From the NCBI GenBank assembly GCA_051294375.1, contig CM119267.1:25683293-25747292 (forward strand): 64,000 nucleotides of DNA. The letters run 5' to 3'. Origin of the DNA: Paraspadella gotoi (taxonomy: Eukaryota; Animalia; Chaetognatha). The position numbers and the translations under genes are program-made. Positions 1 through 64,000 of the stretch are shown here, one piece after another (the first letter of the stretch is position 1; each line of letters opens with the position of its first letter). The notes beneath the pieces are model-generated. The model was given only the letters and a program-made list of their open reading frames with translations. It was not told where the DNA came from and did no database searches.

Positions 1-2100
1 TACAGGCTCACTTGGTTGGTGGGAAAAACAAACATGATAGAATTATATGGTTCCAAATGGAACCGGATTCTCATGGTTCTTCCCCACCAACAACCACCCC
101 TGGCACCACGTGGTGGAGGGCGCGCTCAGGCTCGCTTGTCTTGTTTGGTGGGGTGTTTTTTTGGGGTTTTTTTTTTGAGACTGTCATTTTTCAATGATTT
201 CTCTTTTTTCCATGTACGTTTTCTTCATGGTTCTTGGACGCCTGTTTGCCATTTCGTCGTTCTTCGTCGGTCTTCGTTGTACGCCAGCGTTCTTTGGCGG
301 CCTCTTCGGCGGCGCGATCGCGCCTTCACGCTACCCGAGCGGGTGACTTGCGTCACGCCTTCCTCGTCGAGCCCCATCTGCGCCCAGTCGACGCACGACG
401 CCTCCGTTTCCGGATCAGAGGAGGGTTCCTCTGAAGAGTCTGCTGCGGGTTGGACAACTTCTTGTCTCGTCGTGCTTCTGTACAGCCTTCGGAGTGGTCC
501 TACAGCAGTGGAGGGTTTGCGCAGAGTTGGCCAGGACGACGTTCTTTTACCGTCGCTGGGACGTATTTCCGCCAATACGCGGGTTCCGGCGCTGGGTCGA
601 TGTCTCTTCGCCGGCGATTTTTCGTCCTCCTGCTCAGAGAGTTGCCTTGCCGCTCAGTTCGACGCCGTTCTGGAAGCGACTCCAAGACGACGCGCGCTTT
701 CAAGGCTTTATGAGGCGCATCTTGAGGGACGCCGCGGAGCGTCCGCTCATGCTGTCCTTTCTGTCGCTGACGCTCTCCGCCTCATGCGTTAGGCCCTTCG
801 CTCGGAGGGGCCCGGTTGCAGTGGACGCAGGCCACCTTGACGATCTTTGCCAAGCCCCTTTGGAGCGCCTCGTCGGGTTTGGCGGCGATTTTTGGTTTAG
901 GCCCTCTCGAGTGTCTCGGCGCTTATTGTCGACGCTGCCCCTTCGGATCTCAGACAGTTCTGGTCCAGTTCTCGCCCTCCACGTCGTTTCTTTTGCGGAG
1001 ACGTCCAGACGTCACTTCAAGCGTTCCATTCTTCGCTTCTCCGCTCCGGGCGCCTCTCTATGCGCCTGTTCTTTTGAGCCGCAAGCGTGGCGTGCAGTCC
1101 GCGTAGTCCCGCTCGCTGGTCCTACTGGCCTCGGCAAAGTCTTCGCCGCCCTCCCAAGCGTTAGGGGCGGGACTCCAGGGACGTCAAGGACGCCAACTAT
1201 CGCCCGACAGCCTCTTTCGGCCATGTGCTTCGTCCGGCCGTCAGTTTCTCCAGACCCGGTTTTTCGTCCATGGACTGCGTTTTTGCAGTTTCTCATTCCC
1301 CCCCTTCTACTCACGTCCGGCAAGTGGGCGTGCGCCTTCACCTGAAGTCCTTTCGCGGATTCCCCCCTCTTGGTTTGCTTGGTTACGAGTGATTTCTGTC
1401 TCGTGTCGGCCGTACTGAGTAGCGTTACGGTGACGGGAGAAGAGAAGGCGGGGAGAGGAGTGTTTCTCTTTCGTTTCTCTCGGAGATGTCGCGTTTTGCA
1501 GAGAGATGCTCACTTGTTGGTGGGAAGAACCATGAAGAATCCCCGGTCATTTGGACCATAATTTTGTCCAAGTAGTTGATTGCAACTGGCCTGATTTTAT
1601 GGTCTGTGTTGAAGCAATGCACTTAGGATGGAAATAGTTTGAGTGAGGAGGAGGACAGTTTTGGTTTTTAAGGCAGAGGGGACATATGTGTATTCTGCAC
1701 CAAAGCAAGTACATCCAATATATTCTTGTCGAGAATTCGTGGGTTTGCATTATTAGTATGCAATCTTTTAGAAAAATTCTTCAGATTTTCCCAGATGCTA
1801 ATATATTCTCCTTTGAGGTCATCAGAATTTATTTGATCTTTAAAGTTTATTGCGGCCATTTTCGGATTTATGTTCAAGATTTAGGGTAAAAAAGGTATCG
1901 GTTTTTCTGGACAGTAGTTTTAATTTTTTTTTTCTTCTTTTTTTTTTTTTTTTTTGGTCTTTCAAGGGAGCTAACATTTTCTTTTTCTTTTAAGAGGTTA
2001 AAATCCAATCTTAGCTTTCACCATTTTTTGTCGGAGAGAGAGAGAGAGAGTTGAAGCGATCTTGTTTTTAGTCGCCAGGTTCAAAGTTTGATGTTTAGAT
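1..2100 (-). mobile_element. Unidentified decayed repeat with fragmented GC-rich minus-strand ORFs, inside a USO1 intron
   Basis: Several broken ORFs (225-575, 500-703, 1012-1341, 1668-1877) with no recognisable domain. 46-92 is an imperfect inverted copy of 1513-1560. Confidence 0.3.
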
Positions 2101-2317
2101 TTTGAAAATTCCAAGTTTTGGTTGACGTAGAAAAAGAAGAAAGTTATGCAATTAACATGAGGTAGGGTTTTATGTTTCTAAAATTATGCAGTTTCTTTGA
2201 AGTATTTTAGTAGTTATTTTGTAAAATGGTATCTCTTTTTTTTTTGGGAGTGGAGTTTGTAAATTTGCTTTATGTTTTTGTTTTGTTTCTGTTTTTGGTT
2301 GTGCAGAAAGATAGTTT

Positions 2318-2539
2318 TATGGTGGACTAAAATCATCAGCGGCCATTGGTGCCGGAGGCAAGTCATTTGCCTCCCAACCCAAAGGCCCGGGGTTCTAGCC
2401 CGGTGGTTTCCTAGCAGTTAAGAGGGACGGGGCGCTTAACTCGCCTGTAACACGGTGTTACAGCCTGATCCGAAGCTCAGGGACTGCTTATATTGAACGG
2501 TTCTGTCACTAACACATAACAATAATTACTGTCTCTTCA
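2318..2539 (+). mobile_element. Solo LTR of TRIM family 2 (tRNA-like region + twister-like motif)
   Basis: Highly similar to LTRs 51450-51683 and 51866-52097. Termini TATGG...CTTCA. 4-bp TSD GTTT at 2314-2317 and 2540-2543. Confidence 0.88.
2413..2488 (+). ncRNA. Type-P5 twister ribozyme-like motif
   Basis: P5 AGCAGUU/GACUGCU; L1 GA-CGG; P1 GGCGCU; UAA (cut 2437/2438); GC-C; P3 UGUAACA/UGUUACA; G; P4 CCUGA/UCAGG; L4 UCCGAAGC (T1 CCG:CGG, T2 GC:GC). P2 is only 2-3 bp. Confidence 0.72.
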
Positions 2540-3029
2540 GTTTATATAATTTCCACGGTTTTTTTTTTGCTGAGGGTTTTTGCACGGGAAACTTAATTAA
2601 CGCGGAAATAGAGGGAAAGTAATAGTAATTTCGTGAAAAGTAGAAACGAAAGAATGTATTGCTAGACAAAATATACTGAGGGGCAGGAGGAGGAGGAAAG
2701 AAGAGGAAGAGGAGAATTGGACGGCAGGCTAAATCCTCCTCTGGTTTGTTTTATTTATACAACAATTTTAATATATATAGACGAGTTCAGCTCTGCAGCG
2801 GCTGTCCAGCTCTTTCTCTCTCTCTTTTAAATATATGTCGCTTTCTCTCACTTTTTTTTTTGTTTCTTCTGATTCGTCTAAAAACGAGTTTAACTCTGCA
2901 GCGGCTGTCCAGTGGCTGTTTAGCTTTTTTCTATATTTTTTTTTCTCTCTTACTCATACACGAATTTGTTTTATTTACGATGAATGACTCATCGCGTCAT
3001 TGGATCAGTGAATGACTATCAACACTTCT

Positions 3030-3235
3030 ATCATTTGGTTATCATCGCATTAATCATTTGGTTATCATCTCATCAATCATTTGGTTATCATCGAATTAAT
3101 ATTTGGTTATCATTGCATCAATCCGTTGGTTATCATCGCACCAATATTTGGTTATCTTCGCATCAATAATAAATTACTATTACATCAATCAATTATTATT
3201 ACATCAATAATTCGTTATCGCATCAATCATTTGTT
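3030..3235. repeat. Degenerate ~23-bp minisatellite
   Basis: Repeated ATTTGGTTATCATCGCATCAATC-like units. Confidence 0.7.
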
Positions 3236-3340
3236 TGTTTTTTTCGTATTTTTTTTTATTTATTATTTTTTAAATTAATTTTAATAGGATTTTTATGCTT
3301 AATTGATAACATGTATTTTTTCTGACTACTATTTTTCAGT

Positions 3341-6300
3341 CTTATTTGTTCCGACACGAATCGGCCCAACAAGAAATCATGGCCTCGCTCCTTCCTACTA
3401 CGCAGCAGCAGCAACAACAGCAGCAAGATCAGCCCGGCGTCGCCGACTCCATTTCCGCTGGTCAAATTTTGTGCAGCGGCCTTTTCAAGAACGATGTTCT
3501 CTCGAACTGGTTCGCCGGCGTCGCCCTCAAGTCGGTCGTCGACGATAATCTCGAGATGAAGCGGCAGTTGCTTCGCGTGCAGCTCGCCACCTCCATGGGT
3601 CAACCTCCCACGACACTGTTGCAACAGTGTTGCAATATGTTACAGTCCCCACGGCTGCAGACTCGACTGGGTATACTCTCTTTGTTGTCGACGTGGACGG
3701 CGGGATGCCCCGAGGCTGTGGCCCTTTTCCTGAAGGAGTCGACCAATGTGGCTTATCTCATTTCCCAGATTTCGTCGACGGAGGGTGAAGACTCCGAGAC
3801 TGTCGCTCAGGTAACAATCAATAATTTTCGTTTTTTTGTCACCGACGTTTTAAAACTTTATCGTCGCAATCGCTTTGCGTTTCTTTTCTCTTTTCTCAAA
3901 TTTGATTTTTTTTTCTATCAAAATTTGTGGTCAATCCAGATTTTTCTTATGCAATTGCGACGATCCTATTGTTTTTAAGTTTTTTTTTTGTTTTTTTTCT
4001 GTTTTTTTATTAGTTTAATTTGCTCAGGGCGTCTGTGCCTTTCTCCTCGCTCTTTGTGTCCACTGCAACGATGACTCAGTCGAAAACTTCACCCGCGCTT
4101 CTCTCCGTCAAATTATCCAACAGCGAATCGGGATGGAGACCTTTTTCGACAAGCTAAATTCCGTCACCAAGCACGAGCTTTATAACGCCGCCTCCAAGCA
4201 CACTCAGCCCAAGGCGAGTCGCGGCGAGGAGCTGCTCGTCGACTGGGGCTTCACGCGACTTTTCAAGACTTTGGAGGCGTCCGTGATTAGAAGCGTTCAG
4301 GGCGACGCAGCCGACTCTTCCTCCCCCTCCGGCGGTTCCTCGACGTCGATCAACGGCATCGCGAAGGACTCGTCTCCAGAGGCGCAGGCGGAAACAGACA
4401 AGATGCTGCAACGCTATAAAGACTCCATCATTGAACGAGATCATCGTCTTCTGCAGTTTCAACAACAGGCGGCCGCTATGTCTGCTCAAAACTCCGCTCT
4501 TGACAAGTACGCTCGCGAGGCGCAAGAGGCCATGCAGCGACTGCAGGATGAAAACGCGCTGCTGAAGGCTGCGCGGAAGGGAGAAGACGTCGGAGGAAGA
4601 AGTGGAGCGTCGGAGGTGGAGGGAGCCAGTCGTCAAGCGGAAGTGGTGAGACTGCAGGGAGAAATAGAGGCGCTGGCGAAGGACAACGAAGTGTTACGAA
4701 CGGACTTGGCCGCGGCTCATGTGGAGTTGGTAGACTTAGAACAGGTTCGTTTGTTTAATGAGAGAAGCTAATGTTATTTTTCGTCTGATATTTTATACAT
4801 TGTGATCCATGTTCTTTTTTCAGGCAAAGGCCGATGACGCTTCAACAATCTCTAATCTGCAAATACAAATCTCGTCTCTGCGTGTCAACGATAATGGACG
4901 CGACGACGAGACGCGAAGGGAGGCAGAGACTCGAACGCTCATCGACGCTTTGCAGAACGAACTTGAAACATTAAAGAAACAGGTTAAATTTATAAAACCA
5001 TGCCCGTTTTATATTTTTTTAAATTTTTATCGTCACAATCGCTTTGCGTTTGTGACGATTTTGCTGTGGTTTCGCACATAAGTGGCGTCGTCGTTGTTGT
5101 CGTCGGCGTTCCAAATTATAGATCGCTTTTTTGATGATTAAATTTGGGTGTATGAAATTAAAAATTTATATACAGCTTCTCATCATTGAGGTTGTTGAAA
5201 TTGGGTGAGGACAGTTATTAAATATGTTTGGTTTACGTTTTATCAAAACAGACAAATTTCTTCTCTTTTATTTTTATGTCTCCTTCTCTCTCTCTTTTCT
5301 CTTTTAATTATATGTAGCTCTCTCTCTCTATTTTCCCCAGGCTGATTCATCGAAAAAAAAAAGTCTGCAGCTGGCTCTGTAGGGGCTTTTTCTTTTTCTC
5401 TTTTCTCCTGCTGCTTCCCGCTGATTCGTCCGCTGATTCGTCTGCTGATTCTCTCTCTCTCTCTCTCTCTCTTTTTCTGCGTTTTTATTAAAAAAAAAAA
5501 TTGAATTAGGATTGAACTCATAAATTTTTTTTTTTTTTTTTCTGAAAAGAAAACAGAGCAAACAAATAATTGCGGGAATGGTGCAAAAATATCTTATGTC
5601 AACAATAAACGAGAACAAATAAGGGGAAGATAAAAATGAAAAAGAAGAAGAGATCGGGAGACAAAGTCAAGCAACTCCGTCCACATGAGACGGCAACTCA
5701 ATCACGGGACTTGGAAGCGAGCAGGTCCCCGTTCTCGCGCTGAAGGCAGACAGAAAGTCTCTCAAAAAAGTGCTTAGACGTTTTGCCGATATCTAAGCCC
5801 GCATTCGTTGCTTGGAGTTTGGCGAAATCTTTTAAGTTTGAGAAAGCATCCAGGTCCCATGCCCCGAAGGTAGTAACAACCAGAGGGATGAAGCCAACAT
5901 CGCCGGCAGTTTGCCTTCGTACTTAGCATGTTTGGCCTGGCGAGCTCGTTCCAGGGCATAGGTGGGGTTGAGGATGGTATGACCAAAACAGTCCTGGCGA
6001 AGGGGAAGGTGACAGTTACATCAAAGGCGGTGTGGTCTTGTTCCGTCATCTTTTCCAACCACGGATTGTGAAATCCCCAGGTCTAGAGGCATCATCCGCC
6101 AGGTTCCTTTCTTCTTTGGTGGGCGCAAGTAGGGCTGCTGAAGCAGTCGAGACAATGGCATCCCGAAGGAGGTTATGACGGCGAATTTTGTCTCCAGTCG
6201 AGGAGCAAGCTGAAATGGCGTGGTCTCCATAGATGTCGGAAGGTCTGTCACAGGATAAGCAGGGACCAGGAGCTGGAAAGATTGGAAGCCCCAAACGGTA

Positions 6301-7996
6301 TTTGACAGCCATGATGGAAGATTTGGGAGGTAGGCGCAAGCCAAGGGCAGGAGAAGGGATGACATTGAGGAAGTCTCCAGTTCTGGACAGGCAGACGGAT
6401 TGGAGGACGGCTCGAAAACGCTCATAAAATTAGGCATCGCATTCGTCCAACATCGGGTTTTTATTTCGTTCTTTCTTCTCGTCACTCTCTCTTTATTTTA
6501 TTTTTCTTTCTTTCCTTTCAATTCTTTCTTTCCTTTCTATTTAATTGCGACGATCCTTAAGGGGAGTTATCCCGATGGATCGAAATAAAAAATTATTAAA
6601 AGACAAAAATTATACTCAATAAAACATTCGTCTCGATGGTCATTTATTCGCCTTTTCCTGTACTACAATATGCACCAATCCAAAATTTTTCTAGGGGTCA
6701 ACTTTTTGAGATATGAGGGACAGAAGTTGGAAATCTAATAAAAGGTCTCTCTTTAAAAATATTTAAGTTAGCATAATGAGACTATGCTGGTTGATACTTC
6801 AAATAAGGACCTACAATTGGCAGTATGCGTTTTATTCTATTATCACAACTTTGTTTGTAAAGTCCAATCAAAAAAAAGAAAAAAACCTTTAATCTTGCGC
6901 AGGCATTTTAGCATAGAAAGCAGTCATTGATCACCAAATCGATACCCGGAGATGTAGCCAAGGGTCTAAATTGACGATTGAATGTATTAATTTTTGTTTG
7001 CCTTTTTTTGTCTCCAAGGAGAGGGTTTTTTTGAAATTTTTTTTTTTTTTTTTTAAATTTGAATAGTAGTTGCCACTATCTCTGAAATACCCTCACAAAC
7101 TCTTTTCTCAAGCAGAAAATAAAAAAAAGTAAAAATAAACAAAGATTTTATAAAAAATTAAATTTCTGGAGATTTTCGAATTTTCGATTTTATTTTTTAA
7201 TTTTTGGGCTTACCGTATTTTTAGATTTTCCTGAAATTTTTTTTGGTCTAATATCAAAAAAATTATGTTTAGTATCTAAATGAATAAATTTTTTATTCTA
7301 ACTAATGAGTCGTTCCTGTATCTCTAATAATATTCTCGGAAAAGTAAAAAAAAAAATGCAAGAAAAGTATATTCTCTCGAGCTGGGGAATTCTATGTAAT
7401 TTACTAATCCCTCTGCCTGATAACGATTAGTATTTTTGAATTTTTATTTTTACCGAGTCGTGGTTATTATTTAAGTATAAATGGTTTTTTAACTCTAGGT
7501 CATATTTCAAGAGGCCGAAGTGGGAAAGTACAAGACTCAATACGAGAATGTCCTTGAACAACTGAGGACAATGGAGGAAGCCAAGGAGGCGGACGAGGAG
7601 GGAAACCCTGAATTCATTTCTTCCTACTTGGAAAGGTATCTTCTTTCGAGTTTCCATTTAAAACTTTATAGGATTCCCAAAAGCTTCCGTTAACCCCGCA
7701 GGCTGAAGGCGGCCAACATGGAAAAGCTTGACCTACAAGAACGACTCAACGGGATGGAGGCCGTCGTGTCGGAGAACCACGAGTTGAGGAGAGAGTTGGA
7801 AGTTTGTAAGAAAGATCAGGACGACTTCTTCGTTTTGCTCAGCGGAGAAGAAGAAAAGAAAAACAAATATCGTCAGATGCTCAAATCGATGAACGTCGAC
7901 ATCAGCGATTCTTCTGAAGACGATGACGACGACGACAGCGGCGGCGGCGGCGGCGGCGTGCAAAGCGCTACGCCGTCTCAACATCTTGACGTTTAG
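3341..7996 (+). CDS. USO1: General vesicular transport factor p115 (3' exons; 5' exons lie upstream of the window)
   Basis: Exons ~3341-3810, 4028-4744, 4824-4982, 7499-7635, 7702-7996 with GT-AG introns. Motifs QQEIMASLLP, GQILCSGLF, KRQLLRVQLAT, RIGMETF, then coiled coil and C-terminal KDQDDFFVLL...KYRQMLK plus acidic tail typical of p115. Confidence 0.88.
3860..3967. mobile_element. Short non-autonomous repeat with ATCGTCGCAATCGC...GCAATTGCGACGAT inverted ends (Helentron/HINE-like); longer copies at ~5028-6558 (interrupted) and ~15662-16722
   Basis: Shared subterminal inverted repeats, T-rich insertion sites and microsatellite-rich interior. End fragments also at ~53660 and 54175-54260. 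Confidence 0.55.
5525..6420 (-). mobile_element. 5'-truncated CRE-like non-LTR retrotransposon (restriction-like endonuclease C-terminus, 3' UTR, poly-A)
   Basis: Minus-strand peptide CLSC..DIYGDHAISAC..RRHNLLRD..RPGD..TAFDVTV (CCHC + RLE motif), frameshifted. Poly-T at 5525-5542. TSD CTCATAAA. The empty site is seen in the related repeat at ~16150. Confidence 0.8.
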
Positions 7997-8475
7997 AATT
8001 AAAGATTTCTCACTCCAGTTTTCACCAAAATATTTTGGTCTTTTTTTAATTAATGATAAGAAAGAAAAGTCATCACGTTCCATAGTTTTTTCTATACTCG
8101 TCGCTTTCATATTTATCCGTAGAATTCATTCGCGTTTGAAATTTTATAACTAATTTACCATATTTTTAAATTAATCTAGTCATTTTGCGAATAATACAAG
8201 TTTTCTAGTTTTCAATTCAACCTTGAGTTCTTATTTCGACTAATTCTGCTAATTATTAAAATATAGTAGGTGAATAAGTAAGTCAGAAGGCCATAAGGCT
8301 TAAGCTTAATCCTTATTTTATACCTTTTTTGTTTTTGATACAACCGATTAGAAATAAGAGATTTTTTTCTCTTTGCCATATCTCGAATTTTCAAGGCGTA
8401 TATGACTAGTATGTACGTACTACGTAGTTGACAAAATTCGAAATCTCAACCAAAAACGGAGTTTCCTCATTGGCC

Positions 8476-9621
8476 ATGGAAGAAGAGGACGACGACGCCG
8501 ATCTCAGTCGTCAACGCGACGAGGTCGAGGCTTTGGAGGCCATCTTCGGCGCCGATGCCTTCGTCCGCGATCATGACCGACCGACCGACAACCCGCCCAA
8601 GTACAGTATCGAACTCAAACCCGGCTCCGCCGCCGCCGACTCTCTCACTTTCCGCGTTACCTTTCCCCCCGATTATCCTTCCGTCTCCCCACCCATTTAC
8701 GCAATCGAGGGCCCTTGGCTCAATCGCCGTCAACGCGAGATTCTCGACCGACGTCTCGAGCAGGTTTATCTCGACAACGTCGGACGTAGCCTCGTTTTCG
8801 ATTGGATCGAGATAATTCGAGAGACGCTACTCGAGTGGACGACGTCGACCGACGACGATGACGAAAAAAACGACGCCGACTTTCCCGTTTCACACGACAC
8901 CTCCGGAATTCACGAAAAGATTCGGATTTTGGGCGAGTTGCCGGAAATCGTTTCCGGCGAGCCGCTAACCGACCGGAAAAGCACCTTTCAAGCCTTTCTC
9001 GCTCGCGTCTCTAACGCTGACGAAGCAGCCGCAGTTTTAGATCATCTCAAGAGTCACAGGTGGTGATAAATCACGAGATGTGAAAGTCGTTCTCTGATCA
9101 GTTAACAGTGAGCTTACGATAAATAAAATAGTTGGATGAAACCCCTCTTTCGATTCTGCGCAGAAAGATCGGTCATGCGACCCACAACATGTGGGCGTTC
9201 CGCGTCTCCGGCGGGGATTCCTCCAAACCTGCACTCGCTCGATGCGACGACGACGGAGAGACTCACGCTGGAGGCCGCATGATGCATCTGCTTGAGGTTG
9301 ATCATCTTTGATCGGCGAGAATCGAGAAATGTCACAATCCTGACCCTTGCTGTCTGTCTTGCTAGTTTAAGGCTTAACTCGTTCAGGTGATGGATGCAAC
9401 TGACGTTTTGGTGGTCGTCTCGCGATGGTACGGTGGAATCCATCTCGGTCCCGACAGGTGCTTACTGTAAAGATATGAGTAGAATTAATATAAAAAATAG
9501 ATAAACTAAAATTTTTGATAAATGAAGGTTTCGCCACATCTGCAACCTGACTCGAACTATCCTTGCGGATAATGGGTTCTCCAGGCCAAAGAAGGGAGGG
9601 AAGAGTGGAAGGAAAAAGTGA
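8476..9621 (+). CDS. IMPACT: Protein IMPACT (RWD + UPF0029/YigZ domain)
   Basis: Exons 8476-9059, 9164-9296, 9387-9457, 9528-9621. Motifs DEVEALEAIF, FPPDYPSVSPP, DRKSTFQA, ATHNMWAFR, CDDDGETHAG, VVVSRWYGGIHLGPDRFRHI. Confidence 0.93.
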
Positions 9622-9724
9622 AACACAATCATAATCAGTCTGTCCTTTTTCTTATTATTGAGCCAGGACCGACTTTGCCGGGTCCTGGCTCTCTAACCAT
9701 TCAGTTTTTTTTTTTTTATTAAAA

Positions 9725-9945
9725 TCAAATGACAGAAAACGACATGACATAAATGACATAAAATGACGTTATGACGTAATGACTAAAGGATTAAACATGA
9801 CTAAACATTACCCAGACAATAAGCATTGGACATTAGACTTAAAACGATATAAAATGACGTAAGAAAATTAATGACATAATGATGTAATGACTAAATGACC
9901 TCTAAACGTGACTAAAATGACATAATGACATATTGACTAAAAGCA
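9725..9945. repeat. ATGAC-based degenerate tandem repeat
   Basis: Recurrent ATGACAT/ATGACGT/ATGACTA units. Confidence 0.55.
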
Positions 9946-10822
9946 AGGCAAAGGCAATTTAATATTTAATTATTATTATGTTTAATTAGTGTAAAAAGAC
10001 TGATTCTATTTTTTTCTTTTTTTTTAATAAGATTGATCATATATGATTCTGATTCTATAATTTTTTTATTTTATTTTATATTGACGACTTAATATTTAAT
10101 ATTTTTTTTTTTTAACGACAATGACACAATAAAATAGTCAAAACATATAGGAGCTAAAATGGCGTTTTTTTTTAATTTTATTTTATTTATTTATTTTTTA
10201 TTTATTTTTTTTTTTAATGAAATATGACTAACAATACAAAACAATACACAATACACAATACCCTCATCTTATTCATCTTAATATCAAATTTAAAAACTTT
10301 AGCTAAATAAAGTCCAATAACCAACTCTAACATTTTTAATCAAGTTACCCCATTCTATTTGACCATCCCCGTTTATCCTACCATTCAGTTGAGCTGCTTT
10401 GTATCGTCGTTGTCGTCGGTGTCATGCTTTTTTATATAAAAACTACTACGCTTTTATAGTTTTGGCTGGAAATAAAAATAAATATTAATTACGATGAATT
10501 TTTATAGAAGTGTGCGATCATAGTAAGTTAAAAATTTAGATATATCATCTCATTTTGAAATAGCTTTGAAATTTTTATATTACATTTGGATTCAAGTATT
10601 TTTTGGTTGAATTTATACTTTATTATGATTTACTGCAATATGCAAATTAGATTATAGTATTCATTATAATATCCAAATAAGTATATAAAATACTTTAATC
10701 TAATTTACATATTGCAGTAAATAAAATTGAAGATAAAATTCATAAAAAAATTTTTGATAATATAATAAATGTGTTTTACAAGGAATTTTGAATTGTTACA
10801 ACGATTTTATTATTAATAAGTT

Positions 10823-10866
10823 GCAGACATGTTTCGACTCAGAGATTTTCGAGTCTTCATCAGCGC
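10823..10866 (-). ncRNA. Minimal type I hammerhead ribozyme in a Penelope pLTR remnant
   Basis: Reverse complement GCG-CUGAUGA-A-GACUC...GAGUC-GAAA-CAUG-UC/UGC. Flank ACAACGATTTT is shared with the Penelope ends at ~29510 and ~60590. Confidence 0.75.
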
Positions 10867-12887
10867 TTTTGACAGTTGACCATTAGTGAGGCAGTGAGGA
10901 AGTTGAAATGTGTGTCCATTTTCTTTTTTTCATATCGATTCAAATATTTTTTGTTTGAATTTCTACCTCATTATGATTTACTGCAATATGCAAATTAGAT
11001 TATAGTACTTTTTCATTAATTTTTTTGATACTATACCCTGGCGAGTAGAGCGTATTCTAAATGTCAGTTATGAACAACATATATGAACAACATATATACT
11101 TAAGGGAGTGGTCTTTTCATATAATTGAAAACATTCTTTGAATATTTTCCACTTCATTGATAGGGAAGCCAGGTACTCTGGGAGTGAATAAACGAGACTG
11201 TGAGAGAGTCTTGATTGAAAGCTTGCAGGGACCTGCTATGTCATTATCTTGTAAGAGTGATGGAGGCCTTAAACACCAAAGCCTGTCCAAAGTCAGGGGC
11301 AAGATTAGGGTAGCCCCACTCAATGGGGTGAGTCAAAAATTAGAATGATTACATGCTCAAACGAAAATTTATACATTTTGAAGTATACTTTCAATGGACA
11401 AAACATTTCTTATGTGGCTTTATACCCAAATAATTATTTTTTAATATTTATTTATAAATAGGAAAGGCCAAAAATTTTTTTCATAATTTTTAAATTTTAA
11501 GACCAGATTCAGATAGCTCATAAAAAGTTGTCTACACAAAGTATAATTCTTTTTTAAATATTTTCATGATAAATAAGTCAAAAATAAGAAAAACCGTAAA
11601 AAATTATCATCATCATCTTTCGATAATTTTATCAGTTTTTTATATTTTCACATAGAAAACATAAAAATTTTTAAAAGCTGTAATTATATTTCTTGTTTAA
11701 CTTTTATGCTCTATCAGAATCCATCAAAAAATTTTAAGATTTTTAAAAAAAATTTTATAATGTAAAAAAAGATAAGTAATATTTAATGTATTAATCAAGA
11801 TGTATAATGTAAATTTTTTTTTGAAAATGATTGTTTAAATATTTAGTCAAGACAACTAAAAATACTTTGTTAATAGTCGAAATTTTATATTATCTCTGGA
11901 GTTGGTCCCTAGCAAGATAGCTTATTTATAAATGAATGGATAATTGTTTATTATGGTGTGTACCAATTTCATACCATCAGTGAACATAAATATATAAAAA
12001 AATTAATTTTATATTCTTAAATTTTTGCAGTAGGCTATATTTATATATAAAATCGAAAAATTTCAAAATAGGCTTTTCTTAATTTTTATTGCAGATTTGA
12101 ATTCCTCATCAAAAGTTGATAAAAAAAATATGAATCATTTTTAAAAATTTTTTTATTAAGTGGGTTAAAAATTTTAAAAAACTATATTAAAAAAAGTTAT
12201 ATTTCTTTATATCAACTTTTTATGACGAATCCAAATCTGCAAAAAAATCTTATAAAAAACTATTTAAAAATTTTAATATTTATTAGATTAGTAGTAGTAT
12301 AAATATGGCCCACTGCGTAAATTGTAAAATTTATTATGAATTTTTTTTATACATAAATGTTCATTAGTATAATGTTGTTCGTTCCTCACTTTTAGAATTT
12401 TAATTAAAGTTAAACTTAGGAATTTTACTACGCCTTACTCTATAATTCACTTTGTCGGTCCGTCGGTCCGCCCCGCTTTACTGGCGAGATCCTTATACTT
12501 TTAAGATTTTTTCATATTTTTTTTCGATCGACAAATGGATATTTTGTGTGAATGCGCTGATCATTTCTGCGTCATCATATTCGAAACTCCTTCGTAATAT
12601 TGGCTGACTTTAAAAAAAAAAGTAAATGAGGTTCATTTGTTTATGAAATTTAATTATGATTCCATGAAGGGGTTTTATTTGTTAACATTATAAAAAATAG
12701 TTTAGTTATATTTGTTTAGTTTAAAAAAGACATTACTACTACTTGGAAAACTATGTTATTCGGTATGTAGTTAATATAAACTAATGTTGTCAGGAAAAAA
12801 CTTGTACGCTGACTTGAAGCCCCAAAGTTAGATTCCATTTCCGTCAGATCTTTTTTGGATTGTGTCATTCCCAAATCTATGTGGGAC

Positions 12888-14837
12888 ATGTCGGCGAACA
12901 GCCTCCTTCATCTCGTCGACCACTTTCAGCGCGTCGAGTCGGCCGTCGTCGACCTCCTCTTCCTCAGTGCCGTCAAACTCCAGTCTCTCGTCGACGCCGA
13001 GGTTTTTCTCTTGGTCGCCGGCAAAGACCGGCGCCGCTTTTACGCCACTCCTCGTCTTGCGGCGTCTTTTCTCGACGGCGCCGTTGATGCGGGTCTGCAA
13101 GTCGAAGAGGGGGACGTCAGAGTGGAGCCGGTGGCGGAGGGAGGCGAGTCGACGAACGCTTGGATCGAAACAACGATTACATCTCCGCCTCAGAATCGAA
13201 AACGAACGACGGCGCCGACGCCTGACTCATCCTCTCTCGGCGCTAAAAGACGCCGGTCGTCGATTCCAGATTGGATCGCGGAACCGGCGTCGATCGCCGT
13301 CGACGACGGTGCCGACGTCAAGGAAGAGATTGAAGAGATTATCGTCGAAGACGACGACGACGATCATTCTCGAATCGATGTCGCTGCGGCGCGGGTGACG
13401 CCGTTTTCCACCGAGGGAACCCTCGAAGACGCCGGGGCCCCATTTGACGTCAATGAGGATCCTCGGGAGCGTCAGAAAATAGCGGCGTTGATGGGAGTGG
13501 AAGATCCGTGGGAGGCCTTTCGCAAAGGGACAGTTGAGAATCGCCTCCTCACTTCTGTCTTTTATAATTTCGGAAAGAATCTCGCTCTTCGATGTCCTGC
13601 GCATGAGGTGAGAGTCCACCGCGCCTTCCATGAGCATTTTCAGTTCGGGAAAGCCGCGGCTCAATAGTTTCTGTTTTTTTGTTTTTTTTTTAATTAAAAG
13701 GAATAATACTGTAATAATAGTAATAGAAACTCGATATAAGTTCATTTTCAGTCGGTCTTCCTACTTACGTTCTAAATGCCAATAATTCGGATAATATTAA
13801 TATTTTATCAATCAAGTTCATACAAAGTAAGAAAGTAAGGCACCATGACACTTTTAATGCTTCTTGTGCATATATTTTATTCTTTTGTAATGCTTAATTA
13901 CGTAACTTCATCTAAATTCGGTCATGTGATTAAAAAGTCAACTCGGTATGATGCGCGGGGTTTTCCGTCTCTTGCTCACCCTTCTGAGAGTATCTATAAC
14001 GCATGTAGGATCGAGTCTTTAAGGATCAAAGACTAGAGGTAAGCAAAAGCAAGCATCGGTAACATTAGTAATAACAACGACCTCGAAGGTAAGCTCGGCT
14101 TAGCCACTCTATTCGAACAATATAAACCGTAATAATAAACACTAAACCCGGGCGATGGCTAATTAATAAAATGCGATCTGTAACGAATGAAATCATGATT
14201 AAACAAAGTAATGAAATAACGATGAACAGTATTGTTTGTAAACAAATATTGATTATTTATATGTTTAAATACTTTTATAAAAGGTAAATAAGATCGCGTA
14301 TACCTGTTGGACATAAACTCTCGTCATAATCCGTCGGTGTAATTCGTGTAATACTAATAGTTGATTATTTTAAATAATATCTCACAAATAAGTGATCACC
14401 CATAAGTTGTTTGTTGTGCATATATTTTATACCTATGTATTCACGTGACTATGGAAAATGCGTCCACGAAAAAATGATACTGCGGCATTCTTTCGATTTT
14501 TCCACGAGAAAGAGAGATTGAAAGAATGGAATGGAAAGCAAAGCGTCGTTTCATAATTTTTCCGATCCTCTCGCGGAATTTTAATCTTAAATTTTGGAAC
14601 AAGGTGACTTTCTCTGACCCTTCCGTCTCCGCCTATTTCGCCCGCCACGTAAACGATTTCCTGCGCCAGTTTCCCCGCCTCCTCGTGGACCGAGAGGCGA
14701 AGCCGCCTTCGTTGCTCGAGTCTCCCGCCGATGACGTCCTACGCCATAAGACAGCCTCTTCCTTCATCAAGAAGGCGGCGAGAAACGGATTCGAGAAAGG
14801 AGTCGTTTTCTTGTGTAAAACGAGGGATAAAACTTGA
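12888..14837 (+). CDS. MADS/SRF-like N-domain family protein, paralog A
   Basis: Exons 12888-13607 and 14604-14837. N-terminal KLQSLVDAEVFLLV...FYATPRL; conserved C-domain DPWEAFRKGTVENRLLTSVFYNFGK...ARNGFEKG. Confidence 0.75.
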
Positions 14838-16439
14838 AGACTTTTTAATTCCAAAGAATACCAGGTTAGCAACAATAATAATGTTTTAAAACTATGTATT
14901 GAATTTTTAAAAAAATATATTATGATTATCATAATTTTTTAAAACTGTGAAAAAGTCATTCTCAACTTACGCAATCCAAACTTCTAATCAGGAATAATAA
15001 AATGATAAAGACTTCAATAGTTAAAACTGTACTTTTGCCAGGGTTGATAAACTATTTTTTTAAATAAGATATTGTGACAATACACAATTTGTGTATTGCG
15101 CTTTTGAACCCACCTGTCCTTTGCGTCATTGTTATTTTTTTCCCCCTTTTAAAGGTCGGTCGTCGCGATGATCGTTCGCATTTTTGTCTCTGCAACTGAA
15201 AACAAAAAGAAAGAAACTCTCTTCAGTCGACTTCGCCGAAGATCTCCGACGTCCAGCATCAAAGGAGAGACCAATTCGATTCTTTCAGTCAACGTTAAAG
15301 CAACGATTGACAATTTCTTTTATTGTTGTTCAATTTTTTCATTTTCCATTACCTTGATTCATAATTCATAATACATTACTACTTGTATGGTAATTATTAG
15401 GGAGATTAGATAATATGGATCAGTCAGCTCGCATGTTGAGATGAAATTTAATAATTTCAAAACAATTACCAGAATTTGCTATGATTTAACTTAAATTTGA
15501 TCAGTAAAAAAGTTTACAAATTAAAACAAGGAATTGTTGGATCTGTGCTTGCATTCAATCATCTTGCTGGAGACAAATTCGTGCGGGCATCGGAGTTCTC
15601 CTTGTCAACCAAGCCGCCTCAGTCGCCTCATCTTCTTTCCTTGGTTTTTTTTTTTTTTTTCAATCGTTGCAATCGCTAAGCGTTTGCGACGATATTGTAA
15701 CACTTTTGCGCATAAGTGGCGTCGGCGTCGTCGTCGTCGTCGGCGTTCCAAATTATAGATCGCCTTTTTTATGATTAAATTTGGGTGTATGAAGCTGAAA
15801 ATTTATATACAGCTTCTCATCACCAATTTTCTCTCTTTTATCTTCATATTTCTCTCTCTCTCTCTTTTTTCTTTTAATTACATGTCTCTCTCCCTCTCTC
15901 TTTTCCCCATTCACTGATTCATAATCATAGGAAAAAAAACGATTCTGCAGCTGGCTCTGCAGGGGCTTATTCTTTTTCTTTATTTTCTCCTGCTGCTTTT
16001 GCTGCTGCTTTTTGAGTCTGCAGCTGGCTCTGCAGGGGCTCTCTCCTTTTCTCTCTTTTCTCCTGTTGCTTCTGCTGCTGCCATTTGATTTCATTCTTTT
16101 CTCTCTCTCTCTCTCTGTGTTTTTATTAAAAAAAAATTGAATTTGGATTGAACTCGTAAAATTAGGCATCGCATTCGTGCATGTTATCATTTTGCTATAG
16201 TAACATCGGGTTTTTATTTCACTTTAGTCTTTACTTCACTTCGTAAAACAAATATACCTTCAATAATGTTACTCCAGTCTTAGCACTTGCTAAAAATTAA
16301 ACTCGAAAATAAGTTATTTTACTGTTTTATATTTATTCTTTTGACAATGAAAAAGTTTTTTTTTTTTTTAGAAACTAACTGTAAATTGACAATCGCAAAA
16401 TAGAATTTTTCTTTCTGTTTATAAATTAATTTTCTTTTT

Positions 16440-16630
16440 TTCCCCTTTCTATTCTTTCTTTCCTTTCTATTCTTTTTTTCCTTTCTATTCTTTCTTTCCT
16501 TTCTATTCTTTCCTTTCTATTCTTTCTTTCTTTTTTATTCTTTCTTTCCTTTCTATTCTTTTTTTTTCTATTCTTTCTTTCTTTTCTTTCCTTTCTATTC
16601 TTTATTTATTCTTTTCTTCTTTTTCTTTCC
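16440..16630. repeat. Pyrimidine-rich (TTCTTTC/TTTCTA) microsatellite
   Basis: Direct reading. Confidence 0.8.
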
Positions 16631-16978
16631 GTTTATAAATTTTTTTGTTTTTAAATTTGATTTTTTTAGTATCAAAATTTGTCGTCAATCCAGATTTTTC
16701 TTATGCAATTGCGACGATCCTTATGCTTTTAAGATTTTTTTTTTTTTTTTTTGGAAAATAAAAAACAACTTAGAAATATAAGTGATATGAGGCGCTGGTG
16801 GAGAATCTTGATCATGAGTGAATCCTTCCTGCTTACGTGAAACTTATTTTTTCAAGGCGCCTCGATCCTCCAACTTTATTAAAATATTAACCGTCATCTT
16901 TGCTCCTTGACACAAGCGTTAAAGTGACGTTATGAGTTATTCTTCCTCCTCCCGCGCACCGTTTCTCGCCGCGACCCG

Positions 16979-17574
16979 ATGAGCCGTGACACGCGGTCCG
17001 ACTCCCGCGGGGAGATGAAGCGACGATTGGATGGCGCCACCGAATCAGCGCTCGTCCACTTGGGGTCGCTCGCTCGGCAGATGAACCGCGGGAGTCGATC
17101 GTCGGACATTGTTCTCGGTGCGGCCAAGGCCTTTGCGAGTCTCGAAGGTAGGTCTGGCGGATTTTGTCAACAATTCCGTTATTCAACGATATTCAAAATC
17201 GCCCAATGCTTTAGATTTTAGTATGTATCTTGCTTGACTTTGTCTTTTCCTTTTTTGTTCGTTTTTATTGTTGAGATAGGAACTTTTTGCAACCATTCGC
17301 TCTGTTTTCTTACCGAAAAAAAAGTGAAAAAAATATATCGTTTGTTTTCCCGATTACAAAATACAAAATATTGTTTGTTTTTTTTTTACCGAAATGTTTC
17401 GTTTTTCTGCTTGCAGGCTCCATAGACAACACCGAGTCGACCCTTAAGCGAATGGGCCTCGTGGCGGCGCACCTTTCCTTCCAGGCGGACGCCATCCAGC
17501 GAGCGGTCCTGGTAACGAGGGATGTGGAGGAGACGCTCGACTCAACGAGAGAAAAGCTTCAGTTTCTCGCTTGA
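16979..17574 (+). CDS. BORCS7: BLOC-1-related complex subunit 7
   Basis: Exons 16979-17147 and 17417-17574. LARQMNRGSRSSDIV..AAKAFASLEGSIDNTESTLKRMGLVAAHLSFQADAIQR matches the BORCS7 pattern. Confidence 0.85.
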
Positions 17575-18224
17575 ATTCCCCTTTTGTATTTTGAGAGCAA
17601 AAACTAATTAATTCCATGATGGTCAACGACTATTTTCTGCTTTACCGCTATTTATTTTTTTCAAAATCCTTTTTATTTTTAGCTAATGCTTTTTCATTCC
17701 ATAGACGGTTATTGCGGTACTAATTGATGTGGATCGAATTCTTATACTCTGGAGAGAGCAACTCTTTTTCGATTATTTTATAAATGGTTTGGACCTAAAC
17801 CGAATGCCCGGACTTATTATTTGAGCTTCGCTCTCGACTTCATCTCTCACCCCCAAACAAAGTGATATCCCCTCTCTCGTTGTCCTTTGACCAATTTGAC
17901 TTAACTCGTCTATTTCATTCTCAACTATACCCACAACCACAAGGTCCCACATCCATCTCAACGTGGACCAAGTAAATTATTTTTGTTTTACGCATGACAA
18001 ATTCCACATGGATCTCGCCCTCGCCAATCTCATGATTGACTGAGTTGACGTCTCTATCTTGCTGTTGGCCCGGTTCATGTTCCTTATCCATCTCGCCCTC
18101 GGCCCTGCTGAAATAGCTCTTCCTCGACTCGGCTGACATCCCTTTTTTATTTCGCCCTCGACTGAGCTTGACGTCCCTTGTCTTTCCTCTAAATCTTTCC
18201 TCTTAAATCTTTTCCCGAACTGTC

Positions 18225-21200
18225 ATGTCCCAGGATTCTCTGCCTCCGCCTTTCCGCTCTCTCGAGATTTCTTGGACTGACTTTATCTTTGAGACTCTCC
18301 TCAAGCTGGAGTCGTTGACTGAGGCGCGAGTCTTTCTCTGCGTGGAGTCGCGGCGCAGAGAGGGAAGACGTTTCGGCGGTTCCAAGGATCTCGTCGACGC
18401 CTTCCTCGCGGGACGATTGGGAGGCGCCGCCGACGACGTCGAGGTTTGCTGAGGAGGAGGGGGGAGATTTAAATTTGATTAGATAGGCAAGTTTAATGGT
18501 GGGGGAAAAAATTTAGCCTACGAATATTGAAAGACTAGTTAGGAGTGCGGGGTAATTCGGAACACTTTTGTTGATAGGCAAGTTACCTGGTCGTTTATAA
18601 GGTTATTTTAAATATTTTTACATTTACTGATAGGAAATGATGTCAATATTGTTGATGCAACATTTCAAATCAATCGATTCACGCATTGAAAAATAATCTA
18701 CAAAAAATGGTCATTTTTCACGCCCAATTTTTAAAAGAAATCTGAGTTCGTTAAATTTTCTTTTTGGTTCCACTTAAATTTATAGCTTTGGTCGAGTGAC
18801 TTAATTTGTAACAAAAAAATTGATTTTCTTTGATATCTTTTGAACCAAAAATGATAGAACGATGAGACTGGTATCATATTAAAGCCATGATTATGGGGCA
18901 TCTTTTTCATATAATTTTTCTCAAACGTTTCAAAGGATTTTTCTTTATTCTGTATCGGAATCTTAGTCAAAAGTATAGCAACTGTCGAAATTAAATTAAA
19001 CATACTTGGCCGTATTTTAAAAAATAAAAAATTATAGATTCGAAAGAGAAAAGATTGAATTGTGGCAGCAAGACTTGGGGCTGCCTCACTGCTGTCCGTC
19101 CTCGGCCTCGTCTCAATGGCTGAGCAGGGTAAGTCATCTCATTCCATCCGTGCGTCCCGGGTTCAATCCCCGGGTATCCCGGTTCTGGCCTAAATGTGAC
19201 GGTGCCGGTATAAACATGCCAGTGACAGGAGGCGGTCACTGAGGGTCCGCAGCCCTACGCCAGTTGGTGAGATACCCCGCGCCCCGGGTATCACAGGCTA
19301 TCCTCCCGTTGCCATAAGTGGTGAGCCCTACTATCGAACACACAACCGCTGCGCACCGTGCACCCACGCTTACGTCGCTTAGGGTATGCATATCACGCCT
19401 ATGCCCTACTTCTCTGGTAACGCTCCAGACTCGCTCTCTCGCTCGCCCGCTCTCACTATGGCAATGAGATCAAAACCTTCTCTCAGACATCTCCTCAGGA
19501 TTGAGGCCCCTGTGGAGAAGTCTGGTGGGGGGATCCTGTGGCAGCAAGACTTGGGGCTGCCTCACTGCTGTCCGTCCTCGGCCTCGTCTCAATGGCTGAG
19601 CAGGCTAAGTCATCTCATTCCATCCGTGCGTCCCGGGTTCAATCCCCGGGTATCCCGGTTCTGGCTTAAATGTGACGGTGCCGGTATAAACATGCCAGTG
19701 ACAGGAGGCGGTCACTGAGGGTCCGCAGCCCCTACGCCAGTTGGTGAGATACCCCGCGCCCGGGTATCACAGGCTATCCTCCCGTTGCCATAGAATTATG
19801 TTTCTGATGTAATCAAAGATTTTATTTTTTTTTAAAACACATGTTTCGAACAGATTACTGTTCCTCATCTTTCTTAAATGTGTTATTGTATATTTTTTTT
19901 AAATATTACAGAAAATAATAACTAAAATACTATTATTAAGAGCATAGTCTTTCATTAATGTTTTATGAAATTGTAAATCTTAAGTGGGAAAAATGATTTT
20001 TAATATAATTTTTTTAGTTTTGAAAAATTATTGAATAACAATAGATAAAAAATTGGTAAATATTTTCTGATTATTTTTGACGAAGTTATTTATTTTCTTC
20101 AATTCCTGCATTTTGTCCCCATCTTCCTTTTCAATTAATATTTGGTTTTTGCCCATTTTTTAGTCGGATCTGCTTTCAGCAGATCCCGACTCTATAATTC
20201 ACTTTGTCGGTCCGTCGGTCCGCCCCCTCGGTATTGTCGGGCACTCACTTATATCAAGTCATAACATCGAATTATAATTAGAAGTAGAAGGGGCGATTGA
20301 CCTGAAAATTTGTATGTGGGTAGGAAAGTGTGTGATTAAGCTGGAAACTAAGTTTCGATGGAATCGTCTGAGTGGAAATGAGTTTAAATGGAAAAAACAA
20401 AAAACCTGTTTCACTAATGGATTATGCTTCTTTTTCTTTTATATTAAATGTAAATGCAAGATGTATTAATTATTCAGTTAATTAATCAATTAGTCAATTA
20501 ATTAATCAATAATTAAATAATCAGTCAATCAATTAAGTCAATCGTTATCAGCATTATTCTCATCGTCGTCATTGCTTTTGTCGTGGTTAGTGCGGAAAAG
20601 ACCTAAAAACAAACCTTTTAATCTAATTAATTAATTAATTAATTATCGATAATGATCGTGGGCAGATCCGACATTGTTTGCTTTTTTTATTTTTTTTTTT
20701 ATTGCTAAAAATTTTTACTGTAATATTAATAGTATAACAATTTTTTCAGCTTAATTATTTAACAAATGTTGCTAACTCTTATTATTACTTAGTAAATTAT
20801 CACTAACGCGTTATAAAAAGCATATGAGCTAACACAGAAGACTTACTTTACAGGTGTTCCGTTTTACCCCAATTTAATTGTAGCTATGTAAAAAATAATT
20901 AAATTATATGTCAGTTTTCCGTATTACCTCCGTTCCCAATTCCCCCTCACTGCCCTAAAGTTTTTGTTAAACTTAAACTTTAAGTTAAAGTTTAAGTTAA
21001 AGCGGAATCTTGACAATAAAAAATATTTTTACCAATCGTCTAACTGATATCGCTTTTCAGGTGACGCTTGACAAATCGACGAACGTATTAAGGGAGGCGC
21101 CGCCTCGACGTCCGAGGAGGAAGAGGAGATCTCATTACGAGGATGAAGATGAGGCGCCGTCGTCGAAGCGAGCCTCATTGGCTGACGAGCGGTTCGTCGA

Positions 21201-21878
21201 ATCCGATTCGACGACGACGATGACGACGACGACCCCCTACGACACTTCTTTCGGTCCCGTCGTCCTCTTCTCAGAACCAGAAGTCGGTGGTGGACTGGCT
21301 ACGCCCATCAAGACAGAGACGACGCCGAGCGGCTTCGTTTCCGGCGTCGTCGCCGACTTGGACGATGACTTTCTCGCCCAAAACGCCCTCTCTCCGTCGC
21401 CCTCCCGCCCAGGGTTCTGCCGTCTCCCGACCTCCGATCGCCTTGCCGCCAAAATCGCGGCCATTCAGAGCGTCGCGGACCCTTGGCTCGTCTACAAAAA
21501 GGGAACGGTCGAGAACAAACTCTTCTCCTCCGTCTTTTACGAGTTCGGGAGGGATCTGGCCTTCGGGTGCGGGATGCCTGACCCCTCCCTCAAGGACCCA
21601 AGGGTATGGCGAAGGACTTTACTATAATACAAATGTGTATGCAAATGAGTTTACCAATTCTATCATCGCTCCCGCAGATTCACGACGCCTTCTACGACGA
21701 ACTCAGAGTCTTCATCGCCGCCAACTTTTCCAGATTCGATTTGAACAGAGACGAGAATCCCAACTTGGGCGAGGACGACAACTGCCTAAAAAAGTATTCC
21801 GCGATGGCTTACATGCGTGACTTGGCCCGGGGAGGCTTTAAGAAGGGGGTCATCATCATGACTAAGAAGAGGGCGTGA
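18225..21878 (+). CDS. MADS/SRF-like N-domain family protein, paralog B
   Basis: Exons 18225-18443, 21061-21603, 21678-21878. ETLLKLESLTEARVFLCVES; DPWLVYKKGTVENKLFSSVFYEFGR; MRDLARGGFKKG. Confidence 0.78.
19117..19170 (+). promoter_or_regulatory. tRNA-like internal Pol III promoter (A box/B box) in TRIM-1 LTR; second copy ~19593-19646
   Basis: A box TGGCTGAGCAGG (19117-28); B box GGTTCAATCCC (19160-70) in a T-arm-like stem. Confidence 0.7.
19185..19263 (+). ncRNA. Type-P5 twister ribozyme-like motif (5' LTR of TRIM-1)
   Basis: P5 CUGGC/GCCAG; P2 AUGU/ACAU; L1 GA-CGG and UAA (cut 19211/19212); P1 UGCCGGUA; GC-C; P3 AGUGAC/GUCACU; G; P4 AGGG/CCU (one C missing vs the 3' LTR); L4 UCCGCAGC. 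Confidence 0.72.
19661..19740 (+). ncRNA. Type-P5 twister ribozyme-like motif (3' LTR of TRIM-1)
   Basis: Same fold with complete P4 AGGG/CCCU. Predicted cut at 19687/19688. T1 CCG:CGG, T2 GC:GC. Confidence 0.8.
20161..20685 (+). mobile_element. Helentron-associated non-autonomous element (HINE/DINE-1-like); relatives at ~12440, ~50435-51070, ~51310-52460 (-), ~57550-59170 (-)
   Basis: 5' GTCGGATCTGC with adjacent inverted copy, GTCGGTCC microsatellite, 3' subterminal GCAGATCCGAC, T-rich flanks. Confidence 0.65.
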
Positions 21879-22192
21879 CAAAAGAGGCCATTGATATATT
21901 CTTCGTCGTTTTAAAAATTACTACCTTACTATCTCTTATAATGATTACTTAATTGATCTCATGTGAGAATTTTTTTTTTAACCCGGATTAATAATAATCA
22001 AAAAGTAAAACGTTTCCTTGATTATAACATCTTTTTTAAAAAAATACTGAAAACGAATCATGTAATTATTCTTTTTTTTTAGTTTGTAATTCGTGATAAA
22101 AATTGAAATGGCATTTTTATAAAGTTATGTTACTTTTTTCTTCGCGATTCTGTTCATTCGTCTATTTATTATTCTCCAGCGAATTTCTTGCC

Positions 22193-23555
22193 ATGACCAC
22201 CATATCCTCTTCCCTTTTCAACCTGACGAGCCGCTTCGAGGAGATCGAAGGTTCCATGTGCGACCTGATGCTGGAGACAGTCCTCAAACTGTCCGCGCTG
22301 ACTCAGTCCCGCGTGTTTCTCTGCGTGGAGTCGGCGTCGTCGTCCCCTAAGCGCCGCATATGCGGATCCGGTGATATGCTCGACTCTTTCGTCGCCGGCT
22401 CAATGCGACCCTGCGACGCTGACGTGATCGTCGAGTTGGCAGCTTCGACGTTTCGATTGCGGGAACGCCCTTTGTCGAACGGGACGACAAAAGGAAAACA
22501 GAAGCGTTCCTGGGCGGATAATTATCCTTTGACGCCGGTGGAAGACCAGGATTGGCAACCTTCTGCGTCCAAGAAAAAGGCGCAAGGGTTTCCGGTTGAA
22601 TCGCCGCAAACGCCATTCGATCCTTGGACGACGCACTTGGAGGTCGACGAGCGAGTTGGCGGCGCCGCCCGCTTCGGCGCCGGAGTCGAGATCGTCGTCG
22701 CCGCCAAAAGAGAGATCGAAGAACTCGTCATCGACGACGACGCCCAGTTAGGAGACGGCGTCGTAGAGATTAAATGTGGCGTCGTTTCGAACTCTTCCGT
22801 CAACGCCGGATTGGACTCCTTGACGAACGACGCCGTGGAGTCCTTGGCAGTGTTGTCCGATAGGCGCGCGGCCAAGATCCTCGCTTTGCAAAGCATCACT
22901 GATCCTTGGCTCGCATTTCGAAAAGGCTCAGCTGAGAATAGAATTTTTGCTTCAGTCTTCTACGATTTCGGCAAAAGGTTCGGCCTCCTGGTTCTTAAAT
23001 ATTTATTAAAAACAATAAACATTTTTCTTCGTCATTTTGTCTTTTAATGATTTTTATGTGGCAGTACGACTTGAAGCTGTTCATCCTCACCCTCTTCTTA
23101 ATGGTGTACAAAATCATCTCAACCGTGAGTCCCGTTCAATCTCTGGGTACCCCAGTTCTGTGAAGGGACCGCGTTAAAAACGCCAGTGAGGCGGCCTTTG
23201 AGGGTCCGTAGCCCCTGGTATCACAGTAATTCCTCCCATTGCCATAATTCCCACTTTTCCTGTTCTAAGCTTCGCCCTGGAAAACCACGACGATCCCGAC
23301 CCGATGGGCAATCGCAGCCGCGAAATCTTTTTTCAACATCTCAACGAGTTCGTGAAGCGTAACTTCACTCGGTTCGTCCTCGATCGTCGCGTCGGCAATC
23401 CCATTGTCGGCACCGAAGAGGATTGCCTCAAGTCCTACTCGGCGCTGGGGTTCATGAGGAAAATCGCTCGGACTGGATTCATGACGGTCATCAAGCGGTT
23501 GGAGGAAAAAAGGAGCAAAGGGAAAACCAGAACCTCGTCGTCCTCTTCGAGATGA
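22193..23555 (+). CDS. MADS/SRF-like N-domain family protein, paralog C
   Basis: Exons 22193-22977 and 23270-23555 join in frame (FGKSFALEN). ETVLKLSALTQSRVFLCVES; DPWLAFRKGSAENRIFASVFYDFGK; MRKIARTGF. Confidence 0.78.
23057..23246 (+). mobile_element. Old diverged solo LTR related to TRIM-1
   Basis: Termini TGTGGCAG...TTGCCATA. Retains GTTCAATC and GAGGGTCCGTAGCCCCT (twister P4/L4). No clear TSD. Confidence 0.75.
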
Positions 23556-23723
23556 TTTAAGATTTTTTGATGCGACGCGCTGATTTTCTTTCGTCCCATT
23601 TTTTTTTTTTTTTTTCGTAATTAGTATTGTTATTACTTTTTTTTTTGCTGATGCAAATGCGTTTGGTCTGTTCTCGATATTATTATTTATTTAATTTTTA
23701 GTTATTAAACTTTAACGAAGCCC

Positions 23724-24242
23724 ATGACCGAAAAGGAAATTAAGGTGGAGGACCGATTCGATCTCGATCGGGCGGAGGGCTTCGCGATGGAGGAGGACAC
23801 GAACCCCTTTCGACTCGAAGAGGAAGAGGAGGAGGAGGATCTCGACCTCTCGATCTACGGCAACGGTCGACTCGTTAACCCCGCGGCCAGATTCGTCTGC
23901 CAACTTTGCCGACGAGTCTACAAGAATCAGTACGGACTCGACATGCACAAGAAGAATCGTCACTCAAACGTCAAACGATTTCGTTGCCTCAAATGCAACA
24001 AAGACTTTCAACTCTGCTCCAGCCTTTTCGGTCACATCAAGACGGCACACGACGACGAGAAGGGCTACAAATGCAAGGAATGCGGCGAGATCTTCACCGG
24101 AACTCAAAAACTCACGGATCATCAAAAGACGATTCACAGGAAACTTCACCAATGCATTTTGTGCGATAAGAAGTTTCTCAAGTATTGCAGTATCGTCAGT
24201 CATTACAAAGGATATCATCACAACTTGAAAACTAGTTACTAA
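23724..24242 (+). CDS. C2H2 zinc-finger protein (4 fingers, single exon)
   Basis: Four CxxC...HxxxxH fingers after an acidic N-terminus. Confidence 0.85.
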   Translation: MTEKEIKVEDRFDLDRAEGFAMEEDTNPFRLEEEEEEEDLDLSIYGNGRLVNPAARFVCQLCRRVYKNQYGLDMHKKNRHSNVKRFRCLKCNKDFQLCSSLFGHIKTAHDDEKGYKCKECGEIFTGTQKLTDHQKTIHRKLHQCILCDKKFLKYCSIVSHYKGYHHNLKTSY

Positions 24243-25450
24243 AATGAGTTGATCAAATTAGTGGATAGCATTTGCAGTTTTTGATTATTTTCTTGGCGAT
24301 CCCGGAGTTGAATTCCCTCGGGGGAGGCTTATGGGAAAACGAAGAGAAAAAAGAGGAGAAAATAAAGTTTGTTTCTTTACGGAAAAAAAAATTTAAGACC
24401 GTAACAACAATGATATTAAAAACGTTTTTAAGCTTCACGAGCTAAGGAATTCTTTTTAATTCTTAAAAAAATTTAATTATAATATTTTTTTTCATTGCCT
24501 TTGATAGATATTTACAAAATAAGTTTTTATAAGTATTTGGATACTAACTTTCAGAGATAGAGAGAGAGGCAATTTTAACCTTGATATCTCTCACTCTCTC
24601 CGAATTATTAAATGACCATTATAATCATAAACAAAATTTTGTTATTTTGTAAATATTATTATTATATTTTTTACAAATTTATTAATATTTAAATAATATT
24701 TTTTGAAATGTTAAATTATTGTATACTTAAGCCGAAACTTAATTTTAAATTTAACTCTAATTTACCCCTAACCCTAATTTACCCCTAACCTTAACTTACC
24801 CCTAACTTATTTTTAACCTTAATTTATTTTTCTAGTTAACCTAAACTTATTGTTAATTTATTCTTAACCATAATTTATTGTAACCTTAATTTTTACCAAA
24901 ATATATATTGGTTGTACCAATTTCATATAACAAAAATAAAAAATCTCTAACTGGTGGGCTCTGGGCCTAACTAAAACTCACGTCTATCGGAAACGGAAAG
25001 GCATGGGAGGTGAATAAGTATATTTCATATCTGGGTTCTATACTCTATCCGAAAATATAAAAAGGTCCAAAAAAAGGGAGAGAGAAAGAGGCGGAGAGAG
25101 AGAGAGAAGATGGACTGAACCTAAACTTGAACGCGGCCCCGAATCCCCGTTAGGAGGATGAGGAGGGAGGAGGAAAAGAAGAGGAGCTGTAGACCCGCGT
25201 AGTCTACCGGCCTTCGATTCTGAAAATATTTAAAAAAATTATATCTGAATTTCTTTATTTTTTTCCCGAAACATCCTCTTTTGTTCCATTTCGTTTCTCT
25301 TATTTTTTCCGTTATAATTCTTTAAGAAAAACCTTGCTCTTCGTTTTCCCATAGGCCTCCAGAGGGCATTGATCTCCAGGAATGCCATTTTCTTTTTGTT
25401 ATTTGTTATCTCAAAAGCAATTGCTTTATTTCGCTCTTATTCAGAGAGCC

Positions 25451-26629
25451 ATGAGCAACAGCAACGCCGGTTTTCAAACGACTTCCCTTTCGGGACTGTC
25501 GACTTATTTGCAGCAGCTTGAGACTTCCTTGACGAGCTTCTTGCTGGAGACGGTGCTGCGGTTCCAGGCGATGACTCGGTCGCGCGTCTTTCTATGTATA
25601 GAGTCGGACGAGCGGAAAGTCTTTTGCGGAACCGATGGCCTCGTCGACGCCTTCATCGCTGGCGATTTGACCTTCGTCGCCGAACGTGACGTCGAGGTGA
25701 CGTTGGAGTCGACGACGACGGCGTTGAGGGAGAGGGTTCCGGCGGACGCTTCGAGGAGAAGGAGTAGGAGAAAAAGGAAGAACGAAGAGGTGGAGACCCA
25801 GACTTCTGCGAAAAAAAAATCCTTGTCGGGAGTCGAGGATTCGAAGGTTGTCATCCTTGTTGTTGTAATTGTTGTTTTATTCTAAACCAGAAAACTATTC
25901 CCTTTTTGCCTTCGATGCTTTTTAGGCCATCGTCGCTCTAAAGTCGGAGCCTTCGACGTTGATTCCGTCTTCAGTCAAAGTGGTAGAGGTCGTCGTTGAC
26001 GACGATGAGGACGACGAGATCGTCTACTTGGTCGACGAGGACAACGACGACAGCTTTGCCTTCGTCGGCGTCGAGTCTCCAGACGCCGCTCACCCTTCTT
26101 TACTCTACGACTCGATTCCCGAAAAAATGTCGGCGAAAATGTCGGCCATCGATTCGATCCAAGACCCGCTCCTAGTCTACAAGAAAGGCTCGGCCGAAAA
26201 CAAGATCCTCGCTTCGATTCTCTACGACTTCGGCAAGATGTTCGGCGTGGCTTGCGCCGAGGAGACAGTTTTGCCCGCCTCCGAAGCCGAGTTCGCCTCT
26301 ATCCACCCGCCTTTGGAGAAGCGGAGGCTTTTTTACATCATGCTTGAACGGTGAGAGCGGAAATTTAATCTACATAGTACATTTTTCTTATTTAAAATCC
26401 ATTATTATTTTTTGAATTTTTCTTATTCAGTTTCATCGCGGAAAACTTGAGTCGATTGACCGTGGACCCGGAAAAGAACCCCTTTGCTGGAACCGAGTCT
26501 GATTGCATGAACGCCAATTCCAAAGTAGCGTACATGAGGAACATCGCGCGCTCTGGCTTTCGGGGAGCCTTTCGCAGGACCATGAGTAGACGATGGAAAA
26601 AAAGGGGCCAGTCTAACTTCGCTTTTTAA
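25451..26629 (+). CDS. MADS/SRF-like N-domain family protein, paralog D
   Basis: Exons 25451-25846, 25926-26350, 26431-26629. ETVLRFQAMTRSRVFLCIES; DPLLVYKKGSAENKILASILYDFGK; MRNIARSGFRG. Confidence 0.78.
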
Positions 26630-26755
26630 ATCTTTGTTATCTTTGAGTAAGACGAAGCGAAAAGACTAGTGTTTTCCCTTGCTCAAGTTTGAGAAGATAG
26701 AAAATAGGACTCCTACTGGTCTTCGCCGTTTTTCTCGCTTTTGCTATATAGTATA

Positions 26756-27473
26756 CAGAAGGCTTCATATTATACCCCTTTTTTGTGACCAGAACACGTT
26801 CCGAGAAAACTACTGGACCAAATTTATTGAAATTTGGAATGAACAATCCCTATGTAAATACAAATAGAAATATTTGAGGCGAATTTCAATAATTAACCCC
26901 TGAGCCGAGATATGGGCCCTCTGGGGGGTCACCCATTGGGGCAAAAAATGGTCAAAAATTTTTTACAAATATTTAAAATATTTTTGTTTTGAACAGTTGC
27001 ACAGACGTTTACTCTTCCACAAAAATCTATTTATTACTTCAAAAATATTAGTTTACTTTAATTTTAATCTTCATGAACATCAGCTGTTCAAGTCAGATTT
27101 GGAATAATTTTAGAAAATTGGAAGTAAAACGATGAACCATGCATCTTCAAACAATGCTTAGTTATTGAAAATTTATCAATTTTAGTTCTAAAATTTTTGT
27201 TTTATATGTTTAAGATGTCAATGCACCTGATGCTACTAAAAAATATTAAAATAAAAATAAAAATTTAGCCTTTTTTGGCCCCCCAGGGGTCCAGCCCCAG
27301 GACCCTGTATCTCTTGTCAGGGGTTGAATTTCAAAATTCGCCTCGATAGTTCCATTTATATCGTCATTAGGACTGTATATGTAAAATTTCATAAAATTCG
27401 ATCGAGTACTTTGGTAGGAATAGATTCTGGTCACAAAAAAGGGGTACCACATTTTATAATATGAAGCCTTCTG
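26756..27473. mobile_element. MITE with long TIRs and TA flanks (Tc1/mariner-type); second copy 62173-62904; fragments at ~29390-29480, 31212-31425, 33360-33540
   Basis: TA-CAGAAGGCTTCATATTATA...TATAATATGAAGCCTTCTG-TA. Confidence 0.85.
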
Positions 27474-27821
27474 TATACGCAATACGCCAATAGGACCGTG
27501 TTAATCCTGACGGTATTTATGATTATTTAACCTTTACCCTTATAAAATTCTTTGTGCGATAATTCTTTGTGCCAATACTGCAATAGTCCTTAAAAGGTTT
27601 TTATTTTTATAAAAAGGGAATTTTTCCGTTTTTGGGTTTTTAGTCCGAAAATTTAAAAATAGATTTCGAAATTATGCCAATATATGTTCGTCGTGGCGAT
27701 ATGACTCAGTTTTTAATGACGATCAGTTCGTGGCGTCGGTTTTGACCTTAAATATCGTTTTAGATTCTCATTTAAAACCAACCAGTCTTTTTTATAATTT
27801 TATTTCGTTCGCTTTTAAAAG

Positions 27822-28790
27822 ATGTCGGAAGCGGATTTGAACTTGAGCTCGCTGCCGGCCGCCAGTCGCGTCGAGAGACTTAAACAATACCTGACGAAAT
27901 ATTCGAACAAGTGCACCCCCTCGTCCCACGAGCTGCTGGAAATGGTTCTCTCCTTCAGCGCCTTCGAAGACCAAAAGAATAATTTTTGCCTTTATGTGGA
28001 CGCATTTAACGGCGAGCTCAAAGTTCGTTCTCCTTTGACTTGGGCCTGATGCAATAACGCTTTCATTTTTCTTCTTAAATTCATCTTTTTTTCATTTTTT
28101 ATTTCAGAAAAAACTTCAGGAGAGACTTGAGACTTTCTTGAGCGAAGAACTGGAATCTTCCGATCTCGGAGTCAATCTTGAGAAGATCGATAAACTCGAG
28201 GAAAAGTTTCGTGAGGAAAAGGGCGACATCGGCCGACTCGCATGGAGGCCGAGCAAGGACGTGGAAAAGAATGTTCAAGCATACAGGTTTGCCAACATTT
28301 TCATGTCCTTACAATTTAATATTCTACGGAAATGTACGCAAAACAATGATGATAGCCTCATTTCAAATAATCTTTGATCGTCGCAGAATCGCGGACAAAA
28401 ATATGACGCTATTTCGTCTTATAGTAAAAACGAATTTTGAATTCTCTCACGTTTTCCAAACGATTAAAAACCGAATTCTTAAAATAAACTTTAATGAATG
28501 AAATAGAAGCTTTGTCGTGTGGTAAAACATAAAAGGTATATAAGATGACCCATTGATTCTGTATTTCCTACAGAATTTTAGAGAAGCAACGCTTTCTTTT
28601 GGAATTGAAGAAAGAGCTCGCGGCGACTGAAGACGCGGTCGAAGCTCGACTCAAAACCGTCAAGACGCAAGAAGTTGCCATTTCTCAGAAGAGAAAAAGT
28701 CTGAAGGGAAGCGTCGAGCGACTGGCCCAGTTGCGCCGGGAGACCCTCGTCGATGTCCTGAAGGACGCCAACGAAAAATTCTCGTGTTGA
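27822..28790 (+). CDS. PMF1: PMF1/Nnf1-like kinetochore (Mis12 complex) subunit
   Basis: Exons 27822-28022, 28108-28286, 28574-28790 in frame. LEKIDKLEE...AWRPS motif followed by coiled coil. Confidence 0.6.
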
Positions 28791-28889
28791 CGCCGTTGAC
28801 TCCGGCTTTTTTCTTTGATTTCCATTCGGTTGTTACTTTTTATATCGCTTTTTAAATAGTTTTATTTCTTTTTAGTTTTTTGTTTAAAG

Positions 28890-31800
28890 ATGTTGAAACA
28901 GCGGATTGGTGAATACGGACCCGATTCTGGTGGACGAGTCAAAGGCGTCACTATCATGAAACCCATCGTATTCGGAAATCAGGTCGAGTGATGGTGATGG
29001 CAGATTGACTAGCGTCAATTGTCTCATGGTTAAATATTATAGTGGAGATCCTTGTTATTATTATATAATGCTCTCTCCGTTTTTCTGACCGAGAATCGGT
29101 TCTGACCAAATCATTGAACCAAATTTGATGCGTACAATGGACATATAAATGAGACTATCGAGGCGATTGTAACCGTGTTTTACCCCTGAGCTATGATTCA
29201 GGGCCATGGGGGGAGGTCACTCCAGTTGGGCAAAACTGACCAAAATACTTTTTTAAAAAAGAGACATTTTTTGGGTGGGATCAATTACATTTATGTCCTA
29301 ACTTTGTAGAAAAAACATTTTAAAACGAATTTTCATGAATTTAAATTGATTTTTCGTCCTTTGAAAATGCTGAGACTGTGGCGAATTCTCAATCAAACAT
29401 TTTTGAAGTAATAAATAGGTTTTTGTAGAAAAGTAAATGTCTGTGCAACTGTTCAAAACAAAAATATTTAAAAAATTTGTATTTTAGCGAAAACAAAGTT
29501 TAGATTTGTACTACAACGATTTTTTATTTAATGTGAACAGACATGTTTCGACTCTTGTTCGAGCCTTCATCAGTGTTTTGACAGACTATCAAAATCTTTG
29601 CAAAAATAATAAGTGTGTGAGAGAGAGAGAGACAGAGTTAAAGTTTCCAACAAAGTGGTGAGACAGAATAGTGGTCAGAGGTGAGGACAGGTGAAGGCAA
29701 GGCCAGATTGAGTGAGTTTTTGAAAAGAAGTGAAATGGTCAAACAGAGAGAGAGAGAGAGGTAATATGATACATTTGTGCAATGTACAACAAAGATATAA
29801 GATTTTAAAGTGGAAATAACAATTAGCTAAATAATAAATTAAATTAAATATAGAATTTGAAATGTGAAATATGAAAAATTACATTTGTTAGGGATAATTA
29901 AGTTAAAGAAAAGAAAGGATGAAATATAAGAGATAAGATAGAGCTCAAAATGAGCTGGCCCCCTTTGGTGGAGCAAAGGAGAGACATGGACGATGTGGTC
30001 AGGTCATTAGCGCGTCAATGGTTGAGAGGAGAGTATTACTGAGCTGGTAAATGTCGGGCTGGGGATTGTTCCTTGTGGGAACATTCCTAGTGCTACTCTT
30101 ATGTCTCTCTGGCCTGTTACGCTTGCTGACTGCCCTCTTCTCGCCTGCTGGTGAGATGGGTGGGTGTCCGTTCTTGCTGCTTTCGCGGCAGGAGTGGTGG
30201 ACTCCTCTCCTTCCTCCTGCAGCCGTCGTTTTGGGGGACGCTCGGTCCACAGAGAGAGGGACTGAGTTGCTGCATTTGAAGGAGAGGCATCGCCTGTCCA
30301 TTGCCTGCGCAAGGGTCTCCGCCTGCCTCGTTGAGTGGAGGTAGGGGAGTCATTGTGCGGACGTGGTGGAGGCGGGGCCTTCACCATGCTTTTGATAAGC
30401 GAATCATAGCTTGCAGGGAGATCGAATCGTCCTCCATCACGGTTCAAAGAGGGCTCGAGAGCTTTGATGTAGACTGCCTCTCTAATACCTCTTGAGAACC
30501 AGTTCGGGTCATGGGACAGCACGAGACAGTCTGATTCTCTGAACAGATGGCCTGTATTTGCCGAGTGTTCGGCAATTGCTGACAAGTAGTGACCTCGGGC
30601 GTCACGATAAGGCTTTGTCGATCTGTCAGAGACTTGCCTGTCTCGCCCACGTATGCTGCTGTGCAGGCTTGGTTGCCCTCCCCTGCACAGGCCGCCCAAT
30701 AGACGGCTCCTGATGTTTTCTGTCTGGGAATTTTATCTTTCGGTTTCACCAAATGCTCACGTAGAGAGCCGCGGGTCGTCACTGAAGTGGAGATTCCCTG
30801 CTTTGCCAGCACCCGCACCAATGCTTCAGTGATTCCCTGGTGGTAGGGGAGGGACAAATCTAAACTAACTGATGGGTAGGTCCATCGTCTTTATCTCTCT
30901 ATGAGTAAAGTCAAAGGAAAAGTCCAAAAAATAGGCAAAAAAAGTATATTCTCTGAGAGGGAGCTCGCGAGCTGAAGTAGAACCCAAGACAGAACTAAAA
31001 TCTCTCTCTTTGCTCCTTCTGTCGTCGCTCGATGAGGAGGAAGGGAAAGGGAGGAAAAGAGGCGGAAGAGGAAGAAGAAAAGGTGTCTCGAGCGAGAATG
31101 GGGAAGAGAAATGGGGGAATCCAGTGAAATATACTCATCCCTCTATCTGCTAAACTTTGTTTTCGCTAAAACACCAAAACTCAACAAAACGAAAGGAATA
31201 CCACATTATGGCTAAAAAATTTTTGACCATTTTTTGCCCCAATGGGTGACCCCCCAGAGGGCCCATATCTTGGCTCAGGGGTCAATTATTGAAATTTGCC
31301 TTGATATTTCTATTTGTATTCAGATAGGGATTGTTCATTCCAAATTTCAATAAATTTGATCCAGTAGTTTTCTCGGAACGTGTTTTGATCACAAAAAAGG
31401 GGTACCACATTTTATAATATGAAATTATAATAAAAGACGTTTTAAATTGTTCAAACAACGATTTTATTAGGGTAAGACGGACATGTTTCGGCTTTAATTG
31501 TACAAGCCTTCATCGGCGTCAAAGATGTTTGTGAATTTCAAACAAAGTTTGTGCAAAGGAAAGGAGAGAGAGAGAGAGAAAGAGAGAGAGGGCAAAGTTT
31601 CCAACACAGAGTTGAGAGAAGAATAGTGGTCAGATGTGAGGACAGGTTAAAGTGAGGACAGAATGAGCTAGATTGTGAAAAGAAACTAAATGGTGAAAAA
31701 TTGAGAGAGAGAGAGAGAGATAGAGAGACATTTGAAAGATAATACATTTTTTGTAATGTACAACAAAGATAAATTGTTGAAACTAAAGGTGAAATAAATA

Positions 31801-34800
31801 TTTTTAACAATTAACTATTAATAAATAACAGAGTGTGAAAAATTGAAAAATGAAAAAGTGAAATTGAGAGATTTGTGAAATAAGTATTAATATGAAATAA
31901 AGTGAAAGTTCAAGGATTAAGAAAGGCTCAAAGTGAGCTGGCCCCTTTGGTTGAAGCAAATGATGGGTCTTGACGATGTGGTCGAGTCATTGACGTGTCA
32001 ATGGCTGAAAGATAAAATCCCCAGACCGAAAACATCAGGAGCCGTCTATTGGGCGGCCTGTGCAGGGGCGGGAAACCAAGCCTGTGCAGCAGCATACGTG
32101 GGCGAGACAGGCAAGTCTCTCACTGACCGATTTCAACAGCACACGAAACCTTATCGCGACGCGAGAGGGCATTACCTGTCTGCTGTGGCCGAACATACAG
32201 CAAATACTGGCCATCTATTCAGAGAGTCAGACTGTCTCGTGCTGTCCCATGACCCAAACTGTTCTCAAGAGGTATTAGAGAAGCGATTTACATCAAAGCC
32301 CTCGAACCCTCTTTGAACCGTGATGGAGGACGATTCGATCTCCCTCCAAGCTACGATACGCTTATCAAAAGCGTGGTGGAGGCCCCGTCTCCACCACGTC
32401 CGCACAATGACTCCCCTGTAGCCACTCAACGCAACAGGCGGAGACCTTTGTACAGGCAATGGGCAAATGATGCCTCTCCTTCAACTGCAGCAACTCATTC
32501 CCTCTCTCTGTGGAGTGAGCGTCCACCCAAAAGACGGCTGCAGGAGGAAGGGGAGGAGTCCACAACTCATGTCGCCAAAGCGGCAAGAACGGACAACCAC
32601 CCATCTCGCCAGCAGGCGAGAAGAGGGCAGTCGACAGGCGTACCAGGCCAGAGAGACATTAGGGTAGCCCTTGGACTCTTCCCGCAAGGAAAGCCTTCCC
32701 AGTCCAACACACACAGGCTCAACCAACATGACCTCTCAGCCATTGACACGTCAATGACTCGACCACATCGTCAAGACCCTTCATTTGCTTCAACCAAAGG
32801 GGGCCAGCTCACTTTGAGCTCTTTCTTAATCCTTGAACTTTCACTTTATTTCATATTAATACTTATTTCACAAATCTCTCAAATTTCACTTTTTCATTTT
32901 TCAATTTTCACACTCTGTTATTTATTAATAGTTAATTGTTAAAAATATTTATTTCACCTTTAGTTTCAACAATTTATCTTTGTTGTACATTACAAAAAAA
33001 ATGTATTATCTTTTAAATGTTCTCTCTATCTCTCTCTCTCTCTCTCAATTTTTCACCATTTAGTTTCTTTTCACAATCTAGCTCATTCTGTCCTCACTTT
33101 AACCTGTCCTCACATCTGACCACTATTCTTCTCTCAACTCTGTGTTGGAAACTTTGCCCTCTCTCTCTTTCTCTCTCTCTCTCTCCTTTCCTTTGCACAA
33201 ACTTTGTTTGAAATTCACAAACATCTTTGACGCCGATGAAGGCTTGTACAATTAAAGCCGAAACATGTCCGTCTTACACTAATAAAATCGTTGTTTGAAC
33301 AATTTAAAACGTCTTTTATCATCCAAACACAACGAAACGAAAGGAAATAACGATGAAATTATAATATAAAATTTTTGACCATTTTTTGCCCCAATGGGTG
33401 ACCGGGTGATCCCCCAGAGGGCCCATATCTTGGCTCAGGGGTCAATTATTAAAATTTGCCTTGATATTTCTATTTGTATTCGGAACGTGTTTTGGTCACA
33501 AAAAAGGGGTACCACATTTTATAATATGAAGCCTTCTGTATATAAATAGCTCACTGGTGCCCACTAATGTATAAAATTGAAAAATAAATTTATCGAAGTA
33601 TTTTCATTGGTTCATGTTCTAAAATTTTATTATTTTCACACAATAATAGTATTAATTAATTAATATTTTTATGGTAACATTGATGTACATCTTAAGTACA
33701 TGTTTTTGCCGAACTAACTTGTCTTTTGGGCTAAAAATAAATTTTGATGTTTGGATATAATATTTGAGTTAATAAAATATTAAGGTGTTTAATTAGGCTA
33801 AGATTTTTTCCTGACGTCAATATATTATTTTCCCGCATTCTCGTTAATTTACTGCTGGTTAGGATACCTTTTCAGAGAATTCTTTAATGTGTGACAAATA
33901 TTCAAATATATAATTATATTGAAGTTTAATTTTTTCTCATAAATAGCTTTAAAAGAACCCTAACCTTGTGTTAAATAATAACGAGAGAATAGCAATCATT
34001 TTTAATGTGTCGCTCTTTACATAATTTGCGATTCATGATTAGGATTACTTCATATAAGAAAAATGGTACAGAAGCCAGCAACGAAAGTGATACTGATATT
34101 AAACATGTAAAACATAGGTTTAGGGTTATTTTTTATCACTAAATATGATTTAAATTAAGTAATTTTAGCTGGGTTTTTTGGTTTTTTTTGGGTGGGCTTC
34201 ACACATCACACATGTCTCCCCTTTGACATAGGTCCATCAATTTAAATTTATTCTTTGTTCTCCATATGAAAGCTGGCCTGACCCTCTTTGGTTATTGATT
34301 CTGGAAATAGAGTAAAAATTATTTTTTCACAATAGTAAATGTACTTACTTACGTTTAGGATAAAAAAAAGACAAAATTTAGAAAAAAAATTGTTCATTTT
34401 TTCCCATCTTGGCTGACCCCTATATCTCGAGTCAAAGGTCCAATTTCAAAAATGCCCTCGATAGTCCTATTTCTATCGCCCTAAAATTAGTTCATGCGCA
34501 ATTTTATTTCGTTTCTTTCCTTTAGGCGCGTTATTTCGGGAAGAAACGGGAAGAGGACGGACATACGCACTCGTGGACGATCTACGTGAAGCCCTACGAA
34601 AACGAAGATCTTTCTGTCTACGTGAAAAAAGTTCACTTCCGGCTGCACGAGTCCTACTCCAACCCCGTCCGCGTCCTCACCAAGCCACCTTACGAAGTAA
34701 CCGAGACCGGCTGGGGCGAGTTCGAGGTTCAGATCAAGATCTACTTCCACGATCCCAACGAGAGACCCGTTACTATTTACCACATTCTCAAACTGTTTCA

Positions 34801-35254
34801 AACCGACCCTAGCGTCATGACGGGGAAGAAGCTCGTCATCTCGGAACATTACGACGAGGTTAGAGAAGGGTAGCTTGATCTTGGCCGATTCCTTTAGTTT
34901 TTTTGAGGGGGAAAAAGGATATTGACCGATGAATTTATCGTATATATTACCTTTCATGATATCCGAATTTCGTCACAGATGATCTTTCAAGATCCCTCGG
35001 CCATGATGCATCAGTTGCTGACGACGTCGCGACCAGCATCTTCGGGGACGTGGAAACACGACACGGACTTTGAGGAGAAGAAGCGAAAGACTCTAGTGGG
35101 GGTGTTGGCAGCCAAGCAGAAGATCCGCCGTGAGATCGGTGAACTTCAAGAAAAGCTCAAGACGAGCAAAGACGCCGTCGCAAAGCTGAAGACAGAATTG
35201 AGCCGGACTCAAGAGATGGACGTTTTGATGGAGGAACTAAAAGATTTGGGCTAA
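28890..35254 (+). CDS. YEATS4: YEATS domain-containing protein 4 (GAS41)
   Basis: Exons 28890-28982, 34526-34858, 34979-35254. [60 protein letters not shown]. Confidence 0.95.
29535..29578 (-). ncRNA. Minimal type I hammerhead ribozyme (Penelope pLTR)
   Basis: AACA-CUGAUGA-A-GGCUC gaacaa GAGUC-GAAA-CAUG-UC/UGUU, with palindromic stem III ACAUGU. Confidence 0.82.
30867..31149. mobile_element. ~280-bp insertion (probable retroelement 3' end) inside the Penelope inverted repeat
   Basis: Flanked by a direct repeat CTAAACT that splits the sequence ACAAATCTAAACTTTGTTTTCGC. A segment of similar composition lies at ~24945-25220. Confidence 0.5.
31476..31520 (-). ncRNA. Hammerhead-like motif with CCGAUGA core (inverted arm)
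   Basis: Reverse complement of 33229-33273. Confidence 0.65.
33229..33273 (+). ncRNA. Hammerhead-like motif with CCGAUGA core
   Basis: GACG-CCGAUGA-A-GGCUU...AAGCC-GAAA-CAUG-UC/CGUC. Confidence 0.65.
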
Positions 35255-35461
35255 TAATCGCCAATTAAGATATTGCATTCATTGTTTAATTTTGATCTAT
35301 TATTTCATAATTTTTAGATTAAACGGGAGAATTTATTCTCATTGGCAAACATTTGGTCAAGCTTGGACAAATTTTAATCGTAACTTTTCAAAGCGAAAAC
35401 TTTTTAAATTTTCTTTCGTTCTCTATAATTTTGAATAAAAGGTTGACGATTAGACATAACC

Positions 35462-38400
35462 ATGCATCGATACGGCGGATTTAGTAGCCGTTACAGTGGG
35501 GGGAATACTTTTCGTGGCTCAAGAGGAGCGGGTTATGGTGGATCAAACTTTGCACGAAAAGAGGAAAAAATCTTTTCCCTCGGGGGTCTAGAAACGCCGG
35601 CCGATCCAGCGCTTTCCGCATCCGAAGGAGCGATTTTTTTCAGAGGGAAAATGATCAACCCTTATGAAAATGGACCTGGCGTGAATCGCTTCGTAGAGCA
35701 GCCTCCAAAAGAGCATCATGAACATACCTCGAAACAATTTGGGCAACCTTCGCGAAATTGGAATTGGGAAAGAAAAGAGAAAAGAAAAGAATCAGGATTT
35801 TCGAAGGAGAGAAACATGGATGAGGAAGAGAAGAGACTTAGAAAGATGGAGGAGAAGAGGATTAGAGACTTGGAAGAAAAGAGATTAAAGCGTCGTCTCG
35901 TGGAAGAAGGAAAAATAAAGGAGAACAACAAGGTCCGCAAGATTATAGAAGTTCCGAAGCGGACGGAGGAATGGTGCAAAGCGAAGGACATCTCTAAAAA
36001 GGAGCTTCCAAAGAGAAAGGAGAAAAAGCTGTCGGAGCAAGAGCGGCAATTAGTCACGAGGCGAGAACAGGAGCGGTCCGAGATTAGCAAAGTTCGAGAG
36101 TTACAGAGACCGATGAGCTTGAAGATAATGGAAAATACTATGAAGGCAACAGAAAAGTTGCTACAAGAGAAAGAGAAAAATAAAATTGAAATAAAGGAAT
36201 CTGTGATAAATGTGGCGCAGCAGGACGTGGTCAGCTCGTCTGCTCCTCCGCGTGCGCCGCCCCAGTTTGCGCCTCATCTTTTAACTGGAGCATATCCTTC
36301 GGTGACGTTGCCCTGCCCTCCTTTTTTAGCTCCGAGGGCGCCACCTTTTAATATGATGCCTCCAATGATAGCGCGACCCTTTGGACAGCCCACAAATTCT
36401 ATTTTTGGTCCTCGCGCTCATTTTAGTTATGTTGGTCGAGAGGTCGGAGTCAATAGTCGGGGCTATAATCAAAGAAATGCCAGGGGATTTGTTCACAGTA
36501 TAGGGCGGGGCTTTGTTGGGAGTGGACTCGTCTCCAACGGAACCGGGGAGCGGGTTGCAAAAGCGCGCTCCGTCATCAACGTCACCAAAAAGAAAGCTGC
36601 CAAGAAAAATAACGCAAAGACTGGAGTCGCTCAGACAAGCATAGCTCAAGCGAAAATCGCTCATGCAAACGTTGGCCAGACAAGCGTTGCTAAGGTTTGC
36701 GACGACACGACAATTATCGCTGAGCCCAGTAGTAAAATTTCCGTTAAGGCGCGCGTCCCCAATAAAAGTATCTCGCAGACAAGTTTATCCAAGGTAAGCA
36801 TATCTGACTCTATTACAAACGGTATAGCTTGTAAGACAATCTGCAATGCTGGAACGAACTGCTTTGTTAAGAAGATCTACTCTATTCCTAAGCCTTGCAA
36901 GACAATCAATGACAGTTCTGGAGGTGACAAAACGGGCGGCTCTATTTCGAAGGCTCACGAAGGCAAAACTAGCTATGATTTAGCTGAATCCATGCAAACT
37001 GGCAAAGCTAAACTGCATTTTCCTTGGGCTAAAAGGGGGAATAGAGCGAGAAAAAGACAAACAAAAAGACAACAGAGGATCCAAAAGGTAGTGGGAATTA
37101 AGATCGAGGAGATGGAGAGAGAGAGTTCGTGTCGTCAGGTCTTGGACGAACTCTGCAATAGAGTCGCCCTTACGTTGCACCACCCCGACAAAGAGACGCA
37201 GACCGAAGAATTCCCTGTGAAACAGTTGTCTGAGTTGTTAGAAAAATTCAGGGCGCATTTGAGGAAAACAAGGGAAGAAGAAATAATAATTGAAGAGCGA
37301 TTGAGAAAAGAGAAGGAAGAGAAAAAAGCAAAGGATATAAAGAAAGAAGAACAGAAAAAGGAAAGAGCTGCTATGGAGGAGGTAAAGAAAAAGGAGAAGA
37401 AAACTGAAGAGGCGGAGAGAAAAGAGAAGGAAGCAAAAGAAGAGGCGGAAAGAAAGAAGGAAGCAAAGGAGAAGACGGAAATAAAAGAGGAGGGAAAGGA
37501 GAAAGCAGAAAAAAAGGATAGGCAAGCAAAGGAAGCAGAGAGAAAAGAGGAGAAAGCAAAGGAAGAGGCGGAGAAAAAAGCAAAAGAGGAGGTGGAGAGA
37601 AAAGAGCAAGAAGCAAAGGAGAAGGCGGAGAGAAAAAACAAGGAAGCAAAGGAAGAGGCAGAGAGAAAAAAGGAAGCAAAGGAGGAGGCGGAGAAAAAAG
37701 AGATGGAAGCAAAGGAGGCGGAGAGGAAAGAAAAGGATGCAAAGGAGGAAGCAGAAAAAAAGGATAGGCAAGCAAAGGAAGAGTCAGAGAGAAAACAGAA
37801 GAAAGCAAACGAGGAGAGAAAACAGAAAGAAGCCAAGGAGGAAGCAGAAAAAATGGATAGGCAAGCAAAGGAAGAAGCAGAGACAAAGGAGGAAAAAGCA
37901 AAGGAAGAGGCGAAGAAAAAATTAAAAGAAGCAAAGGAGATAGAGAGAAAAGAGAAGGAAACAAAGGAGGAAGCTGAGAGAAAGGAGATGCAGGAAAAGA
38001 AAGAGGCGGAGAGAAAAGATAAGGAGGCAAAGGAGGAAACGGAGAGAAAAGAGAAGGTAGCAAAGGAGGAGGAGGAGAAAAAAGAGAAGAAGGCGGAGAG
38101 AAAAGAAAAGGGAACAAAGGAGGAAGCGGAGAGAAAGGAGATGCAGGAAAAGAAAGAGGCGGAGAAAAAAGATAAGCAGGCAAAGGAGGAGAGAAAAGAA
38201 TGGGAGGAAAGAAAAGAGGTGGAAGAAAAGGCAGCCAAAGAGGAGACGGGAATTAAGGAGCGGGAATCAAGGGATAAGATAAAAAACGAAGAGAAAGAAA
38301 TATTGAAAACTTTTCAAGTTGAAGCCGGAACTGGGTCGGCCTCCGAGAATGTCGGAACACCACTCATTCACAAAGCTCGCCGCGGACGAAGCGCTCGAGG

Positions 38401-38974
38401 CGGGATCAAACGAGTAACCGTTGACGGCCCAAGACTGCAAGACACTCGAGCAAAACGTAAGACCAGAAGCGGTGCCCTTTCATCTTCCGTCACATCGGAG
38501 AAAAACGAGGAGGTTGGAGAAGATTCCATTTTCCAGGTCACTCCGATCAAAAGGGCTAGAGGGGAGGTAAAATTCGCCCGCGGTGGCCGTGCGGGGGCTA
38601 AACTAACGGAAGTGGGAACGAAGATTGACTCTTTTAATCAAACTTTGGCCCCTGACAATGCTGAAACCAATACAACCATGCAACAAGAGTCGACCGAAGA
38701 GAGAGTAATTACAAATAACGAGGACAACGTTCCCGATCAAATTGCGTCTGTGAAGGTTGAGAATGACGTCATCGATCCAGCGTCGAGAAAAACTTTAACC
38801 GCAAAGAGGGGCGCCTGTGCCCGCCGTGGCTGCAAGACACCTGGGTCGCAGACCGTGATCGTCAAGGTCGAAAACGAGGGATTGCCCGACAAATCCTCTC
38901 CCGCGATAACGGCGGGAAAGTCTCCCGTCCTTTGCGTCGTTTTAGAAGATTTCATGAAAGAAATAAAAAAATAA
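35462..38974 (+). CDS. 1170-aa intronless low-complexity protein with K/E/A tandem repeats
   Basis: Uninterrupted 3.5-kb ORF: RG-rich N-terminus, Pro-rich segment, ~11-aa KEAKEEAERKE repeats (~37300-38250), RGG and VKVE motifs. No recognised globular domain. Confidence 0.7.
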   Translation: MHRYGGFSSRYSGGNTFRGSRGAGYGGSNFARKEEKIFSLGGLETPADPALSASEGAIFFRGKMINPYENGPGVNRFVEQPPKEHHEHTSKQFGQPSRNWNWERKEKRKESGFSKERNMDEEEKRLRKMEEKRIRDLEEKRLKRRLVEEGKIKENNKVRKIIEVPKRTEEWCKAKDISKKELPKRKEKKLSEQERQLVTRREQERSEISKVRELQRPMSLKIMENTMKATEKLLQEKEKNKIEIKESVINVAQQDVVSSSAPPRAPPQFAPHLLTGAYPSVTLPCPPFLAPRAPPFNMMPPMIARPFGQPTNSIFGPRAHFSYVGREVGVNSRGYNQRNARGFVHSIGRGFVGSGLVSNGTGERVAKARSVINVTKKKAAKKNNAKTGVAQTSIAQAKIAHANVGQTSVAKVCDDTTIIAEPSSKISVKARVPNKSISQTSLSKVSISDSITNGIACKTICNAGTNCFVKKIYSIPKPCKTINDSSGGDKTGGSISKAHEGKTSYDLAESMQTGKAKLHFPWAKRGNRARKRQTKRQQRIQKVVGIKIEEMERESSCRQVLDELCNRVALTLHHPDKETQTEEFPVKQLSELLEKFRAHLRKTREEEIIIEERLRKEKEEKKAKDIKKEEQKKERAAMEEVKKKEKKTEEAERKEKEAKEEAERKKEAKEKTEIKEEGKEKAEKKDRQAKEAERKEEKAKEEAEKKAKEEVERKEQEAKEKAERKNKEAKEEAERKKEAKEEAEKKEMEAKEAERKEKDAKEEAEKKDRQAKEESERKQKKANEERKQKEAKEEAEKMDRQAKEEAETKEEKAKEEAKKKLKEAKEIERKEKETKEEAERKEMQEKKEAERKDKEAKEETERKEKVAKEEEEKKEKKAERKEKGTKEEAERKEMQEKKEAEKKDKQAKEERKEWEERKEVEEKAAKEETGIKERESRDKIKNEEKEILKTFQVEAGTGSASENVGTPLIHKARRGRSARGGIKRVTVDGPRLQDTRAKRKTRSGALSSSVTSEKNEEVGEDSIFQVTPIKRARGEVKFARGGRAGAKLTEVGTKIDSFNQTLAPDNAETNTTMQQESTEERVITNNEDNVPDQIASVKVENDVIDPASRKTLTAKRGACARRGCKTPGSQTVIVKVENEGLPDKSSPAITAGKSPVLCVVLEDFMKEIKK

Positions 38975-41111
38975 TAGTACCAGTAGTTAGTGTTATGTCT
39001 CGAATAGATGAAAAAAAAAACTCGTTTAAAAATTCGATCAGGAAGTGGGGTAACTAAGGCTTACCAATGACATCCTCCACGCCGATCATTCTCTTTAATA
39101 ATTTTTTTTATTTAATACATTTGAAAGGGGAAAAAATAAAATTCGGAATGCAGGTTACAGAAAGGGTACAGCTAATCTGGATATACTGAGCACTGAATGC
39201 GATTAGGAGGTGGAGGCACGTCGGGGGGCAGGGACAAGATTTATTGGTGTACGAGGGAGCGCATGTTTGGGATATGTGATGGATTGAGTTAACGAGTATA
39301 TGAGAAAAATATTTTGTTATATTATTCGGAACAGAATAGTAAAATAAATAAGTTTTTGTAGTAATATTCCTAGTAAATTTTAAAATAATTTTTTTAAAAC
39401 TTAATTAAAGATTCAGATTTTTCATAAAAAGTTGAATCAAAAATATAAAACATGTTATCAAAATTCTGTCATCTTCATGTTTTAAAATAAGAAAAAGGTG
39501 AAATTCCTGACTTTTTTATTCTCTGTAGTAGAAACTTATATAGTTAAAACGTTTAATCATTAAACATTAAAATATCATATAACATATTTTATAAAACGTT
39601 TTTTTAGTTTTTTAGAGCGAATCCAAATCAGTTCTAAAAGTAAAAAAAAATTTTGAAATTTGACGATTTGACGATATTATTACATAAATAATTGAATTTG
39701 TTATCTGTTATGCTAAAAAAATTTTAAAAAGGATTAAAATTCATTAATTATATGTCCATAGGCAGCAAAAAAATAATGTTCAATCACTCAATCTTTTCAT
39801 CACTCCACACCTAATAATCATGACCTTTTATGTCTTGTGAAATGGGGGCAGTAAAGAAACCTAAAAAATTTGATCATTAAGTCAGTCAATGAAACTTTCC
39901 AATGGGCTATTCCGCGAATTTTTTTCTTAATTAAATGGATAGATCTAAGTATAGAATAAATTCCTTGTATAAAGGTTGTTATATTTAAAAGAAAATATCA
40001 CTACAAATAAACACAATGTCTTGCTTTGTCAAATATGTCGTCAGCTATGTAATTTTGAAAAATTTTATTATGAAAAACAAGCAGTGTCAAGCTTTTTGTT
40101 TGCAGTTAAAGATAATGCACAGTCAAGACTGTTTATATCAATCTGAAAATATTTTTGTATTTATCATTTTTCATATTTAAAAAAACATTTTATCCAGCGA
40201 CTTCATGAATTTTTGCTTATTTTTTACATTAACTGAAAAATACAAGCAAATTTATGGAGTAGAGAAAATTTAATGGTAATCAAAATGTAATTTTTCAAAT
40301 TATGAAAGAAAAAAAATGTTATATACCTTCATTAAAATTTTTAATCCAAAAAACTGTTACTTTTAACTCCGATTTAAATAAAAACTGTGTAAAGATTTAT
40401 GGATAAAATTTAATAAAACTATTTTAGAAAGGTGTCCCATGATTAGGGCTTTAATTTGATACTTCGCCCACATTCCTACCTCTTTTCTTTCAAAAGTTAT
40501 TCAAGAAAAGAACTTTTTTTACTGTTAGAGAACTAAGGATTTAAACTATGCAATACAAATCTTTGTTAAATAAAAATTTTGGCAAAGCGGGAGTATCTCA
40601 ATTTATCCTATTAGTACAATACCTAAATTTTAAAATAAAACCTAAAGAAAATTTTCCATCCTCTAGAGACATATCACTTTCAGGTGTACCCATCGTCTTA
40701 CACATTTATGGATTATGCTGGAAGAAATCAGCAAAACGTTTTCTCTTTTTTTTAAATAGTTTGTACTTGCGCGTCAGAAATCTAAGAAGAAACTCGAAAA
40801 TTTTATTCTGTCAAATTTTGCCTTTCAAGGCTGACGTTTATGGCTATATCTCGGAATCCATGGTAGGAATTTAAAAACGGTTTTTTGCAAGTGAATATTG
40901 ATATCATCCTCCAGGGACCCCGATAAAAATATATAAAAAAATAAACTAATATTGGCTCTCGAGTGAGGTATCTAAATGCGACCTCATCTATCTGAAATAA
41001 AAGATAAAGACGATTCAGTAGCTGGAGTTAAGGAGAAAATACCATTAAATACTTTAGTTAGTTTCGAATATTAATATTTTAAATTTAAAATTAAATTATA
41101 AAATTAACCGA

Positions 41112-41215
41112 TTTTAACGGTTAACCGTTAAAAACGTTAGTTTTAACGGTTAACCGTTAAAAACGTTAGTTTTAACGGTTAACCATTAAAAACGTTAGTT
41201 TTAACGGTTAAGCGA
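41112..41215. repeat. Short tandem repeat (~30 bp) containing palindrome TTAACGGTTAACCGTTAA
   Basis: 3-4 units read directly. Confidence 0.8.
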
Positions 41216-41284
41216 AGTTCCTCAAAAATTAACGGTTAACGGAACCCTAGTATTTACTGTAAATTTTTTTTTGAAAAAAAATTT

Positions 41285-41294
41285 NNNNNNNNNN
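41285..41294. other. Assembly gap
   Basis: Run of 10 N. About 50 bp after the gap resembles 40927-40975. Confidence 0.98.
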
Positions 41295-41847
41295 AAAATA
41301 TATTAAAAAAATAAACTGATATTCGCTCTCGAGTGAGGTATCTAGCTTTAGAGATTTTTAATCCCTAAGATCTTCACGGAAAACTTTCTTCACTCGTTAT
41401 TAATTTTTTTTTGTAATGGAACTTGTAAAGTGACGTTTTATAATTACGGCGAAATTAAAGAGTAAAAGACCTTTGCTAGTTCTCTTCACATACACTTGTT
41501 TTTTATGTAATACGTACGTAGGATGTTGAATTTGTTGATCGATCCAAGTCTTAACTTTTCAGACTGAAGACAAAGTAGCAATTGCTCATTCCAGGAAAGA
41601 ACTTTGGTTAGCCTTTACTGCTATATTTTTTTTTTACAAATTAGTCCATTAGTCAATCATGCTCCCAGCTCAGTCCATTTTCGTATAGTCAATGCTTAGC
41701 TATGATATTTTAAAGTACTCTTCGCCAAACGCTATATGCCTTAAGCGGTTAATCGTCAACGTATCATTTTCGTTTCTTTGTTAATTTATTCATGTATTTG
41801 CGATGAATATTGTAATATAGATTTTGTTGAAAGCAGAGAAATGCAAA

Positions 41848-43546
41848 ATGTCCATCCACGAGCTGTTCTCCCGCATCGAATCCGTGCTGTCCAAGGAGAG
41901 GATTTTGACGAGGGTCTGCATGAGTCTCGACCTTGGACAAAACCGCATCATAATTGAGCCGCTAAAGACTTGGCAGCCAGAGACCCAAACGGAATGGAGG
42001 AAAGTATTTGAGGTGGAAATGGATGAGACGAACGGATTCGTGCCAAGACCCGACATTCCTAACTGGCTGCACTCTCGACTCGACGAAGACGTCGTCGCCA
42101 CCAAAAAAAATCTTCAGGAAGAAATGAAATGTTTTGAGAAGGACGCGATGGACGATGGGTGAGTTAAATCTTTCTTAGAATTTTTTGAATCTGGACTCTA
42201 ATAACCTTGTTTTTTGTTCGGCTGTGACCAGTATAAAAATTTGTTGGTTTTTCGTTTCCCTGAAGCTTTTCATTTAATACTCATAATAACCATTTAATAA
42301 TCTTTTTATTTTTCAGACTGCCGGCAGAATCAGTCCCGCCGGAACCTTTTCCATTCATCTTCGCTCCGCCGGACGGATCCGGTCTCGACCACGCCTCTTT
42401 TTCAGAAAGCCCTAGTTTCCTCCAAGACGCTGCCTCAGACATTTCACCCGCCATTTCCGCTCCCTCAGTCTCCCCTTCTGTCCCCATTCTCAAATGCAGC
42501 GTCTGTTACAAGATCTATCACTCCACCGTCGGCCTTCAGCGCCACGTCGCTCAGGAACACGGCGATGATGGAAAAGGGCCCTTCGTGTGTAGCCACTGCG
42601 GCCGCTCCTACCAATGGCGCGACAGCTTGAAGAGGCACGTCAAACTGGAGCACTCGAGCGGATCCGCGACCGGCTTCAAATGCGAGGTTTGCGGAAAAAA
42701 CTACCATTGGCGAGACAGTCTGGTCCGACATTGCAAAGACGAACATCCAGAGTCGACGACGACAACGAAGACCAACGGTGGAGGCTGCGCGGACGGAGGT
42801 AAAACAACTCCTAAGCCGGGCGTGAAGAGGAAGGCTGGGTCCAAACCCGGCCACGACACATCCGACGAATCTGTCTCTAGAACTCATGAACCCCGCGAAA
42901 CCCCGCAGGAAGCGAAACTCCACAACCGTCGTCGCGGGACTCCAAATCGCCAACGTCGCCTTTCCCCGACAACGACGACGCCGACGACGACGCTGAGCGG
43001 AGAAAAACGATCACCAAACTCGACGTCAAAGACGCCGACGACGAAGACGTCGAATTTCGAAGAATCGACGAGCCATCGGAATTGAGTGCTGACGATCACT
43101 CTGTTCCATTTAAAATCCAAACCCTAGACGCATTCAGTTCTTCACTCCCGCCTTCGTCGCGTCCAGACTCTCTCTCCTTCGACGAAGATCCAACTCCTGA
43201 ATCGCGAGATAACGCGGATCGAGCGTCGCCGGGCAACGCCTCCCTGAGGCCGCTCAACGTTGCCAAGAGACGAATCCCGGCTACCGTCGCTTTGAATCCC
43301 ATCCTCAAGTCTGTGCCAGTCGCCGAAAGAGTTCACAGGGGGAGCAGAGCCGACCAATTTAAAAAGAGATACGTTCTCAAAAACGGAAAAGTCTTCTGCT
43401 CTTCTTGTCAGAAATTTTTAAGCTGCAGCAACTGGCACAAGCATGAGGATTCGATCCACATGCGGATCATCTATCAGTGCGACAAGTGTGATAAAAACTT
43501 TAAATGGAAAAATAATCTTATGCGTCATCAAGAAGTTTATCATTAA
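41848..43546 (+). CDS. C2H2 zinc-finger protein (3+2 fingers)
   Basis: Exons ~41848-42158, 42317-42798, 42909-43546. The second intron is inferred to restore frame. Fingers CSVC, CSHC, CEVC, CSSC, CDKC. Confidence 0.75.
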
Positions 43547-44070
43547 AAACAATCCCCAAAAGTCATATTCTCCCGTCGCTTGGCCTTATTGACTTAACAT
43601 CGTTGTTGACTTATCACTTGCACTGACTTTTCAGAATTTCGGAATTAACGTGACATAATTTGGATTTTTTTTTCGCATGTTTTGACTGTGAACGCTATTT
43701 TGACTCCCACGACTGATTCACATTTAGAATTACATTCATTTTTCAAATTGATGCCTTTTTTCTTTTTTTTTTTTGTTCGATCTCGTAACTCGATGATCAT
43801 TTTTATGTCAACTTTAGCTGTAATGAGACGGAAAAATTGCCGCTCATAAAGTGACTCATTCTTAATAAGACCTTTTCTCATTTACGTGTTATTATTGTCA
43901 GCGTCTTCGTTCCTATTTCACTTTTTTTAAGTTAGTACTCTTTCAAAAGTTTGTTAACGTAAATAAAAATTGGCGTCAATTGTCATTCATGATTCATCAT
44001 TGATATAACAAAAAGCAGCAAACTGAGTCTTAATCAATAGACAATATCACTTAAAGTTTGCAAATTAAAA

Positions 44071-44295
44071 ATGACTTGGCAGTGGAAGGAGCTGCGAGTG
44101 ATTCCGATCTTTGCGGGTCTCATAGCATTTTGCCATTATGGATGGTTCAAGTTGCAGTTCAACGAGAAACTCACGCCGAAAGAAAACCAAAGAACGGAAT
44201 TCTTAGGTTACAATTTCGAACATTTACAACCCAAGAGAAAAATTAAAGAGGATTCGGCGACGTCTCAAGAAATTAATCAGATTTCAAAGACTTGA
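44071..44295 (+). CDS. 74-aa predicted single-pass membrane protein
   Basis: ATG in AAAATG context; hydrophobic VIPIFAGLIAFCHYGWF followed by a polar tail. Confidence 0.55.
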   Translation: MTWQWKELRVIPIFAGLIAFCHYGWFKLQFNEKLTPKENQRTEFLGYNFEHLQPKRKIKEDSATSQEINQISKT

Positions 44296-44444
44296 TAATC
44301 GGACAAATTTTAAAGCTGGTGGACGTTGCTGATGTTTTAATCTTGTTTGTTATTAGAACAGAAATTGCCTCAAATATTTTTTGCAACTCGAAGATTATTT
44401 GGCAATTTGAATTTCTTAGGCACTCTTTCTTAATAAAAAACAAT

Positions 44445-46203
44445 ATGACGGAGCTCAGAGATCCAGAAGAATTGTACCGTCAATTCGATCATTGGACAAT
44501 GTTCGTTGACGAGAGCATGATGCATTATGAGCATTTGCAAGAAAAATGTGGTAATTACGAAGAGAAGTTGCGGAAAAGTAGAGACGAGAACGAAAGTGAA
44601 AGAAAGTTAGAAGATACCTTTATCAAAGCAACGGAACGTCTTAATTCAACGGCGAAAAAGGTAAGGTACATGCTCGCATTAAAAATTTTCGACTTAAGAA
44701 TCGTTGAAATTTTATTGAAAAATTATCAAGGCTGCCGAGGACCACTTTCGCTTGTTGGAATTAGAAGAGCTTCATGAATCTGTACAGTCGCAACTGCAGA
44801 GAGCCAACGAATCAATCACAGAATTGAAAAGAGAATCCGCAAAAAGGGAGAGAGAATTCGAGATATGTTTAAAAAAAGAAAAGGAAGATCGCGAGAAGGA
44901 ATTGAGTGGAATCCAAGCAGAATGGCGGAAGCAATTACTGGTTAAGTTTTATAATTTTTAAAATTGATCAATCTGTCGATCAATAGATAAATCATGATTG
45001 CAGGATCTGAAGAACGACTCGGTGAAAGAGAAGGCGGCTCACGAAATTCTTGTTGCAGAAATGAAGGATTCTTTTTTAGAAGAGAAGGCGAAGATGATAT
45101 CAGACTTTCAATCGGAACTACGAAGAGAAATGAACCAAGTAGAAGAACGGCTGAAGAAGGAGAATGACCTTCGATTGCAGGATTTCATTCATCGATTGGA
45201 AACGAAAAACAAAAATGAGGTTTGTACAATGTACATTGTATTATGTACATTGTACAATTTGTACACGCATCATCTTAAATTTTAGATACTTTTTTCTAGG
45301 AGTGGATGCTTTACAAGAACGAACAACGTAAGGTCGCTTGGGAAAAAGAAAAAGCTAAATATCTCAAAGAAATCGACGAGCTCAAGGTAGTGTGTAAATT
45401 AAATTATGAGTCTTGAGACACGAGTATCTCTTCAATTTATTTTAAAGTAAAAAAGACCATTCTGTTTAAAGTTTTTACCATTTTCATTATTGCTGAAAAA
45501 ATTTACAAAAGACTGAAAAGTTAAAAACTTAAAATTTTTCCAATTTAGCCTGATTCTTTTTTTTTTTTTTTTTTTTTTGTAAGAAAGGGAAAGAAAACCA
45601 TGTATAAAAATGTATAAAAATATATATTGTAACTTTTTTACAGATGTTAAAAATGTTTTTTTCTCAGTCTCAAGCTGAACCTCCGAGCAAAAGAAAAGCG
45701 AATAGAAACGGGCGCTCAGTGCAGGATAAACGTGTTTCATGGAACGAAAATCTGGTTTCAAAAGGAATTTTAAAAAAAAATTCAATGTTGGAGTCTTCGG
45801 AAGGTATAAATTTTAAGTACTATGTAATTAAAATATCTGTGACTAAAGTGTAATTTTTTCATTAAAAGAAAACAAATGAATTACGTTGGCCAATAGTGCA
45901 AAAATCGTGGAAAAGTCCGTTATGCTCTAAACAGGAAACAAACTTGGGTCTCTAATAAAACATTATTTTATTCTACTTTTTTCTCAAGGTTCGTGGAAAA
46001 CTGACGATGAGAAAAACGAGGCTTTCGCTGGGCCACTCGATCCTAAGTTCAGCGTAAAAAGAAATGAAGGCGACGACGACGATTTTCTCCAATCGATTAA
46101 AACTCACAAAGCCATCGGACGGTCGGGCCCGATTCCCGCGCTCGACGGTCATCGTCGACCCAAAGCCGCCAAGGCCAGGGTCGATCAATCCGACTTGTCA
46201 TGA
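44445..46203 (+). CDS. Coiled-coil protein of unknown identity
   Basis: Six in-frame exons 44445-44660, 44731-44940, 45004-45219, 45300-45386, 45668-45803, 45989-46203 with GT-AG introns. E/K-rich heptads and a KRVSW (PP1-docking-like) motif. Confidence 0.7.
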
Positions 46204-47684
46204 TTCTCTTTTATCAATCAACTGACAAGTTTGAGCAAACAATGCCGGATCTGCCCACGATCATTAGAGGTAAGCAGCTGATCAGATAATTAACTAATTA
46301 ATATTATTTTTTTATCGAGCCAGACGGGGCAAAGCCCGTCCTGGCTAGATTTTGTTTCGGTTTAGCTTTCGTTCACGCTTTTTTGAAATCATGGCTATTG
46401 AAAGTGTGATATCATAGGGAGTTAAAATTTTATGTATGTCTTCTAATCATCAAGTTTTTAATAATTCAATATTCGTATTTGTTTATGTTTTATTTACCAA
46501 AACAAAAACGTTTTAATTATATCGCTTTCTTTTTTTTATAATTATATGTCGCTCTTTTTCTCCGTCACTGCTTCTTCTGATTTGTCTAAGAACGAGTTCC
46601 GGCCTCTGGTTGAACTCTGACCAAAACCAAAATAGCTAGACACAGCCTGAATACGAGATAAAAATATCCAAATTTTTTGGACAGATTGCTAAAAAAAATA
46701 GCTAGATTTTTATTAACTTGTTATTTTACATAAGAAATTATCGTCTATAAAGCAAAATAGCATGATTTTGTTTACTATTTTAATCTATGAAAGTACACAG
46801 AAAACAAATATAACACATTATTCACGTTCAGCATGCAAGTTTTACAAAAGTAAGAACAGTCAGTGAGTGATAAAAACGCGTTTTTAAAAAATTAAAAGTT
46901 TTGGGTCTTTTTGTGATCATACATTGACTGATTGAAGTTATCCATCATAAGTGGAAGTGGCTTAAAGATAGCATAGGACTGGCCAATGGCCATTAGAGTG
47001 GAGCACTTGGGAACATAAATCTTATTTGAGTGCACAAACAAGGATATTTAGATGTGAGATCGTATGATTAAAGAGTACAAAAAATATTTTACTTGTATTG
47101 TTTGGGGAACAGTATCATTAATTACAATATATTTATAGTAATATCCTTAGAAAATAATAAATTTTCAAAATAATTTTTTATTAAAAATTTCAATACTTTC
47201 AGTATCAAAAATGGAAAAAATGTATCCTACTTTTTTATGCTCTGTAGTAGAAACTATTATATGATGAAACGTTTTAGTCATTTTTCGCAGCTTTAACCTA
47301 AAAATATTATAAAACATATTTTACAAAAGTTTTTCAGTTTTTTGCAGCGTATCCAAAACAGTTCTTAAAATTGAAAAAAATATGATTTTTAAATTTTATG
47401 ATTTTATAGGGATATTACTATAAATAAAATTCAATTAATGATACTTTTATGCAAAATTTAATTGAAAAGGGGCTTAATTATTTTCTATTACATATACATT
47501 GGCAGCCAAAAAACATTGTTCCATCGCTCAATCTTTTCATCACTCCACCCTACTGCCATTCCCCCTCAGACCTTCGCGTATCAATAAGATAGCCTCTACT
47601 TCTGAAATAGCAAGCGAGTTGCGTTGTTTATTTTTAACGACGCCCATGATGCTAAAAATTCTTTCAACAGTAGCATTGGAAATA

Positions 47685-48223
47685 CATGGTGACAATTTTA
47701 CAAGCGCCGGTATAAAAAGGCTGTCATTTTCAAACCACTGGTTATTTCATTAATTTAAAAAATTAGTTGAGTAGATCATATTAAAGTAATTTATGTGTTC
47801 ACATTTTATATTGATCAGTTAAGATATGCCTTGACAATGAGTGGAGAAAGTTGGCTTGTAAAATCGGGTTTCATTTTCCAACTCACTGTTTTTAAATTCA
47901 ATTTTTTTTTTACTTTCAGCACTTTTTTAAACAAAGTATATATATATATTACAGTATTTGTAAGTACGTCATTCTTTTTAGATTTAAAAGGGCTTTCAGA
48001 AGATAATAAAATTTTTTTTTTTTCAAATTTTTTTAGAAAACTTACTGAAAGTAAGAGAAAAAAATTGAAAAAAAGTGAGTTGGAAAATGAAACCCGATTT
48101 TACAATTTGAACAAATAAATTACTTTAATATGATCTACTTAATTAATTTTTAAAATCAATGAAATAACCACTGGTTTGTAAATGACAGCGTTTTTTTCCC
48201 GCGCTTGTAAAATTGTCACCATG
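47685..48223. mobile_element. MITE with ~115-bp TIRs and TA flanks
   Basis: TA-CATGGTGACAATTTTACAAGCG...CGCTTGTAAAATTGTCACCATG-TA. Confidence 0.88.
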
Positions 48224-51200
48224 TAGGTAGACAAAGAAGAGATCCCGCGACCATTGTTAATTCTGGGAAAAGTTTTTCATCTCCAATTTTTACTTTTGCA
48301 ACTGCAGACCAAAAATCTAGCATTGGAGTGAGTGGACTGGTGCCTTGCACATCGAGAGCAGTGTGACGGAGTTGACGCATTGAAATTGAGGCGAGGAAGA
48401 CGAGATATATGTTGTCAATTACAATTTGTAAATATTTTAGAGAAATAGGTAGCTTTTAAAGGCCCTCAAGGTGCCGACCAAATTCAAATTATAATGGGAA
48501 CAGCATTAAACTAATTCAATATTGGTATTAATTATTGTATTAAAATATTTTTTTGCAAAAATGTTCCGAACCATGAGTAATTCGCTAATTAATATTATTA
48601 TATTGCTATATAATGTCAAAAAATTTTTTTGGATATTTTAATTTTTTTAATTGATTCTGATAGAGCTTAAAAAGTTAAGCAAAAAATATAATTACAACTT
48701 TTTAAAATTTTGATGTTTTATTACTAAAAATTAGTAAAAACTATTAAAATCATCAAATGATGATGATGATTTTTTAAGGTTTTTCCCAATTTTGACCCAC
48801 TTATCATCAAAATATTGAAAAAAGAATTATACTTTGTGTAGACAACTTTTTATAAGCTATCTGAATCTGCTTTTAAAAATATAAAATTTTTTAAAAAAAT
48901 TTTGACATTTCCTATCTATAAATAAATATTAAAAAATTAATTACTAATGCTTCTAGCCATTTTTGAAAATTTTGGTCCATTGAAAGTTTTCTCAGAAATG
49001 TATAAAGTTTCATTTGGAAAGGTTCCCAAATCAAACTTCTGACCCACCCCATTGACAAAGTTTGGCTCTACCTAAAGCCGCAAGTAATTAATATTGTCTA
49101 TTGTCTTTCTGTGTCTGTCTTTTTCTGTACGATCTCTTGCGTGATCGTTCGTTTTAAGGCCTGGGATCATTCAAACAAGAATTGCATAAAAGCTTTGTAC
49201 AATCTATTATTATGTCAAAGAAAGTGTATTCCCTTCACGTTTCAAAAAAAAAAAACTCTAAATTTGATTAAGGTTCAGCTTCAAGAGGCAACTAAAAATC
49301 GGGCAATTTTTTTTATCAGTAAACCTTAAAAATTTCATCCAACACGGTAAAGTCATTTTTAAACGCAAATTTTTAATTTTTTTTTTCAATTAACAGCACC
49401 TACCTCAGTGTAATACTAACAACTAAAACCAAGTCATTCCAATTATGTTATAGAATCAATTAATGATGAAAACATAAACGTTTATGTAGAGAGAGAGCAG
49501 AACGCTTATATGAGGATGTCTAATATCATTTTATTACAAAAAAGAATGATTAAAAATTGTAAAATTTTAAAATTCAAAGACATTCGTCCCCTGGCATCTG
49601 AAGTTGGGTCCACTTTGATAACAACCCTCAATGGTGCCCATGACTGCCACAGATTCCACAGACGAACCAGCCTCATGCTCTGCTTTTGACATTTAGTTTC
49701 TGTTCCCCAGGTTCAAAACTGGTTCAAAACAAGACTGAGAAAAAAAAATAAATAAACACTTTGCAGCATTCCTCCTTGTTTACTGACTGCTTTCCCCAGC
49801 CACAGCCATTTGTTAATTTAAAAAAAATTGTACAAAATTTGGATAAAACTTTAAAGATCGGTTAAAGCCATCATTTAAACTACAAATGAAAATAGATTTC
49901 GGAAAAGCGTATTGATTTTAAAGTTCTTTGCTCGACTTTCAGTTCTGTAAAATCTACAGAAAAAAAAAAATAAAAAAATAAATAAATAAAAAAGAGTTGG
50001 AGCTAAAACCGTTTGAAATAAAAATAAACTAAAATTATTTTTTATAAGTATGGAAAGGTGGGAGAAATTCTATGAGAGGGATTTTGGAAAATGTTACTAG
50101 TTTTCAAGATATTTAGAATTTAATGCCAAAATTTTCTTATTCTTTTTTTTTTCTTATGAAGATAAGTGAATTTGAAAAATCCCTCTCATAGAATTGGGAC
50201 CCTTGTCCTCAAGTAAATTTATGTAAATTTCATGAAAATCCCTTTAGCCGTTTGGCCGCAACTCTTCCGAAAGGTTTCTTTTATTTTATATAGTATTATA
50301 AAATTCGAAAAAACAGCAATGGATTCGAAGAGAAGATAAAGTGAATACATTTTCAGAATCAACTGGACCTCTACTTTTCGAATATAAGCTTATTAATCCT
50401 AATTATAACTTTTGGCCAGTGATCCCAGGCCTTAAGTCGGATCTGCTTATAAGCAGATCCCGTCTCTATAATTCACTTTGTCGGTCTGCCTCCTCAATCT
50501 TGTCGGACATTAACTTATTTCATGTCAGAACATCGAATTATGATAAATTATGCAAAGAAAACGATGTCCGTCCCACCTTAACAAAAAACACCCTTTACTC
50601 GTGATTGGATGGATGGATTGGAATGAAATTTTGTATGTGGTTAGGAAAGTGTGTGATTGAGCTGGATATGAATTATGAAGTTTCGATGGAATCGTCCGAG
50701 TGGAAATGAGTTTAAATGAAAAAAAACAAAAAAATATATTTCATTATTTGAACACCAATTACTCCTAAGTGAATGGGGCAATTGACCTGAAATTTTGTAT
50801 GTGGGTAGGAAAGCTGTTAATCAAGTTTCGACGGAATCGTTTGAGTGGAAATGAGTTTAAATGGAAAAAAAATAAAAACCTTTTCACTAATTGATTATGC
50901 TTTTTTTTATATTAAATGTAAATGCAAGATGTATAAATTAATCAAATAATTAATCAGTCAATTAATCAATCAAAACAAAAATTTCAGATCAAGTTAATTG
51001 ACTAATGTGGCGGTATATTCGTTTTTTTCCCTGATTTTTTTATTAATTTTTTTTTATAGTGGGATCTGGCTTGATTTTTTTATTCGTGTCAAAATCGTTT
51101 TCCACTTTGTCTTGCCTCTCAATCACAAAACAACAATCTCAATCACAAAATTAATTAATTAATTAATTACCAGAATTACCAATTCTCCTCTTCCTCTTCT

Positions 51201-51482
51201 TTCCTCCTCCTCCTGCCCCTCAGTATATTTTGTCTAGCGATACATTCTCTAGTTTCTACTCTTCGCGAAATATACTATTATTTTCCCTCTATTTCCTCAC
51301 GCCTTCAATACCCCTCAAGATTACAAATAATAATTAATTAATGCAGCTTGAATTTACATTTAATATAAAAAAAATCATAATCAAATAGTGAAATAGATGG
51401 TTTGTTTTTTCTATTTTAACTCATTTCCACTTGGACGATTCCATCGAAATATGGTGGACTAAAATTCACCAACCGTTCATCA

Positions 51483-51553
51483 GCGGCCATTGGTGCCGGA
51501 GGCAAGTCATTCGCCTCCCAACCCAAAGGTCCGGGGTTCTAGCCCGGTGGCGG
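51483..51553 (+). promoter_or_regulatory. tRNA(Gly)-like sequence with A/B boxes in TRIM-2 LTR
   Basis: Acceptor-like GCGGCCA/TGGCGGC, A-box-like TGGTGCCGGAGG, loop GCCTCCCAA, T-arm CCGGG GTTCTAG CCCGG. Confidence 0.6.
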
Positions 51554-51556
51554 CCT

Positions 51557-51632
51557 AGCAGTTAAGAGGGATGGGGCGCTTAACCCGCCTGTAACATGGT
51601 GTTACAGCCTGATCCGAAGCTCAGGGACTGCT
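51557..51632 (+). ncRNA. Type-P5 twister ribozyme-like motif (5' LTR of TRIM-2)
   Basis: Same fold as 2413-2488. L1 GA-UGG pairs with L4 CCG through one wobble. Predicted cut 51581/51582. Confidence 0.68.
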
Positions 51633-51972
51633 TATATAGAACGGTTCTGTCATTAACACTTATCAATAATTACTGTCTCTTCATTAGTGAGGCCGACTTC
51701 CGAACACAACAGCAACAACACTTTCAGGCAACAGGCCTCAACCTGGCGATGCACTTTCCGTCAACAACTCATCAGGCAACATGCCTCAACTTGGTGACGC
51801 ACTTTCCACCAACAACAATTCACTGAAGAGACGCAACAGATTTCTCCCTACGGGAGGGGGGGATGTATGGTGGACTAAAATCCACCAACCGTTCATCAGC
51901 AGCCATTGGTGCCGGAGGCAAGTCATTCGCCTCCCAACCCAAAGGTCTGGGGTTCTAGCCCGGTTGCCGCCT

Positions 51973-52048
51973 AGCAGTTAAGAGGAACGGGTCGCTTAAC
52001 CCGGCTGTAACCTGGTGTTACAGCCTAATCCGAAGCTCAGGGACTGCT
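51973..52048 (+). ncRNA. Degenerate twister motif (3' LTR of TRIM-2)
   Basis: Same fold, but the presumed general-base G reads A (AGAGGAACGG) and P1/P4 carry mismatches. Likely inactive. Confidence 0.5.
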
Positions 52049-54350
52049 TATATTGAACGGTTCTGTCACTAACACAACAATTATTACTGTCTCTTTAGAA
52101 ACTTTATTTCCTGCTCAATCAGACACTTTCCTACCCATATACAAAATTTGAAGTCAATCGCCCCATTCATTGGCGGTCAAATAGTGAAATATATTTTTTT
52201 TGTTTTTTCCATTTCCACTCGGACGATTCCATCGAAACTTTATTTCCAGCTCAATCACACACTTTCCTACCCACACACAAAATTTTATTCCAATCCATCC
52301 ATCAAATCACGAGTAATTGGTGTTTTTTGCGAAGGTGGGACGGACGGACGGACATTATTTTTTTTGCATAGTTTATCACAATTCGATGTTCTGACAAGAT
52401 TAGGGGTCAGACCGACAAAGTAAATTATAGAGCCGGAATCTGCTGTAAGCAGAACCGGCTAAAAATGTGATTTTGGTAAATTCATTATTAAATTCACAAA
52501 ATCATTAGGAAAGCCTCCGATTTAGTACGAAAGTTTTATTCTTTCTCGGGATCTTAATCTCGCCGCTGCACTTTATAAAGCTTCTTTTGAATCAAGTGGT
52601 CCTGTTCTAGGGATAGTTGGAATAAGTCATGTCGCAAGAATAATTGCAAATTGGAACAATAATTAAAATAAATAAAAATAATAAAATTTAAAAAAATAAT
52701 AATAATAAAAATTAAAAATAATAATAATAACAAATAATAAATAATCGAGAGTATCATTTCCTTTAATTGTATTGTATTGAATTTACTAAACCTGGAGACC
52801 TCTGTGACTCCTCTAAGAGTGTCATTTTCATTTAACTGGAGGAAAAAGAGTAGGTTAAAAATACTACTGTCACTGTTCTTTAAACTATATATTGTTTTAT
52901 CGTCAATTTTTTGTGGTTTTATTACATTTACAATTTTACATAGATTGATTTGACCGATTTAAATTTAGAAAAAGATGAAAACATTGAATTAAAAGGAAGC
53001 ATAACAGTGATTATTATTGTGAAACTGTCATTAATAAATTACTATACCATATGATTCTGTGCAGTCAACAATCGTGCTTTTTGAAACTCAGGTATTGTTA
53101 TGTACCCGTAAATATTTTTAATTAACTTTTAAATCATTATTTGCTTGTCAACTTTTTTTCAGAATTCGAAATGTCAAAACAGTCTGATGGAGAGTCTCTG
53201 AAAACTTTTAATCACCCAGGTTTGGGTGCAACAGTCAAAGATTCAAGATTTCATGGAGCCTACGAGGGGCCTAACAGCGGAAATCTATGGTAACCATTTG
53301 TTTCCAGTTTCCAGTTAGTATTTACTGGTATTACCGATAACATAAGTAAAACCTAAAATAAAATTATAACTTTTTTTTGGAGGATAGAAAATTATAAAGG
53401 GAACAAGTTTGAGCAAACAATGTCGGATCTACCTACGATAATTAATTAATTAATTAATTAATCGATTAATTAATTAATTAATTTTAATATGTAATAATTA
53501 ATTTTAAATTTATATTCAACTTATCATCATCGATGTCCTTAAAATTGGGTTAGGACAGTTATTAAATGTTTTGTTTACATTTTATCAAAACAAACAAATA
53601 TCCTCTATTTTATTTTATGTCTCCTCTCTCTCTCTCACTCTCTCTCTCTCTCTCTCTCTTTTTATGCAATTGCGACGATCTTTATGCTTTTAAGATTCTT
53701 TTAACTTACATCATTTTTTCACATTAATTAATTAATTATATAATTAAGTAAAACATTTATTAGTAATCATTAATATTAAAGATTCAAGTAAATGTGACTC
53801 ATGTTTTTTCCATCTAAACTCATTTCCACTGGCACAATTCCGTCAAAACTTTATATAATTATTATATGTTAATAAATATTTAAAAGCTTCAGTGCAACAA
53901 CCCAATGAACTAATTCAAAAAGTTACATTGAAAATCGATTTAGTAGTAAAAGGAAAAAAAATTTTTAAAGAGAACTAGAAGTTATAAAAAATGTTCAATT
54001 TTGGCCCGCCTTACTAGATATATTTCATGTGATTAAACAATGTTATCGGAATAATAATTTTATCAATTTTATGTATTTTGTAAGTATTTTAAGTATTTTT
54101 ATTCAGTGAGTAAAATAACAACTTTTTTATTTGCTAATTTTAATCTCGGACTCTCTCTCTCTCTCTCTCTCTCTCTTTGCAATTGCGACGATCCTTATGC
54201 TCATTTTTCTGCTTTCTCTCTCTCTCTCTCTCTCTCTTTGCAATTGCGACGATCCTTATGCTCATTTTTCTGCTCTCTCTCTTCCTCTCTCTCTCTCTCT
54301 CTCTCTACTCGCTCACAAATTTCATCTCAATCTATTATGGGTTAAAATAA

Positions 54351-57300
54351 CGTTGACGTTTAGCCAAATAACGAGGGTAAATAATAAGTGGCAAAGTATT
54401 TGGTTGACAATAGTTTATTAATGACGGACAATGATTAGGGTGATGACATAGGTAACGATGACACGATAACAAAGGTTAAGACAAAGGTGATGACAATATT
54501 AAATGGTTCAATAATTATTTGAAGAAGAGTTCTTTCTTGAGTTTGGGTGTAGAGGTGAATGCCTCGAGTTCTCTTAGCTATTTTGACCATCAATCCCTCC
54601 GTCGGTTCCTCTGTCGGTCATTGGTCATTCTAAGGTTGAAGTAAGGTCTGTGATTCGTCGGTATTCTGATGATTCGTGAAGGAGACGAGCAATCACATCA
54701 CTAGGCCAACCAAGTCCGTTTATAGGTCCATTCCGTTGATGTCACCCCCTCTCTAGTCGACGAGGGCGGTGGGTTTTAGAACACCAGACGAGTCTTTGCT
54801 GGTGTCCATCTACACATCTCCAGGTGTGTGGGTGCGAGTAGGCTAACAGTTCCTTGTCCTGAAATGGCATGTGTCTGACAGGATAATGATGGTATATGTT
54901 TTCTGGTCTTGAGAAGAACAGCAGTGGTCTAAAATGAAGTGGCTCAATTTTCAGTTCCATTAGTTTGGGAATATTCCTTTGGCTGGTTGAATGTTGATTT
55001 GCTTGTAAGTGGTGCTCAAATGGGTTTTGCCAATCACGGGAAGGCGGTTTACTCTGTAGGTTAAATGAGTATGGTCTGGGGCGTGTCTTGAAATGCTTTG
55101 GTTGGATAAAAAGCTTTTTGTCAAATTGGGCAAAATCTGAAGCAAGGGAATTAATCTTTTCTTCTAAAGCTTTCATTTGGGCATTTTGAGTGGGGCAAAC
55201 TTGAGAGTCCCTGAATTATGTTGAGAGGGGGAATATTTAAGTTTATTATTGTTGCTGCAGCTCTCTTTACTTTTATTTTTGCTGTTGTCTGAGCCATTTT
55301 GTTCTTTTGTGTCTTTGGCTTGCAAAAAGCAAGTTGTGATTTCATTGTAAAATTTTGGGATTTGCTTGTCATACTGGTCTCTTTTTTCTTGGGTATTAGC
55401 ACTGAAACTTTGGTGGAAGGAAAGAAGTTCATCAATGTATCATTAAGAGCTTTAACCAGCCTAGATAAGTCTGGAATGTTGGTGCCATTTTCTACTGTGT
55501 GAGTCTCTGTTTGCGATGCTGAATTGGAATTGTGGGTGCTAGTTTTTCAGCTTCTGTTTGTGATGCAGAATTAGACTTTATGGGAGTTAATCCTTCCGGA
55601 AGTTTGTAGTCAGAGTTTGCGTTCTGCATCTTTCTTAGTACTGGTAGGTCCTAGAGAGTCAATATCGATATCCTTTATGGAATTTACTGAAATTTTTATG
55701 AGGGCGTCATTTTTTTCAGGCAGGTTTTTAGTTTCATCTTCTTTTTCTCCATCTTCTTTGCTTTCTTTATTTTTACTTTCTACTTTACCTGGATTTTTTA
55801 CTTTTTCTGGATAGTTGATCCTACAAGCAGTGAGAAGTGCTCTCAGATCCTTCTTCTCTAACGTATTTCTTTTGCCTCTTCTATTTCCATCTGTATCCTT
55901 TTTTGTTCAGCTTTCTTTTTCTTTTCTTTCAATTCTTTTTTCTTCTCTTTCTCTTTCTTTTCTTTCTCTTTCTTTTCTTTCTCTTTCTTTTCTTTCTCTT
56001 TCTTTCTTTCAATTTTTCTATTTTGTTGAATTCCTGTTTCCTTTCTTTTAATAAGCGATGGAACTCAGTATCAAACAACGAGCATCAACAGTTGAGTCAA
56101 ACTTGAGGCAGAGCAAAAAATCTTCTTCTTGCCTTTCAAAAATGTTATCTCTTGACAAGTAAGTCCATGGCTTAGTAAAGGGTTCAATGAAATGTCATGA
56201 ATGTTTTTGGACCTCTAAATGACAAGCGAGCCTGCTTTGTTTTTCTATTTTTGAAAAAGCTTGACAATTCCTTTGTAGGGGCCATCAATGGTGCTCATGA
56301 ATGAACGTGTACAGGGGTTGAGTTTTGAAAATATGTGAGAAAAGCCCTTTTACAATTATTTCATTTTCATTGGCTGATGGTGCAGAGAGAGAGAAGGGTG
56401 GAGGGCGGGAAATGAGCTTTAAGGCGGCTTTTTTCAAATTGTACTTGAATTCTTTCAGTTGACGCGCATTTTTTTTGTTGTTGTTTCTATTTCTTACTCA
56501 CGTGATGATTCAAGAGGAGAGAGAGAGAGAGAGAGAGACGATCGATGATCTTTTTTCGATTTTCTCTAGAATTCGGTCAGGAGCGATGGACTGGGCAGCG
56601 AGGATTTTCGAGAGGAGAGGGAGAACGTTCGATTCGATTTTCTTTGTTTGGGAGGGATGCTGGGTCACGTGACGACGTAGTCCAAAGCACGAGGAAGGAG
56701 AGCGTGGGATATATAGAATTGTTTTTTTTGTTTTTTTTTTGTTTTGCTTGAATTTGAACGGAGGGGAACAGTTTAAAATTTAGGGAAATAGTACCTTTGG
56801 GGGGGGGCGGAGAGGGATTTTTAGTTTGATTTCGTTTTTGTTTTTTTTTTTTGCACTCGGGCTACGTTAGTACTCACTCCTGATTTCGCAAAAAGTTATT
56901 TCAATATCAAAAGGGGCAATTGAAGGAGAAAACTTTGTATTAATTCTTTCTTTTTTTTTTCTTTTTTTTATCTTTTTTTTTTTGGACAAGTTTATTTGAG
57001 ATTGAAGGATCTCGGAACGGGAGTTGACATAATTTTTCGAGTAGGGTAGCGTAGTTTTTCGAGTAGGATAGCGTAGTTTTTCGAGTGGGATAGCGTGTTT
57101 TTCAATTAAGTCTCTTCGAGGAGTGGGGAGTCGAATCACGACGATGCCAACACGTTGACGTTTTAGCCAAATAACGGGGTAATAAATAAGTGGCAAAGTA
57201 TTTGGTTGACAATAGTTTTTTTAATGACGGACAATGATTAGGGTGATGACATAGGTAACGATGACACGATAACAAAGGTTAAGACAAAGGTGATGACAAT

Positions 57301-57546
57301 ATTAAATGGTTCAATAATTATTTGAAGAAGAGTTCTTTCTTGAGTTTGGGTGTAGAGGTGAATTACTGAGTTCTCTTTAGCTATTTTGACCATCAATCCC
57401 TCCGTCGGTTCCTCTGTCGGTCATTGGTCATTCTAAGGTTGAAGTAAGGTCTGTGATTCGTCGGTTATTCTGATGATTCGTGAAGGAGACGAGCAATCAC
57501 ATCACTTAGGCCAACCAAGTCCGTTTATAGGTCCATTCCGTTGATG
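54351..57546 (-). mobile_element. LTR element with ~390-bp LTRs and a decayed 2.4-kb interior lacking recognisable pol
   Basis: Near-identical direct repeats 54351-54741 and 57153-57546. PPT (CCCCCTCTCT on +, 54745). PBS-like TGGCATCGTCGTG on the minus strand at ~57148. Broken minus-strand K/E-rich ORFs. Confidence 0.85.
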
Positions 57547-58204
57547 ATAGTAAAAAGATTCAAGTAAATGTGACTCATATTTTTTAATTTAAACTCATTT
57601 CCACTCATCCTTTCCCCGAAACTTTATATCAAGCATCTTACCACATTTTTCTACCCACACAAAAAATTTGAACTCAATCTATCCATCCAATTATGATTAA
57701 TTAGAGTTACTTATGGTTAAAATAAGTAAAAAGATTTTAGTAAATGCGACTTATGTTTTTTCCATTTAAACTCATATTACACTCACACGATTCCGTCGAA
57801 ACTTTATATCCAGCTTTATCACACACTTTCCTACCCACACACAAAATTTCATTCCAATCCAACCAGCCAATCACGAGTTATTAGAGCTTTTTGCTAAGGT
57901 GGGACTGATGGATCGATTGATTGACTGATTAATTAATTATTGATTAATTAACTGATTAATTTTTGATTTATTAATACATCCTGCATATACATTCAATATA
58001 AAAGGAAAAAGAATCATAATCAATTAGTGAAACAGGTTTTTTTGTTTTTTTCCATTTAAACTCATTTCCACTCAAAAGATTCCATCGAAACTTGTTTCCT
58101 GTTCAATCACACTTTTCTACTCGCATACAAAATTCCAGGTCAATCGATAATTAAGTGGTAATAAGCTAACTTGGTCAACTTGCATATTTAATCAATTGCT
58201 AATT

Positions 58205-58470
58205 TTGTCAACTGACATAATTTGGTCTACTGACATAATTTGGTCTACTGACATAATTTGGTCAACTGACATAATTTGGTCAACTGACATAATTTCATCA
58301 ATTAAGATAATTTGGTCACCGGCATAATTTGGTCAACTGGCATAATTTTATCAACTGTCCTAATTTGGTCAACTGGCATAATTTTGTCAACTGGCATAAT
58401 TTGTCAACTGGCATAATTTGGTCAACTGGCATAATTTGGTCAACTTTAAGAATTTGGACAACTGGCATAT
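58205..58470. repeat. 18-bp tandem repeat CAACTGGCATAATTTGGT
   Basis: About 14 units read directly. Confidence 0.9.
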
Positions 58471-59230
58471 CTTTGTCAATTTGCGTTAATTAGGTCAATC
58501 AATCAATCAATCAGAGAGAGATAGAGAGAGAGAAACTTTAAAAAAATTCAAATAAATGTGTCTTTTGGTTTTCTAATTTGAACTCTTTTCCACTCCTACG
58601 ATTCCATCTAAAAATTTATATCCAGCTTTACCCACACACAAAATTCAATTTCGATTTATCTATCCAATTTTTAATAAACATAATAATTATGAGTAAAATT
58701 TAAGTAAAAATACTTCAAGTAAATATGACTTTTGTTTTTTCCATTTTAACTCATTTCCACTCGCACTATTCCATCGAAACTTTATATCCAGCTCAATCAC
58801 ACACTTTCCTACCATCATACAAAATTTCAAGTCAATTGCCCTGTCCACTCATGAGCAATTGCGTTCAAATAGTGAAATATATTTTTTGTTTTTCCATTTA
58901 AACCAATTTCCACTCGCACCGATTCCCTCGAAACTTCATATCCATATCAATCACACAGTTTCCTACCCACACACAAAATTTCATACCAATCCATCCATCC
59001 AATCACGAGTAATTGGAGTTTTTTTGCTAAGGTGGGACGGACGGACGGACATCGTTTTTTTTGCATAATTTATCATAATTTGATGTTCTAACATGATATA
59101 AGTGTGTGCCCGACAATATTGAGGGGGCGGACCGACTGACAAAGTGAATTATAGAGCCGGGATCTGCTGATAAAAATTAATTTATAAAATTTTTAATTTG
59201 TAATTAAATTATAGGTACGAAAATCTTTCA

Positions 59231-59798
59231 ATGATCGAAAACTATATTCCTGGAGCTGCCAAAGGAAAAAATCTCTCCATACCGCTCAAGCAATATGAAT
59301 ATTTAGATCATACTGCAGACATTCAAATTCATTGTTGGGGTAAAGATCTGAAAGAAGCATTTGAACAAGCTGGCGTTGCGTTATATGCTTACATGACAGA
59401 AGATATTACTTCAGTTCAATTGAACGACTTGCACAGGTAAGGAAGTTTAAATATATTTTGCATCATGATTGATAATTCCTATTGAATCGTTTTAAAACAG
59501 GATTAAAGCTGAAGGAGACGACCTTGAAGGACTTTTATTTCATTTTCTTGATGAACTCCTCTTTATTTTTTCTGCGGAGCCTTTTTTTATCGCCAGAAAA
59601 ATTGTTATTGAAACATTTGACGTAGAAAACTTCAAAATTAATGCCGTGGCGTTTGGGGAACAATTTGATCTTACCAAACATCCTGCTGGTACTGAAATAA
59701 AGGCCATTACTTATTCGGCAATGCAAATTTACCAAAAAATAAAAAATCATGCAACAACCAAGGATAATGTGGAACTTTATATAATCGTAGACATATAA
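59231..59798 (+). CDS. ZBTB8OS: Archease (RtcB tRNA-ligase cofactor)
   Basis: Exons 59231-59436 and 59501-59798. YEYLDHTADIQIHCWG, LLFHFLDELLFIF, KHPAGTEIKAITYSAMQI, IIVDI-stop. Confidence 0.95.
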
Positions 59799-60562
59799 AG
59801 CAACTGAACATCAAATATATTTAAAAATTGTTTAACCTACCATATCGTGATAATTTATAAAAAAATGTTGGACATAAACAAAAATTCAAAAGTTTTTTTA
59901 CTACTATTTCTTTTACCAAAGAGTCCACTTCTCCAATATTGGGGGCAAAAACTTAATTTTTTAAATAAACTTTTAATAAAATATATTAAAAGTTCTTTAT
60001 ATGAACAAGTTGCAAAGTACATGATGCTATGATACCTTACCTTCTGCGCGCGGTAGTCTCAAGTGGGTTTATATTTGAGGCATATTTGATGTAACTCAAT
60101 TCATGATGTTATAGATATTTTTTTCTCAAATGTATGTATTCGTTTTATAACTTGCGGATTGTTGCAGCTGAATTTTCTATTTTATTAACACACAAAGCTT
60201 ATTAAAAACTTTGAAAAAAATATTCACAATTATATTTGAAACTTACGAGGTCTAATGCCTATAAATATTATAATGTATTTTAATGTTACTCAAAACTCGC
60301 ATAATAAACCGTAACATAATACTAAAATAAATAAATTTTAAAAATGAGTTTTTTAATTATTAAAGTTTTGCATTTTAATTTAAATTTTACGTTTTAAAGT
60401 ACTCTGAGTGTACTAAAAACTAAGTTTTATGAACAATTTATGTGGGATTTCAAAACTTAGAAAATGTGTATTACGCATTTTTATATATTAATATTTCTTT
60501 AATATTCTTTATCATTTTTCCTTATTGTGATTCATTGGGAGAAGATTAAAGAAATATTAATT

Positions 60563-60830
60563 TGGCGAAAACAAAGTTTAGATTTGTACTACAACGATTT
60601 TATTTAATATAGACAGACATGTTTCGACTCTTGTTCGAGTTTTCATCAGTGTTTTGACAGACTATCAAAATTTTTGCAAAACTAAATGTGTGAGAGAGAG
60701 AGAGAGAGAAAGACAGACAGAGTTAAAGTTTCCAACAAAGTGGTGAGACAGAATAGTGATCAGAGGTTAGGACAGATTAAGGCAAGGACAGATTGAGTGA
60801 GTTTTTGAAAAGAAAGTGAAATGTAAATAA
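60563..60830 (-). mobile_element. Solo Penelope pLTR fragment with hammerhead (~60612-60655)
   Basis: Near-identical to 29486-29735. Reverse complement ACA-CUGAUGA-A-AACUC..GAGUC-GAAA-CAUGUC/UGU. Confidence 0.82.
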
Positions 60831-61345
60831 ATAATAAAGTAAGCTAGTAGGTAGGATTTCCTGACTCCTAATAGTAGTTATTCCTATTCTAAATGGCCTT
60901 TTTAAATAGTGACGGAATATGAAAATATTTTAGTAGTGGTGAGATTATTTTGATGTATTATAAAATAAAATTCAATAATAATTCGCCATTAAAATTTAAT
61001 TATAAACCTTTTTACCCTGCATATATAGTATATACTATTTTATTATTTTTTTTTTTTTTCTAAAAAAGCTTTTGAACTCATTTTGTAAATAATTTACTTG
61101 GATGCACAGTCATTGAATTTCACAATTTCACATTCAATTTAACTAAGATATAAAGAATGTGGCTTTTGATAAGAGCGTCGTACGGTTTTTGTCCCCTGAC
61201 CTCATAAATTCTCATAATTCATCTGTTAGCTCGATCTATTTTGAAATAAGAAAATTTTGTTAGAATCTCAGAAGTACTTTCCTATTTTATTTTAGTTTCA
61301 TCTTTATCTTTATATTTAAATTTTATGTACAACTTAGTAGCAGCC

Positions 61346-61793
61346 ATGGAAAATCTAACTGACAAAAGCGAATTAAAGATGGCGGAAAGATTGGAGGCTG
61401 CGCAAATAGGAGCGTGTGTAGAATCCGAAACCCAAATAAAAAAGCTGGAGGCGATTAAAGGGGAATACTGGGATCTTCGCTCGACTCTTTCTCGTCTTCC
61501 GGACGAGATACATCACGACGTCATGGTGCCTTTTGGGAAAAAAGCTTTTCTGCCAGGAAGGCTCCTTCACACCAACGAGGTTCTCGTCCTTTTGGGTGAG
61601 TTGCTTCATTTTCCCATTGGGTTTCGTTGATGCTCCTTGTCTTTTCCAATCGCAGGGGATAATTGGTTCCTGGAGACGAGCACTAAACACGCCGCCATGA
61701 TCGTCGACCGACGTTTGAAGCGAATCAACGACATGATATTCGGCCTTCAGTTTCAGCGCGAGATGTTTGCCCAACACCACGGATTCACGAAAG
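61346..61793 (+). CDS. URI1: Unconventional prefoldin RPB5 interactor (first two exons; the rest is not resolved)
   Basis: Exons ~61346-61595 and 61656-61793. TLSRLPDEIHHDVMVPFGKKAFLPGRLLHTNEVLVLLGDNWF..IVDRR. Start codon ambiguous (61325/61346/61379). Confidence 0.88.
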
Positions 61794-64000
61794 GTGGTGA
61801 ATTTATTGATTAGCACTTCGTTAAAATTTATTCTAAAATAGTCATAATATTATTTTTATTATCATGTCAAATAATTGCGCAAAATAAGTTTATCTACTAA
61901 TTAAATAATAATCAACTAAAAAAAAGAATTTCTTTGAAAATATTCATTACTGTAAATACTTTTAATAAAAAATTTTCAAGGTTTTGGTTTTCATGAACTT
62001 GGTACAACCAATACCGTATAAAATTATCCATTCATTTAATTAATGAGCGTTGTTGTCACACTACCTTGCGCTTGACTTTGGACAGGCTATGGTGGTTTAA
62101 GACTTTCTCACAGTCTCGTTTATTCACTCCCAGAGTACCAGGCTTTCATATTAATAAAGTGGTAAAAGAGTACAGAAGGCTTCATATTATAAAATGTAGT
62201 ACCCATTTTTTGTGACCAGAACACGTTCCGAGAAAACTACTGGACCAAATTTATTGAAATTTGGAATGAATGATCCCTATGTGAATACAAATAGAAATAT
62301 CAAGGCAAATTTCAATAATTGACCCCTGAGCCGAGTTATGGGCCCTCTAATGGGTCACCCATTGGGGCAAAAAATGGTCAAAAATTTTTTTACATGGTAT
62401 TTTTTCAAATATTTTTGTTATTTGAACCAGTTGCACAGATGTTTACTCTTCCACAAAACCTATTTATTACCTCAAAAATGTTAGTTTACCTTAATTTTCA
62501 TCTTCATGAACACTATTCTGTTCAGTCAGATATTGGAATAATTTTGGAAAATTGGAAAGTAACACGATGAACCATGCATTTTCAAACAATGCTTTTATAA
62601 TTTATCAATTCTTGATTCTACACATTTTTTTTACATGTTAGAGACGTCAATAGCACCTGATTGCTGACTAAAATTATTAATATAGAAAAAAAAATTTTTT
62701 AGCCTTTTTTGGCCCCCAGGGGTCCAGCCCCAGGACCCTGTATCTCTTGTCAGGGGTTGAATATCAAAATTCGCCTCGATAGTTCCATTTATATCGTCAT
62801 TAGGACTGTATATGTAAAATTTCATAAAATTCGATCGAGTACTTGGGTAGAACAGATTCTGGTCACAAGAAAGGGGTACACATTTTATAATATGAAGCCT
62901 TCTGTTAGACGAGAATCTCGCTTAAAAAAAAATTTCAACATTTTTCTAATAGAGAATTCCGTTCAAATCTGACTACCCAAATTGCAAACGGCGTTTGCCA
63001 GAAATTCGGTTAAAAAACACGCTTAAAAACGCACGATTCCGAAGTGTTACATCTGAAGAGCTTGTCCTATTCGTTTTATGGCATTTGATAAAGGATTTAA
63101 TATCAAACAAGCAGGGGAAATGCACTACTCATCTCCGGAGAATTTTCAAACCTCATTTTTTACTATAGAAATGAAAGGGAAAGTTTAACAAACTTAAAAT
63201 TGCAAACGGGATTGCTATATGTTCCTGTTACATGAGCAACTTCGAATTTCGCGATTCAATAGCTTTGTGTCTGAAGAGCTTGTCCTATTTTTCTTTTTTC
63301 ATTTTATAATGATTTTGACATAAAATGATCAGGTTTAAATGAAATAGTCCAGTTTGAATCGCGAAATTTTTATTTAAAAAAAAATTAAAAGGAAGGTTGA
63401 GAAAAAAACTGATTTTTCCTAATATCTTTTGAAGGAATAAAGATAAAGGGATGGCAATAGTACAAAATGAAGCCATATATATAGGGCACATACACAGATA
63501 CAATTTTAGAATTACTTATGCTGAAACCTCCTTACAGGAGGTGAGTATCAAACTAAGTCAAAATTATAATGAATTTTAAAACTAATGACACCCCACAAGA
63601 ATAAATGAAAATTTAATTCTTTTTAATGATTTTGAAAGAAAAAAGGCTAAATTGTACTCTAGTAAAACTTTAAAGTTTTTTGAATAAAGAAAATGTAAAT
63701 TTTTTGTCACTTAAATATTTGCTTGTCTGATTTTACAAGCATGCTTACAAAATTCTACAAAAATATTATTTACCCCATCAAAGCCTAAGTATTTTCCTTT
63801 CTTTCCACCAGCAAAAGTAAACATTATCTTATTGAAGAGAAGCGGATGTTTACTAAAAGGAGCCGGAAGCCATTCAACTTCTTCACTTTGATGTTATTTT
63901 TTCAATAATAAAATAAGCGAATTTTTATATTTTTAACTCTCACAGGCTTCATAAGATATTACACTTTCATAATATCCCAATGTTAATGTAATTTATTAAT

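Follow-up and report, generated by a model that had tools for sequence, protein, structure and literature searches.

The element at positions 19061-19792 of the window (the whole 64-kb stretch of DNA that was analyzed) raises the question of what an animal LTR element would gain from carrying a twister ribozyme fold in each LTR. The reading that we favor, at a probability of roughly 0.4, is that of a twister-based LTR retrozyme of an animal, driven by Pol III, in which LTR-LTR pairing would yield a 476-nt monomer, a host ligase would close it into a circle, and a presumed Gypsy helper would be involved.

The 732-bp element is short, non-coding, and multi-copy, and its LTRs are near-identical. 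The first-pass annotation had described a complete LTR element with a PBS-like site, a polypurine tract (PPT), and a 4-bp target-site duplication (TSD). This description holds, with GAAT on both sides and a 98.4% identity between the LTRs, which differ by two substitutions and by two indels of a single C, and so does the retrozyme-like layout, with one twister fold per LTR set among the TSD, PBS, and PPT of a complete element. The parts are as follows.

19057..19060, unstranded: left target-site duplication, GAAT
19061..19316, + strand: 5' LTR, 256 nt, TG...TA, its boundary backed by public contig ends
19317..19536, + strand: internal region, 220 nt, free of TTTT (T4) on the + strand
19319..19331, + strand: tRNA-Trp-like PBS, 11 of 13 letters matching the honeybee tRNA-Trp site by eye
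19524..19533, + strand: polypurine tract
19537..19792, + strand: 3' LTR, 256 nt, with an A box from 19593 and a B box from 19636
19793..19796, unstranded: right target-site duplication, GAAT

The PBS-like site lies 2 nt past the end of the 5' LTR, and the purine tract stops 3 nt short of the 3' LTR. The two mismatches in 13, counted by eye, are relative to the honeybee tRNA-Trp site (PMC10886601 Fig. S2). The termini are TG...TA and not TG...CA, and one frame of 111 aa runs from stop to stop (19383-19718). Positions 19316/17 and 19792/93 are breakpoints of public contigs with many different flanks, which confirms the right end; in three public runs, the contigs with unlike flanks that end at the LTR boundary number 19+38, 17+6, and 27+8. 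The family is multi-copy, with 647 and 367 contigs covering 161 bases in two public DNA runs, and it is young. In two public runs labelled as other organisms, 1 and 2 contigs of low depth resemble the family closely, which we did not take as host range.

The remainder of the window includes host genes with Pfam matches:

3310-4771: USO1/p115 head
8428-9066: RWD domain
34526-35254: YEATS
61250-61630: prefoldin subunit

The best named matches of the USO1 exon are lepidopteran, at 48-58%. The window also includes a gene family with several copies that share a short conserved motif (12813-13667, 21001-21820, 22100-23047, and 25373-26354); this family has no Pfam match, and one member was without a homologue in a protein search. 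At 29513-33322, frames are inverted and duplicated. They have no Pfam match, and their translation presumably resembles the GIY-YIG endonuclease region of Penelope-like elements.

Each LTR begins its functional layout with a tRNA-like head upstream of the twister, a feature that the first-pass annotation had missed, as it did the palindromic P1 and a second family of elements in the window; its LTR element, P5-type twister, and retrozyme-like layout stand. The boxes of the 5' LTR are:

19117..19128, + strand: tRNA-type A box; the A and B pair occurs in 1 of 5,000 LTR shuffles
19160..19170, + strand: tRNA-type B box in a T-arm-like hairpin

ARAGORN found no tRNA at its default setting and only poor cloverleafs at a relaxed one. 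On the + strand, the first T4 downstream of the head is at 19820. Given the A and B boxes, the lack of T4, the size, and the 4-bp TSD, the element therefore matches the Helenus TRIMs (TRIMp3; Kojima 2024, PMC10886601). Like these, as far as the accessible parts of that paper describe them, it is a short, non-coding TRIM that has a PBS, a PPT, and LTRs with A and B boxes; its TSD is the 4 bp of animal Helenus, its size falls in the range of 311-1263 bp, and its PBS is tRNA-Trp-like, as in Helenus-2_SyJa. It has the two LTRs, PBS, and PPT of the group, is short, lacks reverse transcriptase coding, and shows the 4-bp TSD. TRGCY and GGTTC of the Helenus boxes are present, with AGG where YGG is expected. 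It differs from the described Helenus elements in its TG...TA ends and in the approximately 140 nt, including the twister, that follow the tRNA head. Both the Pol III transcription of Helenus and its mobilization by Gypsy are described as putative in the accessible text (PMC10886601).

Published Helenus sequences were also considered for ribozymes. A term search of the full text of PMC10886601 found no twister, and "ribozyme" in the reference list only. In the part of its consensus file that was available, in which line breaks may hide motifs, no twister-L4 motif stood in a twister context. Two LTRs from Synergus gall wasps in the same data (Helenus-2_SyJa-LTR and Helenus-2_SyUm-LTR; PMC10886601 Data S1) show, by eye, a type III hammerhead past the tRNA head, where the twister lies in the element described here, and both have a tRNA-Trp PBS; the accessible parts of the paper say nothing on these hammerheads. 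Judged by eye, the partial set of Nasonia Helenus LTRs examined did not bear out the idea that the twisters known from Nasonia reside in its Helenus elements.

Past the tRNA-like head, each LTR is predicted to fold as a type-P5 twister:

19185..19263, + strand: 5' copy of the type-P5 twister fold, with one C missing from P4; catalytic G 19198, predicted cut 19211/19212
19661..19740, + strand: 3' copy of the type-P5 twister fold, with every stem paired; catalytic G 19674, predicted cut 19687/19688
19212..19687, + strand: predicted 476-nt monomer between the cut sites

In both LTRs, the strand order and the P5, P2, P3, and P4 stems with pseudoknots T1 and T2 are those of a type-P5 twister. Pairing in the 3' LTR twister is Watson-Crick throughout (P5 5 bp, P2 4, T1 3, T2 2, P3 7, P4 4), and P4 of the 5' LTR twister has 3 bp, one of them G-U. 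The catalytic core is present, with the G and A of L1, the U/AA cut site, and U...A-G-C of L4; position 28 is C. The first-pass annotation had credited each LTR with every element of a type-P5 twister, which proved right for P5, P2, P3, P4, the L1 GA, the UAA, L4, and the pseudoknots and wrong in one respect, as a normal P1 hairpin is missing. Its coordinates for the cuts and the catalytic G, and the 476-nt spacing, are retained as predictions. Relative to the type-P5 model RF02684, the fold shares the strand order, GA, UAA cut site, L4, T1, T2, P2, P4, and P5; it differs in having an 8-nt palindrome for the P1 hairpin, a long P3, C at position 28, and a sub-threshold Rfam score.

A search with the Rfam twister models, suggested in the first pass, gave no gathering-level match in the element and only a weak twister-P1 match (17.6 bits, E 1.2); we rejected that type-P1 reading, as its T1 partner does not pair. 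Twister-P5 (RF02684) had no match to the isolated motif at E<=10, while 5 of 6 phage controls were over its threshold. The hammerhead model had no match within 18900-19950. Because Rfam misses the motif, we gathered phage P5-type twisters from IMG/VR with sequence patterns. Of the 102 loci obtained, 77 could be parsed; they reduce to 35 distinct cores, of which 24 are well paired. Our own covariance model was built from 17 aligned sequences, one of which (L064) is better called type P1. In this model, which is not fully independent because the T1 letters of this element entered one of the gathering patterns and about half of the training set was picked with them, the two LTRs rank first among 13 window matches (3' LTR 32.9 bits, E 7e-6; 5' LTR 24.3 bits, E 6e-4). 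Some phage type-P5 twisters share the element's T1 sequence, and several dozen of the phage loci form a cluster with its G-C swap in T1.

These searches bear on whether the fold is a chance resemblance in a GC-rich LTR. Such a coincidence would agree with the missing gathering-level match in Rfam. Over both strands of the window, a structural descriptor matches only the 3' LTR when P4 is set to 4 bp, and only the two LTRs when at least 3 bp are allowed; this descriptor was composed after the motif had been seen, a point in favor of coincidence, but it has no match in 20,000 dinucleotide-shuffled LTRs, and the E values of the phage model also speak against chance. A sequence-only pattern in metagenomes is instructive too, as all 11 of its matches, none of them related to the element, fail in P2 pairing (at most 2 of 4), in contrast to 4 of 4 in the element's twister. 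Chance resemblance is thus largely refuted, and we consider it very improbable. We conclude that the predicted type-P5 twister fold in each LTR is well supported.

Whether the fold would be active is a further matter. Its two departures from the rice twister are the C at position 28 and a C27G+G47C swap. In deep mutagenesis of the rice twister, A28C had a relative activity of 1.00, and C27G+G47C retained 0.86 in comparison to 0.13 for C27G alone (PMC5113685). The first-pass caveat about C for A in L4 is harmless by this measure. These values come from a 2-hour endpoint assay of Osa-1-4 in another sequence context, so they lift the objection to the position-28 C and do not prove activity. The other caveat, a missing P4 cytosine in the 5' LTR, is accurate for this copy, where P4 has 3 bp, but applies to a minority: measured against the 3' LTR, deletions at that place stay below 1% in four public runs. 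A 19728 G>A variant appears in 9, 9, and 2 contigs. No family variants were seen at catalytic letters in public contigs, but this says little, since most other positions vary no more. Nested folding in the LTR context does not favor the twister (P2 and P4 probabilities of at most 0.03), and the strand-swapped and monomeric folds each exceed the free minimum by at least some 12 kcal/mol, a value that leaves out pseudoknot energy. The 476-nt monomer folds with z = -3.7 as a circle (40 shuffles) and z = -2.6 as a linear molecule (100 shuffles). The twister likely cuts the element RNA into a 476-base unit, which is predicted to circularize.

Relatives in the window show what has become of the fold elsewhere:

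23057..23246, + strand: decayed solo-LTR-like relative of the main family, twister damaged, no matching TSD
51450..52097, + strand: complete element of a second family, with TSD GAAA, a PBS-like site, a PPT, and a twister with a 6-nt palindromic linker
2318..2539, + strand: solo LTR of the second family, TSD GTTT, twister fold at 2414-2487

The copy at 23057-23246 is old; it has deletions in the tRNA head and in the twister, and it sits between two open frames. In the complete second-family element, the LTRs are 92.7% identical, and the 3' LTR twister has decayed and lost its catalytic G. The LTR order is again a tRNA-like head (Gly-like in relaxed ARAGORN) and then a P5-type twister, here with a canonical L4, a P2 strand of 3 nt, and the palindromic linker of 6 nt. 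The circle predicted for this family would measure approximately 416 nt. The PBS-like site matches the tRNA-Trp site at 10 of 13 positions. Between the two families, the P3, P4, and P5 sequences differ yet stay paired. The second family is distantly related to the main one, weakly but significantly, with similarity scores of z 3.7 for the upstream LTR part (0 of 500 shuffles) and z 4.0 for the internal region (1 of 500).

The phage covariance model also matches twister folds in the window at 2418, 51562, and 11251, the first two being those of the second family. The last belongs to a third P5-type twister-like fold (11246-11305), with a 6-bp P5, another T1 pair, U at position 31, a linker that is a perfect 6-nt palindrome, and a P2/T2 region that is short or damaged. 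Neither A and B boxes nor an LTR were seen there, and a 68-nt stretch adjoining the fold recurs at 62099-62166. Separately, in one public contig, the downstream twister half is joined at 19687 to an upstream half that is not that of the element and has a longer linker, a hint of further related families.

The decayed copies allow another interpretation, in which the twister is a weak or inactive passenger, acquired from a captured SINE or Penelope-like tail, of an otherwise ordinary Helenus TRIM. Decay of the fold at 23057-23246 and in the second-family 3' LTR, the 19728 G>A contigs, and the failure of Rfam to recognize the motif are all what a passenger might show. A passenger is harder to reconcile with stems and both pseudoknots that are intact in a young family, and with a fold that is kept with different stems in a second family whose LTR is otherwise strongly diverged. 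We consider this interpretation quite unlikely.

The most unusual part of the twister is what stands in place of its P1 hairpin:

19203..19210, + strand: 8-nt self-complementary linker, 5' copy, replacing the P1 hairpin
19679..19686, + strand: 8-nt self-complementary linker, 3' copy

The 8 nt lie between T1 and the cut site. No hairpin is predicted within them, and two copies would form a self-duplex of 8 bp (-10.9 kcal/mol). By comparison, phage cores have 16-26 nt at P1, with a hairpin of at least 6 bp in 22 of the 24 well-paired cores. A relaxed scan of the window found a fully self-complementary linker only in the five intact twister copies, of three repeat types. Variants at a frequency of at least 1% in public contigs affect the linker ends only, sparing 19681-19685. 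One of these, 19680 G>A, retains the pairing. The two commonest, 19679 T>A and 19686 A>C, would abolish the outermost pair of the palindrome, so that 6 bp remain (phase from one contig). Taken together, the palindromic P1 suggests, from the letters of the linker, that two LTR copies may pair to cut.

A precedent exists in axolotl hammerheads, in which a 1-bp stem and a palindromic tetraloop are found and dimers cut better, according to the accessible parts of PMC7229834. Each twister could instead fold and cut alone, through a P1 of 2 bp with a 4-nt loop, the only stem that one linker can form by itself; the same 476-nt monomer and circle would result, and the palindrome would be incidental. 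P1 is dispensable in other twisters, including that of rice (PMC5113685, PMC6154101), so a dimer may be unnecessary. Both outer linker pairs are present as well, and outer-pair variants are common in the family. Against this, each of the three repeat types has a Watson-Crick palindrome in the four central letters of its linker, with a chance of approximately 0.07 each, and phage P5 twisters have long P1 hairpins. Moreover, if a twister could act alone, it would cut the circle as well, along with all solo-LTR transcripts. Constrained nested folding did not separate the swapped from the monomeric folds. Overall, we regard lone cutting as unlikely and continue with cutting by paired LTRs.

In the favored retrozyme reading, Pol III transcription would start near 19110, a position estimated from tRNA numbering, and would run through both LTRs, meeting no T4 until 19820. 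The 8-nt linkers of the two LTRs would pair as an 8-bp duplex and so create two strand-swapped active sites, and cuts at both LTR sites would release a 476-nt monomer without terminal redundancy. As that redundancy is lost, ordinary strand transfer would be impossible, and a circle would be the natural template. A host ligase such as RtcB, which circularizes axolotl hammerhead monomers (as described in the accessible text of PMC7229834), could close the monomer. A presumed Gypsy reverse transcriptase, primed at the PBS, would then cross the junction and rebuild a full LTR; no such helper element was found. With its single twister, whose P1 is weak, the circle would be resistant to renewed cutting. 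A 231-nt public contig (depth 897) that joins the internal region to the LTR start was set aside as evidence for a circle, as this junction exists in DNA; the contig set that holds it also covers a flanking repeat, and such contigs are uninformative on level, ends, and circles.

The same absence of terminators fits a linear template. Most of the published animal Helenus LTRs examined have, by eye, a T-rich run soon past the tRNA-like part (PMC10886601, in its accessible parts), in contrast to the two families here, neither of which has T4 on the + strand. The twister may therefore be an end-former, in which the cut in the 3' LTR replaces a T-tract terminator and the 5' copy often stays uncut; approximately 100 nt of terminal redundancy would be kept for ordinary LTR strand transfer, with no circle. 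The weakened P4 of the 5' twister in this copy would suit such a division of labor, but the short P4 is a minority state, and LTRs are copied off one template, so both normally bear the same ribozyme. Nothing was seen that spares the 5' site, and in a strand-swapped pair both sites would be cut. An end-forming role is thus improbable in our view, and the circle of the retrozyme reading remains our preference.

How the element relates to known systems depends on which of its features is compared; the sources below are described from their accessible parts. Plant LTR retrozymes are non-autonomous, with a type III hammerhead per LTR, a tRNA-Met PBS, and a 4-bp TSD (Cervera et al. 2016, PMC4918200; PMC7761336). 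The element resembles them in having a ribozyme in each LTR, a 4-bp TSD, a PBS, a PPT, and a monomer set by two cut sites (PMC4918200). Plant retrozymes have LTRs of 300-400 bp and circles of 600-1000 nt, in contrast to LTRs of 256 nt and a unit of 476 nt here (PMC4918200). The element further differs in its twister in place of a hammerhead, its Trp-like PBS in place of tRNA-Met, its tRNA-type boxes, and its animal host (PMC4918200, PMC7761336). A type III hammerhead together with a tRNA-Met PBS, the mark of a retrozyme as published, is thus not what we found. Insect elements that carry type III hammerheads are hinted at, as unpublished, in a 2020 review (PMC7761336).

Animal non-LTR retrozymes are tandem repeats of type I hammerheads tied to Penelope-like elements (PMC7229834; bioRxiv 10.64898/2026.07.22.740005), and Perere-3 of Schistosoma is a LINE with a 5' twister (PMC8501958). 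Unlike the element, these lack LTRs, PBS, and PPT (PMC7229834, PMC8501958). What it has in common with the animal retrozymes is that both are ribozyme-bearing retroelements, with the dimer-assisted cutting of axolotl hammerheads through a palindromic loop as a parallel (PMC7229834), and with Perere-3 it shares a twister in the service of a retrotransposon (PMC8501958). A 2026 preprint divides retrozymes into plant LTR elements with type III hammerheads and animal non-LTR elements with type I (bioRxiv 10.64898/2026.07.22.740005). Within the accessible full-text literature, a scope outside Repbase, subscription journals, and the Roth 2014 lists, there was no twister in an LTR element, no Helenus ribozyme, and no dimeric twister. 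In these sources, the layout was otherwise found described only for plant elements, which use a different ribozyme. By its sequence, the element appears best filed as a Helenus-type TRIM that would work like an LTR retrozyme, outside the published retrozyme definition. A broader proposal, of an animal LTR retrozyme lineage with a tRNA-type promoter, Trp priming, and an interchangeable ribozyme (twister in the two families here, a type III hammerhead in the gall-wasp Helenus), in which a dimer twister would be active in full-length transcripts and off in the circle, is speculative, and we lean against it.

If true, a twister in an animal LTR element would link the Helenus TRIMs to the retrozymes, and retrotransposition would gain a second defined role for this ribozyme. 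It would suggest that Pol III TRIMs can solve both 3'-end formation and strand transfer with the help of a ribozyme and of circular RNA. A twister dependent on a partner LTR would, if true, be a new natural ribozyme architecture, one that Rfam has overlooked.

Follow-up and report, generated by a model that had tools for sequence, protein, structure and literature searches.

A short palindrome at the cut site of a twister ribozyme raises the question of which strand it pairs with. An earlier note on this DNA had claimed that P1 is self-complementary in the twisters of two LTR families, with little or no room for a loop, and had proposed that two twisters in one full-length transcript could swap strands through it, so that cleavage would need both LTRs. 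Here we address these claims in the window, that is, the whole stretch of 64,000 nt that was analysed, which is AT-rich, animal-like DNA with many repeats.

A structural descriptor built from P2, both pseudoknots and P4 found five intact twister folds in the window, all of type P5 (L4 starts at 2469, 11286, 19246, 19722 and 51613), while five block shuffles of the window yielded 0, 1, 0, 0 and 0 folds. The folds are spread over three repeat families (two each in families 1 and 2, one in family 3) and have a common order, P2'-GA-T1'-P1-UAA-P2-T2-(P3)-P4-L4, ending in P5. The UAA cut triplet, the GA before T1' and an L4 with U...A are present in all five, and the core columns of the alignment are invariant except in decayed copies. 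Both sides of T1 (CGG/CCG vs UGG/CCA) and of T2 (GC/GC vs AC/GU) change between families with pairing kept, and P4 (3-5 bp) and P5 (5-6 bp) likewise differ in sequence among the three families and remain paired. P2 reaches 4 bp in family 1; family 2 has 3 bp and a bulged A, and the window copy of family 3 has 2 bp. Twister activity is not assured, because the family 1 L4 carries C (19250) where the other families carry A, and because P2 is short and bulged in families 2 and 3. A reading as P1-type twisters with a downstream partner strand was ruled out, as the descriptor lists P5 only and no P2'-GA-T1' lies downstream.

In Rfam, family 3 matches Twister-P5 (RF02684) at 27.5 bits, under the gathering score of 37.6; this is the sole Rfam twister match, families 1 and 2 having no match in the window search at E up to 10. 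Weak Rfam matches at 41093-41244 are probably spurious and come from an array of short self-complementary GTTAAC-based units located there. The order of elements and both pseudoknots are those of the type-P5 class (Roth et al., 2014, via PMC5408937 and PMC6154101). In contrast to RF02684, P1 is a palindrome of 6-8 nt here and a hairpin of 15-26 nt among the listed phage and prokaryote matches, and families 2 and 3 have a P2 of 3 bp that includes a bulged A. Where a type-P5 twister has an intramolecular P1 hairpin, the folds described here can form only 0-2 pairs, with positive free energy. The family 1 features are as follows.

19061..19316, plus strand: 5' LTR of family 1, 256 nt, with contig loose ends at 19060/19061 and 19316/19317.
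19057-19060 and 19793-19796: target-site duplication (TSD) GAAT, 4 bp.
19117..19169, plus strand: Pol III-like boxes, A at 19117 and B at 19161, assigned by the box consensus.
19593-19645: the same boxes repeated in the 3' LTR (19593, 19637).
19185..19263, plus strand: 5' twister fold, type P5, with P5 at 19185-89/19259-63, P2' 19194-97, GA 19198-99, T1' 19200-02, P2 19214-17, T2 19218-19, then P3, P4 and L4 19246-53.
19203..19210, plus strand: palindromic P1 segment, with the inner six bases (19204-19209) kept among copies and the outer pair variable.
U19211^A19212: predicted cut of the 5' twister.
19319..19536, plus strand: internal region, with a PBS-like TGG start at 19319 and a purine tract at 19524-19533.
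19537..19792, plus strand: 3' LTR, with the second intact twister fold at 19661-19740.
19679-19686: P1 segment of the 3' twister, with predicted cut U19687^A19688.
23057..23246, plus strand: decayed family-1-like solo LTR, with T1 and P2 mismatched.

Families 2 and 3 contribute the following.

2318..2539, plus strand: family 2 solo LTR, TSD GTTT, with a twister fold at 2413-2488, P1 segment 2431-2436 and predicted cut U2437^A2438.
51450-52097, plus strand: full family 2 element, TSD GAAA at 51446-49 and 52098-101.
51450..51683, plus strand: its 5' LTR, with a twister fold at 51557-51632 and P1 segment 51575-51580.
51866..52097, plus strand: its 3' LTR, with a decayed twister.
2347-2400 and 51491-51544: family 2 Pol III-like A/B boxes, upstream of the twister.
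11246..11305, plus strand: family 3 twister fold, type P5, absent from the earlier note.
11264-11269: P1 segment AGGCCU of family 3, with predicted cut U11270^A11271.
62065..62160, minus strand: family 3 relative, with the 5' half (P2', GA, T1', P1) gone and the 3' half kept.

Families 1 and 2 have the anatomy of LTR retrozymes, namely an LTR pair, a 4-bp TSD, PBS, PPT, no coding capacity and one ribozyme per LTR, here of twister type. The PBS and PPT labels follow the usual anatomy of LTR elements, the PBS being assigned by motif; the A and B boxes, assigned by the Pol III consensus, form a tRNA T-arm-like hairpin inside the LTR, and ARAGORN found no tRNA gene. No T4 run occurs inside a family 1 or family 2 element, including between the LTR copies, and none follows the family 1 boxes before 19820. 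From cut to cut the unit measures 476 nt in family 1 and 416 nt in family 2. Small, high-copy non-coding retroelements thus carry type-P5 twister folds in their LTRs, with cleavage predicted.

Family 3 has neither an LTR pair nor an intact partner copy in the window. In the repeat that bears its twister (11125-11330), an AATAAA precedes the fold and no Pol III B box is clearly recognisable, and no link was found between this family and the Penelope-like ORFs of the window. The latter, two fragments in inverted orientation at 30007-32942 that are presumably of GIY-YIG type by their motifs, had no Pfam match. Three minimal type I hammerheads of Penelope-like kind, with ACAUGU as stem III, lie on the minus strand (cores at 10863, 29573 and 60649), in agreement with the earlier note. 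Other coding features of the window include a cluster of paralogous-looking ORFs with two short motifs in common (12813-13667, 21001-21627, 22100-23047 and 25373-26354), one motif of which presumably resembles a MADS-box helix and three tested members of which had no Pfam match at E 0.01, as well as an open frame of 1175 codons that includes a long repeat region rich in Glu and Lys (35447-38974).

The P1 segment between T1' and the UAA triplet reads UGCCGGUA in family 1 (19203-19210 and 19679-19686), GGCGCU in family 2 (2431-2436 and 51575-51580) and AGGCCU, a perfect palindrome, in family 3 (11264-11269). In all five intact folds it is 6-8 nt long and fully self-complementary with G.U allowed, with centres that differ by family (CCGG, GCGC and GGCC) and homoduplex energies of -10.9, -8.3 and -9.1 kcal/mol in families 1, 2 and 3, respectively. 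Self-complementarity was therefore confirmed at the sites cited in the earlier note and recurs in a third family. To say that a loop has no room is too strong, since a loop of 4 nt can be closed by one pair in families 2 and 3 and by two in family 1, with energies of +5.0 to +5.6 kcal/mol.

Since the outer pair would be complementary in any P1, the centre is the proper test. A Watson-Crick palindromic central 4-mer is expected by chance with probabilities of 0.067, 0.063 and 0.062 at LTR composition (product 0.0003), and arises in 144/1680, 8/60 and 24/180 permutations of the respective segments (product 0.0015); the central pair alone does so in 480/1680, 24/60 and 60/180 (product 0.04). Products of about 0.0003-0.002 hold only if the families are independent, and they overstate that independence because the families look homologous around P1, where the sequences of families 2 and 3 correspond position by position. 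The alignment suggests that the twister families probably share ancestry and are not three fully independent draws. Between families 2 and 3, two central, adjacent bases are swapped on both sides (GCGC/GGCC), the only two-sided palindrome change seen; if the families are homologous, such a change is explicable only by a second strand, because adjacent bases cannot pair within one strand.

Ordinary P5 twisters were drawn from viral contig scans and one genome contig scan, comprising at least 603 loci. Most loci from two of the viral scans and from the genome scan were chance matches, and only descriptor-passing loci were used. The strict P5 descriptor passed 45 of the 603 phage and prokaryote loci listed, with 23 distinct P1 segments, and among these listed matches 22 of the 23 segments are hairpins of 15-26 nt with 6-11 bp. 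The remaining one (L391, positions 1-238 of a phage contig, minus strand) was set aside as a P5 comparison, being a head-to-tail pair of P1-type twisters with a period of about 47 nt; their junction is a 6-nt palindrome. Another locus (L196), AT-rich, failed the G+C filter and was dropped, and 120 metagenome loci found with a 16-nt family 1 word were chance matches, none matching over more than 35 nt. By sequence, a palindromic P1 of 6-8 nt is unlike the ordinary P5 twisters of phages and prokaryotes, a norm for these groups only, because the search patterns favour one P2 type and the set contains no eukaryotes.

Conservation of the palindrome among genomic copies was assessed on contigs of public runs. 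For family 1, contigs of four runs were used (1282, 1735, 146 and 3 contigs; 80% likeness, 2% share), and the variant listing is complete with 25 rows. At the outer pair, 19203 T>A accounts for 1.9, 8.7 and 10.5% of depth in runs X1, X3 and X8, 19203 T>G for 0.2, 0.8 and 2.2%, and 19210 A>C for 1.2, 5.0 and 1.3%; the outer U-A pair is broken in a subfamily, and one X3 contig carries both outer changes. The first base of the segment may instead extend T1, which is given as 4 bp in PMC9901934. The sole inner variant, 19204 G>A (0.4, 1.5 and 2.8% of depth; 14, 20 and 4 contigs), turns G.U into A-U, and positions 19205-19209 and 19211-19244 have no variant at or above 2% of depth in any of the four runs. 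The single X10 contig over the family 1 P1 shows no change. Hence the inner six bases stay self-complementary among copies and the outer pair is not kept, with only subfamily-level changes visible because depth is dominated by young copies.

For family 2, with 15,680 contigs in X3 and 955 in X8, variants were taken from the best 40 of 85 rows, the lowest at about 2.4%. Among these rows the sole P1 variant is 51577 C>T (5.3%), which falls within the 3.0-11.9% range of other CpG sides, core T1 and T2 positions included; the common non-CpG variants lie in the P3 loop and the flanks, and none of those listed is in P1. Because the P1 CpG decays like CpGs elsewhere, variation at the level of copies is mostly neutral and tests little, and it fits a fixed palindrome in the source elements, though as weak evidence. 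The family 2 copies (51440-51720) show strong C>T/G>A decay at CpG, at 29 and 28 places in X3, which suggests CpG methylation of repeats in this genome. Organisms B, C and D (runs X10, X11 and X12) were represented by 3, 1 and 2 contigs, respectively, those of X11 and X12 lying outside the family 2 P1.

Two decayed copies in the window lost the palindrome together with core features. The segment at 23167-23174, in the family-1-like solo LTR, is no longer self-complementary; the family 2 3' LTR, whose copy is absent from the earlier note, has GUCGCU (51991-51996), not palindromic, and in that twister the general-base position (51986), the P1 segment, T2 and one P4 pair are all altered. The sole two-LTR family 2 element of the window therefore has a decayed, non-palindromic 3' copy. 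The expectation that palindromy is kept across copies thus holds for the inner six bases of family 1 and fails for its outer pair, while family 2 offers only CpG decay.

The reading that we prefer, and to which we would give about an even chance, is that the palindromic P1 pairs with that of a second copy and that two copies are predicted to cut faster than one. A Pol III-type promoter in the 5' LTR would drive transcription of a single precursor that spans both LTRs. In this RNA, the 3' half of the first twister (A) and the 5' half of the second (B) would make an ordinary type-P1 twister, with a P5 loop holding the whole 416-476-nt unit; the two palindromes would supply a full shared P1 of 4-8 bp, and the remaining two halves would form a second site at the far end of the same helix. 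In the swapped arrangement A-up pairs with B-down (P5) and A-down with B-up, P2' of A with P2 of B and P2 of A with P2' of B, and the two palindromes pair with each other, all of these helices being nested. Both cuts would release unit-length RNA with a 5'-OH and a 2',3'-cyclic phosphate, which would then be circularised as in retrozymes. A lone copy, whether in a solo LTR or in the circle, would be limited to 0-2 P1 pairs and would be a slower, though not necessarily an inactive, ribozyme. A unit-length circle holds one twister and would therefore be stable only if one copy cuts poorly, so that the gain for the element would most likely be a circle that does not promptly re-cut itself.

Folding models bear on this arrangement. 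For the family 1 precursor (19106-19830, stems fixed, pseudoknot bases left unpaired), the swapped fold lies 6.7 kcal/mol below two local folds, compared with +0.1 +/- 3.2 kcal/mol for permuted segments, 2 of 40 sampled being as low as native. Two-copy models place the native segment 6.8, 3.1 and 6.3 kcal/mol below the permutation mean in families 1, 2 and 3, with 6 of 300 sampled permutations, 8 of 60 and 4 of 180 as low as native; only differences from the mean are used because absolute two-copy energies are biased (means -7 to -9 kcal/mol), and the effect of the family 2 palindrome is weak given its composition. In the unconstrained ensemble of the family 1 precursor, in a model without pseudoknots, P2, P5 and the palindrome duplex all have probability 0.0. 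Since none of these helices appears without constraints, the swapped-fold energies speak to feasibility and not to occupancy.

Several reports concern how far P1 is needed at all. A twister without P1 was reported to cut "with almost wild-type rate" (PMC5408937; also PMC6154101), while P1-less cleavage was called inefficient, and activity tied to P1 pairing, in PMC8501958, which also describes natural Schistosoma variants with a mismatched P1 as active. The mini-twister has free ends, in contrast to the folds of families 1-3, in which the ends are tied by four bases. In one rice twister crystal, intermolecular dimers were seen and judged an artefact (PMC5408937). An obligate version, in which the two LTR copies assemble into a single double ribozyme on the shared palindromic helix, with cleavage confined to the full-length precursor and with solo LTRs and the circle left intact, seems doubtful to us, since the dispensability reported for P1 makes a strict need for both LTRs less likely. 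The tetraloop-closed monomer is sterically ordinary and nothing in it forces a dimer, and a local fold can close while transcription is still some 400-470 nt short of completing the second copy. The claim that cleavage needs both LTRs is thus not supported, in view of these points and of the near wild-type rate reported without P1 (PMC5408937), whereas palindromy, the nested swapped fold and the energy preference agree with the proposed strand swap.

Precedent for two-copy action comes from hammerheads. In axolotl, a hammerhead whose cut-site helix is a single pair capped by a palindromic tetraloop showed 6% cleavage as a monomer and far more as a dimer (PMC7229834), and Penelope hammerheads also act as dimers (PMC6765202). 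As in the axolotl/newt retrozyme and Penelope-like hammerheads, the cut-site helix described here has 1-2 pairs and a palindromic loop, a palindromic minimal helix being what characterises a dimer-acting ribozyme, and it lies in tandem repeats of a retroelement where the helix can be common to two copies; unlike them, the ribozyme is of another class, and the dimer cleavage demonstrated there is here predicted (PMC7229834, PMC6765202). The gain from dimers may be smaller for twisters, because hammerhead stem III is needed and twister P1 is reported as dispensable.

It is possible, though we think it improbable, that P1 is simply vestigial: the local monomer fold would cut, and the segment would serve as a linker or as a stem of 1-2 bp capped by a tetraloop, its palindromic centre being inherited or accidental. 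This would accord with the mini-twister, in which P1 is dispensable (PMC5408937), with the local P5 stems of 5-6 bp that close the monomer in all three families, and with co-transcriptional folding, which would favour the local fold; moreover, the central pair alone reaches only p of about 0.04 and the families probably share ancestry. Against it stand the three different palindromic centres, the G.U to A-U variant of family 1 and the long P1 hairpins of ordinary P5 twisters (22 of 22 among the listed matches); nor does a monomer account for complementary adjacent central bases. Less probable still is that the palindrome pairs RNAs as a dimer-initiation signal for packaging by a helper LTR element, cleavage being monomeric; it would then be accessible either within a loop of the circle or at the 3' terminus of the cleaved RNA. 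GC-rich 6-nt palindromes initiate retroviral RNA dimers, the homoduplex energies of -8.3 to -10.9 kcal/mol speak for such a role, and families 1 and 2 should need a helper particle because they carry PBS, PPT and TSD hallmarks. A literature search on palindromic dimer signals in non-autonomous elements found nothing. Against this reading, all three families have the palindrome exactly in the register of P1, no LTR pair accompanies family 3 in the window, and a flanking hairpin of kissing-loop type is absent.

The full version of the earlier note, an obligate dimer selected to spare host pre-mRNAs that carry a solo LTR, appears the least probable of these explanations and has little in its favour. 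Exons of USO1/p115 (about 3340 to 8000) and an IMPACT-like gene are encoded on the plus strand, and the intact family 2 solo LTR is in sense orientation and sits 5' of a USO1/p115 exon whose coding begins near residue 392; no upstream USO1 exon was found among 23 plus-strand ORFs of at least 45 aa tested in 1-3330, so the LTR is probably intronic. Solo LTRs also appear common, judging by contig loose ends in families 1 and 2. Nonetheless this is one insertion whose intron status is deduced, monomer inactivity would conflict with the P1-less twister (PMC5408937), and selection on a replicating element would act first on its own RNA. Within the preferred reading of pairing between two copies, protection of the single-copy circle would be the more economical rationale.

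The closest known elements are plant LTR retrozymes (Cervera et al., 2016, PMC4918200), which share the non-coding LTR-internal-LTR structure, the 4-bp TSD, PBS and PPT, one ribozyme per LTR and solo LTRs. They differ in carrying a type III hammerhead and not a twister, in their host, which here is animal-like, and in unit length, about 600-1000 nt compared with 416-476 nt; circular RNA is predicted here, and the LTRs described here have Pol III-like boxes. Plant and animal retrozymes have been described as without promoters (PMC7761336), though the abstract of another paper reports an LTR promoter. The T-variant twisters of Schistosoma Perere-3 are also retroelement-borne with a weak P1 but are type P1, lie at the 5' end of a non-LTR element and take P1 from the target site (PMC8501958); the words palindrome and dimer do not occur in the available text of that paper. 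An unpublished observation of truncated twisters at the 5' ends of RTE elements is mentioned in PMC7761336. The available parts of PMC5680766, PMC10085705 and bioRxiv 10.64898/2026.07.22.740005 contain nothing on dimer-acting twisters or twister LTR retrozymes, and our literature search found no dimer-acting or palindromic-P1 twister and no twister LTR retrozyme, though the supplementary alignments of Roth et al. could contain loop-less eukaryotic P5 examples.

With these elements the range of LTR retrozymes grows beyond plants, to an animal-like genome, and beyond hammerheads, to twisters, and twister ribozymes of this kind are likely under-counted because they are missed by Rfam. If pairing between copies is borne out, a second ribozyme class would have converged on the double-hammerhead solution for counting copies, with a compact two-copy AND gate for RNA engineering as a by-product, and the conserved but "dispensable" P1 would have a natural role.
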